Made by a program: the position numbers and the translations under genes. This document shows, in pieces, positions 1-64,000 of a stretch of 64,000 nt of DNA; the stretch's first letter is position 1, and each line of letters opens with the position of its first letter. The notes under the pieces are model-generated. The model searched no databases and had not been told where the DNA came from. It was given only the letters and a program-made list of their open reading frames with translations. The stretch lies in NCBI RefSeq assembly GCF_006345805.1, contig NC_043025.1, positions 12,028,001 to 12,092,000 on the forward strand, read 5' to 3'. This stretch comes from Octopus sinensis. Lineage: Eukaryota.

Positions 1-1228
1 CGGAGTGGTTGGCGTTAGGAAGGGCATCCAGCTGTAGAAACATTGCCAGATAAGACTGGAGCCTGGTGCAGCCTTCTGGCTTCCCAGATCCCCAGTCGAA
101 CCGTCCAACCCATGCTAGCATGGAGAACGGACGTTAAACGATGATGATGATGATCATGATGATTTAGCTGCTGTGATTTGTGGAGCAAGTAACCCTGTCA
201 GAAGGTCCTGTGTTGGCGTGTAGTTGGGAGGGGAGACGATACGGGGAGATGGGGAGATACTGTGAGAAAGACAGAGAGAAAAAGGAAGGAGTGGCTGTGA
301 GGTAAGTAGCTTGCTAACCAACCACATGGTTCCGGGTTCAGTCCCACTGCGTGGCACCTTGGGCAAGTGTCTTCTACTGTAGCCTCAGGCCGACCAAAGC
401 CTTGTGAGTGGATTTGGTAGACGGAAACTGAAAGAAGCCTGTCGTATATATGTATGTATATATATATATGTGTGCCTGTGTGTTTGTGTGTCTGTGTTTG
501 TCCCCCTAGCATTGCTTGACAACCAATGCTGGTGTGTTTACATCCCCGTCACTTAGCCGTTTGGCAAAAGAGACCGATAGAATAAGTACTGGGCTTACAA
601 AAAGAATAAGTCCCGGGGTCGAGTTGCTCAACTTAAAGGTGGTGCTCCAGCATGGCCGCAGTCAAATGACTGAAACAAGTAAAAGAGAGTAAAAGAGTAT
701 AGAAAGAAAGGAGAGACTGAGAGGTGAGGAGAAACTCGGAGAGAGAGAGGAGAGGGAGATTCAGAAAGAGATAGGAAAGTGAGAGAGAGGAAGGGCAGAG
801 ACACAGAGAAAGAAGAAAAGAAAATCACATCACAGGGGGAAAGAGACAGAGAGAGAGAGAAGAAGGAACTATGTGGTAACAGCAGAAATGTGGGATCTTT
901 TCCGTTTGACCGGCAGTTTTTTAAAATAATTTCCACCTAACTAAACACTTTTAAACTTCATATACTGGTAGAATGTGTTTATAAAACATCTTTTTCTCTT
1001 GGCTTTATTGAGAAAATTCTATAATTGACAGCAACAAGGCAACGATATAGCCGCTAAGTGGTCACTGGACGTGCTAGAAATAGCAGCCGAATATCGACCC
1101 CGGGACTTATTCTTTTTGTAAGCCCAGTACTTATTCTATCGGTCTCTTTTGCCGAACCGCTAAGTGACTGGGACGTAAACACACCAGCATCGGTTGTCAA
1201 GCAATGCTAGGGGAACAAACACACACAC

Positions 1229-1329
<101 letters not shown>

Positions 1330-1867
1330 GACAGGCTTCTTTCAGTTTCCGTCTACCAGATCCACTCACAAGGCACTGGTCGGCCCGGGGCTATAGCAGA
1401 AGACACTTGCCCAAGGTGCCACGCAGTGGGACTGAACCCGGAACCATGTGGTTGGTTAGCAAGCTACTTACCACACAGCCACTCCTGCGCCTAGATGTTG
1501 AAGATGAAAACAAAACAGATTGGATCTGGGTTTTAAAGTATTAAAGATCGTTGCCACTCACCGATTTACGTGTGTCAGATGATCCAAGCAAACTCCGATT
1601 GAAATGAATGTCACGGACGCCGCACCAGTCATAGCTGGCCGTTGTCAATGACAACCGACAACAAATTTAGCGCGCGCACCTACACACACACACACCACAC
1701 ACACACACATACGCTATCTCTATCTCTCTCTCTCCATCTCTCTCTCTCTCCATCTCTCTATCTCTCTATCTCTCCATCTCTCTATCTCTCTATCTCTCTA
1801 GTCAACCGCGTCCTCCACTTCATTTTTTTTTTTGTTAATCACTCATTCTCATTTAATTGTATATAAG

Positions 1868-2175
1868 GGCGATCTTTCGTCTCTAGTAGACCTTTCCGTC
1901 GATTTCCGTAAAAAAAATTTTTTTTTTTACATATGGGCTTGCGGGAACTTTTGAAGTAATATACATACATATACACAGATACATAGATACATACACACAC
2001 ACACACACCATAGATACATACACATACACACATACATGCATACATACATATACACATACACCGAGTAAAAAATTTCAGTTATCTCTTTCTTTCACACATT
2101 ACTCTGTCTCTTCACACACACTAACAGAAGCACTTCACTTACACAACCCCCTGTCTGTCTCCCACACCCCATCAA

Positions 2176-2206
<31 letters not shown>

Positions 2207-2415
2207 CATCAATGCTTCACATGCACGGTAACTTCAAAAGAACTTCCCTCATCATACAATCGCTTTCTCTTAGTCTCTTTCTCTCTCATTACTTCAAAAG
2301 TTCCCGCAAGCCCATATGTAAAAAAAAAAAAAATTTTTACGGAAATCGACGGAAAGGTCTACTAGAGACGAAAGATTGCCTCGACGGAAAGGTCTACTAG
2401 AGACGAAAGATTGCC
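1868..2415. mobile_element. MITE with ~95-bp terminal inverted repeats
   Basis: GGCGATCTTTCGTCTCTAGTAGACC... mirrored at 2288-2380; the last 35 bp are duplicated (2381-2415); TA-rich flanks. Confidence 0.7.
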
Positions 2416-2707
2416 TATATTTTAATTGTTTGTTTATTCATACGTTTCGTCTCATTCGATACCCTGACCCTCAACGTTTGTTTTTGTCTGTCCCCATATT
2501 GTCCCCTCTTTTTCTCAACCTTATGGTGAATAAAGAAATACTCTCTCTCTCTCTCTCTCTCTCATCCACACATGGCTCACACTCTTCTCTTCTCGTTCTT
2601 TCTTTCTCTCTTTCTCACTCTCATACACACGCAGATACTCTTTCTCTCTCTTTTCTTTCTTTCCCTTTCATTTTCTTTTTCTTTCTCATTACACACTTAT
2701 ATGATGG

Positions 2708-3328
2708 CTGCCCCCTCAGCATCATAGGAAGACCCTTCCCATATACATACATACATGATGATGGCTGACCCCTCGTTATCGAGTATGGCTATTGCACGAA
2801 GCTTAACTTATTGGTGCTGTGATCGAATGTGACTTTTTAGCCCAGCTAAAGATCTACAATGTCTTGTACAGAATTGGCAACTAAAACCTTTACCGGCCAA
2901 CAGCCGGCTGTAGTTGTAACTGGGCTTCATGTACCTTTGCATGTCGTTTAAGTCCTCCTGCCGAATTACACTCTCTTCCACATGCCCGACAGATATGATT
3001 AGTATGGTGTGTTACACCACCACCAGTGGCCAGGTTGTCACTCATCTGTCTCGCTTTATGACTACGAAGATGACTCTTGAGTCCAGCTTTACTGAGGCAG
3101 GGTCTTGCACAGACACTGCATGTCAGCATCATAGGAAGACCCTTCCCATATACATACATACATGATGATGGCTGCCCCCTCGTTATCGAGTATGGCCATT
3201 GCACGAAGCTTAACTGTTACTGGTGCTGTGATCGAATGTGACTTTTTAGCCCAGCTAAAGATCTACAATGTCTTGTACAAAATTGGCAGCTAAAACCTTT
3301 ACTGGCAATAGCCGGCTGTAGTTGTAAC
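2708..3328 (-). mobile_element. RTE-clade LINE 3' end (C2H2 zinc-finger tail), partly duplicated in tandem
   Basis: CSVCARPCLSKAGLKSHLRSH, CRACGRECNSAGGLKRHAKVH, CQFCTRHCRSLAGLKSHIRSQH*, then a short UTR and (ATC)/(ATGT) tail; ~200-bp direct repeat. Confidence 0.75.
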
Positions 3329-3705
3329 AAAGATAAAGGTGTACAAGGCATGTGTACTCCCTTCTCTTCTCTATGCCTGCGAGACGTGGGTCACATATCG
3401 ATACCACCTTAAACAACTGGAACGTTTCCGTCAGATGTGTCTCAGACGGATCTACGGCATTAAGTTGGAGGACCGCATCAGTTATCTTGAAATATTGGAA
3501 GGCTCTCGGTGCGAAAGTATAGAAGCTCTTGTGTTAAAGCAAAGGCTCAGATGGAGTGGTCATGGTGAAGGATTCGAGGATGCCAAAACAACTCTTTTAT
3601 GGAGGGTTAGCTAAAGGAGAACGACCCCCTCATAAACTAAAAAAAAGAGGTATAAGGACTTGCTGAAGGCGTCCTTAAGAGATGCTTGCATCTCTCCTGA
3701 CAACA
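3329..3705 (+). mobile_element. RTE-clade LINE RT C-terminal fragment
   Basis: VYKACVLPSLLYACETW...LRWSGH, then frameshifted MPKQLFYGELAKGER. Confidence 0.9.
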
Positions 3706-4965
3706 TACTTATATACACGTATACGTAGATACCTACAAACATACGTAGATACCTACACACATACAGGCAAACACTCGCTCGATTTTCATTAAGAAAAACA
3801 AAAGGAAACATCGAAATTTTTGCGTGGAATTAAGTACCCTGATTCCCTAATATGCTGCAAATCCCGGAACTCACCTCAATAGACGTCATTGATTGGTTGA
3901 AATTGCCAAAATGCAAGAAATTTAACAAGAAATAGCTTACAAACTACAGAATTTTCTCAAGAAAGCCAAGAGAAAAAGATGTTTTATGTAACACATTCTA
4001 TCAGTATACGAAGTTTAAAAGTGTTTAGTTATAGGGTTTTAGGGTTAGGGTTTTAGGATTAGAGTTACGGTTTTAGGGTTAATGTTGCAGAAAAAAGTCA
4101 AAATTGAAGAAGTTGGGGGGGAAGGGGAGATTTTTCACAATGCCGATTTTTGGTAATTTCCCGGAACCTCTGTATCCGAAAACGGGGATTTTTGGCAAAA
4201 AAAAAAATTAAGTAAACAATAAGCGCAGGAGTGGCCGTGTGGTAAGTAGCTTGCTAACCAACCACATGGTTCCGGGTTCAGTCCCACTACGTGGCATCTT
4301 GGGCAAGTGTCTTCTGCTATAGCCCCGGGCCGACCAAAGCCATGTGAGTGGATTTGGTAGACGGAAACTGAAAGAAGCCTGTCGTATATATGTATGTATG
4401 TGTGTATATGTTTGTGTGTCTGTGTTTGTCCCCCTAGCATTGCTTCACAACCGATGCTGGTGTGTTTACGTACCCGTAACTTAGCGGTTCGGCTAAAGAG
4501 ACCGATAGAATAAGTACTGGGCTTACAAAGAATAAGTCCCGGGGTCGATTTGCTCGACTAAAGGCGGTGCTCCAGCATGGCCGCGGTCAAATGACTGAAA
4601 CAAGTAAAAAAGTAAAGAGTAATAAATTTGTTGAAAATGGCGAGGGGGGGGGGCGGAAGTGTTTCCCAAATCATTTGAGCAGGTTGTTCTACTAGAAATT
4701 GTAGAAATCTTTCTCGGATTATGAAAGATTTGCTTTACACATGTATATACATCTGTATATATCTTTTCACTGTTTTATATTAGCATCGAGTGTAAATATT
4801 TAAGATTAATATCTACAGATTTTCTATAGAAATTATCCCCTACACTGATTTCGTTTCAGATTTTTTTGTTCGTCCATCAGCACCCATCCGACCCATTAAT
4901 TATTCACAAACTCATTGCTTAAACAACCACGAAATATAGCAGTGTAATATTATTGGATATACCAT

Positions 4966-5117
4966 AGGCGCAGGAGTGGCTGTGTGGTAAGTAGTTCCGG
5001 GTTCAGTCCCACTGCGTGGCATCTTGGGCAAGTGTCTTCTGCTATAGCCCCGGGCCGACCAATGCCTTGTGAGTGGATTTGGTCGACGGAAACTGAAAGA
5101 AGCCTGTCGTATATATG

Positions 5118-5148
<31 letters not shown>

Positions 5149-5345
5149 CTGTGTTTGTCCCCCTAACAGCATCGGTTGTCAAGCAATGCTAAGTGACGTC
5201 TCCGTCACTTAGTGGTTCGGCTAAAGAGACCGATAGAGTAAGTACTGGGCTTACAACAGAATAAGTCCCGGGGTCGATTTGCTCGACTAAAGGCGGTGCT
5301 CCAGCATGGCCGCAGTCAAATGACTGAAACAAGTAAAAGAGTAAA
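4966..5345 (+). mobile_element. tRNA-derived SINE family A (CORE-like domain ccttgggcaagt); representative copy
   Basis: Head AGGCGCAGGAGTGGCTGTGTGG with B-box GGTTCAGTCCC, (GTAAAAGA)n tail. Other copies at about 288-700+, 1097-1470-, 4222-4622+, 17690-18253+, 25829-26220+, 37985-38393-, 39890-40270-, 40312-40718+, 43039-43455+, 45275-45635, 45995-46360-, 54158-54535+ and 55860-56370-. Confidence 0.85.
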
Positions 5346-5577
5346 CCCATTGCTTAAACAACCACGAAATATAGCAGTGTAATATTATTGGATATACCAT
5401 GTTTATATATCAAACACATTCCTGGAAGCTGGTGCGTAAATATTACTGTTGAATAAGGAAATGGGGTGTCTTCATCGAATACCAATTGTTTTCGAACTCC
5501 TTTCCGATATTTGTTCCACACCGAGTAACAGACACTCCCTTGTCCTCGCTGTCTTAGTGCAGGGATTGGCGGCTTAC

Positions 5578-5609
5578 CTGGCGACGAGGAACGGCAACGT
5601 TTTTATCGA
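5578..5609 (-). other. Putative 32-nt internal exon of the divergent transcript
   Basis: Minus strand: long pyrimidine tract ...ttttgcaattAG | 32 nt | CAG-GTAAGC donor. Confidence 0.45.
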
Positions 5610-6713
5610 CTAATTGCAAAATGACAGGAAATTCAAAAGGAAAAAACGAAGGCATAATCTATATAAATTGGAGTGTTTATCAATTGAGGGGGGAAAAAAA
5701 TCGTAATGACGGATTTCGTATTGAACGTGTCACCTTTACTAAATAATTACGGAAAGTGTGTGGATGTGTGTGTGTGTGTGTGAAGAGAGAGAGAGTGCGT
5801 GTAAGAGAGAGAGGGAGTGTGTGAGAAAGAGAGAGGGAATGTATTTATGCGTGTATGTGTGTGTGTGTGTGAGAGAGAGAGAGAGTACGTGTAAAAGAGA
5901 GAGAGAAAGAGAGTGTCTATGTAGGAGAGAGAGTGTGAGTGAGAAAGAGAAAGAGTGTGTGTTTATGTGTCTGATAAAGAGAGAGAATGTATATGTATGT
6001 GTGTATCTGTGTGCGTGTATGTGTGTGTATCTGTGTAGATGTATGTGTGTGTATGTATCTGTGTGCGTGTATCTGTGTGCGTGCATGTGTGTGTGTATCT
6101 GTGTGTGTCTGTATCTGTGTGTGAGAAAGAGAGAGAGTGCGTGTAATAGAGAGACAGAGAGTGTGTCTATGTAGGAGAGAGAGTGTGTGTTTGTGTCTGA
6201 GAAAGAGGGAATGTATTTATGCGTCTGTATATGTATGTGTATATCTGTGTGCGTGTATGTGTGTGTGTGAGAGAGAGAGAGTACGTGTAAGAGAGAGAGG
6301 GAGCGTGTGAGAAAGAGAGAGAGGGAATGTAGGATCTATGCGTGTGTGTATATCTGTGTGCGTGTATGTGTGTGTGTGAGAGAGAGAGAGAGAGAAAGAG
6401 TGCGTGTAAGAGAGAGAGAGTGTGTGTGTTTATGTGTCTGAGAAAGAGAGAGAGAGGGAATGTATTTATGTGTGTGTATATGTATTTATATCTGTGTGCG
6501 TGCATGTGTGTGTAGCTGTGTGCATGTATGTGTGTATCTGTGTGCGTGCGTGTATGTGCATATCTGTGTGCATGTATATATATATCCGTGTGCGTGTATG
6601 TGTGTGTATGTGTCTGTATCTGTGCTCGTGTATGTGTGTGTATCTGTGTGCCTGTATGTGTGTATGTCTGTGTATATCTGTGTGTGTGTGAGCACGTGTG
6701 TCAATCACTGCCA

Positions 6714-6723
6714 GCGCATGCGC
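6714..6723. promoter_or_regulatory. NRF1-type palindrome GCGCATGCGC
   Basis: Exact core motif in a CpG-containing island about 1.1 kb upstream of the SFSWAP ATG. Confidence 0.45.
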
Positions 6724-6813
6724 ACAAACATCGACACGAACCGTGCGGCGATCGCCATTTTCCCGTTAATAACCTCCAAACTGTTTATTTCTATTGTCTC
6801 TTGTCACACTCAC

Positions 6814-7030
6814 CTGTACGTGTCGCTCGTTCCCGTTCCTCTCATGTGCTGAGTATCTCGTTTTCCCATCAAGCACACCTCTTCACACACATCCAAACCT
6901 TTTCGATCCTCGTTTTCTCCCCTCAATCATTCACAATCGCGGAAAACACCAAAGCCCTTTCGTCTTCTTCCTTCACTCCATAATAAGGTATCTTTTCATT
7001 TCTTCCGCCTCTGTTTCTCTCTCTCTCTGT
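6814..7030 (-). other. Putative first exon of a divergent minus-strand transcript
   Basis: Perfect donor CAG|GTGAGT on the minus strand at 6813/6814 in non-repetitive CpG-containing sequence; 5' boundary is a guess. Confidence 0.45.
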
Positions 7031-7048
7031 CCGTCTCCTTCTCGTAAA

Positions 7049-7084
<36 letters not shown>

Positions 7085-7340
7085 GCACATCTGTCTATCT
7101 GCCTATCAATCGCTTTAGCTATCTATCTATCTATCAATCACTCTATCAATCTATCACTCTATCAATCTATCACTCTATCAATCTGTTAATCTATCAATCT
7201 ATCTATCTATCTATCTATCAATCTATCACTATCAATCTATTAATCTATCTGTCTATCTACCTATCTATCTATCTATCTATCTATTTATCAATCTATCACT
7301 CTATCAATCTATCTATCTGTCTATCTATCTATCAATCTGC

Positions 7341-7393
<53 letters not shown>

Positions 7394-7809
7394 ACTCTAT
7401 CAATCACTTTACCTATCTATCTATACATGCACACACGCACATACATACATGTCTCTGGTTTTAGCACATTTCTTCATAGCCTACAAATCTCTTCACCATC
7501 GTCATCATCATCATCATTCACCATAACCCTTCTCTAATTGTTTCTCCCTCATATATACACACACACACATATATATACATGTCCCCCTTGTTTCCCACAC
7601 TGCCTGTCGTGTACGTTTCCCAAACCCTTATCCCACCTCTCGACCCCGACGATCACCCACGAAATTTCCCCGAATCGCCACGACCACCACCACCACCAAA
7701 AGAGAAGGGCAACCAGAGGCGATTTGTCTTTTAAACAACAAATTATTGGCTCTACTCGACCCCGCAAAAACGAAAGAGGTGAGGACCTCCCCAACCGACC
7801 GACCCTACA

Positions 7810-7991
7810 ATGGCTAACCCGTGGCTGACAACTCCAGAGGTGACCAAGACAGAAGAGAAATCCGAACATGAGGAACTCCTGGTCTTCGGCTACGCCTGCA
7901 AACTCTTCCCGTTCGACGAGAAAGCTGCCTACATCGAAGAAGAGAAGCACCTGATACCCTGGATGGACGACCAAACCATTATGATAGACAG
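7810..7991 (+). CDS. SFSWAP: SFSWAP coding exon 1 (DRY_EERY start)
   Basis: MANPW...[40 protein letters not shown]; donor CAG|GTCTGT, phase 2. Confidence 0.92.
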
Positions 7992-8556
7992 GTCTGTGAT
8001 TACCGACGGATGATTGCTTAAAAGGTTTCGATTTAAACTTTCGAATTTTTTGAAATTCCAAATATTTTCTTCTTCTTTTTTTCTTTTTTTTTCTTTTTTT
8101 TTCCCGTTCTTCTTCCTCTTCTTCTCCTTCTTCTTCTTCTTCATCTCCTTTTTACGATCTTCCTTCTTGGGAGTTGGGGGTCCGAGCTCCCCTCCTATCT
8201 CCACCTCTCTCTCTTATTTTTGGTTCATATTTGCTCTTTGGCATTTTGGGGATATATATATATATATATATATATGTATATGTATGTATATGTGTATATG
8301 TATATGTACATGTATATATGTACAGGTGTATATGTATATATGTATATGTATGTATGTATATGTATATGTACATGTATATATGTACAGGTATATATGTACA
8401 GGTATATATGTATATATATATATGTACAGGTGTATATGTATATATATGTATGTATGTATATGTATATATATGTATGTATGTACATGTATATATGTACATG
8501 TATATATGTACATGTATATGTATATATGTACATGTATATGTATATATGTACATGTA

Positions 8557-8587
<31 letters not shown>

Positions 8588-10451
8588 TTATGTATATGTA
8601 TGTATATATGTATATATATATATGTATGTATATATATATATGTATATATTTATGTATATGTATATATATGTATGTATATATTTATGTATATGTATATATA
8701 TGTATGTATATATTTATGTATATGTATATTTATGTATATGTATATATATGTATATATATATGTATGTATATATTTATGTATATGTATATATATGTATATA
8801 TATATGTATGTATATATTTATGTATATGTATGTATATATTTATGTATATGTATGTATATATATATGTATGTATATATATATATGTATGTAGATATTTATG
8901 TATATGTATGTATATATATATGTATGTATATATATATCTATATATATGTATATATATATATATATAAATTAGAAAAAAACCCACCATTTATCAATTCAAA
9001 ATGAACAATTAAATTATACCATCAAGAAAATTACATAGAATAGAAATATTAAATATAAAATAACAATAATATATCACTAATTAAGTAAATTGCAAAATGA
9101 TAAATAAATAAATATATGCGTTTTATTTATTAATTTACAATTTACTTAATCAGTGATATATTATTTTATATTTGATATTAAATATTTCTATTATATGTAA
9201 TTTAATTGTTCATTTTGAATTGATAAAAGGTGGGTTTTTCCTGATTCTATATATATTTGGCGATAAATATGGTTCACTTTTACGAAGGTGGTGTCAAATT
9301 AGATTAGTCAACAATGATTGGGGACTACAATAACTAGGCTATCGAAGCGATTTGTGTGTGTGTATATATATATTTATAATATATATATATGTAGGTGTAA
9401 AATGTGTGTGTGTATATATATAGGTATACTTGTAAAATTAGATATGTATTTATAGATATATGTAGTGTGTGTGTATGGCAGCATATGTGTACACATGTAT
9501 CTATATGTATATCTAGTGTGTGTGTATATATATATATATATAGGTATATGTGTAAGATATATATATATATATATACCGGAGTAAACACATAAATGTGAAA
9601 CAAGGTGGAAAAAAGAGTACTCAAATACCAGTGGTAGAGTAATATGCTTTATTTAAAGCAAAAACTGTCCGACGAACGGCAACGGGAAACTCAGAGTAAC
9701 AGGTTTTGTTGAATTTTCTGCTGCTTTAAATAAAGTATATATATATATACATACGTACATATATACATACAAACATACCAACATACATACAAACATATAT
9801 ATATATATATGGCAATCCTTCGATATAACTTGACAAAATCAAAACATTTCACTTGGGGTATTTCCGTGGGTTGTGGAGTATGGTGGACATAACGAGATTA
9901 TGCCAGCAATGTCTCTTATTTGTTCTCACCTGTTTCAGGTGTGTATGTAAAATCTGCAAATTTCCAAGCAGGAAACAGAATCGAACTGTCATTTGCTTCC
10001 ACAGAAACACCTGGGGTGAAGTGTTTTGATTTTGCCGAATCATATCGAAAGAATGCCATATATATGTGTGTGTGTGTGTGTGCATGGCTGCATACATCTA
10101 TGTATATATACACACATGTATCTATATCTAGTGCATGTATGTGTGTGTGTGTGTGCATATATATATATATATCACGTGATCACGTGACTGACCAGGCTAT
10201 CAGATGTTACTACACATCGCTGGTCACAATGCGCTTCGCATTGTTTTAGCCTTCGAACGACACCGCCCCGCTGGCTACGGAAGAAAGTTGTGGTGAAAGA
10301 GTACAGCAGGGATCACCACCCCCTGCTGGAGCCTTGTGGAGCTTTTAGGTGTTTTCGCTCAGTAAACACACACAACACCTGGTCCCGGGAATCGAAACCG
10401 TGATCCTCCGACCGCGAGTCCGCTGCCCTAACCACTAGGCCATTGCGCCTC

Positions 10452-10486
<35 letters not shown>

Positions 10487-13400
10487 CATCATCATCATTT
10501 AGCGTCCGCTTTCCATGCTAGCATGGGTTGGACGGTTCGACCGGGGTCTGGCAAGCCAGGAGGCTGCACCAGGCTCCAGTCTGATCTGGCAGTGTTTCTA
10601 CAGCTGGATGCCCTTCCTAACGCCAACCACTCCGTGAGTGTAGTGGGTGCTTTTTACGTGCCACCCGCATATCTATTTTTACAAGTATACTTATATATAT
10701 ACACACACACATATATATATATATATGCAAACGAACTAACAAGAGGGTATCTGGTGAAAAGAACTGTTAGAAATAGCAGTCAAATCTCTCTCAGATGTTA
10801 CATTACCAACGAAAGCCACCACCAAAGAGGAAGTCTTTCACTGTTACGATTTATCGATCACTTTCACTAGTAGTACCCCACTTCACTCAGTTGGCAAAAA
10901 TGAGAGGCACCTGTACTTCTAGCGACCAACCTTGTATCGTGCTGATTCTCACCGAGAACTACGTTAAGGGTATGTATGCCTGTGAAGTGCTCTGCCTGCA
11001 CTTTAATTTCACAAGCAGCCTGTTCGGTTGATCAGATCAACAGGTACCCTTGCTACTGTAACAGGTGGATGTGCCAATTGTTTGTTTAACAACAAAAAAA
11101 GAAAAGGCATAATTGTATGAATTCCTGTGTGTAGAACATAATCTTGCAAAATTCCCCCCAAAATAACGTTACGAGATGTTATATGGGGGTGCTCAAATCA
11201 TAATTCTGCCAAAAATCCTGCTGATTCTCTCATCAGGGGTGCTGTACAGTAGATTCCCTCCTGTTACAGGATTGCTCGACCTGCTAGAAATAACAGCCAA
11301 ATATCCCTCCTTTTACACTGCTATCTTAGATATGGACTAGCTCTATGACCCGGCAACGCCGAGTCATAGTGCTAGTCCATGCATATACAGCTGCGTGCGT
11401 GCACACATACACGCGAGTACTGTCCAAATCTCTGACCAATCACATTCAGCTAGCTGGCATTCAATTGGCGTATCAAGTTTCGGGCATTTTGATTGGGTTT
11501 TGGATAGAAAATTCACAAAAAGTCACTTCTATTGATTTTTTAATGGCTTTGCAGGGTGACTGGGGAAATGTAAAGACGTGCACGACCACCTTTGGACGGT
11601 TTTGAATGACCAAAGAAAGTGCAAGCCCTCTAACTGAAAAATTATGGATTTGTATAAAGGACACACACACACAGACATTTTGCCATTTATATATATACTA
11701 GCAGTATCGCCCGGCGTTGCTCGGTTGTAAGGGAAATAACTATATAAGCATTTTTAGAGAGTTATAGCCAAAAAATGCATTAAAAATTGAAAAAAAATTA
11801 AGGTAAATTTTTTTTTAAATCGTTGACACATCATAGATATTTTTAGAGAGTTACTTCCCTTATATAAAAGCGAAAAAAATGCATTAAAATGGAAAAATAT
11901 GATGGTAAATTTTTTTTAAATCGTAGACTCATCATAGACGCACGCTAATACCCAGAAGGGCTCGATATAAATCACGACTATAAGATACCCGCTTTTGGTT
12001 AAACTGCACCGCAAAATGTGGGAGTAGTTAGGAATCTAAATCGTAGGAGACAGACACACAACTTCACTCTTATATAAAGATGCTTTTTTTTTTTTCAGTC
12101 ATAGAGTTAGATTTATGAAGGTCTTCAGTAGAAAATCCTTCGAATTCTGACTCGCTGCTTGATATAATGAAATTCGTATCCATTTTTTGTCAGAATTAAA
12201 AATTTTGAAAACACATAGAACAAATTTCGGAAAAAAATCTCCCATAATTCACGGAATTAAAATTACACTTCGATTTTTGTACAAAACTGTAGTTGAAGTG
12301 TTTACGAAGTATAATACGTGTTTTCACGAATGTACTAAAGAGATTTGCTCTGATATTCTCATTTAAATATGAATAGGTAAATTCGGGCGGCTTGGTAACT
12401 ATATATAAGTGTCGTCTGTTTATACATAAACACTGTTTCATACTGCAATTATATATACATATATCTATATATAATATTATATAATAAAATATATACAGAG
12501 TAAAATAAAAACCAATTTACCTTTTCTGTCCTCCGTGTGTCTTTGCAAATGTGTTGGAATGATAAGTGAGTTGTGTTTTTGCGCCTTTTTTACTTATAAC
12601 AAACACACACGTGTTTGTATGTAGTTGTATATGTATGTGTATGTGTGTGTGTGAGGAATGACACACACACACTCACGCACGCACACTTGTACATCAATGC
12701 TTTCGGAGTGATATGTTAAAATATTGAGTTTTCTCGAATTTTGTCTTAATTGGGGGTGAAATTGAAAGAAATATATTATGGCATGAGCGAATGGAGTACT
12801 TTGAAAAATCTTAGGTAAATTCTAATTGAAGAAATTGTGTGAGGACTAAATGGTTATGTATTTATTTGTTTCTGTTTGCTGTGTTTTTTTATTTTTTGAG
12901 TAGTGATTTAAATACTTTCAGTTTAGTCTTCCTCAAATCACTCTGTCGCTATTTACTTTCATTTTATTCGTCGCACACTGTGTGTGTGCGTTTGCGTGTG
13001 GTGTAAACCAGACTAAGAAAAGCATTTGACACACACACCAGAATGTGAGTTTTCTGTAAATTTTGCTTAATTGGAGTTTAAATTTTAAAAACTGGACCTG
13101 GCATGACGCGATGCATTGTACTCTTAAAAATGCTAGGTAAATTGTAATTGAAGAAATCCTATATTGTAGATTTGTATAACTCCCAAAGGGAGGCAGATAA
13201 AATCTGCCTTTTATAATAAGAGATATATATATTTAATGGCTTTGCGGGGTAACTGGGGAAATGTAAAGATATGCACGATCACCCTTGGACGGTTTTGAAT
13301 GACCATAGAAAGTGCGAGCCCTCTAACTGAAGAATTGTGGATTTGTATAAAGGACACACACACAGACAGACATTTTGCCGTTTATATATACAGAGACGAC

Positions 13401-13691
13401 ACATTGGAATACTGTCTTCCTGCATATTCCACAAGATGGTCACAGCTGGAATACTTTTGCTTTATAGGTTTCCTTGATTCAGACCCGACTTGAGTGTAAT
13501 TATGATTAAACTAGTGAAAACCTCAACAGAAATAGCAGTCAAACCCTTCTTAATTCATACTACAGTATGTCAAAGGAAGAAAAATTGTATAATGTAAGTT
13601 TACAGGCGAAGGTAAAGAAGATATACACCACCCATTTTTAGTATAACCCTAACCCTAAACACTGGGTGTGCATATTCTTTACCTTTGCCTA

Positions 13692-13734
<43 letters not shown>

Positions 13735-16700
13735 GCACATGAAAAGCACCATCCGAACGTGGCTGGCTTCCGTGCCGGTGGCACGTTAAAAGCTCCAACC
13801 GATCGTGGCCGATGCTGGACACCCCTGGCATGTAAAAAGCACCCACTACACTCGCAGGGTGGTTGGCGTTAGGAAGGGCATCCAGCTGTAGAAACTCTGC
13901 CATATCAGACTGGAGCCTGGTGCAGCCCCTGGCTTCCCAGACCCCGGTCCAACCTGTCCTAGTGCGGAAAACGGACGTTAAACGATGATAATGATGTATA
14001 AAAATATATATATACACATACAAAATGGGACAAGAACGCAAAACATTCAGAAGACAATACAAAAAACACGGACGGGTCATTCGAAGCCTCTAATCTTCAG
14101 TCAAGAACCGGATCATCCTCGCAATTTCGGCTGATTAATCTTGATATCGCTCCGATCCGGCCAGCCCCAAGGAAAAACTAAGCTAAGAGCATAGATTTCT
14201 TGGAAAAAGGATCGAATGTATACGAAACAAGGACAGAAAAACGGACGATGCCACACGAATATAAGATACAAAAAGCAATAATAGTAATAACAGGACAAAA
14301 ACAACAGGTGTCTTTCGACTTAAGACAGTTCAACTTAGCTTAGCTGGCGTATTTGGAAAATAATGCCTTTGCGGCAGACGAAGATAACAATGTTGTCGTG
14401 GCGGTGCTCAGAAGCCGAAAGGCTAGTTGACCGGCAGTCATGTGAGAAGAGAAGAGAGAGAAAAAAGGGGCAAAGGAATCAAAGAGAGAGAGAGAAAAAG
14501 AGGGACAAAGGCATGATCACCGTGACCGACCAGGCTATCAGATGTTACATGGTCATACCAGCACAGTCTTCTCTCTTAATATTTGAAAATCTCCAAAATT
14601 CAAAGAGTATTCGGAATGAGAGAAGCACTAGGAATGGAAAATTCCTGAAAAGATCTGGAAGTTCCCCCACAGTGGTATGTTGTAAATAGGAATGGGATGA
14701 AGTGGCTGGGTCATGTGCTGAGGATGAAGGTGAATGGATGAGAGGAAAAATGTACAGGATAGCAGGCCAAAAATGGATTGTCAAGGGGCCTGCAGAGTTT
14801 AACCCTTTAGCATTCACATTATTCTGTCAAATGCAATAGTTTTTTTATTCTCATTGTTTCGAATTAATCTTGGATTATCTCATAGCTCCAAGATTTCAAT
14901 GATGTGATTGTTTATTTTAAGAATGACATTGTAGGGTAGGTGTGAAAGGCTGGATCTGGCCTTGTTTTGAATTAATCCTGCATTATCTCATTGCCAAGAT
15001 TTCAATGATGAGATTATTGTATTTTTAGAATGACATTGTAGGATAGGTGTGAGAGACTGGATCTGGCCTTGCTTTGAATTAATCATGCATTATCTCATAG
15101 CTCCAAGATTTCAATTACATGATTGTTTATTCTTAGAATGACATTGTAGGGTAGGTGTGAGAGGCTGGATCTAGCCTTATTTTGAATTAATCTTGGATTA
15201 TCTCATAGCTTTGAGGTTTCAATGATGAGATTGTTGATTTTTCGAATGACATTGTAGGGTAGGTGTGAGAGGTTGGATCCAGCCTTGTTTTGAATTAATC
15301 TTGCATTATCTCATATTGCCAAGATTTCAATGATGAGATTGTTGTATTTTTCGAATGACATTGTAGGGTAGGTGTGAGAATCTGGATATGGCCTTGTTTT
15401 GAATTAATCATGGATTATCTCATAGCTCCAAGATTTCAATGATGTGATTGTTTATTCTTAGAATGACATTGTAGGGTAGGTGTGAGAAGCTGGATATGGC
15501 CATGTTTTGAATTAATCATGAATTATCTTATAGCTCCAAGATTTCAATGACGAGATTGCTGATTTTTCGAATGACATTATGGGGTAGGTGTGAGAAGCTG
15601 GATCTAGCCTTGTTTTGAATTAATCATGCATTATCTCATAGCTCCAAGCTTTCAATGATATGATTGTTTATTCTTAGGTTAGATATGAGAGGCTAAATCT
15701 CACCAGTTTGAACATAAAACAAGCAGAGTATTTGGGCTAGATGTGCCCACTATGAATGCCAAAAGGTTAACCCATACTTGTACAAGGATAATGGACAGTT
15801 ATTGTTGTGTGTGATGGTTTTATTCCTCAGTTTCTCTCACAGGGCATTGCTTGACATGAAGCTACATTAACAACAATTTACTCTTGGTGTGGTAATTACC
15901 TTTAATGAAACATGGATGTTCTGTTAAAACAAACCATACTGCAGTCGAAACTGTGAAAGAAATTCTCATATTGGATTTTGGTGCAAAATGCACTCTTGTT
16001 TATGCTGCTAGCAGGGGAGATAATTGTGATTTCGACCTTCATTGGTCTCTTCAGTGAGGGGTGCTCAACTGCTAGAGATAGCAAATTCATCTCCTTACCA
16101 GTGATATATAGACAAACAGTGCCAGAAGAGGCACTGGTGTTGCGATTAGCCAATGCTACACAATAACATGAAATCTTAAATTGCGTCTTACTGCCAGGGA
16201 ATGGGGTAAGAATTTTGGGATCGTTTCGGTTTGAACGGCAGTTTTTTCTAGCGGTGTCATATGAAATTGTCACCCATAATTATGACCCTAGTATCGATCT
16301 ATTGCATTTCAATCTATTTTAGGGTTAGGGGTGGGGAGTAGGGTTTCTTTTTTCTTCACAAATGTAAATAAACCCAATCTGTTTCTTAAACGTGGGACAT
16401 ATTCATTATGCACAGAATGTTTTTACCTCAATAGACGTCATTGATTGGTTGAAATTGCAGAAATTGAAGAAAAAAAACAACAAATATCTTACAAGTAGTT
16501 TGCTAACCAACCACATGGTTCCGGGTTCAGTCAAACTGCGTGGCATCTTGGGCAAGTGTCTTCTGCTATAGCCCCGGGCCGACCAGTGCCTTGTGAGTGG
16601 ATTTGGTAGACAGAAACTGAAAGAAGTCTGTCGTATATATGCATATATATATATATGCGTTTGTGTGTCTGTGTTTGTCCCCCAACATCGCTTGACAACC

Positions 16701-19700
16701 GATGCTGGTGTGTTTACGTCCCCGTCACCTAGCGGTTCGGCAAAAGAACCGATAGAATAAGTACTGGGCTTACAAAGAATAAGCCCCGGGGTCGATTTGC
16801 TCGACTAAAGGCGGTGCTCCAGCATGGCCGCAGTCAAATGACTGAAACAAGTAAAAGAGTAAACCATAGAATTTTCCCAATAAAGCCAAGAGAAAAAAGA
16901 TGTTTTATAAACACATTCTACCAGTATACGAAGTTTAAAATGTTTTAGTTACCTAGAAATTATGTCAAAAAAACTGCCGTTCAAACCGAAAAGATCCGAA
17001 GTTTGAATTATTTTAGGGTGCACGGCCGTGGGGGGGGGGGGAGTTTTGCGGGGTTCCTTTTTTTAAGCCCTTTCTCTCTCTCTCTATTCTTCCTTCCATC
17101 TTTTTTTAACAAATTAATTTTCAGATTTACTGAGCCAAGTAAACATTTGAATGCTTGCTGACATGACCATGGTAAGCTTGGGTAAGATTTTTAACTGAGC
17201 AGTTGTTGAGACGGCCATTAAATCGAAATCAAAAATTCTTTTTTTTTTTTTTTTTTTTTTCCAATTTAAAAAAAAAAAAAATTCTTTCATTTATCATCAC
17301 CATCATAATGACGAAGAATACTTGTTTTTATTCTTTTGTTCGACCTTTATTTTTTCTGTTGTTTTTACCTCAAAATTCGTGCCTTGCTCAGAGCACAGAA
17401 AAAGGAGAGCGCATCGTTTGCTGATGTTGCTTTGTAGCCCCAGGTCAGTCCTGAATGGGAATATTTGCTGATCAAAGGCATACTTGCATTCTAGCCCTTT
17501 TCCAAGACAGTAGAGTGACATATGATGGAGATTTGGCTGCTGTTTTTAGCACATCCACTGACCAGACCCTACGATAAGAATATATAATAACATTTATTGC
17601 TTATTGTCCCACAGTTGAGGGTGATATGCCATTGCTGCTGCGTGCGCTTGGACATCAGAAAACACCGAATAAAGATAATGACCGAACATAGGCGCAGGAG
17701 TGGCTGTGTGGTAAGTAGCTTGCTAACCAACCACATGGTTCCGGGTTCAGTCCCACTGCGTGGCATCTTGGGCAAGTGTCTTCTGCTATAGCCTCGGGCC
17801 GACCAAAGCTTGTGAGTGGATTTGGTAGACGGAAACTGAAAGAAACCCGTTGTATATATGTATATATATGCAGGAGTGGCTGTGTGGTAAGTAGCTTGCT
17901 AACCAACCACATGGTTCCGGGTTCAGTCCCACTGCGTGGCACCTTGGGCAACTGTCTTCTACTATAGCCTCGGGCCAACCAAAGCCTTGTGAGTGGATTT
18001 GGTAGACGGAAACTGAAAGAAGCCCGTCGTATATATGTATATATATGTATGTGTTTGTGTGTCTGTGTCTGTCCCCCTAGTATTGCTTAACAGCCGATGC
18101 TGGTGTGTTTACGTCCCCGTCACTTAGCGGTTCGGCTAAAGAGACCGATAGAATAAGTACTGGGCTTACAAAAGAATAAGTCCCGGGGTCGATTTGCTCG
18201 ACTAAAGGCGGTGCTCCAGCATAGCCACAGTCAAATGACTGAAACAAGTAAAAGAGGTACAGGTGTGGTTGTATGGTAAAAAGCCTCCCAACCACATGGC
18301 TCTGGGTTCAATCTCACCGTGTGGCATCTTGGGCGGGTATCTTGTACTATAAGAATAAGGCCAACCAAAGCCTTGTGAGTGGAATTGGTAGATGGAAACT
18401 GAAAGAAGCTCATTGTATATAAATACACACACAAGACCTTCTGTTTGTGAAGACCTGTTGGGGCAAGTGAAATCGAAATCAAAATTGGACCAAATCCTAT
18501 GACTGGCACCCTAGCGATGCTAGTGCCGCTGGACTGACTCCTGTGCAGGTAGCAAGTAAAGAAACACCGTTTTCAACCCTGTGCTTGAGGAGACTTATTG
18601 AGTCAAGTACATCAACATCAAAAATCAATGGAAATAGTAGTTGTGATCCCTGTGCTGGTGGCACGTAAAAAGCTCCATCCGAATGTGGCCGATGCCAGCG
18701 CCGCCTTGACTGGCTTCCATGCTGGTGGCACATAAAAAGCACCCACTACACTCACGGAGTGGTTGGCGTTAGGAAGGGCATCCAGCTGTAGGAACTCTGC
18801 CAGATCAGACTGGAGCCTGGTGCAGCCTCCATGGCTTCCCAGACCCCAGTCGAACCGTCCAACCCATGCTAGCATGGAAAGCGGACGTTAAACGATGATG
18901 ATGATAACACATTTCTGTGTGTGTGTGTGTTTGTCAGCTGGTGTTGGTTTGTTTATGTCCCCATAGCTTAGCAGTTTAGTACAGTGGCCAACAGAATAAG
19001 TACGAAGCTTTTTTTTAAAAAAAAAGAAAGTACTTGGGTTGGTTCATACAATAAAATATTCTTGAAGGTGGTGCTCCAACATGGCCACAGTCTAATGACT
19101 GAACCAAGTAAAAGATGGAAGATACCTTTTACCTTTTGCATCAGAATCGTATTGTCCTCAGCCTCGTGATTCTAGAAGACTCCTCCTCTCTCCCAACTGG
19201 GGCAGCCATGTATCTCCTTTACAGGAAGACATCAATTTCCTGTTCCTCTGTTATTCTGAACTCATTAGCATTCAGGTTATTCTGACTAATGTAACGTTTA
19301 TTTATTCTCATTATTTCAAATTACCAAAGTGGTGAGCTAGCGGAATTGTTAACACGCTGGGTGAAATGCTTTGCGGTATTTCGTCTGCCGCTATGTTCTG
19401 AGTTCAAATTCCGCTGAGGCCGACTTTGCCTTTCATCCTTTTGGGGTCGATTAAATAAGTACCAGTTACACACTGGGGTCGATATAATTGACTTAATCCG
19501 TTTGTCCTTCCTTGTTTGTCCTCTCTGTGTTTAGCCCCTTGTGGGTAGTAAAGAAATAGGGATTTCGCCCATCACTATGTTCTGAGTTCAAATTCCACCG
19601 AGGCCAGTTCTGGCCTGGAGTCGAGTATTGACACTGTAGCTTGTTTGTGACCTGCTAGAAATAGTAGACAAGTCTTCTCCAAAATAATGCTCTAGTTTTT

Positions 19701-22700
19701 TGAAAAAGAGTCACATTAAGCAATGTGCTTGTATGTATCCACAGAGGGATGTTCATGGTTGGAGTGTCTTTGATCAGTCCTGTTCAGTCAGGAACAGTAT
19801 GGAGCTAAACAATAATTGTAACTATTAATACTAACTTCTATATGGCCCATTCGTGGGGCATTTAGGGAAGTCTCCTAGAAACAGCAGCCAAATCTCCTCA
19901 TAACTGTATGCAATTAGATAGATAAAAGCAAAAATTATATCCAACTATTTAAGAAGCAAACAACCAGGTTTGTGAGATATTTTCTGGGGTCCTAGGTCTT
20001 TACCGCCTTCCTTGGTCCCTTGACTCTTGATGGAGTTGAAGGAGTGTTTTGTCTTCTTGGGCATTTTGAATCTGGGGGAGAGGATGTCTCCCCGTCGTAG
20101 GTGTGAAGAACATGGATGATTTCTTCCAGAGAAAAAAGCGACAGAGAAGGAAGATAAAGAAGGAACGCAAACCCCAGTGCAGGACAAAGATTTATTAAAC
20201 TGAGCGTGAAAGGACGAAAGAAACCATTTTGACCTTGGCAGGATTTGAACTCTAGGACCCAGATGGAAATAACACGAGACATTTACATCTCAACCCTTGC
20301 CAACTCACTACCTATCAAATATCATAGACTAGCAGTATCGCCCGGCGTTGCTCGGGTTTGTAAGGGAAATAACTATATAGGCATTTTTAGAGAGTTATAG
20401 CCAAAAAATAGCAAAAAAATGCATTAAAAATGGTAAATTTTTTTTTTAATCGTTGACTCATCGTAGACATTTTTAGAGAGTTACTTTCCTTATATAATAG
20501 CGAAAAAATGCATTAAAATGGAAAAAATGATAGTAATTTTTTTTTTAAATTGTTGACTCATCATAGACATTTTTAGAGAGTTACTTCCCTTATATAATAG
20601 CGAAAAAATGCATTAAAATGGAAAAAGATGATCTTAAATTTCTTTAGAAATCGTTAACTCATCGTAGATATTTTTAGAGAGTTACTTCCCTTATATAATA
20701 GCGAAAAAAATGCATTGAAAGTGGAAAAAAATGATGGTAAATTTTTTTTTAAATCGTAGACCCATCGTAGACGCGCGCTAATACCCAGAAGGGCTCAATA
20801 TGAATCACGACTATAAGATACCCGGTTTTGGTTACACTGCACCGCAAAATGTGGGAGTAGTTAGGAATCTAAATCGGAGGAGACAGAGTCTCACACACAC
20901 AACTTCAATTTTATATTTAAAGAATATATACGTTTTTTTCTCTTTTTTTCCCCCTTTTTTTCTAAATCTATTTTTATATTAATTTACTAATGCTGTAGTT
21001 AATTAATTTTAATTTTCTAATTCATTTTTAAATTCCATCGTTAGATATAATTTGGTTTTGCTATTAAGATACTTATTTATTATCATTATTATTATTATTT
21101 TTTTTTTTTGCAAAACTTATGAATGCCATTGATGATAAATGTTATAATAATAACAACAACAATAATAATAATAATAATATTTCTGATAAGGATTCCTTAT
21201 ATAATCCATTACTCTGATGATATTGTATTAATGCTTTATTTTATATGGTTTTTATTTTTGTGACGTGTATTGTGCTAGCATCCAAGATCCGTCTCTGACT
21301 GCGTTGTTTTCCTTCTTCGTCGTTAGGTATGATGGGCGAGGTCATCTCTATGACTTGGCGCCGTACGATGCCTCTAGCTGCAATAGCAGCTGCGTCATGT
21401 CTGACGAAGAAAAGCACATCGAGGCCCTTTGTGACAAGGAACGCTATTTGGAACTACACACCGACATGCAGGAACAAGCGCTGTACGAGGGTGAGTATTG
21501 AAGTTTTCCTGTAATCTTTGATAGATCTTTTAGAGAGTTATAGCCAAAAAATGCATTAACCCCTTACCCGGCAGAAACGAATATATGCGTTTTGACCGAA
21601 ATCGTTTTTTTTCTATCACTGGTGAGTTAACTCGTCAAAAGATAGACTCGCCAAAATCGACAGCAAACGAGTTCTTCGTCTATTATAAACTCTTTTTTGA
21701 CATATACGAGTATATTCGCTCACTTTATACGTCTGGCAGTGACGATTTCTGCCACCTTTCGCTTGAGTAAGGCATTGAAGACCGAGTATGATTTAGTCAC
21801 CTGGAGACAGTCGAAGGGTTGGAAGGCACATTTTATGAATAGAAGTATTCACTTTGTTTTTACGTTGTTTTTTTTATACCTTTATATTATAACCCCACCA
21901 TGTCGAGCTCTGATGATGATAGCGATTATGAAGCTTCTCTTGGAGGGTTGGATACATCTGATGAGAGTGAAAGTTCGTCAGAAGAGTTTTATTCAAGTGA
22001 AGAAACTGAAGATGAGGATGAGGTACTGCCCAAAGCGGTAATTTAAAATCAATATTATTGAATTAAAATTCATAATAAATAAGGTTTGAAATATACCTCG
22101 AAATCACCATTCAAAATAATTGTTGGGTAAGGGGTTAAAAATGGGGAAAAAAATTATGGTAAATTTTCATCCAGTGTGTTAACGATTCCGCCAGCTCACC
22201 ACTTTGGTAATTTGAAATAATGAGAATAAATAAACGTTACATTAGACAGAATAACCTGAATGCTAATGAGTTCAGAATAACAGAGAAACAGGAAATTCCC
22301 TTATTCTTTCAGACTAACACTTCATTGCGGCATCAAATTTAGCATCTTTGGATTTACTGTGGAGAAGAAGAAAGAATTGAGATACATACATACATACACA
22401 AAGAGCAAAGTAAATGGGCGGAGGACAGACAAACGGATTAAGTCGATTACATCGACCCCATTGCGTAACTGGTACTTAATTTATCAATCCCTGAAAGGAT
22501 GAAAGGCAAAGTCGACCTCGGTGGAATTTGAACTCAGAACTTTGCCTTTCATCCTTTCGGGGTCGATAAATTAAGTACCAGTTACGCACTGGGGTCGATG
22601 TAATCTACTTAATCCGTTTGTCTGTCCTCTCTGTGTTTAGCCCCTTGTGGGTAGTAAAGAAATAGGTATTACTTTGTAAATTTCGGTAGCATTTGAGCTC

Positions 22701-25663
22701 AGCATATAAGAGCATTTTGAGCAGCACAATAATGATGCTGCTAAATGATTCTACCTTGGATGATGATGGTGATGGTGACGATGGCAATGATGGTGACGAC
22801 GATGGCGATAATGATGATGATGATGATGAACCTCCTCCTCCTTTCTACCAAAGGCACAAAATTAGGGGGAGGGGATTAGTCGGTTACACCAACCCCAGTG
22901 TTTAACTGGTACTTATTTTATCGACCCCGAAAGGACGAAAGGCAAAGCTGACCTCAACAGAATTTTAACTCAGAACATAGTGGCAGGTGAAATACCTCAA
23001 AGTGTTTTTGCCCAGTGTGCTAATGATTCTGCCAGCCCACTGCTCTAATAATAATAATAATAATAATAATAACAACAACAACAACAACAGTAGTAGTAGT
23101 AGTAGTAATAATAATAATAATAGCAAAAGAATTTGACAAGCTCAGAAAATATAAAGACCTGCTCATTGAAATTGAGAAAATGTGGCATCTCAAGGTGGTT
23201 ACAATACCAGTGATCGTAGGAGCAGTAGGAATGATCAAGAAGGGAACCGAAAATTATATGAGAATGATCCCTGGCTTACCATCCCTGCAAGAAATGCAAA
23301 AGATTGTCTTAACTGGTACATCACACGTATTGAGAAGAGCATTGTCGATGTGAGAACTATTACTACCCATGTATTTTAATTTAACTTTATTTCTTTCAAA
23401 AAAAAAAAAATGAACGAACTAGTGAGTTTAGTTTAATGGCCTACCAATGTATACTATGAGTTTCTTTGCCCTAGGAGTCGGGAAGACACTCGGCAAGAAA
23501 TGGAAGCAAATTTGAAAGAAGAAGAAAAACCCATAAATAATAATGGTGATCTTATTTTCACTCTCTTCTGTATTGTTTTTTTTCCAGAGGAAGAGTGGAA
23601 GCGCTATTACCAGTCCTTGTCGGAGGGTTTCAATGCTGTAGGATTTCTTTATGAACAACCTACCGATTCTTCTGTACCAGAAGATGAAGATCAAGAACTA
23701 AACGGTGAGCAGCTTTTATTATTTATTTCAAAGAAATTTCCCTTTAAAAGAAATTTCCCTAGGGTCAATTTGTTCCACTGAAACCCTTCAAGGTGGTACT
23801 CCAGCATGTCTGCAGTCAAATGACTGAAACGGGTAAAAAAATAAAAGAATGTGTGTATATACTTATGTATATACAGGGTGTTTGGCCTAAATTTGACAGT
23901 TTTCATAAAAAGAAAAGTAAACTTAATATACCATCCAAAAATAAAATTATTTGAAAATATCCAAATATCAATTAGATCAAGTGAGGTCGTTGCCAGTGCC
24001 GCTGGACTGGCTCCTGTGCAGGGGCACATAAAAAGCACCATTTGAGCGTGGCTGTTGCTAGTACCACCTAACTGGCCCCCGTGCCGGTGGCACGTAAAAA
24101 GCACCCACTACACTCTCGGAGTGGTTGGCGTTAGGAAGGGCATCCAGCTGTAGAAACACTGCCAGATCAAGATTGGAGCCTGGTGCAGCCTTCTGGTTCG
24201 CCAGCCCTCAGTCAAAATCGTCCAACCCATGCTAGCATGGAAAGCGGATGTTAAACGATGATGATGATGGGGTATGAAATGTAACAAAAGACAATTTGGA
24301 TGTTAAGATGATGTTGGGATGGGAACATAACAAAAGACAAATATTATTTTATACTAGCAACACCGGGTCATAATGCTAGTGCATGCATATACAGCTGCGT
24401 GCGTGCGCACATACACGCGAGTACTGTCCAAATCTCCGACCAATCACATACAGCTAGCTGGCATTCAATTGGCGTATCAAGTTTCGGGCATTTTCATTGG
24501 GTTTTGGATAGAAAATTCCACAAAAAAGTCACTTCTATTGATTTTTTAATGGCTTTGCGGGGAGACTGGGGAAATATATATTTAATGGGTTTGCGGGGAA
24601 ACTGGGGAAATGTAAAGATGTGTACGACCACCCTTGGACGGTTTTCAATGACCATAGAAAGTGCAAACCCTCTAACTGAAAAATTGTGGGTTTGTATAAA
24701 GGACACACACACACACACCCAGACATTTTGCTGTTTATATATAGAGAGATTACTAATTATTAAGTCTTAATGTTTGTATTTATTTTCACGTTATTCTTGT
24801 AGCTGCTCTTGAAGCTGCAGTTGAGAAGTTTGTGCCTCCAAAAGAACTTCAAGTACCACCGGATATTGCAATAGTAAGTGTTCAATAAATTAGAATTGAG
24901 TATTACCCTCTTCTTCCTCTTCCTCATCATCATCATTTGATATCCGTTTTCCATGCTGGCATGGGTTGGATGTTTGACTGGGCTTCAATTGTCTGTTTCG
25001 GAATGAGTGTAGTGGGTACTTTTTACGTGCCACCGGCACAGGTGCCAGGGGAGGTTGGCAGCGCCCACGATCGGTTGGTGCTTTTTACATGCCACTCAAG
25101 GCGGCGCTGGCATCGGCAACGTTCGGATGGTGCTTTTTACGTGCCAGGGGAGGTTGGCAGCGCCCACGATCGGTTGGTGCATTTTACATGCCATCGGCAC
25201 AGAATCCATGTTCGGATGGTGCTTTTTACGTGCCACCGGCACAGGTGCCAGGGGAGGTTGGCAGTGGCCACGATCGGTTGGTACTTTTTACATGCCACTG
25301 GCACAGAAGCTACTCAAGGCGGCGCTGGCATCGGCCACGTTCGGATGGTGCTTCCTGTGGCTGGATGCCCTTCCTAATGCCAACCACTTTACAAAGTGTA
25401 CCGGGTGCTTTTTATGTGGCAGCGACACCAAGTAACTTGCAAGAGAGAAAAAAAAAATGCCCCCTCCCCTCAAAGGATTCTTTTCTTTTGCAAGTTACTT
25501 GGTGACCCTGACAGTGCAGGTGCCACTTAGAAAGCATCCAGTCCACACTGAAAATTGGTCACCATTCGGAAAGGCATCCATCTGTAAAAACCTGGTCAAA
25601 ACTGACCTCACCTATGCTGGTGTCAACGCAACACAACACAGACTTCAAGGAAATAACCATATA

Positions 25664-25697
<34 letters not shown>

Positions 25698-28600
25698 CAT
25701 CAATATTAATAAAGGGTAAAATTAATTAATCAATTAATAATTTTACCAAATAGTTTGGTATGTTAAAAGAACTATTATCAGTTATACTTTATACAAAAAT
25801 TCTATAATTATATATATATATATATATAGGCGTAGGAGTGGCTGTGTGGTAAGTAGCTTGTTTACCAACCACATGGTTCCGGGTTCAGTCCCACTACGTG
25901 GCACCTTGGGCAAGTGTCTTCTGCTATAGCCTCGGGCTGACCAAAGCCTTGTGAGTGGATTTGGTAGACGGAAACTGAAAGATGCCCGCCGTATATATGT
26001 GTATATATATATATATATTTATGTGTGTATGTTTGTGTGTTTGTGTTTGTCCCCCTAGCATTGCTGGTGTGTTTATGTCCCTGTCACTTAGCGGTTCGAC
26101 AGAAAGAGACCGGTAGAATAAGTACTGGGCTTACAAAAGAATAAGTCCCGGGGTCGATTTGCTCGATTAAAGGTGGTGCTCCAGCATGGCCGCAGTCAAA
26201 TGACTGAAACAAATAAAATAATATATATATAGTTAATGTTTTGCTTGTCTGTATGTGTTTGTGTGTTTGTGTGTTTTTCAACACACAGACAGTGCAACAC
26301 AGACTTTAAGAAAAGAGAGGGAGAGAGTGAAAGGTAGATAGATAGGCTGTGTTGTGCCAATAGTAACTCGCAAGTTTTGATTTAAAATGCGGTAATTTTA
26401 AGTGCAAGTCTGTCAACACAACGCAACAAAATCTTCAAGAAATATCTATATGTATGTATATACATAATACATATAGTTATGTTTTTGGTAGTTTGTGTGT
26501 ATGTTTTTCTGTATGTCTTTGAACACACAGACATTGCAACACAGACTTTAGAGAAAGGCTTTTACTGTAATGTCAAGTTGTTGTTATTGAGTGAGAGAAA
26601 GAGAGAGCGTGTGAAAGACGGAATTGAAAGCACACGTTGTTCATCATCATCATTGTTTAACGTCCGTTTTCCATGCCAGCACAGGTTGGACGGTTCGACC
26701 GGGGTCTGGGAAGCCTGGAGGCTGCACCAGGCTCCAGTCTGATCTGGCAGTGTTTCTACAGCTGGATGCCCTTCCTAACGCCAACCACTCCGTGAGTGTA
26801 GTGGGTGCTTTTTACGTGCCACCTGCACAGGTGCCAGGGGAGGTTGGCAGCGGCCACAATCGGTTGGTGCTTTTTGCATGCCACCGGCACAGAAGCCACT
26901 CGAGGCGGCGCTGGCATCGGCCACGTTTGGATGGTGCTTTTTACGTGCCACCGGCACAGAAGCCAGTTAAGGCGGCGCTGGCATCGGCCACGTTTGGATG
27001 GTGCTTTTTACATGCCACCGGCACAGAAGCCACTCAAGGTGGCATTGGTATTGGCCACGTTCGGATGGTGCTTTTTACGTACCACTGGCACAGGTATCAC
27101 AACTACTATTTCCATTTGATATTTATTTCGATGTTGATGTACTTGACTCAATAGGTCTCCTCAAGCACACCAGGTCATGTGCCACTGGCACAGAAGCCGG
27201 TCAAAGCAGCACTGGCATCGGCCACGTTCGGATAGTCAGTGTGATTCATTGTTGGAGGCCCCTGCTGTAGGATTTATTTCACCTTGACTAGATCATTACC
27301 TGGTGGCGTAGCTACAGGTAACAACTAGTATACATTAACACCAATCTAACCCCTGTTTTATTTCTGTGTATTTACAGCCGGAGAGCAACAAGATCAATGC
27401 CATTATCGAAAGAACTGCCAACTTTGTAGTGATGCAGGGGGGACAAATGGAAATCATGCTGAAGACAAAGCAATCCTCAAATCCCCTCTTTGAGTTCCTT
27501 AACATTGACAATAGTCTTTGTCCCTATTATAAACACGTCATAAAGATGATAAAGTCTGGGAAATATAAGCCAATTATTGAAAACGCTCCTGATGATGAAG
27601 GTAAGATTTTATTCTGTTGCCGGGGTCCACTTTGTCTTTTTTGTTACCATAGTAATTAATTTGGCTGACGACCATATAACTTCCTTTCTCTCTGTTTCTC
27701 TCTCTTTCTCCATCTGTTTGTCTCAGAGAGACAGACAGACAGATAATTAAGGCGGCGTGCTGGCAGAAACGTTAGCATGCCAGGCGAAATGCATAGCCGT
27801 ATTTCGTCTGCTGTTACGTTCTGAGTTCAAATTCCGCCGAGGTCAACTTTGCCTTTCATCCTTTCGGGATCGATAAATTAAGTACCAGTTATGCACTGGG
27901 GTCGATATAATCGACTTAATCCGTTTGTCTGTCCTTGTTTGTCTCCTCTCTGTGTTTAGCCCCTTGTGGGTAGTAAAGAAATAGGTATAAGTCCTGGAGT
28001 CGATTTGTTTGACTAAAGGCAGTGCTCCAGCATCGCCACAGTCAAATGACTGAAACAAGTAAAAGAGTAAAGAGAGTATAGCCTCAGGCCAACCAAAGCC
28101 TTTTGAGTGGATTTGGTAGACGGAAACTGAAAGAAGCCTGTCGTATATATATATGTGTGTGTATGTTTTGTGTGTCTGTATTTGTCCCCCCCCAACATCG
28201 CTTGACAACCAATTCTGGTGTGTTTACATCCCCGTAACTTAGCGGTTCAGCAAAAGAAACAGATAATTGTATGGTTAGGATGTTGGGCTCACGATCGTAA
28301 GATTGTGGTTTCGATTCCTGGACTTGGCAATGCATTGTGTTCTTGAGCAAGACACTTCATTTCATGTTGCCCATTTTCACAGGACTTTGAACTCTTTACT
28401 TTCCAAACTTTAAACGATGATGATGATGAATTAGATGTGTGTGTGTGTGTGTGTGTGTGCTCACCGTTGTTATGTTACCTCAGACCATTGTTTTATCCGC
28501 TGTCCTATGTCTTGTACAAATGTCTTGTTTCCATAAGTTCTGAATTAAAATCTTCCACCAAACCTTAGTCACAATTAATGGTCTCTGACACTAGCTGAAT

Positions 28601-31600
28601 GATAACTAAGTTATTTTACTAAATTCTTTGTTATATTTAAAGTAATTGAAAGAAACACAGAGCATCTCAACAGAAATATGGTAACAGAAGGGTTAAAATA
28701 TATAATAGAGAATCAATCCTTAACCCTTTCGATACCAACCTGGTTGAAACCACTTTTGGCTCTGAGTACAAATGTCTTGTTTTCATAAGTTTTGGATTAA
28801 AATCTTCCACCAAATCTTAGTCACAATTTATGTTCCTAACACTAGCTGAATGATAACAGAAGAAATATGGTAACAAAAGGGTTAAGATATATAATAGAGA
28901 AACAATTCTTAACCCTTTTGATACCAACCTGGCTGAAACCACTTCTGGCTCTGTAGTACAAATGTCTTGTTTTCATAAGTTTTTGATTAAAACCTTCCAC
29001 CAAACCTTAGTCACAATTTATGTTCCTAACACCAGCTGAATGATAACAGAAGAAATATGGTAACAAAAGGGTTAAGATATATAATAGAGAAACAATTCTT
29101 AACCCTTTTGATACCAACCTGGCTGAAACCACTTCTGGCTCTGAGTACAAATGTCTTGTTTCCATAAGTTCTGAATTAAAATCTTCCACCAAACCTTAGT
29201 CACAATTTATGTTCCTAACACTAGCTTAATGATAACTAAGTTATTTTACTAAATTCTTTGTTATATTTAAATTAATTGAAAGAAACACAGAGCCTCTCAA
29301 CAGAAATATGGTAACAGAAGGGTTAAAATATATAATAGAGAATCAATTCTTAACCCTTTTGATACCAACCTGGCTGAAACCACTTCTGGCTCTGAGTACA
29401 AATGTCTTGTTTTCATAAGTTTTGAATTAAAATCTTCCACCAAACCTTAGTCACAATTTATGTTCCTAACACTAGCTGAATGATAACTAAGTTATTTTAC
29501 TAAATTCTTTGTTATATTTAAAATTAATTGAAAGAAACACAGAGCATCTCAAAATAAATACAGTAACGAAAGGGTTAATGTTGTTTCTGTTTTGACCTGT
29601 AGATGGCGGAGAGGACCAGCACAGTTACCTCCATCCGCTGTTGAGCGTGAAACCTGGCAAAGCCGAGGCCCGCAAACCCATCAAACTTCCTGCTGTTGAC
29701 ATGCACAATACTGCTTATGGGGATCTCGTCCGATCCGTGAAGGCAGCCACGGCACGACATCAGAACGCTAAGAAGAGGTAAGCCATATAAAGTTGTCGAG
29801 CTGGCAGAATCGTTAGCACGCCGGGCGAAATGTGTAGCCGTATTTCGTCTGCCGTTACGTTCTGGGTTCAAATTCCGCCGAGGTCGACTTTGCCTTTCAT
29901 CCTTTTGGGGGTCGATAAATTGAGTACCAGTTACGCATGGGGTTGATATAACCGACTTAATCCGTTTGTCTGTCCTTGTTTGTCCCCTCTGTTTAGCCCC
30001 TTGTGTGGGTAGTAAAGAAATAGGTATTCTGAGTTCAAATTCCGGCGAGGTCGACTTTGCCTTTCATCCTTTTGGGGGTCAATAAATTAAGTACCAGTTA
30101 CGCACTGGAGTCGATATAATCAACTTAATCCGTTTGTCCCCTCTGTGTTTAGCCCCTTGTGGGTAATAAAGAAATAGGCATTTCATCTGCAGTTACGTTC
30201 TGAGTTCAAATTCCACCGTGGTCGACATTGCCTTTCATCCTTTTGGAGGTCGATAAATTAAGTACCAGTTACGCACTGGGGTCGATATAATCGACTTAAT
30301 CCATTTGTCTGTCCTTGTTTAGCCCCTTGTGGGTAGTAAAGAAATAGCCATTTCGTCTGCCGCTACGTTCTTTGTTCAAATTCCGCCGAGGTCGACTTTG
30401 CCTTTCATCCTTTTGGGGGTCAATATAATCGACTTAATCCTTTTGTCTGTCCTTGTTTGTCCCTTCTGTGTTTAGCCCCTTGTGGGTAGTAAAGATATAG
30501 GCGTTTCGTCTGCCGCTACGTTCTGAGTTCAAATTCCACCGAGGTCGACTTTGCTTTTCATCCTTTTGGGGGTCAATAAATTAAGTACCAGTTACGCACT
30601 GGGGTCGATGTAATCGACTTAATCCGTTTGTCTGTCCTCCGCCCATTTACTTTGCTCTTTGTGTATGTATGTCTCAATTCTTTCTTCTTCTTCTCCGTAG
30701 TAAATCCAAAGATGCCGAGACCTCTGACCAGAAACCAACGGTGTCCCCATTCCTATCCGAACCGATCTACCCTAACAACGTACCACCTCCACCCGGAGTG
30801 GAACCGGTTACCCTACCCCCTGCTAATCAACCCGAGCCCCCGGGCACTGATGCCAGTCTCGTATCTGGCCCTTCTGCTGAAACCATCGACCAGGCAGAAA
30901 GTACAGTATATGGGTAAGTAGTTTTAGTTTTATTTATATATTTATTAGATCAGCCCAGCTGTAGCAATGGCTCTTTTGTAGTTTCACGAAGGATATTGTA
31001 TAGGTTGCAGGTATGGCTGTGTGGTGAAGAGATTTGCTTCCAAAACATGGCTTTTTGGGTTCAGTTCCACTGCATGGCAATTTGGGCATCTTTTACTATC
31101 ACTCCAGACTGGCCAAAGCCTTGTAAGTAGATTTGGTGGATAGAAACTGAAAAAAAAAGGCGGCGAGATGGCAGAAATGTTAGCACGCTGGGCGAAATAC
31201 TTTGTGGTATTTCAAACGCCACTGTGTTCAGAGGTCGACTTTGCCTTTCAGCCTTTCGGGGTCGATTAAATAAGTACCAGTTACGCACTGGGGTCAGTAT
31301 TATCGACTTAATCCGTTTGTCCCCTCTCAATGTAGTCCCTTGTGGGCAGTATAGAAATAAGAAAACTAAAAGAAGCCTTTCGTCAGCGCTGCCCTGACTG
31401 GCCTCGTGCCGGCGGCATGTAAAAAGCACCATCCGTTCGTGGCCGTTTGCCAGCCTCGTCTGGCACCTGTGTCGGTGGCACGTAAAAAGCACCCACTACA
31501 CTCACGGAGTGGTTGGCATCAGAAAGGGCATCCAGCCATAGAAACATTGCCAGATCAGACTGGGCCTGATGCAGCCTTCAGGCTTCCCAGACCCCAGTTG

Positions 31601-34600
31601 AACCGTCCAACCCATGCTATATGTATGTATATATATATAATATGTGTGTATATATATTTGTGTGTCTGTTTGTCCCCCTTCCATTGCTTGACTACTGATG
31701 TTGATGTGTTTATGTCCCTGTAACTTAGTGGTTCGGTAAAAGAGACCAATAGAATAAAATACTAGACTTACAAAGAATAAGTCCTGGGGCTGATTTGTTC
31801 GACTAAAGGTGGTGCTCCAGTATGGCTGTAGTCAAATGACTGAAACAGTTTTAAGAAAAATAATATATATATATATTGTTTGTATGTGAAATGTGCATGT
31901 AAATATATATGTGTTAAGGGTATGCTTGTCTGTGGGGTACTCAACCACTTGCATGTTAATTTCAAGAGCAAGCTGTTCTGTCGATCACATCAACTGGAGC
32001 CCTCATTGTCATAACTGACAGAATGCCAGTTAGGGCTACTGGATCTTTTCACCTCAACAGTCGTCATTGATTGGTTGAAATTGCCGAAATACGAGAAATT
32101 AAACAACAAATATCTTACAAACTACAGAATTTTCTCAAGAAAGCCAAGAGAAAAAGATGTTTTATTTGACACATTCTACCAGTATACGAAGTTTAAAAGT
32201 GTTTAGTTACGTGGAAATTATTTTAAAAATCTGCCAGTCAAAGTGAAAAGATCCGGGCTACTGTAACACATATACTGATAGTAAAGTGTGTATATTGTGT
32301 ATAGCGCTATTGTAGAATGTATTGGACGGAAGCACTCTGTCGGTTACGACGACGAGGGTTCCGGTTGATCCGCTCAACGGAACAGCCTGCTCGTGAAATT
32401 AACGTGTAAGTGGCTGAGCACTCCACAGACACGTGCACCCTTAACGTAGTTCTCGGGGATATTCAGCGTGACACAGAGAGTGACAAGGCCGGCTCTTTGA
32501 AATACAGGTACAACAGAAACAGGAAGTAAGAGTGAGAGAAAGTTGTGGTGAAAGAGTACAGCAGGGATCAACACCATCCCTGCCAGAGCCTCGTGGAGCT
32601 TTTAGGTGTTTTCGCTCAATAAACACTCACAACGCCCGGTCTGGGAATCGAAACCGCGATCCTACGACCGCGAGTCCGCTGCCCTAACCACTGGGCCATT
32701 GCGCCTCCACTAGAATGTATACAGTGAGGTGTGTATAAGTAATTGTTCTGCTGATGCTATTGTTTTTTTTGTTTGTTTCAGTGAAAATGGTTCGCCAAAG
32801 GGCCACATCATACCCCCACCGCCTGATGTCCAACCCGTTATCGACAAGATGGCCCTCTACGTCGCCAAGAATGGTATTGAGTTTGAAATAGTGGTGAAGA
32901 ACAAATGCGACCCTCGATTTGAATTCCTGATGGAGGATCACCTCCACTTCCCTTACTACGAATTCAAAAAGAACTTGCATATGAAGGTTTGTTAATTATT
33001 TTCATTGGGGTCCCTGGATGGGCGGTAGTGCAACCCTCAAATACTATGTGGCTAAAAAGTTTGTTCTGCGCTCATATAGTCCTAGGTTTGTCCCATTGCA
33101 TGGCACTTCAAGACGGTCTTGTCACTTGTAGTGGCCTTGGGGTAGGGATATTTGGTTGATGGAAATTGTGTTAAAGCCTACAGTATGTGTGGATGGATGG
33201 AAGCACTACGTCGGTTACGACGACGAGGGTTCGGTTGATCCGAATCAACGGAACAGCCTGCTCGTGAAAATAACGTGTAAGTGGCTGAGCACTCCACAGA
33301 CACATGTACCCTTAACGTAGTTCTCGGGGATATTCAGCGTGACACAGAGAGTGACAAGGCTGGCCCTTTGAAATACAAGGTACAACAGAAACAGGAAGTA
33401 AGAGTGAGAGAAAGTTGTGGTGAAAGAGTACAGCAGGGATCACCACCATCCCCTGCCGGAGCCTCGTGGAGCTTTAGGTGTTTTCGCTCAATAAACACTC
33501 ACAACGCCCAGTCTGGGAATTGAAACCGGGATCCTACGACCGCGAGTCCGCTGCCCTAACCACTGGGCCATTGCGCCTCCACAGTATGTGTATGGGGCCA
33601 GGGAATGGTTTAGAACTCACTTTGCAGTTACAAGGCTTCTGGTTCAATCCTAGTGGTACCAGTTGAGCTCTGGGATAGATGTAATCGACTTACTCCCTCC
33701 TCCCAAATTTGCAGGCCATGTGCCAAAATTCGAAATCACCATCATCAGAGAAAGAGAGTGAGTGTGTGTGTGTGTGTGTGTGTGTGAAAGATAGACAAAC
33801 AGGTAGTGTTGCAACCATAGTAACTAACAAGACTTTCACTATATCACAGCGTATGTGCATGATTAAGAAATAGTTTTACAGGCAGTGATACAACAGATAA
33901 GGACCTAGTATAAATAATAATGGATCTTCGCCAGAATTTCTGCCCATAAGTTTTCAGATATTTGATCAGCTCAACTAGCTACCAATAAAAATGGCAGAGT
34001 ATTCCACAAACACATGTACTGACCTCGAGCAAAATAGGTACCAGTTGAGCTCAGGGATAGATGTAATTGACTTACTCCCTCCTCCCAAACTTGCAGGCCA
34101 TGTGCCAAAATTCGAAATCACCATCATCAGAGAAAGAAAGTGAGAGAGTGTGTGTGTGAAAGATAGACAAACAGGTAGTGTTGCCACCATAGTATCTAAC
34201 AAGACTTTCACTATATCACAGTGTACGTGCATGATTAAGAAATAGTTTTTCGGGCAGTGATACAACAGATAAGGACCTAGTATTAATAATAATGGATCTT
34301 CGCCAGAATTTCTGCCCATAAGTTTTCAGATATTTGATCAACTCAACTAGCTACCAATAAAAATGGCAGAGTATTCCACAAACACATGTACTGTTAACGT
34401 GATTCTCAGGGAATGGTTTAGAACTCACTTTGCAGTTACAAGGCTTCTGGTTCAATCCTGCTGTGGTACCTCGAGCAAATATCATTTTCTCTATGGTCTC
34501 TGGCCAATACAGGACTCGTGAATGGAAGCCTCTCACATCGATTGAACCTGTAATTCAGAGATGTAACTCTGTCACATACTGTATCATGCTAATTTCAGCT

Positions 34601-35494
34601 GAGAATTTTAATAATTATTACCTTTGAAGGTTCTTTTTTTCCATGCTGACCACTTGATAAAATCGTTATTTTATTTTTACATTAACGACCTTATCCTTAT
34701 TTATACAAACTATACACACACACACATATGCACATACATGTATACATACACACACACACCTTCGGGGTGGCGTCATCTAAGGCTAAAACAATGCGAAGCG
34801 CATTGTGACCAGCGATGTGTAGCAACATCTGATAGCGTGATCACGATGATATATATATATATATTCACACATATGCACATACATGTATACACACACACAC
34901 CTTCGGGGTGGCGTCATCTAAGGCTAAAAACAATGCGAAGCGCATTGTGACCAGCGATGTGTAGCAACATCTGATAGCGTGATCACGGTGATATATATAT
35001 ATATATATTCACACACACACACACACACACACATATGGACATACATACATACATATACACATACACACCTGTGTGCATGCACCAGTCTGACCAGCTTCTG
35101 TTGTTTTCTGAAACAGGAATTTGAGCAAGAGAAATCCAAATCCGAAGAGCAGAAGGCCTTCCAAAATAAAGGGGTTAGTTTCTCAATAAAGCCCAAGACA
35201 AAGGAACAGGAGAGTGTGTCATTTGAGAAGCGACCCGTGTTCAGCTATGAGAGCAGTGAAGAAGGAAGCGAAGTGGGTAAGTGAGGTCCTTGTTTAACCC
35301 CTTAGCATTTAAATGGGCCCATCCCTCTCTCTCTCTCTTTCGGAGAGGCACTGAGCAGCTATACGCACCCATACACACACGGCAGTAACTCCCACCTACC
35401 GAATTCAATCACAAAGCTCCGGTCGGCTCGGGGCTATAGCGGAAGACACCTACCAAAGTGCTACGCAGTGGGACTGAACCCAAAACCATGTAGC

Positions 35495-35542
<48 letters not shown>

Positions 35543-38393
35543 CAAAAAATTCAGTAAAAATTTATCGCTACCAGCGGCCTAGTGGAAAAGAGAAAATAGT
35601 CAAAGACTAAATATATATAAATATAACAATTTAGGAATGGCCTAAACAGGCCATTCGTCCACCAGAAAGAGCAGCCAGAACTCCAACCGCCAAGTAGTGC
35701 AATTCGGAAATAAGGTGAAAATTTCCGAATTGCACTACTTGGCGGTTGGAGTTCTGGCTGCTCTTTCTGGTGGACGAATGGCCTGTTTAGGCCATTCCTA
35801 AATTGTTATATTTATATATATATATATATATATATTCCCCTCTCTCTTTCGGAGAGGCACTGAGCAGCTATACGCACACATACACACACGGCAGTAACTT
35901 CCACCTACCGAATTCAATCGCAAAGCTTCTGTCGGCTCGGGGCTATAGCGGAAGATACCTACTCAAAGTGCCACGCAGTGGGACTGAACCCGAAACCATG
36001 TAGTTGGGAAGCAAGCTCCCTAACCACACAGCCATGCCCGCGCCTACAAAATGTATGCATATATGCGCAGCGCTATGTGTGTGGCAAGTTTTCTACAGTC
36101 GGATGCCCTTCCTGACGCCAACCCCCACCTGTTGCCAAGCGAGGTAGTTTTTTTCCCTCTCTCAGTTTTTTGTCCGGTCTAAATACTCTACTTGTCTTAG
36201 GCTTAAATTAGCCAGATCCAGCCTCTCATACCTACCCTACAATGATGTCATTCTATTAATAAGCAATCACATCTTCAAAATCTCGAAGCTGTGACATAAT
36301 AGTCACCATCATCATCATCATTTAGTGTCTGCTTTCCATGCTGGCATGGGTCGGACTGAAATTGGTAGGTGAGCTGGCGGAAACGTTAGCACACCGGGCG
36401 AAATGCGTAGCCGTATTTCGTCTGTCGCTACGTTCTGAGTTCAAATTCCGCCGAGGTCGACTTTGCCTTTCATCCTTTCGGGGTCGATTAAGTAAGTACC
36501 AGTTACGCACTGGGGTCGATATAATCGACTTAATCCTTTTGTCTGTCCTTGTTTAGCCCCTTGTGGGTAGTAAAGAAATAGGTATTTTGTCTGCTGTTAC
36601 GTTCTGAGTTCAAATTCCGCCGAGGTCAACTTTGCCTTTCATCCTTTCGGGGTCGATTAAGTAAGTACCAGTTACGCACTGGGGTCGATATAATCGACTT
36701 AATCCTTTTGTCTGTCCTTGTTTGTCCCCTCTGTGTTTAGCCCCTTGTGGGTAGTAAAGAAATAGGTATTTTGTCTGCCGTTACGTTCTGAGTTCAAATT
36801 CCGCCGAGGTCGACTTTGCCTTTCATCCTTTCGGGGTCGATTAAGTAAGTACCAGTTACGCACTGGGGTCGATATAATCGACTTAATCCGTTTGTCTGTC
36901 CTTGTTTGTCCCCTCTGTGTTTAGCCCCTTGTGGGTAGTAAAGAAATAGGTTTGACTGAAATTGGTAAGCTGGAAGCCTGCAATAGGTTCCAATCTGATT
37001 TGGCCTGGTTTCTACTGCCGGATGCCCTTCCTGGCGCCAACCACTCCAAGAGTGTAACGGGTGCATTTGATGTGCCACCGACACAGGTACCAGTTATGTG
37101 TCACCAGCATCAACCACATCTATGATTTCACTTGGCTTGGTGGGTCTTCTCAATCCCTTCTTCTATCCTCACCAAACACTGTTATCCACCCCTATCCATA
37201 TGCTCTCCCTTCTTCCCTCTTCTCTTCTCCCTTCTTCTATCCTCACCACACACTGTTGTCCACCCCTATCCATATACTCTCCCTTCTTTCCCTCTTGTCT
37301 TCTCCTTCTATCCTCACCACACACTATTATCCACCCCTATCCATATACTCTCCCTTCTTCCCATTTTTCTTCTCCCTTTCTCCTTTTCTCCTTCCTTCTC
37401 CCTTCATCTCACTTCTATCCATATGCTCTCCCTTCTTCCCTCTTTCCTTCTCCCTTCTATCCCCATCACACACTGTTGTCCACCCCTATCCATATGCTCT
37501 CCTTTCTTCCCTCTTCTCCCTTCTATCCATATACTCTCCCTTCTTTTCTCTTCTCTTCTCCCTTCTTCTATCCCCACCACACACTTATCCACCCCTATCC
37601 ATATGCTCTCCTTTCTTCCCTCTTCTCCATCAGATGAGTTGAAGCCGACCCAGCCCAGCAGCCCCATCGTGGAGATGGTAGAAAACCAGTTGAAGAAGGT
37701 GGAGGCCAAAATGGTGGCAGAGGAGAAAGTGGAAAGACGGGAATCCAACCATGACAGCATGAGTAGGAAAATGGGTGAGTATTCCTCATATTATTTTGTT
37801 TGTATTTCTTAGTAAGGAGAGCGGACAGGAAATATCCCGTTGAATTGGTTTTCACAGCCTCTGGGATTTATTTGTTGGGCAAAGGAGACAATAGCAGGGG
37901 GCTGTTCCTCTCCTTGCTAGAGCCCTGCAAAGGGCACTGAGAACCAGATGGTAGGGATTAGATCACAGGCCATATGAACATTATATACTCTTTTACTCTT
38001 TTACTTGTTTCAGTCATTTGACTGCGGCCATGCTGGAGCACCGCCTTCAGTCGATCAAATCGACCCCGGGACTTATTCTTTGTAAGCCCAGTACTTATTC
38101 TATCGGTTCTCTTTTGCCGAACCGCTAAGTAACGGGGGACGTAAACACACCAGCATCGGTTGTCAAGCAATGCTAGGGGAACAAACACAGACACACAAAC
38201 ACACACACATATATATATATATATACATATATATGACAGGCTTCTTTCAGTTTCCGTCTACCAAGTCCACTCACAAGGCATTGGTTGGCCCCGGGCTATA
38301 GCAGACACTTGCCCAAGATGCCACGCAGTGGGACTGAACCCGCAACCATGTGGTTGGTTAGCAAGCTACTTACCACACAGCCACTCCTGCGCC

Positions 38394-38425
<32 letters not shown>

Positions 38426-41400
38426 TCATCATCATCGTTTAACGTCCGTTTTCTGTGCTAGCATGGGTTGGACAGTTCGACCGGGGTCTGGGAAGCCAGG
38501 AGGCTGCACCAGGCTCCAGTCTGATCTGGCAGTGTTTCTACAGCTGGATGCCCTTCCTAACGCCAACCACTCCGAGAGTGTAGCGGGTGCTTTTTACGTG
38601 CCACCGGCATGGGGGCCAGTCAGGCAGTTAATTTACTAAGTTCTTTGTTATATTTAAAGTAATTGAAAGAAACCCAGAGCATCTCAAAATAAATACAGTA
38701 ACGAAAGGGTTAATGCAGTAATTAATGCTCAATGCAACGAACACTATATTAATACTAATTGCTTCGTTAATCATTTGCAGCGGAAGAAAAATTGAAAGAC
38801 CGGCTGGCTTTAGCTGCCCGAGAGAAACTATCTCAGGCCACTAAAGAGAAACAATTGCAGGCCGAACGGAAACGCAAGGCAGCTCTGTTTATCAACATGT
38901 TGAAGTCCTCAAATCAGCTGGTTACCAACCCTAATAATTCGGATAAGGACCACTCGGATACTGGAGGTAAGTTTCGTGGAATCTTTTATTGAGAAAATTC
39001 TATGGTTGTTTTTTTTCTTCAATTTCTGCAATTTCAACCAATCAATGACGTCTATTGAGGTTAAGAACATTCTGTGCCATATGAATATGTCCCTCGTTTG
39101 GATCTTTTCGGTTTGACAGGCAGTTTTTAAAAATAATTTCCACGTAACTAAACACTTTTAAACTTCGTATACTGGTAGAATGTGTTTATAAAACATCTTT
39201 TTCTCTTGGCTTTATTGAGAAAATTCTATGGTTTGTAAGATATTTGTTGTTTTTTTTTTCTTCAATTTTTGCAATTTCAACCAATCAGTGACGTCTATTG
39301 AGGTAAAGAACATTCTGTGCCGTATGAATATGTCCCTCGTTTGGATCTTTTCGGTTTCAACGGCAGTTTTTAAAATAATTTCCACGTAACTAAACACTTT
39401 TAAACTTCATATACTGGTAGAATGTGTGTATAAAACATCTTTTTCTCTTGGCTTTATTGAGAAAATTCTATGGTTTGTAAGATATTTGTTGTTTTTTTTT
39501 TCTTCAATTTCTGCAATTTCAACCAATCAATGACGTCTGTTGAGATAAAAAACATTCTGTGCCCTATGAATATGTCCCTCGTTTAAGAAACAGATTGAGT
39601 TTATTTACATTTGTGAAGATAAAAAGATACCCTTCCCCCACCGCTAACCCTAAAACAGATTGAAATGCAATAGATCGATACTAGGGTCATAATTATGGGT
39701 GACAATTTCATATGACACCGCTAGAAAAAAAACTGCCGGTCAAACCGAAAAGATCCGTTTCGTGTTACTGTTAGTAATGGTGGTCTAGTGTATGCGACCT
39801 TGAAACAGTTGTTAAAAGTACATGTGACCTTGACCGGGGTGTTCTGTCTCTGATCTTGATAGTGTGTGTGTTTTTCTTTTGCTTGTTTCAGTCATTTGAC
39901 TGTGGCCATGCTGGAGCACCGCCTTTAGTCGAGCCAGTTGACCCCAGGACTTATTCTTTGTAAGCCTAGTACTTATTCTATCGGTCTGTTTTGCCGAGCT
40001 GCTAACTTACGGGGACGTAAACACACCAACATCGGTTATCAAGCGATGTTGGTGGGACAAACGCAGATACACAAACACACACAGAGATATATACACATAT
40101 ATATGACGGGCTTCTTTCAGTTTCTGTCTACCAAATCCACTCACAAGGCTTTGGTCGGCCCGAGGCCAGAGTAAAAGACACTTGCCCAAGCACTTGTCCA
40201 AGGTGCCACGCAGTGGGACTGAACCCGGAACCATGTGGTTGGTAAACAAGCTACTTACCACACAGCCACTCCTACGCTATATATATATATATATAAATGT
40301 ATACATACATATAGGCGCAGGAGTGGCTGTGTGGTAAGTAGCTTGTTTACCAACCACATGGTTCCGGGTTCAGTCCCACTGCGTGGCACCTTGGGCAAGT
40401 GTCTTCTATTATAGCCTCAGGCCGACCCAAGCCTTGTGAGTGGATTTGGTAGACGGAAACTGAAAGAAGCCCGTCGTATATATGTATATATATGCGTGTG
40501 TGTGTTTGTGTGTCTGTGTTTGTCCCCCTAGCATTGCTTGACAACCGATGCTGGTGTGTTTATGTCCCCGTTACTTAGCGGTTCGGCAAAAGAGACCGAT
40601 AGAATAAGTACTGGGCTTACAAAAGAATAAGTCCCGGAAGTCGAGTTGCTCGATTAAAGGCGGTGCTCCAGCATGGCCGCAGTCAAATGACTGAAACAAG
40701 TAAAAGAGTAAAAGAGTATACATGTTTGTTAAGCAAGTATCTCACCTACATTGCCACGTGTGTAAATTTCACTCTGTTATCTTTCCATTAGTGATTTTTT
40801 TTGTTTTTTTATTGTGCTTCTCTGTTTAGGCTGTGTGTCCTTGGCCAGCTCCAGTGGCAACACCCCGGTGCTGCACCATAAAACTGTAGATCTCGAGGAA
40901 GTCTACTTGTCTGCTGACGGCTCTCATCACATCTACGATGCTACAAACAACGTTCAAGATGGCGGCTACTTGTACGACAACTCCAGTAACCATAGCAAAG
41001 GCCACCAAAGTTGTTCGGACAGCCCTCTTAGTAAAAAGTCGCCGACGCCACCTGGTGGTTACGTCACGAAAAGGTAGGTAATCATTTTTGTTTTACAAGT
41101 GTGTATGTGTATAAAAATCTCCTGAGTTCAGTTAGTGTAGAAACACTCACACACACACACACATCATCATCATCATCATCATCTTTTCGCATCCGGTTTC
41201 CATGCTGGCATGGGTTGGACATTTTGACAAATGGAATACTTTTATAGTTGATCTTACTCCAACACAAAACAGTACATTATTTTTATATATATGTGTGTGT
41301 ATATATATGTATCTTCATCATTTAACATCCATTTTCCGCGCTAGCATGGGTTGGACGGTTCGACCGGGGTCTGGGAAGCCAGGGGCTGCACCAGGCTCCG

Positions 41401-43205
41401 GTCTGATCTAGCAGTGTTTCTACAGCTGGATGCCCTTCCTAATGCCAACCACTCCGCGAGTGTAGTGGGTGCTTTTTACGTGCCACTGGCACAGGTGCCA
41501 GGAGAGTCTGGCATCAGCCCCGATCGGTTGGTGCTTTTAACGTGCCACCGGCACGGAAGCCAGTTGAGGCGGCGCTGGCATCGGCAACGTTTGGATGGTG
41601 CTTTTTATGTGCCACCGGCACAGGTATCATATATATATATAAAATAGAGCACCATACGAGTGTGATCGTTGACAGAGCAGCTATTCGAGTATGATCATTA
41701 CCAGCGTTGCTTTACCGGCACCTGTGCCTGTGCTAGTAGGGTGCCAAGAGCACCATTCGAGCATGATCGTTGCCAGAGCAGCCAACTGGCTTCCATACCC
41801 GTTGCATGTAAAAGGGCACCATTCGAGCATGATGGTTACCAAAAAGATTCGAGCGAGGTCATTACCAGTACCGCCTGACTGCCCCCCCACCCCCTGCCGG
41901 TGGCACATAAAAAGCACCCACTACACTCTTGGAGTGGTTGGCGTTAGGAAGGGCATCCAGCTGTAGAAACTCTGCCAGATCAAGACTGGAGCCTGGTGCA
42001 ACCATCTGGTTCGCCAGTCCTCATTCGAAACTGTCCCACCCATGCTAGCATGGAAAGCGGACATTAAACGATGATGATGATGATGTATAAAAATGTGTGT
42101 GCTAGCACATTGATTGAGTAGGGCCATGATCAAAGACATTCTGTCTGTGGCCATCTCCTCTCATGTTGTGCATCTGGAAGCTCATAGTGCAATGTGAACT
42201 TTCTTATTTAAGGCTGTCGAATGTGATTTACAGTTGATTTAGCTTCTATTTCTAGCAAGTCATGTATGAAAGGATTCTGAATCCAGAGCTGTGGAACCTG
42301 TTGTGCTATATTCGTTGGTTTTCTTTGAAACCCCCGTCTGCAATGGCCCTTTTGTGTTTCCTTTGCAGATACAACTCCAGTGCTTCTTCGTCGCAGCGGA
42401 GAGGAAGCTCGCAGCCCCAGGAACGTTCGAGGTCTCCGGGCAGTCGCAAGTCAAGGAAACGCAGCCCGTCACGGAAACACAGTCGTTCGAAGTCTCCGGG
42501 GAAACAGTTGAAGAGGAGCAAATCTCCAAGTCCACACAAACATCGGAACCATTCGAAATGCAGGTAAGTGGAACAGGTGTTACTGTGCAGGGGAAGGAGA
42601 TCCCTGCCAAGTAGTAGTAGTAGTAGTCGTCCTCCTCCTCCTTTCTACTCTAGGCCTTCTACTCTAGCTTATCAACATAGAGGAGCTCCCAGGGGTAGCC
42701 CGTCTTAAATTCGAACCACTTTACAGGGTATACTGGGTACTTTCACTGTGGTACCAGCACTGGCAGGGGTCACCAAGACCCCCCTTGACTGGGGGTGGGA
42801 GTTGGTGTTGGAGGAGCTAGCTTTGTGCATGTTGGTGAGCGGTTGAAAAATATAATGGAGAAAAGAAGGAAGAGAGAGTTAGGGAGAGAAAAAAAGGGAC
42901 AGAGATAGATAGGGGAGAAGTGTCTGGACAGATCCTCAAAGTAAAGGGGAAGGTGAATAAAGGTGAAAGGATAAGAGAGGAGTGGGATGGTGGTGAGGTA
43001 AGATTTAGGGGATAGTTTCATAAGAGTTTGAGCAAGTATAGGCGCGGGAGTGGCTGTGTGGTAAGTAGCTTGTTTACCAACCACATGGTTCCGGGTTCAG
43101 TCCCACTGCGTGACACCTTGGGCAAGTGTCTTCTACTATAGCCTCGGGCCGACCAAAGCCTTGTGAGTGGATTTGGTAGACGGAAACTGAAAGAAGCCTG
43201 TCGTA

Positions 43206-43240
<35 letters not shown>

Positions 43241-46200
43241 GTGCGTGTGTGTCTGTGTTTGTCCCCCTAGCATTGCATGGCAACCGATGCTGGTGTGTTT
43301 ACGTCCCCGTCACTTAGCGGTTCAGCAAAAGAGACCGATAGAATAGTACTGGGCTTACAAAGAATAAGTCCCGGGGTCGATTTGCTCGATTGAAGGCGGT
43401 GCTCCAGCATGGCCGCAGTCAAATGACTGAAACAAGTAAAAGAGTAAAAGAGAAAAGAGCAAGTGATGGTGAGAGATATAGGGGTGGTTTGGGAGAATTG
43501 GAGTGCCACATAAAAAGCATTGGTGTGGGTACTGGTTGTACAAAGTACAAAGTTCTGGTTATGGTCCCGCGTAAAATGTACGGTTGAAAGTACCATGTAA
43601 AAAGCATTAGTGATCATCATCATCATCGTTTAACGTCCGCTTTCCATGCTGGCATGGGTTGGACGATTTTGACTGAGGGCTGGCGGCCACGCGGCGCATA
43701 GACGAACAGAGAAAGCAAGGTGGCGTGAAGGCGGCGGCCACCCGCCGGGCTGACAGCGTCTTAGGCTGACGTCTCGGGCATCCTGCCGAACGATCCTGGA
43801 AACATCCACCTGCAGACTGCAAGCCCTCAATACAGTCTGGACCCCCTTGGGGTGCGACGGTCACCTAGAACATGACTATCCAGCGTGGGCCAACCCGTAA
43901 GCTTACAGGTCTGATTTTTTTGAACTTACGGGTCGGACCACGTCACTGTATTTACTCAGTGACTGACGGCATTGATCGCGCCTACGTCCACTCTTGATCT
44001 GGCAGAGTTTCTACAGCTAGATGCCTTTCCTAATTCCAGTGCTACATAAAATGTACTGGTGATAGTGCCATATAAAAGGTACTGGTGATGGTGCCATGTA
44101 GGAAGCACTTGTGGTAGTACCATGTAAAAAGCACCCCTTACACTCTGTAAAGTGGTTGGCATTAAGAAGGGAATCAAGCTGTTGAATTCAAGAAAAATCA
44201 TACAGCCTTGTCAGTTCCTGTCAAGACATCCAACCCATGCCAGCATGGAAAAACAAATGTTGGATCTTTTCGGTTTGAACGGCAATTTTTTATCATAAAT
44301 TCCACGTAACTAAACACTTTTAAACTTCGTATTCTGGTAGAATGTGTTCATAAAACATCTTTTTCTCTTGGCTTTATTGAGAAAATTCTATAGTTTGTAA
44401 GGTATTTGTGGGTTGTTTTTCTTCAATTTCTGCAACTTCAACCAATCAATGACGTCTATTGAGATAAAAAAAAACATTCTGTGCCGTATGAATATGTCCC
44501 TCGTTTAAGAAACAGATTGGGTTTATTTACATTTGCAAAGAAAAAAAGATACCCTTCCCCCTAACCCTAAAACAGATTGAAATGCAATAGATCGATACTA
44601 GGATCATAATTATGGGTGACAATTTCATAGGACACCGCTAGAAAAAAACTGCCATTCAAACCGAAAAGATCCCTAACCCTACAGCAGATTGAAATGCAAT
44701 AGATTGATACTAGGGTCATAATTATGGGTGACAATTTCATATGACGCTGCTAGAAAAAACTGCCGTTCAAACCGAAAAGATCCCAAATGTTAAATGTTGA
44801 TGATGATGATGGAGGTCAGTTTCTTTGCATCATACTTTGTAATTTTCTTTCTCCCTTCAGATCCGTATCCCGGTCTCCCAGTAAATACAGCTCATCAAGC
44901 CGTCAACTACGATTGATGGAACAGTCTCCCAAACACTACAGCAGACATCAGTCACCCGTACACCATTCCAGATCTCACCTCAGCAGTGCTGTTTCCTCGC
45001 AGACCCGCGTAGAGAAGTCCCGATCCAGATCCAGGTCTCGCTCCTTTAAAGAACGCTCCAAGTCCCCGTATTCCAGGAAGTCCGGCAAAAGCCCCTCCAG
45101 AAAGCAAGGCTACTCCAAGTCTCCGTCAAAGAAAAGCAAATCGCGTTTAAAGTCTCCCAGCTCCAAGAAGAAGCACAAAAGATCTCGGTCAAGGTAAGTA
45201 CTTTGAGCGGCGTTACTGTCATTAGATTGTATGGCCATGCTGGAGCACAGCCTTAAGAGTTTTGATCAATCTGTAGGCGCAGAAGTGGCTGTGTGGTAAG
45301 TAACTTGCTTACCAACCACATGGTTCCGGGTTCAGTCCACGCACAAGGCTTTGGTCGGCTCGAGGCTATAGTAGAAGACACTTGCCCAAGGTGCCATGCA
45401 GTGGGACTGAACCCGGAACCATGTGGTTGGTAAACAAGCTACTTACCACACAGCCACTCCTGCATATATATATACGACGGGCTTCTTTCAGTTTCCGTCT
45501 ACCAAATCCACTCACAAGGCATTGGTCGGCCCGAGGCTATAGTAGAAGACACTTGCCCAAGGTGCCACGCAGTGGGACTGAACCCGGAACCATGTGGTTG
45601 GTAAACAAGCTACTTACCACACAGCCACTCCTACGCCTTGGTAATTTAGCTGCTATTTCTATTTGCCTTTGTAACCATGGAAACTATGAAGAGATGCCTT
45701 TTTGTTACATCTGCGTCTGTGTTCTCATGCGACCTCTTCCTGTTGCATTTCTTCCTCAAAGATCTCCCAGCAAGAAGCAACAGAAGCTGTCAAGATCCGA
45801 AAACGACAAACACTCGAGCAAATCCAGCAGCAAATCGAAAAAGGATTCCAAAGACAAATGCTCCAAGCGTGAGAGCTCGAGGAAACGAGCCACGGAGTCG
45901 AGAGAGAAGGATTCTCCCAAGATCCAACCCTTGCTGGTCGATTTGACACTCAAGTAAGTAGACTCTTTTCTTTTCTTGGACAATTATACATATATACTCT
46001 TTACTCTTTTACTTGCTTCAGTCTATTGACTGCGGCCATGCTGGAGCACCGCCTTTAGTCGAGCAAATGACCCCGGGACTTATTCTATCGGTCTCTTTTT
46101 GCCGAACTGCTAACTTACGGGGACGTAAACACACCAGCATCGGTTGTCAAGCAATGCTAGGGGGACAAACACAGACACACACACATACATATATATATAC

Positions 46201-47908
46201 GACAGGCTTCTTTCAGTTTCCGTCTACCAAATCCACTCACAAGGTATTGGTCGGCCCGGGGCTATAGCAGAAGACACTTGCCCAAGATGCCATGCAGTGG
46301 GATTGAACCCGGAACCATGTGGTTGGGAAGCAAGCTACTTACCACACAGCCACTCCGCGTATATATTGCAGAACTTTAACGTCCTTTTTCCATGCTAGCA
46401 TGGGTTTGATGGTTCGACCGGGGTCTGGTAAGCCATGGAGGCTGCACCAGGCTCCAGTCTGATCTGGCAGTGTTTCTACAGCTGGATGTCCAGCCTAACG
46501 CCAACCACTCCATGAGTGTAGTGGGTGTTTTTTACGTGCCACCGGCACAGGAGCCTGAACAGGCTGGCAAACGGCCATGATTGGTCAGTGCTTTTAGGTG
46601 TCACCGACACGGATGCCGGTCAAGCGCTGCTGGAATCTGCCACATTCAGATGGTGCTTTTTACATGTCATTGGCACGGGTGTCTTAACTACAATTTCCAT
46701 TTGAATTTTGATTTTGATAACCCCAGTTGATATACGGATTTTTATAAATATGCCTTACAAGGAAATTACATCCTCAATATATATATATATATCACCGTGA
46801 CCGACCAGGCTATCAGATGTTGCTACACATCGCTGGTCACAATGCGCTTTGCATTGTTTTAGCCTTCAAATGACGCCACCCCGCTGGCTAAGCAAGCAGG
46901 CTAACAGAAGAAAGAGTGAGAGAAAGTTGTGGCGAAAGAGTACAGCAGGGATCACCACCAACCCCTGCCGGAACCTCGTGGAGCTTTAGGTGTTTTCGCT
47001 CAATAAACACTCACAACACCCGGTCTGGGAATCGAAACAGTGATCCTACAACCACGAGTCCGCTGCCCTAACCACTGGGCCATTGCGCCTCCACATATAT
47101 ATACCTACATACATCATCATCATCATCGTTTAGCGTCCGCTTTCCATGCTGGCATGGGTTGGACGGTGCAACTGGGGTTTGGGAAGCCAGAAGGCTGCAC
47201 CAGGCTCCAATCTTGATCTGGCAGTGTTTCTACAGCTGGATGCCCTTCCTAACGCCAACCACTCCATGAGTGTAGTGGGTACTTACCAGACGAAGCTGAC
47301 AACGGCCACGGTCGGATGGTGCTTTTTACGTGCCACTGGCATCAGATTACGATTTTGATTTACATACATATATATATACACATATCCATACACACAGAAT
47401 ATTGAGCTCTTAACACTTGGATTCACAGAAGCATCGTTGTGGCCTACAAACATGTCTGAATGGTACCAAAATGTATATATTTATTTATTTATTTGTCTTG
47501 ATGTTGTTTGTAAATCTCTGTTTCCAGGCCTGAGACTACATTTGATCTCACTTCATCGAGAATTGAAATCCGCAGCAACAGTCCACAGCCTCTCCAGACC
47601 TCGTTGGAGCCGACAGTAAACAAAAGCGAACAACCAGTTTCAGAAGTAAGGACGACTTAAATAAAATTTCCCTTATATATATATATACACACACACATGT
47701 ATGTATATGTGTATTCTTTTAATGTGTGTATATATATATATATATATAAGTATATGTGTATGTGTGTGTTTATATATATATAAGTATATATGTGTATGTG
47801 TGTATATATGTCTACATATGTGTGTATATGTATTTATCTTTATATATACTTGTGCATATATATATATGTATATTTATATATGTATATATGTGCCCATATA
47901 TATGCATG

Positions 47909-47954
<46 letters not shown>

Positions 47955-48178
47955 TGTATGTTTGTGTTTGTATATCTATATGTGTGTGTGTGTATGTATA
48001 TATATATATATATATATATATCACTGTGATCACCGTGACTGACCAGGCTATCATGTTGCTACATATCGCTGGTCACAATGCACTTCGCATTGCTTTAGCC
48101 TTCAAATGACGCCACCCCGCTAGCTAAGTGAGCAGGCCAATATATATATACACACACACACACACACGTATATATGTA

Positions 48179-48227
<49 letters not shown>

Positions 48228-48735
48228 GTGCATATATGTATGTTTATACAACTAATGTAGGATAAAATTTTTTCGGGGAAAAAGTTTTTTATCAATGGCC
48301 AGCATATCAAAAAATACCTTTAAAGGTTAAATTTATAAACAATTTACAAAATAAGGGCAAAAGAAAAATTCTAATGCCAAATATGCCGAAAGAAAGACAA
48401 AAATTGTCAATAACCATTATAATTTATGCGTCTCGAAACAAACCGATAGAAATCTCTAAAAAATTCGTTATTACCGTATTGGTCCAATTTCGGGGTTAAT
48501 TTGTAAGAATTTTCTCCTCTTCAGCGGCAAATACGCGAGATATAAGTGAAATACTTACTCATACCCATGGAAAAAGCAAGCACCAAGTCCCGTATGTTAT
48601 ATATATATAAGTATATATGTGTATGTGTGTATATATGTCTACATATGTGTGTATATGTATTTATCTTTATATATACTTGTGCATATATATATATGTATAT
48701 TTATATATGTATATATGTGCCCATATATATGCATG

Positions 48736-48769
<34 letters not shown>

Positions 48770-48813
48770 CATACACATGTATGTTTGTGTTTGTATATCT
48801 ATATGTGTGTGTG

Positions 48814-48844
<31 letters not shown>

Positions 48845-48999
48845 CACTGTGATCACCGTGACTGACCAGGCTATCATGTTGCTACATATCGCTGGTCACA
48901 ATGCACTTCGCATTGCTTTAGCCTTCAAATGACGCCACCCCGCTAGCTAAGTGAGCAGGCCAATATATATATACACACACACACACACGTATATATGTA

Positions 49000-49046
<47 letters not shown>

Positions 49047-50021
49047 GTGCATATATGTATGTTTATACAACTAATGTAGGATAAAATTTTTTCGGGGAAA
49101 AAGTTTTTTATCAATGGCCAGCATATCAAAAAATACCTTTAAAGGTTAAATTTATAAACAATTTACAAAATAAGGGCAAAAGAAAAATTCTAATGCCAAA
49201 TATGCCGAAAGAAAGACAAAAATTGTCAATAACCATTATAATTTATGCGTCTCGAAACAAACCGATAGAAATCTCTAAAAAATTCGTTATTACCGTATTG
49301 GTCCAATTTCGGGGTTAATTCGTAAGAATTTTCTCCTCTTCAGCGGCAAATACGCGAGATATAAGTGAAATACTTACTCATACCCATGGAAAAAGCAAGC
49401 ACCAAGTCCCGTATGTTTATATATATATAAATATATGAAAGAATGGAGTTGAACGACGATTTAACAAATTTCCTTTATTTTCGACATATGTTTCGAAGGC
49501 TGCATATTCCTAATTGCGAAGGAATAAGGAGTACATTATGCCACTTTCTCATCAGGAAAAACAAGGAACTTATGTCGAGAAAGTGGCATAATGTACTCCT
49601 TATTCCTTCGCAATTAGGAATATGCAGCCTTCGAAACATATGTCGAAAATAAAGGAATTTTGTTAATTTGTCGTTCAACTCCATTCTATCATATATTTAT
49701 ATTTTTAAAAAAACATACAAATTTCCACACGAAAGCACGTAACTTCAAACGTGTCTTCTCTGATGTGAATTTGCTACCCAGGTATCGGGTAACCGAATTA
49801 TCCATAACAAGATAATTCATTCAACTACTCAAATATATATATTATATATATATGTGTGTGTGTGTATATATGTTTGTGTTTGTATATTTATATATGTATG
49901 TGTATATAAATCATTTAAGTTTTGTTTCTGTTTTTTCCAGTCGATGCTATCCAAAGTCCGGGCCATGTTGAAAGCCAGCCGCCAAGCCATCCTCAAGGAA
50001 GACACCAGTTCTGACTTATGA
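7810..50021 (+). CDS. SFSWAP: Splicing factor SWAP / suppressor of white apricot homolog, 17 coding exons, 999 aa
   Basis: Joined exons: 7810-7991, 21327-21490, 23588-23704, 24803-24873, 27378-27600, 29603-29777, 30701-30913, 32782-32986, 35117-35276, 37634-37774, 38781-38966, 40830-41073, 42369-42563, 44861-45193, 45762-45953, 47528-47645, 49941-50021. They sum to 3000 nt, the frame stays open, and all introns are GT-AG. Motifs [65 protein letters not shown] and KVRAML match SFSWAP as I recall it. Confidence 0.95.
8232..8965. repeat. Compound (TA/TG)n microsatellite in SFSWAP intron 1
   Basis: Low-complexity block; similar blocks at about 1215-1330, 5760-6700, 7040-7450, 47680-48240 and 52880-53520 explain the Y/I/C/V-rich ORFs. 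Confidence 0.95.
9661..9707 (+). ncRNA. Degenerate minimal hammerhead motif (U4C, broken stem II)
   Basis: ctgt-CCGACGA-A-cggcaacgg-GAAA-ctcagag-TA-acag; stems I and III pair. Confidence 0.45.
11337..11696 (-). mobile_element. Non-autonomous Helitron-like element, family B
   Basis: Minus-strand 3' CTAG with hairpin CTATGAC-c-CGGC-aac-GCCG-a-GTCATAG; related copies at 13228-13396 and 24354-24749. Confidence 0.7.
11698..12080 (-). mobile_element. Non-autonomous Helitron-like element, family A
   Basis: Minus strand A|TC...CTAG|T with no TSD and a subterminal GC hairpin. Confidence 0.75.
14590..14790 (+). mobile_element. Degraded RTE-like LINE fragment
   Basis: Encodes [11 protein letters not shown], the RT thumb 'RWxGHVxRM' motif. 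Confidence 0.5.
14803..15766. mobile_element. piggyBac-like MITE containing ~8 x 108-bp tandem units
   Basis: TTAA at 14799-14802 and 15767-15770; TIR CCCTTTAGCATTC / GAATGCCAAAAGG; motif gaattaatc at 14861, 14969, 15076, 15184, 15292, 15401, 15509 and 15617. Confidence 0.75.
16218..16997. mobile_element. Merlin-like MITE (GG-terminal 24-bp TIR, 8-bp TSD) with a nested SINE
   Basis: TIR GGATC.TTTCGGTTTGAACGGCAG; TSD gaattttg/gaagtttg; SINE at ~16496-16863. Superfamily inferred only from the GG termini and 8-bp TSD. Confidence 0.65.
20329..20923 (-). mobile_element. Helitron-like family A copy with internally multiplied ~100-120 bp unit
   Basis: Same termini as 11698-12080; repeated ttttagagagttacttcccttatataatagcg blocks. 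Confidence 0.7.
21327..21490 (+). CDS. SFSWAP: SFSWAP exon 2 (DRY_EERY)
   Basis: Acceptor cgttag|G; [13 protein letters not shown]...[24 protein letters not shown]; donor G|GTGAGT. Confidence 0.95.
21560..22134 (+). mobile_element. Internally deleted piggyBac-like transposon
   Basis: TTAA|CCCCTTACCC...GGGTAAGGGG|TTAA; acidic 48-aa ORF 21900-22046 like a transposase N-terminus; splits a Helitron-A fragment at its TTAA. Confidence 0.8.
23120..23400 (+). mobile_element. R4/Dong-like non-LTR retrotransposon 3' fragment (restriction-like endonuclease)
   Basis: [37 protein letters not shown]...[16 protein letters not shown] (23120-23353), directly after a (TAA)n tract. Confidence 0.8.
23588..23704 (+). 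CDS. SFSWAP: SFSWAP exon 3
   Basis: Acceptor ttccag|A; [22 protein letters not shown]; donor G|GTGAGC. Confidence 0.93.
24354..24749 (-). mobile_element. Helitron-like family B copy
   Basis: A|TCTCTC...CTAG|T termini; colinear with 11337-11696. Confidence 0.7.
24803..24873 (+). CDS. SFSWAP: SFSWAP exon 4
   Basis: Acceptor ttgtag|C; [24 protein letters not shown]; donor ATA|GTAAGT. Not in the ORF track; restores phase 1 to 0. Confidence 0.88.
26640..27240 (-). mobile_element. SINE family B (GGCGTTAGGAAGGGCATCC domain, (ATG)n tail) with internal VNTR; representative copy
   Basis: Other copies at about 1-155+, 10485-10668-, 13730-13998+, 18500-18905+, 23985-24270+, 24930-25430-, 31385-31617+, 38425-38625-, 41313-41630-, 41650-42085+, 46375-46710- and 47110-47360-. 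Confidence 0.8.
27378..27600 (+). CDS. SFSWAP: SFSWAP exon 5 (SURP domain 1)
   Basis: [41 protein letters not shown]...PYYKHV; tttacag| and G|GTAAGA. Confidence 0.95.
28510..29574. mobile_element. Tandem array of five piggyBac-like MITE units
   Basis: Units 28724-28881, 28913-29071, 29103-29322 and 29354-29574 plus a 5' partial; each is TTAA|CCCTTT.G.TACCA...GTAAC..AAGGG|TTAA, with a near-identical ~23-27 bp spacer. Confidence 0.8.
29603..29777 (+). CDS. SFSWAP: SFSWAP exon 6
   Basis: Acceptor ctgtag|A; [19 protein letters not shown]...[10 protein letters not shown]; donor AG|GTAAGC. Confidence 0.9.
29797..30635 (+). mobile_element. Tandem array of SINE family C (gactttgcctttcatcc domain)
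   Basis: Five to six partial units. Other copies at about 19330-19620+, 22420-22540-, 22541-22667+, 22870-23040-, 27750-27985+, 31139-31360+, 36365-36950+ (three tandem), 51688-51910+ and 60420-60512+. Confidence 0.8.
30701..30913 (+). CDS. SFSWAP: SFSWAP exon 7 (proline-rich)
   Basis: Acceptor ccgtag|T; [10 protein letters not shown]...PPPPGVEP...STVY-G; donor GG|GTAAGT. Confidence 0.9.
32326..32710 (-). mobile_element. tRNA-derived SINE family D (tRNA-Arg-like head, RTE-like tail); representative copy
   Basis: Head GTGGAGGCGCAATGGCCCAGTGGTTAGGGCAGCGGACTCGCGG..GGTTTCGATTCCC. Other copies at about 10170-10456-, 33200-33581-, 46790-47094- and 51054-51637+ (two tandem). Confidence 0.8.
32782..32986 (+). 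CDS. SFSWAP: SFSWAP exon 8 (SURP domain 2)
   Basis: [42 protein letters not shown]...YYEFKK; tttcag| and AAG|GTTTGT. Confidence 0.95.
33655..34395. repeat. ~375-bp tandem duplication
   Basis: Matching blocks offset by 372-382 bp. Confidence 0.75.
35117..35276 (+). CDS. SFSWAP: SFSWAP exon 9
   Basis: aaacag|GAA; EFEQEKSK...VSFSIKPK...; donor G|GTAAGT. Confidence 0.92.
37145..37630 (+). repeat. CT-rich minisatellite forming the intron-9 pyrimidine tract
   Basis: Degenerate units containing cacccctatccatatgctctcccttct. Confidence 0.85.
37634..37774 (+). CDS. SFSWAP: SFSWAP exon 10
   Basis: catcag|A; [32 protein letters not shown]; donor G|GTGAGT. Confidence 0.88.
38781..38966 (+). CDS. SFSWAP: SFSWAP exon 11 (conserved helical segment)
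   Basis: [41 protein letters not shown]; ttgcag| and G|GTAAGT. Confidence 0.95.
38985..39756. mobile_element. Same MITE family, left-truncated with repeated internal segment
   Basis: Internal GGATCTTTTCGG restarts and intact right TIR ending GAAAAGATCC. Confidence 0.65.
40830..41073 (+). CDS. SFSWAP: SFSWAP exon 12
   Basis: gtttag|G, open frame, donor AG|GTAGGT; phase fits both neighbours. Confidence 0.85.
42369..42563 (+). CDS. SFSWAP: SFSWAP exon 13 (RS domain)
   Basis: ttgcag|A; [25 protein letters not shown]; donor AG|GTAAGT. Confidence 0.92.
44262..44783. mobile_element. Same MITE family, full length with duplicated right end
   Basis: Perfect 8-bp TSD CAAATGTT at 44254-61 and 44784-91. 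Confidence 0.8.
44861..45193 (+). CDS. SFSWAP: SFSWAP exon 14 (RS domain)
   Basis: cttcag|A; [17 protein letters not shown]...KKHKRSRS; donor AG|GTAAGT. Confidence 0.92.
45762..45953 (+). CDS. SFSWAP: SFSWAP exon 15 (S/K-rich)
   Basis: Acceptor ctcaaag|A (or in-frame cccag| 9 nt downstream); donor AA|GTAAGT. Confidence 0.85.
47528..47645 (+). CDS. SFSWAP: SFSWAP exon 16
   Basis: ttccag|G; [39 protein letters not shown]; donor GAA|GTAAGG. Not in the ORF track; converts phase 2 to 0. Confidence 0.82.
47778..49417. repeat. ~819-bp near-identical tandem duplication
   Basis: The marker gtgaaatacttactcataccc begins at 48546 and 49365. Confidence 0.85.
49470..49568 (-). ncRNA. Type I hammerhead ribozyme motif, Penelope-like
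   Basis: Minus strand: stem I ttccttgtttttc - CTGATGA - G..stem II..C - GAAA - palindromic stem III ACATATGT - GTC cleavage triplet - gaaaataaaggaa. Confidence 0.7.
49941..50021 (+). CDS. SFSWAP: SFSWAP last coding exon
   Basis: ttttccag|TCG; [26 protein letters not shown], resembling the vertebrate C-terminal KVRAML motif. Confidence 0.92.
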   Translation, partial: SMLSKVRAMLKASRQAILKEDTSSDL

Positions 50022-50326
50022 CATTAGCTGATATGCATTTCTGATCCTTCGCTGTTTTCTTGATGGATTTTTAAGATGAAATCTTAACTGGAGAAAAAAA
50101 AAAAGACCCTTTATTATATGGGCAGAAGTGAGAGGGTCCCCACACACATTTGGACCTGAATTTTTGTTCTCTTGTCTCCCACATTTTTAACAAACTGGTT
50201 AGTGGGACCTTCTCACCCAACCCTCTTGATCTAGTAGCCAAATCTCCCTCGTCCTGTCACCTCAAGTTATAGAGTACAGGGAGCCTATATGTGGTCACTT
50301 GGCCTGCTAGAAATAAAGCTAAATCT

Positions 50327-50754
50327 CCCTCAAAGCTGATCCTATTTTACTGTCTCAAATAAAGAAGGATAGAAGGAGCCTCTATGTGATGGCTTGAGCC
50401 GCTAGAAATAGCAGCTAAATCTTGCTCAAATGACACTCTACTTTATTAAAAAGAGGAAGTATATATCTTAGATACCACAGCTGTTCACCTACTGAAGAAA
50501 ACAGGATGGTCATGGTTGGAATGCCAGTGATCATAGGCTGCCCTCAAAGCTGATCCTATTTTTCTATCTCAAATAAAGAAGGCTAGAAGGAGCCTCTAAG
50601 TGATGACTTGAGCTGCTAGAAATAGCAGCTAAGTCTTGCTCGAATGACACTCCACTTTATTAAAAAGAGGAAATATATATCTTAGATACCACAGCTGTTC
50701 ACCTACTGAAGAAAACATGATGGTCATGGTTGGAATGCCAGTGATCATAGGCTG
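50327..50754. repeat. 214-bp tandem duplication just 3' of the SFSWAP stop
   Basis: ccctcaaagctgatcc at 50327 and 50541. Confidence 0.8.
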
Positions 50755-52106
50755 GCTTGTTTGTGGGTGACCTGGTGGTAAAGGAGCCTGAGTTTTTTTT
50801 ATTGTTGCTGTGAATGTAATGGCGAGAGGTGGGGTGAGAATTCCAGGTCCTTGGCCGACCCCTTTTTGGTGGGAGGCAGCACCATAACAGCTGGAATAAT
50901 TCTGGTTGACCCTTTTTTGTGATCGTCTTTTTAAGCAACTACCCTACCTGAATGCGTCTCTGCTCTTTTTGAAAACAGTCAAAAATTTGGAAAAAAGCTT
51001 CGTCAAATTATATTCCAAACATAAATTGACAAAAGACAAATAATGTATATTGAGTGGAGGCACAATGGCCCAGTGGTTAGGGCAGCGGACTCGCGGTTTC
51101 GATTCCCAGACCGGGCGTTGTGAGTGTTTATTGAGCGAAAACACCTAAAGCTCCACGAGGCTCCGGCAGGGGATGGGGGTGATCCCTGCTGTACTCTTTC
51201 ACCACAACTTTCTCTCACTCTTACTTCCTGTTTCTGTTGTACCTGTATTTCAAAGGGCCGGCCTTGTCACTCTCTGTGTCACACTGAATATCCCCGAGAT
51301 GACCCAGTGGTTAGGGCAGCAGACTCGCAGTCGTAGGATCGCGGTTTCGATTCCCAGACCGGGCGTTGTGAGTGTTTATTGAGCGAAAACACCTAAAAGC
51401 TCCACAAGGCTCCGGCAGGGGATGGGGGTGATCCCTGCTGTACTCTTTCACCACAACTTTCTCTCACTCTTACTTCCTGTTTCTGTTGTACCTGTATTTC
51501 AAGGGGCCGGCCTTGTCACTCTCTGTGTCACGCTGAATATCCCCGAGAACTACATTAAGGGTGCACGTGTCTGTGGAGTGCTCAGCCACTTGCACGTTAA
51601 TTTCACGAGCAGGCTGTTCCGTTGATTCGGATCAACTTTGTCACAGGTCACGGTGTCCCCATTTGATGCACAAGATTGAAGAAAGCTAAGGCGGCAAGCT
51701 GGCAGAAACGTTAGCACGCTGGTTGAGCGAAATGCTTAGCGGTAGTTTTTGTTTTGTCTGTCTTTACGTTCTGAGTTCAAATTCTGCCGAGATCAACTTC
51801 GCTGTTGGGGGTTAATAAATTAAGTATCCGTTGTGTACTGCAGGTTGATCTAATCAACTGTCTCTCTCCACCACCCTCAAAACAATTTTCGGGCCTTGTG
51901 CCTAGAGTAGAAAAGAAAAGATTGAACAAAGGTTTTGTTGATGAAAGCATTTTGATTTTTGGATGTCCCAACAATATAGGGTCCAGGTTTCACAGCTGTA
52001 ATCCATACGTCTTTCTGTATTAATATCAGTAAATATAATTCCTGGTGTCCCTTGCTCTGTCTTCCTCCATCCTGCCCCATATTCTTTTAAAAATGTTTAT
52101 TTGTTC

Positions 52107-52510
52107 CCCACTGTTCACAGTTGCTATTGTTACAGATTTCCCCGGGTTAAAACCACTGTTAAACCTGTGAAGATACAGGCTTGAAATAAAAAGGTCCTGG
52201 GCCCCCCCGATTCATTCGTCTAGAAAACACACATCAACCAGTGTTGGTGTGTTTACATCCCCATAGCTTAGCAGTTCCCCACTGTTTACAGTTGCTATGG
52301 TTACAGATTTCCCCGGGTTAAAACCACTGTTAAACCTGTGAAGATACAGGCTTGAAATAAAAAGGTCCTGGGCCCCCCCGATTCATTTGTCTAGAAAACA
52401 CACATCGACCAGTGTTGGTGTGTTTACATCCCCATAGCTTAGCAGTTCCACACTGTTTACAGTTGCTATGGTTACAGATTTCCCCAGGTTAAAACCACTG
52501 TTAAACACTG
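52107..52510. repeat. 171-bp tandem repeat (~2.3 copies)
   Basis: ctgtt(c/t)acagttgct at 52111, 52282 and 52453. Confidence 0.8.
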
Positions 52511-52667
52511 ACCGCCACACCATCGCATTCTTCACTCCACCTCCCCTCCTGGGGTCAGATTTACTCTCCATAAATACTACCACTACCACTATTTTTTTTT
52601 TTGTCTTTTCCAAACCTTCACCTTCTGGAAAAATTCGCATCCACAGTGTAATTACCCATCCCTGCGT

Positions 52668-52790
52668 GGTACCCTGCAGTACCTCACCATATCACTGCGA
52701 GGTACCCCGCAGTACCTCACCATATCTCTGCGAGGTACCCTGCAGTACCTCACCATATCTCTGCGAGGTACCCTGCCGTACCTCACCACA
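52668..52790. repeat. 33-bp minisatellite (~3.7 copies)
   Basis: Unit ggtaccctgcagtacctcaccatatc(a/t)ctgcga. Confidence 0.85.
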
Positions 52791-53611
52791 TCATCTTCCT
52801 TCTATAAATTTATTGAACTCTCTCTGTCTCTCTTAGAGGTAGCTGTACAATGTATATTCTACTTATTCATCACTATGTAATATGTATATATATATGTGTG
52901 TGTGTGTGTGTATATATATCGCATAAGTTTTGTAATGCATGTTTATATAATGATATGCAGTTATGTTTGTGTGTGTGTGTGGTAAATATATATATATATA
53001 TGTATACACACATATACACATGTATGTATATATATATACTAATGTTAATTGAAAGTATGAAAAGTATGTATGTATATGGTTGTGTATGTGTATGTATATA
53101 TGTGTATATATAAACATAGCAAAATAAAATGTGAATGTATTTCCGATGAAATATATAAGGATTGTGTATGTATAAAGCTATGTTATGTATATGTGTGTGT
53201 GTGTGTGTGTATATATATATGTAAATATTTAACATCAATAAAAGTGTTAAGAAAACAAGTTATTGGATTTTTTGTTTTTACTCTCTCCTTATCCCTCTCT
53301 CTCTCAATTTGAAATTTAATGAGGAAGCCTCTGCTCAGTCAGTCAAACTGAAATAACAGCCAAATAATCCTCAAATACACCCTATGTTGTTGTTTTTTTA
53401 TTTTAAAAAGGGTATATATATATTCTTTTATATATATATGTGTGTGTGTATATATATATGTGTATATATATATATGTATGTATATATGTATGTATGTATA
53501 TATATATGTATATATATAATGGGAAGCTTTATGAAAACAAAAGATGAAGGCAGGTGGAGTACAAACAAACAAATGTATTAGTATGGCGCTCAGGAATAGA
53601 AACAGAACAAG

Positions 53612-53649
53612 TCTTTTACGTTTCGAGCCTACGCTCTTCGACAGAAAGA
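53612..53649 (-). ncRNA. Degenerate minimal hammerhead motif (A6U)
   Basis: Minus strand: tcttt-CTGTCGA-A-GAGCgtagGCTC-GAAA-C-GTA-aaaga. Confidence 0.55.
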
Positions 53650-54709
53650 TACACAGAAAAGAAACAAGGAGAGAAAAAAAATGCGTGCAGAAGCTAATGA
53701 TTCAACATGTATATATATAATATATATGTATGTATGTATATGTATATATATATATATGTGTAAATATATTGGTAAAAACAGTAAGATAACAAAAGAAAGA
53801 AAGAGACCTCAATATTATGTAAATAGAGGAATTTATCTGTAAATGTAATGTGTGACAATTATTCGGTAGCCATGACATAACCCCAAGTTTCAGATGTTGG
53901 GGGCAAAAACCCACACCGCCATCTCTTCGATTATCCGGCTATTGGAAAAATGACCGTTACACAAAGGGTAATTACTGTGTTATTAACCACTATTTAGACA
54001 AAAGAGCTGTTCGAATGACCGCTAATTAAGGTAAGGGGGTGAAAAGTTCATAGTATTTGCGTAAGCACGCCTGTTCATACATACACGTGCGTACGTATAC
54101 ATTCATCCACCCTCACTTGAAAAAAAATACACATCTTCACTCGCATCCTTCACCGCACAGGAGTGGCTGTGTGGTAAGTAGCTTGCTAACCAACCACATG
54201 GTTCTGGGTTCAGTCCCACTGCGTGGCACCTTGGGCAAGTGTCTTCTGCTATAGCCCCGGGCTGACCAATGCCTTGTGAGTGGATTTGGTAGACGGAAAC
54301 TGAAAGAAGCCTGTTGTATATATATATATGTATGTGTTTATATGTTTGTCCCTCTAGCATTGCTTGACAACTGATGCTGGTGTGTTTATGTCCCCGTTAC
54401 TTAGTGGTTCGGCAAAAGAGAACCGATAGAGTAAGTACTGGGCTTGCAGGGAGTGAGTCCCGGGGTCGATTTGCTCGACTAGAAGTGGTGCTCCAGCATG
54501 GCCGCAGTCAAATGACTGAAACAAGTAAAAGAGTATACGCATACAAACCCGCACATATGCGCACCGTAAAAGTTCACACATACATCTACATGTGCACAAG
54601 CGCAGGAAAAAACAGGGTTACGGGTAACAATACAGAAAAAAGGCATAAGGAAGTATACAAAGAGTAAACCTTGTTTATATACACACAAACATGCATGCAC
54701 AGTTTCCGT

Positions 54710-54870
54710 CTACAAAATCCAATTGCAAGGCTTGGTCGGTCCAAGGCTATAGTAGAAGACACTTGCCCAAGGTGCCATGTGGTTCCGGGTTCAATCCCTC
54801 TGCGTGGAACCTTAGACCGACCAAAGCCTTCTGAGTGGATTTGGTAGATGGAAACTGAAAGAAGCCTGTC

Positions 54871-54903
<33 letters not shown>

Positions 54904-55850
54904 GCAGGAGTGGCTGTGTGGTAAGTAGCTTACTAACCAACCACATGGTTCCCCGGGTTCAGTCCCACTGCGTGGCACCTTGGGAAAGGGTCTTCTACTA
55001 TAGCCTTGGGCCGACCAAAGCCTTGAGAGTGGATTTGGTAGACGGAAACTGAAAGAAGCCTGTCAATATATATATGCAGGAGTGGCTGTGTGGTAAGTAG
55101 CTTACTAACCAACAACATGGTTCCCCGGTTCAGTCCCACTGCGTGGCACCTTGGGAAAGGGTCTTCTACTATAGCTTGGGCCGACCAAAGCCTTGAGAGT
55201 GGATTTGGTAGACGGAAACTGAAAGAAGCCTGTCATATATATAATATATATATATATGCAGGAGTGGCTGTGTGGTAAGTGCTTACTAACCAACCACATG
55301 TTCCCCGGGTTCAGTCCCACTGCGTGGCACCTTGGGAAAGGGTCTTCTACTATAGCCTTGGGCCGACCAAAGCCTTGAGAGTGGATTTGGTAGACGGAAA
55401 CTGAAAGAAGCCTGTCATATATATATATATATATATTATATATATCATGAGTGGCTGTGTGGTAAGTAGCTTACTAACCAACCACATGGTTCCCCGGGTT
55501 CAGTCCCACTGCATGGCACCTTGGGAAAGGGTCTTCTACTATAGCCTTGGGCCGACCAAAGCCTTGAGAGTGGATTTGGTAGACGGAAACTGAAAGAAGC
55601 CCGTCGTATATATAAATATATATATATATGCGTGTGTGTGTCTGTGTTTGTCCCCTTAGCATTGCTTGACAACCGATGCTGGTGTGTTTATGTCCCCATC
55701 ACTTAGCTGTTCGGCAAAAGGAACCGATAGAATAAGTACTAGGCTTACAAAGAATAAGTCCCGGGGTCGATTTGCTCGACTAAAGGCTGTGTTGCAGCAT
55801 GGCCGCAGTCAAATTACTGAAACAAGTAGAAGAGTAAAGAGTATATATAC
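54710..55850 (+). repeat. Head-to-tail array of SINE-A 5' halves
   Basis: Four to five ~175-190 bp units, each broken at the internal (TA)n; the last unit carries the 3' half. Confidence 0.8.
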
Positions 55851-56530
55851 ACACGCACAAAGACTGCGGCCATGCTGGAGCACCACGTTTAGTCGAGCAA
55901 ATCGACCCCAGGACATATTCTCTGCACGCCTAGTACTTATTCTATCGGTTTCTTTTGCCGAACTGCTAAGTTACGGGGACGTAAACACACCAGCATCGGT
56001 TGTCAAGCAATGATGAGGGGGACAAAGACAGACACACAAACGCATATATATATATATACGATGGGCTTCCTTCAGTTTCCGTCAACCAAATCCATTCACA
56101 AGGCTTTTGTTGGCCCAAGGCTATAGTAGAAGACACTTGCCCAGGGTGCCACGCAGTGGGACTGAACCCGGAACCATGTGGTTGGTAAGCAAGCTACATA
56201 CCACACAGCCACTCCTGCATATATATATATATATACATATATACGACAGGCTTCTTTCAGTTTCCGTCAACCAAATCCATTCACAAGGCTTTGGTCGGCC
56301 GCAGTGGGATTGAACCCGGGACCATGTGGTTGGTAAGCAAGCTACTTACCACACAGCAACTCCTGCACCCGTATATTCATTCTTTTCGAAAGTAACGAGG
56401 AAACGCATTTGATGGGGCACGTTTGTGTACTTATGTCGCATATTTTTTATCACAGGTATTATCTGGCGTGAAGGGTAGATTCCAAAGACACCTGAAATGG
56501 TTTGAGAGGGCTCCCTGTAAATATTGTCTG

Positions 56531-57191
56531 GGATTTTTTTGGTTTGAACGGCAGTTTTTTCTAGCGGTGTCATATGAAATTGTCACCCATAATTATGACC
56601 CTAGTATCGATCTATTGCATTTCAATCTGTTTTAGGGTTAGGGGTGGGGGAGAAGGGTATCTTTTTTTTCTTCAGAAATGTCAATAAACCCAATCTGTTT
56701 CTTAAACGAGGGACATATTCATACGGCACAGAATGTTTTTTTACCTCAATAGACGTCATTGATTGGTTGAAATTGAAGAAAAAAAACAACAAATATCTTA
56801 CAAACCATAGAATTTTTTCAATAAAACCAAGAGAAAAAAATGTTTTATAAACACATTCTACCAGTGTACGAACTTTGGTCAAACCGAAAAGAACTTAGTA
56901 TTATAATCTCTTACAGAACCTTTTTCCCAAATTTGAAGCCCCCAAAATTTGGGGGTTCCTTATATACGTTAAAATAGGGTAATTCGAGATATTCGGCTGC
57001 TATTTCTAGCACGTCCAGTGACCACTTAGCGGCTATATCGTTGCCTTGTTGCTGTCAATTATAGAATTTTCTCAATAAAGCCAAGAGAAAAAGATGTTTT
57101 ATTTTGACACATTCTACCAGAATACGAAGTTTAAAAGTGTTTAGTTACGTAGAAATTATGTTAAAAGCTGCCGTTCAAACCGAAAAGATCC
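56531..57191. mobile_element. Same MITE family with internal captured sequence
   Basis: Perfect 8-bp TSD ATTGTCTG at 56523-30 and 57192-99. Confidence 0.8.
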
Positions 57192-57825
57192 ATTGTCTGT
57201 AAACTTTATATTTACAGATTATGAAAAAAAACAACAAAATGTTAAATTTTGCCATTAGGACGAGGAGCGAGAATCGCTTGATACGAAACTATTTGCTTTG
57301 GTTCGAGACTACCGCGGGAAACCAGCCATGTGCTTACGTAACGTGGATATTTAGTAAACAAGTTGACAACCCTTGTGTGACCAATTAAGGGTGGAAAAGG
57401 GTAGTAGTGAGGGTAGGAACAGTGAACCATGTGCTAACGGGAGGCTTTTATATGGTTTGTCAACCCTTCAGTTACATAACAACTTGCCGTAAGTATTTCT
57501 CTGCTTAAATCTGGTTTTGTTGATAATTAAATTAGGGTAGAAATTAGTCAATCTGTAACTTCTGCCGGTTATTAAAATAAATATATATACCTATGTTCTG
57601 AATTTATGTTACCGTGTGTGTAACCAAACACATACACACGCGTGTATGGCGATCTTTCGTCTATATACATATATATATATATTAGAAGAAATGAGGTAAT
57701 CAGAAGATCCGATGGTTCATATTTATAGATATTTATTTATATATTACATTTTTTACATATATATCATATCACTTAGATCATTTCTTCTAATATATAATAC
57801 CTGTACATCATCTCCAAACCTTCCA

Positions 57826-57870
<45 letters not shown>

Positions 57871-58382
57871 ATATTCGTATTGCACACACACACATACTAT
57901 TAGATTGTTTTTTGTTTTGGGTAAGAAACGTATTCACAAACAAGCAAAGAGTTTAAATAACTGAAAGAGTAGTTTAATATATATATATATATACTGAGAT
58001 GTACTTGCATAGCAAGTGATTTGATCTGAGATCGTGTGCTGGAACGAATACAATTGCAGCGTGGAAGGTGTTTATAAGCCATTTAAGAAACACACAAAGG
58101 CCGTTCGATTCACTTCAACATTTAAAGTTTAATTTGCCAAAATATTTTCGTTGCTTTGAGACCGCGACCTGTTCACTGACAAAGAATCCGTGCTGCATCT
58201 CAGATCAAGTCACTCGCTATATATATATATATATATATATACCAATTAAGGACTGAACACGAAAAGTGGACAGTCAACATGCTAGATATAGACGTCAAAT
58301 CGCCATTCTCCACAAAAGATTATGTTCTCAAATCATGCTAGACCACTGGTTTTAATTGATAGATATCAATTTCTACCCTTAA

Positions 58383-58445
<63 letters not shown>

Positions 58446-58994
58446 GCAGCGTGGAAGGTGTTTGTAAGCCATTTAAGAAACACACAAAAGCCGTTCGATT
58501 CACTTCAACATTTAAATTTAATTTGCCAAAATATTTTCGTCGCTTTGAGACCGCGACCTGTTCACTGACAAAACTTCGTGCTGCATCTCAGATCAAGTCA
58601 CTCGCTAGAAAAAAACTGCCGTTCAAACCGAAAAGATCTAAATTTTTTAATAAATAAATTTGGGACAGTCTTTCCTAGCCTGCTATCAATGAATAAATAC
58701 TGTAGGGACCACATCCTTTATATATATACAAAGAAATCTTTGGTTTAAGTAAACATTAACCATATTTTTTTCTTGGTTTCTGCCAAAACTGTGGTCATGC
58801 TGGAGCATTACCTTACATACACACACACACGGTTTCAACACGATCTCTGATTCAAATAATTTGTCATGCAAGTACCCGAAAGTATTTGTGTGTAGCAGTA
58901 ATAGTACATACATACACACACACATATATTAATTTACTCTGCTATGTATTGAGTACCTTATTTACTGTGGTTAACCCCGACTCAACCCGGGACC

Positions 58995-59040
<46 letters not shown>

Positions 59041-59046
59041 TATATA

Positions 59047-59644
59047 ACTTAGAAAGGTTTTGGCCAGTATTGGCCCAGGCCATGTCTAACTTAATAGCAC
59101 CACCTGGCGAAGTCTTTCAATTCAGGATTTGGGCACCAAGGCCCATTCGAGCAGAGAGTTATTGTTTGCGGAGACATATCCGGGTGTGGGTGGTTTGTCC
59201 GGGACTGTTTGAAGGAATTTGTCCAAAGACTTCTTGAATTTTGTGTGGTCAGTTTCTTTTTTGACGTGTCCTGGTGTAATGTTGAAGAGAGCCGGGTCCA
59301 ATTGAGGTGAAATAGTTGTGCCGTATTGTCGTTATGTGATACGATTTAGATTTTTGTTGTGGACGGATGGCACTTGGTCCAAGCCTTGGATGCATTTTGA
59401 AGGTGATGCCAACATCATTCGGACAGTGCTGATGGAATATTTTCCACATCATACAGATAATGTAACGTTCACGGCGTCGTTGGAGTGAATACAGTTTCAG
59501 CTTCTCTAGTCTACCCCAGTAGTCAAGGTCTGACATGCCATCTATCTTTTTTGTGATTGACCTTTGGGGACCTTCAATTCTCATAATATTTTGGTTTGTG
59601 TAGGGAGACCACAGTGGACAGCAGTATTCAAGGTGGGGTCGGGC
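59047..59644 (-). mobile_element. CR1-clade LINE 3' fragment
   Basis: RPHLEYCCPLWSP...LKLYSLQRRRERY...PDKPPTPGYVSANNNSL, then a short UTR ending in (TA)n. Confidence 0.9.
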
Positions 59645-59659
59645 AAAAAAAATTACCGT

Positions 59660-59731
59660 TAGCAGAGCGTAGTTTCGATCTACGGACCTCTGGGTTATGG
59701 GCCCAGCACGCTTCCACTGCGCCACTCTGCT
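59660..59731 (-). tRNA. Initiator tRNA-Met (CAT)
   Basis: AGCAGAG-TG-GCGC..GCGT-CTGGG-CCCATAA-CCCAG-AGGTC-CGTAG-ATCGAAA-CTACG-CTCTGCT-A. All stems pair. It has the A1-U72 pair, three G-C pairs in the anticodon stem and an A54 T-loop; a T8 run lies 7 nt downstream. Confidence 0.96.
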
Positions 59732-60572
59732 ACATATATATATATATATATTTGTATATATTTATATATATATATGTCAGTTTACAAACTCATCAAGTTT
59801 GCTTCCTATAAATAAGTATATTGCAGCGTGGAAGGTGTTTGTAAGCCATTTAAGAAACACACAAAAACAGTTCGATTTACTTCAACATTTAAGTTTAATT
59901 TGTCAAAATATTTTCGTTGCTTTAAGACCGCGACCTGCTCAGATGCAGCACGGATTTTTGTCAGTGAACAGGTCGCGGTCTCAAAGCGACGAAAATATTT
60001 TGACAAATTAAAATTTAAATGTTGAAGTGAATCGAACTGTTTTTGTGTGTTTCTTAAATGGCTTATAGACACCTTCCACGCTGCAATATACTTATTTATA
60101 GGAAGCAAACTTGGTGAGTTTGTAAACTGACATATATATATATGTGTGTATGTATGTACTATTACTGTTACACACAAATACTTTCGGGGTACTTGCATGA
60201 CAAATTATTTGAATCAGAGATCGTGTTGAAACTGTGTGTGTGTATGTAAGGTAATTGCTCCAGCATGACCCCAGTTTTGGCAGAAACCAAGAAAAAGGTA
60301 TGTTTATTTAAACCAAAGATTTTTTTGTATATATATAAAGGATGAGCGTCAGCATCTGGTCCCTACAGTATTTATTCATTGACAGCAGACTAGGAAAGAC
60401 CCCCCCCCCCCATTTTCTCCGCACTGGGGTCGATATAATCGACTTAATCCGTTTGTCTGTCCTTGTTTGTCCCCTCTGTGTTTAGCCCCTTGTGGGTAGT
60501 AAAGAAATAGGTTTGTGACAGTGTACTTATATTTAGTTTAAGTACCCCATATAATCCTTCGTAACTTTTTTT

Positions 60573-60986
60573 GGATCCCTTCGGTTTGAACGGCAGTTTT
60601 TTCTAGCGGTGTCATATGAAATTGTCACCCATAATTACGACCCTAGTATCGATCTATTGCATTTCAGTCTGTTTTAGGGTTAAGGTTAGTTAGGGGTGGG
60701 GGAAGGGTATCTTTTTTCTTCACAAATGTAAATAAATCCAATCTGTTTCTTAAACGAGGGACATATTCATTATGCACAGAATGTTATTCACCTAAATGGA
60801 CGTAATGGTTAAAATTGGCGAAATGCTTGAAATTAAAGACGAAATATCTTACAAACTGTAGAATTTTCTCAATAAAGCCAAGAGAAAAAGATGTTTCATA
60901 AACACATTCTACCAGTATACGAAGTTTAAAAGTGTTTAGTTAACTAGAAATTGTGTTGAAAAGTGCTGTTCAAAAGGAAAAGATCC
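60573..60986. mobile_element. Same MITE family, diverged copy
   Basis: TIRs present; TSD cttttttt/cgtttttt. Confidence 0.65.
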
Positions 60987-61263
60987 CGTTTTTTTTATAT
61001 ACCCTGTACCATATACATATTTACGTAGGTATGTATGTATATATTTATATTATATATGTGTGGTTTTTAGGAGAGTCTGGATGCAAAAGCATTCTGCTTT
61101 GAATAGAAGCGAAAGCAAAACTGGGTTGAAGAAAAAAAAACCCATTTTGAGACAAAAAGTTAAAGAATGTTGTGGCGATAATGCTAGAATATTCGGACAA
61201 CCTTCAATTTTTCTTCTTTTTTTTTTTAAACTTAAATATCTCTTAATTACACAATTTTTCAGT

Positions 61264-61429
61264 GGCGGTAAGCTGGCCCGGTCGTTTAGCGCGTCGGACG
61301 GAATTGCTTAGTTGTATTTCGTCCGCCGTGACGTCCTGGGGAGGTTCGCTTCCCCGGGACGTCTTTGCGGTCGGAGTACTTCTGAGTATTTTCGTTTGGT
61401 GCGCTAAACTGGCAGGCTCGCCGCCTTTT
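61264..61429 (+). ncRNA. Candidate unannotated structured RNA (closing stem plus three hairpins, ends in TTTT)
   Basis: Pairings read directly from the sequence; see findings. No family assignment. Confidence 0.5.
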
Positions 61430-61439
61430 CGATCCCCTT

Positions 61440-61600
61440 TTGCATTTGACCCAGTATTATTCCCCCCTCCCCTTCTTTGACCCAGTTTATCGACCCTATT
61501 ACTAGCTAAAATTGGGCCCGGTGCGCGCCCACGCGAGTCCGTGCTAGCAAGTGCGCGTATGCAAATGAGTTGGTATGGCACGTGCGCGATACATATCTGT
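61440..61600. promoter_or_regulatory. CpG-rich motif cluster: octamer ATGCAAAT (61559-66), E-box CACGTG (61579-84), duplicated TTTGACCCAGT
   Basis: Motifs read directly; lies next to the structured-RNA candidate. Confidence 0.4.
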
Positions 61601-61631
61601 TTGCGACCAAAATAAAATAATATTCTACAGG

Positions 61632-62883
61632 ATTAAATGGGTGTCCGTCGCTCTTATATGTAAGTAATATAATTTCTCTATATGCTAGACCTCTGGTTTT
61701 AAATTAATATCTTTCAACTCTTCTTATTTAAGACGGATGATGAAAGTTCTTTCTATTTCTTACAAAATATTTTCTTACTAACACCATAAAAAAATGTCTT
61801 TTATCGTTCACACCTTGTGCAGAATTTATTTCTCTTTCGAATTATGCAGACAATAACCATTTTTATACAGCTTGAAGAATTCTAATGCTAAATTAATATA
61901 AAGGTGTCAAATTTACCGGCAAAATTAGCTTAAGAACAGGTATGCAATTTTTTTGCCAAAATGGGTGGTTACATACTATATGATGTAACATTCATTCAAC
62001 ACGTGTGTTTTAAGGTGGATCTTCCGTCAATTTCGACGATGACTCGTTCGGTAATTCTCAGTAAATTCACCGTGACACATTTGAATTATTGTCCCAAAAC
62101 ATTCCACGACTCAGCACAAGTCTACCATATATGTATATATATATATTGGTAAAGAATACGCACACCCGGGGTTTAGGGCTAGGAATCTGTCCAGAGACGT
62201 GCAACCAATAAAATTAATGGGTGTCCGTCGCTCTTATATGTAAGTAATATAATTTTTCTATATGCTAGACCACTGGTTTTAAATTGCTATTTTTCACTCT
62301 TCTTATTTAAGACGGATGATAAAAGTTCTTTCTAATTTCTTACAAAATATTTTGTTACTAACACCATAAGAAATTGTTTTTTATCGTTCACACCTTAGGC
62401 AGAATTTATTTCTCTTTCGAATAATGCAGACAATAACCATTTTTATACAGCTTGAAGAATTCTAATGCTAAATTAATATAAAGGTGTCAAACTAACCGGC
62501 AAAATTAGTTCAAGAACTTGTAACGCAATTTTTTTGCCAAAATGGGTGGTCACGCACGTACACACACTATATTATGTACATCTATTATATAACATTCATT
62601 GTGTGGGACAAGATTCGGATGTCTACCTATCTGGCTGTCTATTCTATTTATCTATCAACACGTGTGTTTTAAGGTGGATTTCCGTCAATTTCGACGATGA
62701 CTTGTTCGGTAATTGTCAGTCAATTCACCGTGGCATAATTGTTGGTGAGGCTTGGTCTTTGAATTATTTGTTCCAAAACATTCCACGACTCAACACAAGT
62801 CTACCATATATATATATATATTGGTAAAGAATACGTACACCCGGGGTTTAGGGCTAGGAATCTGTCCACAGACGTGCAACCAA
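61632..62883. repeat. ~580-bp tandem duplication
   Basis: gtgtccgtcgctc at 61641 and 62221. Confidence 0.8.
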
Positions 62884-62889
62884 ACGCAT

Positions 62890-63273
62890 ACCCTCCATCA
62901 GACACCTACCATACTCTGAGCGCCTTGTTTCCCTGGGCATGGATTCACTGAAGCTCTGGCGACGGACTTGCTAAACACCCACAAAGTTATCAACCACCTC
63001 ACCAACAACACCTTTTTGTTCTCCATGTGTCCAACACGCGTGGACATGACTACAAAGTCAGAAAACAACACAGCTCCCATGACTTTCGGAAACATTTTTT
63101 CACGCTCAGAGTTGCTGAAGCATGGAATAAACTGCCTGCGTCAGTTGTTGACTGCCATAACACTGCATCCTTTAAGGCCCTCATGCTTTCCGAAATCCGC
63201 CGAAACTACACCTGATTATACATACACTTTAGATGAGTTGTAGTGCACCTGAGCACTGTACACAATTATTATT
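62890..63273 (+). mobile_element. CR1-clade LINE 3' fragment
   Basis: LPYSERLVSLG...NTRGHDYKVRK...RKHFFTLRVAEAWNKLP; (ATT)n tail. Confidence 0.85.
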
Positions 63274-63835
63274 GGGTTAGGGTTACGCCGAAGACGGGGG
63301 GTGTCTGTATTCTTTACCTGCTTCTGTTCAGCTTTCTCCCAGAGATTCCTACTAACCCATCAGTAATAAGCTTTCGGCTTGGACCAAAATAGTTTATTTC
63401 ATGATTTCGCTGTTCCATCATGTAAAAAAGAATCACCCTTTTTTTTTTTCTATCTGTAAATCACATATACGATGTTGATGTTGGGCGCACATTAGCCCCT
63501 AAAAAATATTTCCCATGCTATGCGTGAAGTATATTTCTTGCGTTCGTTTAAATTTTAGATTGCTATGAATTATTATTGTTCTGATGAGACGAATAAGGTT
63601 AGGATTTACGAAAGTAAAACCGGTGTATTATATACCACAAGAAGGCTTACAACCATCAGACATTTCAAAATATTGTTTCGTAGATGATAATGTGCCTGCT
63701 ATGATAGGAATTGTTTCTGTTTTTAGATTTCACTATTATTATTATTCTGTCTGATAGCAAGTTTTCTGAAAGGTGGGTGAAGTGTGCAAGAATGGCCTGT
63801 ATAAATGGACCAATTCTGAGGTTTTCACCTGTAAT

Positions 63836-64000
63836 GAAGAAAGGGGCTCTCTACCCCCCTTTTGACCAGGCTCCTGTGGCTTTTATGGGTTAGATATTAT
63901 GTAGTATAAAAAAAGAAAGGGGCTCTCTACCCCCCCCCCCTTTTGACCAGGCTCCCGTGACTTTTATGGGTTAGATATTATGTAGTATAAAAAAAGAAAG
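63836..64000. repeat. ~76-81 bp tandem repeat running off the window
   Basis: ggggctctctacccc units begin at 63843 and 63919. Confidence 0.75.

What the first reader, a model, noticed from the sequence alone, without database searches (positions are those of the whole stretch)
22342..30715. Inverted copy of the exon-7 splice acceptor sits 8 kb upstream in intron 2 (possible editing-complementary or splice-occluding strand)
Seen: 22342-22540 is the reverse complement of 30520-30715. It covers SINE-C, the unique intron-6 pyrimidine tract, the 3' splice site and the first 15 nt of exon 7 (TAAATCCAAAGATGC). The two substitutions at the acceptor (ccgtag vs ccacag) both give G-U pairs in the sense pre-mRNA, so the duplex stays closed over the AG. 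Established: coleoid cephalopods use extensive ADAR A-to-I editing, which needs intronic complementary strands. Inference: the duplex could hide or edit the acceptor A, recode the first Lys codons of exon 7, or loop out exons 3-6 (back-splicing). That would be a transposon-independent RNA switch in a splicing regulator.
Basis: partly seen in the sequence, partly recalled or inferred. Interest (0 to 1): 0.7.

Follow-up and report, generated by a model that had tools for sequence, protein, structure and literature searches.

The report
Inverted duplicate of a splice acceptor
About 200 bases of a cephalopod-type SFSWAP splicing-factor gene (a SINE fragment, the end of intron 6 and the first 15 bases of exon 7) have been copied backwards into intron 2, most likely as a recent by-product of error-prone DNA copying in repeat-rich DNA; the copy could pair with the real splice site in the RNA, but nothing shows that it does anything.

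Summary
The reverse complement of 22342-22540 aligns with 30520-30715 with 9 substitutions and 2 microsatellite indels. The match runs through a SINE fragment (120 nt), 61 nt of non-repeat intron 6 (branch-point region, pyrimidine tract, AG) and 15 nt of exon 7. The gene is an SFSWAP orthologue (DRY_EERY plus two SURP domains).

The copy in intron 2 is the derived one. It is truncated at both ends and lies in a patchwork with a second inverted patch copied from intron 1. Outside one 9-nt gene-conversion cluster it differs from its source by about 2%, so it is young.

The best explanation is a neutral templated inverted micro-duplication (template switching or break repair). The RNA duplex is thermodynamically strong (-335 kcal/mol; -114 for the non-SINE part). 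However, the SINE half of arm A has an adjacent hairpin partner, and the window holds 81 other long inverted pairs. The excess of G·U pairs on the sense strand is not significant. No transcript or cross-species data could be reached. The regulatory-switch reading is possible but untested. Interest is low to moderate.

The parts
22342..22540 (-). Arm A: the inverted, derived copy in intron 2. 22342-22356 is the reverse complement of exon 7 nt 1-15, 22357-22358 of the AG, 22359-22420 of the last 59 nt of intron 6 (with a 6-nt STR gain and a 3-nt STR loss), and 22421-22540 of the SINE fragment (SINE positions ~60-177).
   Evidence: (I1)
30520..30715 (+). Arm B: the source. It comprises the last, 3'-truncated unit of the intron-6 SINE array (30520-30639), the non-repeat 3' end of intron 6 with candidate branch points, pyrimidine tract and AG (30640-30700), and the first 15 nt of exon 7 (30701-30715).
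22541..22670 (+). Sense-orientation SINE (positions ~88-229) abutting arm A with a 2-nt overlap. With the SINE half of arm A it forms a local palindrome / RNA hairpin of about 100 bp (-163 kcal/mol), which competes with the long-range pairing.
   Evidence: (I8)
22298..22341 (.). 44-nt filler between the two inverted patches. No source was found in the window.
22165..22297 (-). Second inverted patch next to arm A: the reverse complement of 19234-19366 (intron 1; unique flank plus SINE head), 95.5% identical. The pair brackets exon 2, and its predicted duplex is -213 kcal/mol.
19234..19366 (+). Source of the second patch. Here the sequence continues into a full-length SINE (19336-19575).
29800..30638 (+). 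Tandem array of about 5 sense SINE units (period 170) that makes up about 840 of the 923 nt of intron 6. Arm B's SINE is its last unit. 30556-30590 is identical to the sibling unit at 30062-30096, which indicates a gene-conversion patch.
   Evidence: (D2)
22873..23036 (-). The only other antisense-orientation copy of this SINE in the window, also in intron 2. It is a weaker partner (about 80% identity) for the intron-6 SINEs.
30701..30913 (+). Exon 7 of the SFSWAP orthologue: 213 nt, entered and left in the same codon phase (2), so skipping it keeps the reading frame.
23588..29777 (+). Exons 3-6, which lie between the arms: E3 23588-23704, E4 24803-24873, E5 27378-27600 (SURP1), E6 29603-29777. 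Together they are 586 nt.

Best explanation
Arm A is a young, probably neutral, templated inverted micro-duplication. During replication or break repair in this SINE-dense gene, a nascent DNA end switched templates. It copied about 200 nt from the opposite strand 8 kb away: the last SINE unit of intron 6, the end of that intron and 15 nt of exon 7. It was then rejoined in intron 2, next to a second inverted patch copied from intron 1.

Shown: the copy exists, it is the derived one, it is part of a patchwork, and it is little diverged.

Inferred: the template-switch mechanism and neutrality.

As a side effect, the SFSWAP pre-mRNA now carries a strand in intron 2 that can pair with the branch-point region, pyrimidine tract, AG and first five codons of exon 7. 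If that pairing forms at all, the expected consequence is the generic one for inverted repeats in an octopus-type transcriptome. That means some promiscuous ADAR hyper-editing of both arms, and perhaps low-level exon-7 skipping or exon 3-6 back-splicing. It does not imply a dedicated switch.
For: Direction of copying: arm B is continuous with its context on both sides, with the SINE array upstream and coding exon 7 downstream. Arm A is truncated at SINE position ~60 and at exon nt 15.

Patchwork: four junctions lie within 380 nt (22165-67, 22297/98, 22341/42, 22539-40), two of them with 2-3 nt overlaps. There are two independent inverted patches from sources 3 kb and 8 kb away, plus a 44-nt filler.

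Same age for both patches: 9/193 versus 6/133 differences (Fisher p = 1.0).

Youth: 5 of the 9 substitutions fall within 9 nt (P = 7e-4), where arm B is identical to its array sibling. That is a conversion patch. The remaining divergence is 4/184 = 2.2%.

No sign of selection for pairing: 6 G·U versus 2 A·C in the sense RNA (p = 0.145). Sense and antisense duplex energies are -335 and -323 kcal/mol.

Base rate: the window has 361 inverted pairs, of which 81 are at least 100 nt and at least 90% identical, and 23 of those lie within 10 kb.

Competition: the SINE half of arm A has an adjacent partner.

Literature: template switching creates reverse-complement repeats (PMC5453318, PMC8794818). Octopus hyper-editing tracks inverted repeats (PMC5625713).
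Against: Neutrality is an inference from the absence of signal in only two sequences. No outgroup or RNA data were reachable.

This is the only repeat match, in either orientation, that overlaps a coding exon in the window.

Both copies keep the AG. All three transitions outside the conversion patch give G·U in the sense RNA (p = 0.125).

At equilibrium the long-range duplex beats the local hairpin (-380.6 versus -238.1 kcal/mol).

The copy sits in intron 2 of a gene whose fly and mammalian orthologues autoregulate by retaining their first two introns (PMC12017769). Transcripts that retain intron 2 would keep arm A.

Microhomologies of 2-3 nt are weak evidence for any particular repair pathway.
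Confidence: 0.6

Rival explanations
1. One reading: a functional long-range RNA duplex. Arm A pairs with the exon-7 acceptor region in the pre-mRNA, occluding U2AF and branch-point recognition or directing ADAR to the acceptor A and the first Lys codons. This tunes exon-7 inclusion (an in-frame 71-aa linker between SURP1 and SURP2) or recodes it.
For: The 73-bp non-SINE duplex is -114 kcal/mol and covers the candidate branch points, pyrimidine tract, AG and 15 exon nt. Locally the non-SINE part of arm A is nearly unstructured (-8 kcal/mol), so it is free to pair. The acceptor A sits in a UAG triplet, which I recall as the preferred ADAR context. Exon 7 is 213 nt and symmetric in phase, so skipping it keeps the frame. 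The two acceptor substitutions give G·U pairs. Orthologues retain intron 2 for autoregulation.
Against: There is no transcript evidence. The copy is young and accidental-looking, and nothing can be said about its conservation. The G·U bias is not significant. The arms are 8 kb apart and lie in different introns. The 2.1-kb intron 2 would normally be spliced out before arm B is transcribed (inference). Known regulatory long-range pairs are short, conserved boxes.
Confidence: 0.1
2. Back-splicing or loop-out substrate. The antisense SINE-containing block in intron 2 pairs with the sense SINE array and acceptor region of intron 6. This brings the exon-6 donor and exon-3 acceptor together, giving a 586-nt circRNA of exons 3-6 or linear skipping of exons 3-6. 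This outcome may occur as a by-product without being selected.
For: The geometry matches inverted-Alu-driven circularization and loop-out skipping (PMC11263572, PMC13019027). The only two antisense copies of this SINE in the window lie in intron 2, while intron 6 holds about five sense copies. The duplex is very stable.
Against: The pair within intron 2 (22421-22540 with 22541-22640) competes and would form first. Linear skipping of 586 nt shifts the frame. No junction reads are available. SINE pairing alone would be enough, so this reading does not explain the extension into the exon.
Confidence: 0.12
3. Transposon-tail reading. The 'unique' 76 nt is the 3' tail of a SINE subfamily. Arms A and B are then two independent insertions, and the exon-7 acceptor and its first five codons are exonized transposon sequence.
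For: The segment contains microsatellite-like runs, (ATGT)n and (CTT)n, typical of SINE tails. Both arms share the same SINE truncation point. Genome-wide copy number could not be checked.
Against: None of the other 15 SINE copies in the window carries this tail. The homology ends at no recognisable element boundary, 15 nt inside an in-frame coding exon. Arm A is 5'-truncated and fused to an inverted SINE. A second, unrelated inverted patch lies beside it.
Confidence: 0.06
4. Assembly artefact: a misplaced or inverted haplotig or a chimeric join through SINE sequence.
For: The locus is extremely repeat-rich. One junction (22539-40) lies inside SINE sequence.
Against: The window contains no N. 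The other junction (22341/42) lies in non-repeat sequence. The two copies differ by 9 substitutions and 2 indels, so they were assembled from different reads. A 2-5% difference is high for alleles.
Confidence: 0.04

Closest known systems
Inverted-repeat Alu (SINE) pairs in flanking introns that drive exon circularization or loop-out exon skipping
   Same: Opposite-orientation SINE copies in two introns of one pre-mRNA bracket exons 3-6. The predicted duplex is long and nearly perfect. An intra-intron partner competes with the cross-intron partner.
   Different: The complementarity runs 76 nt beyond the SINE, through non-repeat intron and into a coding exon. It arose by local duplication, not by two insertions. 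No circRNA or skipped isoform has been observed.
ADAR editing-complementary sequences (for example the intronic ECS of GRIA2 Q/R, or insect Syt1 ECSs)
   Same: An intronic strand complementary to an exon/intron boundary could present exonic adenosines and a splice-site A to ADAR.
   Different: Classical ECSs lie in the adjacent intron within hundreds of nt, are conserved, and support site-selective editing. This strand is 8 kb upstream in another intron, looks young, covers only 15 exon nt, and has no editing evidence.
Conserved long-range RNA structures that control splicing (Dscam docking/selector sites, intronic 'box' pairs), and splice-site-occluding hairpins (for example the MAPT exon 10 stem-loop)
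   Same: Base-pairing that would sequester a branch point, pyrimidine tract and AG could reduce use of that splice site.
   Different: Those elements are short (about 10-30 nt), phylogenetically conserved and supported by covariation. This one is about 200 nt and mostly SINE, and it is known from a single genome.
Template-switch mutations and microhomology-mediated templated insertions (FoSTeS/MMBIR; short template switches of Loytynoja and Goldman)
   Same: A reverse-complement copy of nearby sequence. Several patches from different nearby templates are joined with 0-3 nt overlaps. The process creates new hairpin-forming potential in RNA.
   Different: The source distances (3 and 8 kb) are larger than for the short-range events described in primates and far smaller than for CNV-scale MMBIR. 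The ancestral empty site was not observed.
SFSWAP / su(w^a) autoregulation by retention of its first two introns
   Same: Same gene family (DRY_EERY plus two SURP domains), and the inverted copy lies in intron 2.
   Different: Known autoregulation acts through the protein on intron 1/2 splicing, and no RNA duplex is involved. Whether intron retention occurs in this species is unknown.

Membership tests
SFSWAP (host gene) | N-terminal DRY_EERY domain followed by two SURP modules | tested here: met
   Pfam PF09750 (E = 1.1e-30) and PF01805 in two stretches (E = 5.1e-29) on the spliced exon translations. The open frame is a continuous 450 aa.
SFSWAP (host gene) | C-terminal arginine/serine-rich region | tested here: met
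   RS-rich open frames lie downstream on the same strand at about 42.3-45.9 kb. Their exon boundaries were not mapped.
Inverted SINE pair flanking exons (IRAlu-type) | Two copies of one repeat in opposite orientation within one transcription unit, in introns on either side of one or more exons | tested here: met
   Arm A is in intron 2 (- strand), arm B is in intron 6 (+ strand), and exons 3-6 lie between them.
Inverted SINE pair flanking exons (IRAlu-type) | Stable predicted intermolecular or long-range duplex | tested here: met
   -335 kcal/mol for the full arms. Cofolding with flanks selects the long-range duplex.
Inverted SINE pair flanking exons (IRAlu-type) | Back-spliced or exon-skipped RNA actually produced | not testable with these tools
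   No transcriptome data for this organism were reachable.
ADAR editing-complementary sequence | A-to-G differences between RNA and DNA at the paired adenosines | not testable with these tools
   No RNA reads are available.
ADAR editing-complementary sequence | dsRNA of sufficient length including the target adenosine | tested here: met
   73 bp of non-SINE duplex plus about 120 bp of SINE duplex. The A at 30699 pairs with the U at 22358.
ADAR editing-complementary sequence | Evolutionary conservation of the complementary strand | tested here: inconclusive
   The protein search returned only SURP-exon fragments at 80% identity or less. The metagenome scan for the SINE core found nothing. The low divergence of 2.2% argues for youth rather than conservation.
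Conserved long-range splicing-regulatory RNA structure | Covariation or compensatory substitutions that maintain pairing | tested here: inconclusive
   Only two sequences are available. There are 6 G·U, 2 A·C and 1 C·U mismatches, and the sense-strand bias has p = 0.145.
Template-switch / templated inverted insertion | Reverse-complement copy of a nearby sequence with the source still intact | tested here: met
   Arm A versus arm B, and 22165-22297 versus 19234-19366. Both sources are continuous with their contexts.
Template-switch / templated inverted insertion | Short microhomology at switch points and multiple switches in one locus | tested here: inconclusive
   2-nt and 3-nt overlaps occur at two of four junctions, which is compatible but could be chance. 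Four junctions lie within 380 nt.
Template-switch / templated inverted insertion | Empty ancestral site in an outgroup | not testable with these tools
   No related cephalopod genome is available in any searchable collection.

The most novel reading that the evidence does not exclude
Intron 2 of SFSWAP is one of the two introns that orthologues retain for autoregulation. Here it has acquired a hub of antisense complementarity: one patch to intron 1, bracketing exon 2, and one to the exon-7 acceptor. In intron-2-retaining transcripts this hub would fold back onto the exon-7 3' splice site. That would couple intron retention to ADAR editing or masking of the acceptor, and so to in-frame removal of the SURP1-SURP2 linker. 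It would be a newly born RNA-structure layer on a splicing factor's self-regulation in an animal with exceptionally high ADAR activity.
Probability: 0.07. Interest if true: 0.65.

Novelty: new member of a known kind. Interest (0 to 1): 0.27.

Why it matters
If the neutral reading is right, this is a clean small example of how template switching in SINE-dense cephalopod introns creates new long-range dsRNA potential. Here it happens, unusually, over a functional splice site. That is raw material for editing, circRNA and alternative splicing rather than a finished device. If the pairing does affect exon 7, it would show a regulatory RNA structure being born from a single mutational event in a splicing regulator. 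This is testable with one RNA-seq data set and one minigene.

Tried and rejected
1. Extended homology. Alignments of the flanks past 22342 and 30715, and past 22297 and 19234, show none. A 7-nt echo (GATGCCG) just beyond the exon breakpoint may reflect polymerase stuttering but could be chance.

2. Source of the 44-nt filler 22298-22341. None was found in the window.

3. Rfam families over 20-34 kb. There were no hits at gathering score.

4. Cross-species test. The protein search with exons 7-8 returned only SURP-exon fragments from other animals, at 80% identity or less. An exact scan of metagenome contigs for the SINE core gave 0 loci.

5. Selection for pairing. The wobble/mismatch count and the sense versus antisense energies show no significant signal.

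6. Twin-priming retrotransposition as the origin of the 22421-22670 palindrome. I rejected this because the inverted part overlaps the direct part by about 90 nt and continues into intron and exon sequence that no SINE RNA carries.

7. Arm B derived from arm A. I rejected this because arm B is continuous with the SINE array and with the coding exon.

8. A minus-strand exon at arm A (cacag|TAAATCC...). It has only a weak donor-like GTGTTA and an in-frame stop. No evidence for antisense transcription can be obtained here.


Full report
**Observation**

Reading both strands and aligning them confirms the finding. The reverse complement of 22342-22540 matches 30520-30715 over about 196-199 nt, with nine substitutions and two microsatellite indels. 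The intron-2 copy has six extra bases (ATGTAT) and the real acceptor has three extra bases (CTT). The repeat finder lists this pair as the longest inverted repeat in 20-33 kb (I1), and blastn gives E = 1e-77.

The first 120 nt of the match are a SINE fragment, seen in 17 copies or fragments in the window. The remaining 76 nt (30640-30715) are not repetitive. Three sub-strings of this part each occur exactly twice in the window, with none expected by chance. A low-stringency self-BLAST finds no other copy.

**Host gene and the acceptor**

Open frames on the + strand carry a DRY_EERY domain and two SURP modules (Pfam), followed by RS-rich frames. This is an SFSWAP orthologue.

I mapped the first eight coding exons by frame and GT-AG logic:

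| Exon | Coordinates |
|---|---|
| E1 | 7810-7991 |
| E2 | 21327-21490 |
| E3 | 23588-23704 |
| E4 | 24803-24873 |
| E5 | 27378-27600 |
| E6 | 29603-29777 |
| E7 | 30701-30913 |
| E8 | 32782-32986 |

Spliced together they give a stop-free 450-aa protein. The AG at 30699-30700 is therefore the exon-7 acceptor, and the inverted copy lies in intron 2.

Exon 7 is 213 nt and is entered and left in the same phase, so skipping it would keep the reading frame. Intron 6 is 923 nt, and about 840 nt of it is a tandem array of the same SINE with a 170-nt period. The 61 nt shared with arm A are essentially all the non-repeat sequence that intron has at its 3' end.

**Which copy is the original**

Arm B is continuous with its surroundings. 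Upstream the SINE runs on into the array, and downstream exon 7 continues as coding sequence. Arm A is cut at SINE position ~60 and at exon nucleotide 15. So arm A is the copy.

**Structure of the locus around arm A**

Locus A is a patchwork of inverted pieces.

- Arm A abuts, with a 2-nt overlap, a sense-orientation SINE (22541-22670) that begins at SINE position ~88. Together they form a palindrome (I8).
- On the other side, after a 44-nt filler of unknown origin, lies a second inverted patch. 22165-22297 is the reverse complement of 19234-19366 in intron 1 at 95.5% identity. It too consists of unique flank plus the head of a SINE.
- That patch joins a fragment of a 100-nt repeat family with a 3-nt overlap.

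Four junctions within 380 nt, two inverted patches drawn from sources 3 and 8 kb away, and tiny junction overlaps together fit serial template switching during replication or break repair. That process is known to create reverse-complement repeats (PMC5453318, PMC8794818). The mechanism is inferred, not shown.

**Age of the copy**

The two patches are equally diverged from their sources: 9/193 versus 6/133 differences (Fisher p = 1.0).

Five of the nine arm A/B substitutions fall within 9 nt at 30567-30575 (P = 7e-4 by simulation). There, arm B is identical over 35 nt to a sibling unit of its own array (30062-30096), and arm A resembles the neighbouring SINE. This is best read as one gene-conversion patch.

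Outside that patch the arms differ at 4 of 184 sites (2.2%). The duplication is therefore probably recent and lineage-specific (inference).

**Could the RNA pair?**

ViennaRNA gives the following energies:

| Structure | Energy (kcal/mol) |
|---|---|
| Full arms as a dimer | -335 |
| 73-bp non-SINE part alone | -114 |
| Non-SINE part of arm A folded alone | -8 |
| Local hairpin of about 100 bp, SINE half of arm A with adjacent SINE | -163 |
| Cofold of 22330-22700 with 30480-30760 (chooses the long-range duplex) | -380.6 |
| The same two segments folded separately, summed | -238.1 |

Thermodynamics therefore permits the long-range structure. Kinetics argues against it. The local hairpin forms as soon as it is transcribed. 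Arm B appears 8 kb later, and the 2.1-kb intron 2 would usually be removed by then (inference from general co-transcriptional splicing behaviour).

The antisense duplex is almost as stable (-323 kcal/mol). There is thus no detectable signature of selection for pairing.

**Base rate**

The window contains 361 inverted pairs at E < 1e-10. Of these, 81 are at least 100 nt long and at least 90% identical, and 23 of those lie within 10 kb of each other. Several are more than twice as long as this pair.

Octopus is reported to have the strongest hyper-editing signal among the animals surveyed, attributed to abundant, long, nearly perfect dsRNA from inverted repeats (PMC5625713). Generic editing of such pairs is therefore expected and is not evidence of a switch.

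What is unusual is that, among all repeat matches in the window in either orientation, this is the only one that overlaps a coding exon. It is also notable that the only two antisense copies of this SINE lie in intron 2, while the other copies and fragments, including about five in intron 6, are in sense orientation.

**Reading**

The most likely account (about 0.6) is a young, neutral, templated inverted micro-duplication. Its dsRNA potential is a by-product.

- The duplex would bury the candidate branch points, pyrimidine tract and AG.
- The acceptor A sits in a UAG context.
- Exon 7 can be skipped in frame.
- SFSWAP orthologues autoregulate by retaining their first two introns (PMC12017769 citing Zachar et al.). 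Arm A would therefore persist in exactly those transcripts.

The geometry also fits inverted-SINE-driven circularization or loop-out of exons 3-6 (PMC11263572, PMC13019027). SINE pairing alone would suffice for that, and an intra-intron competitor exists. A transposon-tail origin and a misassembly are each unlikely, for the reasons given under rival explanations.

**Limits**

No transcriptome, no reads and no related cephalopod genome were reachable. Conservation, editing, exon skipping and back-splicing are all untested. The decisive tests are listed separately.

Noticed in passing
window 19234-19366 and 22165-22297: A second inverted pair (133 nt, 95.5% identical, predicted duplex -213 kcal/mol) brackets exon 2 (21327-21490). 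One arm is in intron 1 and the other in intron 2. These are the two introns that SFSWAP orthologues are reported to retain for autoregulation.
   Followed up: partly
window 22310-22415 (+ strand): The sense strand of locus A carries pseudo-exon-like signals: ...ttattctttcag|ACTAAC (also a perfect branch-point-like ACTAAC), a GAA-rich purine run, and AAA|GTAAAT (the reverse complement of the intron-6 ATTTAC|TTT). Read from exon 2, the frame hits stop codons. This is a motif-level observation only. It could be a poison-exon candidate or nothing.
   Followed up: no
window 21560-22134: A 575-nt insertion splits a 60-nt sequence that is contiguous at 11752-11811. It carries a Kozak-like ccaccATG followed by a 48-aa acidic Ser/Asp/Glu-rich open frame (21901-22043) that has no Pfam hit.
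   Followed up: partly
window 29800-30638: Intron 6 (923 nt) consists almost entirely of a tandem array of about 5 SINE units (period 170). The array starts 20 nt after the exon-6 donor and ends 61 nt before the exon-7 acceptor. Units show internal gene conversion: 35 nt are identical between 30062-30096 and 30556-30590.
   Followed up: partly
window, whole (SINE census): There is a strong orientation bias in this SINE family within the gene. About 15 copies or fragments are in sense orientation and only 2 are antisense, both in intron 2. Tandem arrays inflate the sense count.
   Followed up: partly
window 30628-30921: Exon 7 is open in two overlapping forward frames (97-aa and 82-aa ORFs). 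Only the KSKDAE... frame fits the phases of exons 6 and 8.
   Followed up: yes
window 32364-32699, 33234-33571 and 51299-51636: Two 338-nt copies of another repeat flank exon 8 in the same orientation. Both are 95-96% complementary to an inverted copy about 18 kb downstream.
   Followed up: no
window 37984-38426 and 40281-40720: This is the strongest inverted pair in the window (448 nt, 91% identical, 1.9 kb apart). The conserved '[12 protein letters not shown]...[11 protein letters not shown]' exon (about 38.77-38.97 kb) lies between its arms. On sequence grounds it is a better candidate for dsRNA, editing or loop-out than the reported pair.
   Followed up: no
window 47.7-48.5 kb and 48.5-49.3 kb: An apparent tandem duplication of about 820 bp lies within a downstream intron. 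Identical 77-aa open frames occur at 48266 and 49085.
   Followed up: no
window 28514-29583 and 25000-27100: Large intronic tandem arrays are present: a 190/251-nt period array at 94% identity in intron 5, and a 67-nt period array in intron 4.
   Followed up: no
window 59658-59732 (-): ARAGORN calls a tRNA-Met (CAT) on the minus strand. It may be a genuine tRNA gene or a tRNA-derived SINE head.
   Followed up: no

What the first reader, a model, noticed from the sequence alone, without database searches (positions are those of the whole stretch)
61264..61429. Unannotated ~165-nt multi-hairpin RNA candidate ending in an oligo-T terminator
Seen: a GC-rich island in AT-rich DNA folds into a four-way junction. 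The ends pair (GGCGGTAAGCT 61264-74 with GGCTCGCCGCC 61415-25; GTTTAGCGC 61284-92 with GCGCTAAAC 61401-09). They enclose hairpin 1 (CGGACGGAAT/ATTTCGTCCG), hairpin 2 (15 bp, GACGTCCTGGGGAGG/CTTCCCCGGGACGTC, TTCG tetraloop) and hairpin 3 (GGAGTACT/AGTATTTT). TTTT follows the closing stem directly. Nearly all non-Watson-Crick pairs are G-U on the + strand, whereas neutral decay of a DNA palindrome should give A-C as often. Degenerate A-box-like (TAGCGCGTCGG) and B-box-like (GTTCGCTTC) motifs are present. Inference: a Pol III-type small RNA with a Y/vault-like panhandle. From memory I cannot match it to U1-U12, U3, 7SK, SRP, RNase P/MRP, Y, vault or telomerase RNA.
Basis: partly seen in the sequence, partly recalled or inferred. 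Interest (0 to 1): 0.75.

Follow-up and report, generated by a model that had tools for sequence, protein, structure and literature searches.

The report
SINE-head foldback, possible hairpin RNA gene
The GC-rich "multi-hairpin RNA" is an inverted duplication of the promoter-bearing head of a common short interspersed repeat (SINE); its mutation pattern suggests, but does not prove, that one strand is made into a long hairpin RNA.

Summary
The sequence is as described, but its best fold is one 67-bp rod hairpin (-109.9 kcal/mol), not a four-way junction (-57.9 to -74.5). No Rfam family or tRNA model matches. The main new result is that the 5' arm is homologous, from its first base, to the head of a SINE with at least 7 head-bearing copies in the window (profile E=1.7e-6). 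The 3' arm is the reverse complement of that head and ends at the complement of SINE nt 1. The flanks carry no SINE body. So this is a SINE-head foldback, not an independent Y/vault-like family.

It does not look like plain neutral decay. Differences between the arms are 13 G.U against 1 A.C on the + strand (7 C>T, 6 A>G, 1 G>A, 0 T>C; p=0.002), while 16 ordinary SINE copies show 54% of that type. It keeps 17/21 ancestral CpGs, against 18/48 in SINE copies of similar age (p=0.0014). A- and B-box-like motifs occur only on the + strand.

Caveats: there is an internal TTTT at +126. The terminal TTTT may just mirror the A-rich flank typical of SINE 5' junctions. The + strand is no more stable than neutral decay predicts. 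No orthologue or expression data could be obtained.

Verdict: probably a SINE-derived Pol III hairpin RNA locus (snaR/BC1-like); moderate interest, unproven.

The parts
61264..61346 (+). 5' arm: diverged copy of the SINE head, starting at SINE nt 1 (GGCGG...)
   Evidence: blastn to SINE copies in the window; alignments; nhmmer with a profile built from 7 ordinary heads: profile positions 3-75, E=1.7e-6, 23.8 bits
61274..61284 (+). A-box-like motif TGGCCCGGTCG at +11 (9/11 to TRGCNNAGTGG); overlaps the 5-nt bulge that has no partner in the 3' arm
   Evidence: the same position in the SINE consensus scores 8/11. Weak evidence on its own, since such matches are common by chance
61330..61363 (+). 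Apical hairpin and pivot of the foldback: 15-bp stem with a UUCG loop
61343..61353 (+). B-box GGTTCGCTTCC at +80 (10/11 to GGTTCRANYCC), lying in the apical loop region; none on the - strand
   Evidence: the SINE consensus scores 9/11 at the homologous place
61347..61425 (+). 3' arm: reverse complement of the head, ending at the complement of SINE nt 1 (its reverse complement starts GGCGGCGAGC, 10/10 to the SINE consensus); more diverged than the 5' arm (13 vs 5 polarised changes)
   Evidence: I1. As a SINE head in its own right it is only a weak, collinear nhmmer hit (E=3.3)
61389..61392 (+). Internal TTTT (+126..129): possible premature Pol III terminator
61426..61429 (+). TTTT directly after the closing stem: possible terminator; also what the reverse complement of the A-rich 5' flank of a SINE insertion would look like
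   Evidence: 5' junctions of ordinary copies (AAAAAAAAAGGCGGCG, AATTAAGGCGG)
61232..61239 (+). TATA-like TTAAATAT at -32..-25 from the presumed start; AT-rich context, so suggestive only
   Evidence: sequence read directly

Best explanation
The element (61264-61425, plus TTTT) is an inverted duplication of the head of the window's abundant SINE: head nt 1 to about 83, followed by its reverse complement back to nt 1. The head is the part of a SINE that carries the internal RNA polymerase III promoter. The + strand keeps an A-box-like site at +11 and a near-canonical B-box at +80, and has T4 runs at +126 and +163. It can therefore plausibly be transcribed by Pol III into a rod-like hairpin RNA of about 126-166 nt, with paired 5' and 3' ends and a 3' oligo-U.

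Since the two arms formed, they have changed almost only in ways that keep + strand RNA pairing (G.U, and U.U rather than A.A), and the CpGs have been retained. The most economical reading is that the locus is or was an active + strand transcription unit whose RNA structure is under some constraint. That would make it a SINE-derived hairpin RNA gene, comparable in kind to primate snaR or rodent BC1.

Shown: SINE-head homology, foldback geometry, strand-asymmetric substitution, CpG retention, and presence of the motifs.
Inferred: transcription, Pol III as the polymerase, and selection.
Speculative: what the RNA does. My best guess is a ligand or decoy for double-stranded-RNA-binding proteins, or a Dicer substrate.
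For: SINE origin. Self-contained unit without SINE body in the flanks. Rod fold -109.9 (+) against -68.4 (-).

Strand asymmetry: 67 pairs with 13 G.U against 1 A.C. Polarised changes on the + strand are C>T 7, A>G 6, G>A 1, T>C 0, binomial p=0.0018. Sixteen ordinary SINE copies in the same window show 71 against 60 (54%), so there is no regional bias (p=0.003 against that rate). The other SINE foldback at 22422-22669 is strand-symmetric, -158.6/-158.2. U.U against A.A is 5:0, and all strand-informative differences together are 18:1, p=8e-5. An asymmetry this large arose in 1-2 of 1500 neutral simulations.

CpG retention: 17/21 against 18/48 in ordinary copies of similar non-CpG divergence, Fisher p=0.0014; CpG o/e 1.40 against 0.71 for the window.

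Motifs: A/B boxes on the + strand only, and closer to consensus than in the SINE consensus.

Mutational alternative: transcription-associated mutagenesis as described for tRNA genes raises both C>T and G>A, and turns only about one third of mutated Watson-Crick pairs into wobble pairs (PMC13034040; PMC6130373). It therefore does not by itself predict 13:1.
Against: No expression data and no orthologue or paralogue could be obtained, so there is no covariation test.

The + strand energy (-110) is no better than the best strand of neutrally decayed palindromes (mean -116 to -119). The signal lies only in the direction of the changes, which an unknown strand-specific deamination process could mimic.

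The internal T4 at +126 could truncate a Pol III transcript, and the nearby bona fide tRNA-iMet uses T8. The terminal TTTT is what the reverse complement of a typical A-rich SINE 5' flank gives, so it need not have been selected. The B-box has C where tRNAs have the near-invariant A58.

Seven or more disruptive mismatches and a bulge are tolerated. CpG retention may simply reflect the adjacent CpG-rich block at 61515-61600. All statistics come from a single locus.
Confidence: 0.45

Rival explanations
1. Neutral relic. A SINE-head foldback was produced by a rearrangement: either a snap-back or template switch at the palindromic B-box region, or two convergent SINE insertions followed by a central deletion. 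It has no RNA-level role, and the G.U excess is chance or an uncharacterised local strand-specific mutational bias.
For: Foldbacks of this SINE arise readily; a second one, pivoting at the same B-box region, lies at 22422-22669. The + strand stability is within neutral expectation. The terminal TTTT is explained by the A-rich 5' flank typical of SINE insertions. There is an internal T4. The neighbourhood is rich in transposable elements.
Against: 13:1 (p=0.002) or 18:1 (p=8e-5) strand asymmetry, with both C>T and A>G contributing. No such bias exists in 16 control SINE copies or in the other foldback. CpG retention p=0.0014. The promoter-bearing arm changed less than the other (5 vs 13, not significant, p=0.10).
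Confidence: 0.33
2. The hairpin acts within a longer + strand Pol II transcript (an intron or lncRNA), for example as a long dsRNA element that recruits ADAR or Dicer, rather than as an autonomous Pol III gene.
For: The asymmetry shows only that the + strand matters as RNA, not which polymerase makes it. A possible outer stem (61118-33 with 61473-88; 16/16 pairs on the + strand including 2 G.U) encloses T11 and T5 runs that Pol III would not read through. There are + strand SR-rich ORFs at 44.8-46 kb.
Against: The outer stem is not significant in a gapped alignment test, and a second complementary block is not collinear with it. No gene model could be established. The 4-nt loop and 80-bp stem are unlike a Drosha substrate.
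Confidence: 0.1
3. An independent, older small RNA gene family from which the SINE head was derived, making this a progenitor gene rather than a derivative.
For: Its A and B boxes are closer to the canonical consensus than those of the SINE consensus. The inferred pre-duplication arm differs from the SINE consensus at 13 or more shared positions, more than any ordinary copy in the window.
Against: The SINE carries no counterpart of the 3' arm. The reverse complement of the 3' arm retains SINE-consensus states where the 5' arm has changed (GGCGGCGAGC), as expected from duplication of a SINE-like head. No Rfam family matches.
Confidence: 0.05
4. A retro-copy of a hairpin RNA that was hyper-edited by ADAR before insertion, or a MITE-type foldback DNA transposon.
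For: ADAR editing would give A>G on the + strand at A-U pairs. The flanks TTTTCAGT and TTTTCGAT resemble each other at 6/8 positions and could be a TSD.
Against: Editing does not explain the seven C>T changes. By hand reading of the sequence context, the 5' neighbours of the six A>G sites are G, A, T, G, A, C, and two of the six carry the G that ADAR disfavours. The putative TSD is low-complexity and imperfect. There is no second copy of the foldback or of its flanking motif in 64 kb.
Confidence: 0.04

Closest known systems
snaR (small NF90-associated RNAs, primates)
   Same: Pol III transcripts of about 117 nt that are highly structured and derived from a SINE (a free left Alu monomer) by rearrangement and substitution (PMC2094060, PMC3045588, PMC3337139). 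Here likewise a SINE promoter region has been remodelled into a rod-like hairpin with a 3' oligo-U.
   Different: snaR arose by indels and substitutions, not by an inverted duplication. It is multi-copy and its expression and protein partner are demonstrated. None of that is known here, and the SINE family is unrelated.
BC1 RNA and ID elements (rodents); 4.5SH and 4.5SI RNAs
   Same: Small Pol III RNA genes related to a SINE head, in which the tRNA-like 5' domain folds as an extended hairpin rather than a cloverleaf, and which use internal boxes plus upstream TATA-like elements (established knowledge, not tested here).
   Different: BC1 is a master gene for its SINE and has a 3' unique domain. 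The candidate is a pure foldback with no unique domain, and nothing shows that it seeds copies.
Adenovirus VA RNA I type architecture (the 'minihelix' class of Pol III hairpins)
   Same: About 160 nt, internal A and B boxes, 5' and 3' ends paired in a terminal stem with a 3' U overhang, and a long imperfect duplex that binds dsRNA-binding proteins, Exportin-5 and Dicer (established knowledge).
   Different: Analogy of form only; no homology. VA RNA has a structured central domain, whereas the candidate is a simple rod.
Ordinary copies of the window's SINE, and its other foldback at 22422-22669
   Same: The 5' arm aligns from nt 1 to about nt 75 of the head (E=1.7e-6). The other foldback also pivots at the B-box region.
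   Different: The candidate has no body, no tail and no convincing TSD. It scores far lower against the head profile (23.8 bits against 84-123). It has high CpG retention and a strand-asymmetric substitution pattern. The 22422 foldback is young, involves the SINE body, and is strand-symmetric.
Vault RNA and Y RNA
   Same: Pol III, a panhandle formed by the ends, internal boxes (vault).
   Different: No Rfam hit even at E<=10. The pairing here comes from an inverted duplication of a SINE head, not from a conserved family-specific fold.

Membership tests
SINE family of this window (ordinary retroposed copy) | Head homologous to the family's Pol III promoter region, starting at nt 1 | tested here: met
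   5' arm: nhmmer E=1.7e-6 against a profile of 7 ordinary heads; alignments
SINE family of this window (ordinary retroposed copy) | Family-specific body and 3' tail following the head | tested here: not met
   Flanks on both strands show no significant similarity to the SINE consensus. After the B-box the sequence is the inverted head.
SINE family of this window (ordinary retroposed copy) | Target-site duplication flanking the insert | tested here: inconclusive
   TTTTCAGT and TTTTCGAT match at 6/8 but are low-complexity
tRNA or tRNA-derived head | Recognisable cloverleaf or tRNA covariance-model match | tested here: not met
   ARAGORN and Rfam find only tRNA-iMet at 59660-59731. No tRNA hit at E<=10 on the candidate or on a well-preserved SINE copy.
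CORE-SINE / OR1 of octopus (a label I recalled from memory) | CORE central domain shared with MIR | tested here: not met
Vault RNA, Y RNA and other curated small RNAs | Match to the Rfam covariance model | tested here: not met
   No hit at gathering threshold and none at E<=10 over 61000-61700
SINE-derived Pol III small RNA gene (snaR/BC1 kind) | Derived from a SINE promoter region, with internal A/B boxes and a T-run terminator on the RNA strand | tested here: met
   Caveats: internal T4; C at the A58 position of the B-box.
SINE-derived Pol III small RNA gene (snaR/BC1 kind) | A discrete, stable Pol III transcript | not testable with these tools
   No RNA-seq or ChIP data are accessible
SINE-derived Pol III small RNA gene (snaR/BC1 kind) | Evolutionary constraint on the RNA structure (covariation among orthologues or paralogues) | tested here: inconclusive
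   Only intra-locus evidence exists: 13 G.U against 1 A.C, p=0.002. No other copy could be retrieved.
MITE / foldback DNA transposon | Multiple dispersed copies with terminal inverted repeats and TSDs | tested here: not met
   Single copy in 64 kb; the flanking motif is unique. Genome-wide copy number is not testable here.
microRNA precursor | Hairpin of about 60-80 nt with a Drosha/Dicer-compatible stem and loop, and a family match | tested here: not met
   The only miRNA-model hits are chance matches in the (TA)n tract at 61006-61064. The candidate has an 80-bp stem and a 4-nt loop.

The most novel reading that the evidence does not exclude
A lineage-specific small RNA gene born from a SINE promoter by inverted duplication. 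It would be a Pol III-made RNA rod of about 160 nt, kept under selection for pairing. In an animal group that relies heavily on dsRNA-binding enzymes, it could act as a ligand or regulator of ADAR, Staufen or Dicer-type proteins, or as a precursor of small RNAs. It would be the first snaR/BC1-like exapted SINE RNA described outside mammals.
Probability: 0.2. Interest if true: 0.65.

Novelty: new member of a known kind. Interest (0 to 1): 0.38.

Why it matters
If the RNA is real, it shows a simple route by which a mobile-element promoter becomes a new structured RNA gene: one inverted duplication around the B-box creates a self-contained Pol III hairpin unit. It would also be a concrete, testable case in a genome (apparently an octopod's) where SINEs are reported to make up about 12% of the DNA in O. 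vulgaris (PMC13282606) and the contribution of transposable elements to regulation is debated. If it is not real, the locus is still a useful caution. A GC-rich "novel ncRNA" with excellent folding statistics can be built entirely from a repeat, and folding z-scores say nothing about function for palindromic DNA.

Tried and rejected
1. Rfam at gathering threshold on the whole window, and at E<=10 on 61000-61700: no family matches the candidate. tRNA detection was also negative.
2. Four-way junction: rejected on energy, since it is 35-52 kcal/mol worse than the rod.
3. SINE body remnants in the flanks: not significant. An exact 11-mer, GGGTCGATAAA, shared with the SINE body is in the wrong order to belong to the 3' arm's copy.
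4. A larger degraded palindrome around the element: there is one 16-nt outer stem, but it is not significant in a gapped test and a second block is not collinear with it.
5. A downstream "exon" (ATGGGTGTCCG...gtaagt): rejected, because it is part of a ~585-bp direct duplication.
6. Transcription of the - strand: there are no A/B boxes or T-runs on that strand and the fold is much weaker.
7. Comparative data, all without result: exact-protein look-ups with five ORFs on or near the element; homology searches with the spanning ORF and with an SR-rich exon; DNA pattern scans of the metagenome and prokaryote genome collections, whose hits were chance 21-mers in Polyangium-like bacteria.
8. Homologues of the neighbouring retroelement ORF led to three loci. 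Two lack the SINE altogether, and the third is a 1-kb retroelement copy.
9. Naming the SINE: the literature search by sequence strings found nothing. One paper hit was an artefact, because "sine" also matches "sinensis".
10. ADAR-edited retro-copy: the neighbour preferences do not fit, and C>T changes are unexplained (plus hand reading of the sequence context).
11. Regional transcription-coupled bias: control SINE copies show 54% pair-preserving-type transitions.
12. Pfam on seven ORFs on and around the element: no domains.

Full report
WHAT IS IN THE SEQUENCE

It is a GC-rich island, GC 0.60 against 0.40 for the window. Folded as RNA, the + strand gives one long imperfect hairpin at -109.9 kcal/mol. 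Its z-score is -12.3 and no shuffle out of 200 folds as well. The - strand reaches only -68.4 kcal/mol, z -5.9.

The rod has 67 pairs: 54 Watson-Crick and 13 G.U. It also has one A.C, one G.A, one C.U and five U.U oppositions, plus a 5-nt bulge at 61279-83.

It scores -57.9 kcal/mol as written and -74.5 when the rest is optimised. Its hairpin 1 is what 5' prefixes of 65-105 nt fold into, so it could form transiently during transcription. `repeat finder` independently reports the core arms 61284-61342 and 61351-61409.

KNOWN FAMILIES

No Rfam family matches, either at gathering thresholds over the whole window or at E<=10 over 61000-61700. The only tRNA in the window is an initiator-type tRNA-Met at 59660-59731 on the - strand. 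ORFs that happen to span the element have no Pfam domain and no homologues.

WHAT IT IS MADE OF

A self-search of the window showed that the 5' arm resembles sequences at 29799, 27786, 36386 and 19363. These are copies of one SINE-like repeat. It has at least seven head-bearing copies, several tandem partial copies, and fragments in both orientations.

The candidate aligns with the head of this SINE from its first base (GGCGG...) through the B-box region. A profile built only from the seven ordinary heads finds 61266-61340 at E=1.7e-6 in a search of the whole window, covering profile positions 3-75.

After the B-box the candidate does not continue into the SINE body. It runs back as the reverse complement of the head and ends at the complement of SINE nt 1. 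The reverse complement of the 3' end is GGCGGCGAGC, identical to the SINE consensus at all ten positions, including two positions where the 5' arm has changed. As a SINE head in its own right the 3' arm is only a weak, collinear hit (E=3.3), in keeping with its greater divergence.

Neither flank contains significant SINE body sequence on either strand. The object is therefore a self-contained 162-nt foldback of a SINE head, with its pivot at the B-box.

The two arms share 13 states that differ from the SINE consensus. They therefore descend from one already diverged head sequence, either a single copy or an unsampled subfamily. The candidate scores far below ordinary copies against the head profile: 23.8 bits against 84-123.

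HOW THE FOLDBACK AROSE

This cannot be settled here. Two models fit:
- A snap-back or template switch at the B-box region of one copy or its transcript.
- Two convergent insertions of the same subfamily, followed by deletion of everything between their B-box regions.

In favour of the second, the reverse complement of the 3' arm with its flank reads AAAA|GGCGGCGAGC. That is the A-rich 5' junction seen at ordinary copies such as AAAAAAAAAGGCGGCG and AATTAAGGCGG. This also means the terminal TTTT may be inherited rather than selected.

Foldbacks of this SINE form readily. At 22422-22669 there is a near-perfect palindrome of SINE body sequence that pivots at the same region.

IS IT MORE THAN A DECAYING PALINDROME?

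Three tests say yes, with caveats.

(a) Direction of change. I polarised every difference between the arms against the SINE consensus. On the + strand there are 7 C>T and 6 A>G, each leaving a G.U pair, against 1 G>A and 0 T>C, which would leave A.C. Under strand-symmetric decay these classes are equally likely, so the binomial p is 0.0018.
- Sixteen ordinary SINE copies in the same window show C>T 58, G>A 38, A>G 13 and T>C 22 on the window's + strand. That is 54% of the pair-preserving type, so there is no regional bias. The candidate differs from that rate at p=0.003.
- The other foldback folds equally well on both strands, -158.6 against -158.2.
- Same-base mismatches are U.U five times and A.A never. 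All strand-informative differences together are 18:1, p=8e-5.
- The + strand composition is G55 C42 T46 A19, whereas a palindrome starts with A=T and G=C.
- In simulations of neutral decay of the reconstructed palindrome, an asymmetry of 41.5 kcal/mol or more arose in 1-2 of 1500 runs.

(b) CpG retention. The arms keep 17 of 21 ancestral CpGs at about 11% non-CpG divergence. Ordinary copies at 10-13.5% divergence keep 18 of 48 (Fisher p=0.0014). CpG o/e is 1.40, against 0.71 for the window.

(c) Promoter motifs. An A-box-like site at +11 (9/11) and a B-box at +80 (10/11) occur only on the + strand. Both are slightly closer to consensus than those of the SINE consensus. The promoter-bearing arm also changed less than the other, 5 against 13 polarised changes, but this is not significant (p=0.10).

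CAVEATS

- The + strand energy is not better than that of the better strand of simulated neutral palindromes (mean -116 to -119). Only the direction of change is unusual, not the amount.
- A strand-specific deamination of A and C on the + strand would give the same picture. As described for tRNA genes, however, transcription-associated mutagenesis raises both C>T and G>A, and only about one third of mutated Watson-Crick pairs become wobble pairs (PMC13034040; PMC6130373). That process does not predict 13:1. In any case it would also imply that the + strand is the RNA-like strand of an active unit.
- An ADAR-edited retro-copy does not explain the C>T changes. By hand reading of the sequence context, the 5' neighbours of the A>G sites are G, A, T, G, A, C, which is not the ADAR preference.
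- CpG retention could be a by-product of the adjacent CpG-rich block at 61515-61600.
- The internal T4 could end Pol III transcripts at about 129 nt. The neighbouring tRNA-iMet uses a T8 terminator.
- The B-box has C at the position of the near-invariant A58.

MECHANISM I COMMIT TO (CONFIDENCE ABOUT 0.45)

Pol III initiates near 61264 from the inherited internal promoter, possibly helped by a TATA-like TTAAATAT at -32..-25. It terminates at the T4 at +163-166, or partly at +126-129. The RNA first forms the 5' local hairpin and then zips into a rod of about 67 bp. Its 5' end is paired and it has a 3' U overhang, the form recognised by La and, for RNAs of the VA type, by Exportin-5 and dsRNA-binding proteins.

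Whether it acts as a protein ligand or decoy, or as a source of small RNAs, is speculation. Small RNAs from the 3' arm would no longer match the SINE consensus over more than 10 nt, so silencing of the SINE is not a likely present-day role.

The main rival is a neutral relic (0.33). Lesser rivals are a structural element inside a longer Pol II transcript (0.10), a progenitor gene of the SINE head (0.05), and an edited retro-copy or a MITE (0.04).

COMPARISON WITH WHAT IS KNOWN

In kind, this is closest to SINE-derived Pol III small RNA genes. These include primate snaR, which is Alu-derived, about 117 nt, highly structured and NF90-bound (PMC2094060, PMC3045588, PMC3337139), and rodent BC1 and 4.5S RNAs. 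In form it resembles VA-RNA-type minihelix hairpins.

It is not a member of the vault, Y, tRNA or miRNA families. It is not an ordinary copy of its SINE, since it has no body or tail. It is not a demonstrated MITE, being single-copy in the window.

I could not name the SINE. A well-preserved copy gives no tRNA hit at E<=10.

WHAT COULD NOT BE DONE

No orthologous or paralogous copy of the element could be retrieved.
- Exact-protein look-ups with five ORFs found nothing.
- Two homology searches found nothing.
- Four DNA pattern scans found either nothing or chance bacterial 21-mers.
- Homologues of the neighbouring retroelement ORF led to loci that lack the SINE, or that cover only the retroelement.

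The covariation and expression tests therefore remain the decisive experiments.

VERDICT

The element is a foldback of a SINE head, and that removes most of the "unknown RNA family" novelty. Its strand-asymmetric, pair-preserving substitution pattern and its CpG retention make it a credible, though unproven, SINE-derived hairpin RNA locus. Interest 0.38; new member of a known kind.

Noticed in passing
window 22422-22669: Near-perfect palindrome made of SINE body sequence (reverse complement of about nt 68-185 joined to nt 95-238). It folds at -158.6 (+) and -158.2 (-) kcal/mol and pivots at the same B-box region as the candidate. A young foldback, which suggests this region of the SINE is prone to inversion or template switching.
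   Followed up: partly
window 30027-30638 and 36582-36951: Head-to-tail arrays of 5'-truncated SINE units (about 155-190 bp each, 3-4 units), each array adjoining a full-length copy. These are SINE-derived tandem repeats.
   Followed up: no
window 59249-59731 (- strand): An initiator-type tRNA-Met (A1:U72, GGG/CCC anticodon stem, A54/A60 by eye) with (TA)n upstream and a T8 terminator 7 nt after its 3' end. It is followed immediately by a retroelement-like ORF (RPHLEYCCPLWSP...) that has 39 unnamed homologues and a 78.5%-identical DNA copy in a JGI metagenome contig (L015). This may be a tRNA-adjacent retroelement insertion, or a tRNA-plus-LINE-tail arrangement of the kind from which SINEs arise.
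   Followed up: partly
window 61515-61600: CpG-rich block (o/e 1.43) just downstream of the candidate, containing the octamer ATGCAAAT (61559-66), three GTGCGCG motifs and a CACGTG. It shows no RNA structure signal on either strand (z +0.4 and +0.9) and has no other copy in the window. It could be a promoter or enhancer; its relation to the candidate is unknown.
   Followed up: partly
window 61118-61133 and 61473-61488 (also 61445-61455): Outer inverted repeat flanking the candidate: AAACTGGGTTGAAGAA and TTCTTTGACCCAGTTT, 14/16 Watson-Crick. Both exceptions are G.U on the + strand. It exceeds 200 of 200 shuffles in an ungapped test but is not significant in a gapped alignment test. The right-hand motif is locally duplicated. 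If real, it implies a longer + strand RNA context.
   Followed up: partly
window 61634-62215 and 62218-~62800: Direct duplication of about 585 bp. It contains what at first looked like a start codon plus splice donor (ATGGGTGTCCGTCGCTCTTATATgtaagt), so that is not an exon.
   Followed up: partly
for example window 27987-28050; at least 17 copies across the window on both strands: A separate short high-copy repeat of about 64 nt (GGTATAAGTCCTGGAGTCGATTTGTTTGACTAAAGGCAGTGCTCCAGCATCGCCACAGTCAAATGAC), 83-91% identical between copies and sometimes adjoining the SINE tail.
   Followed up: no
window 44787-45197 and 45382-45957 (+ strand): Long serine/arginine/lysine-rich ORFs that look like exons of an SR-type protein gene. 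There was no Pfam hit, and no homologue was found for the first of them (the low-complexity filter is probably responsible).
   Followed up: partly
window 5700-9000, 47700-48900, 52870-53240: Extensive (TATG)n, (CA)n and (TA)n-type microsatellite tracts that generate long spurious ORFs in several frames.
   Followed up: no
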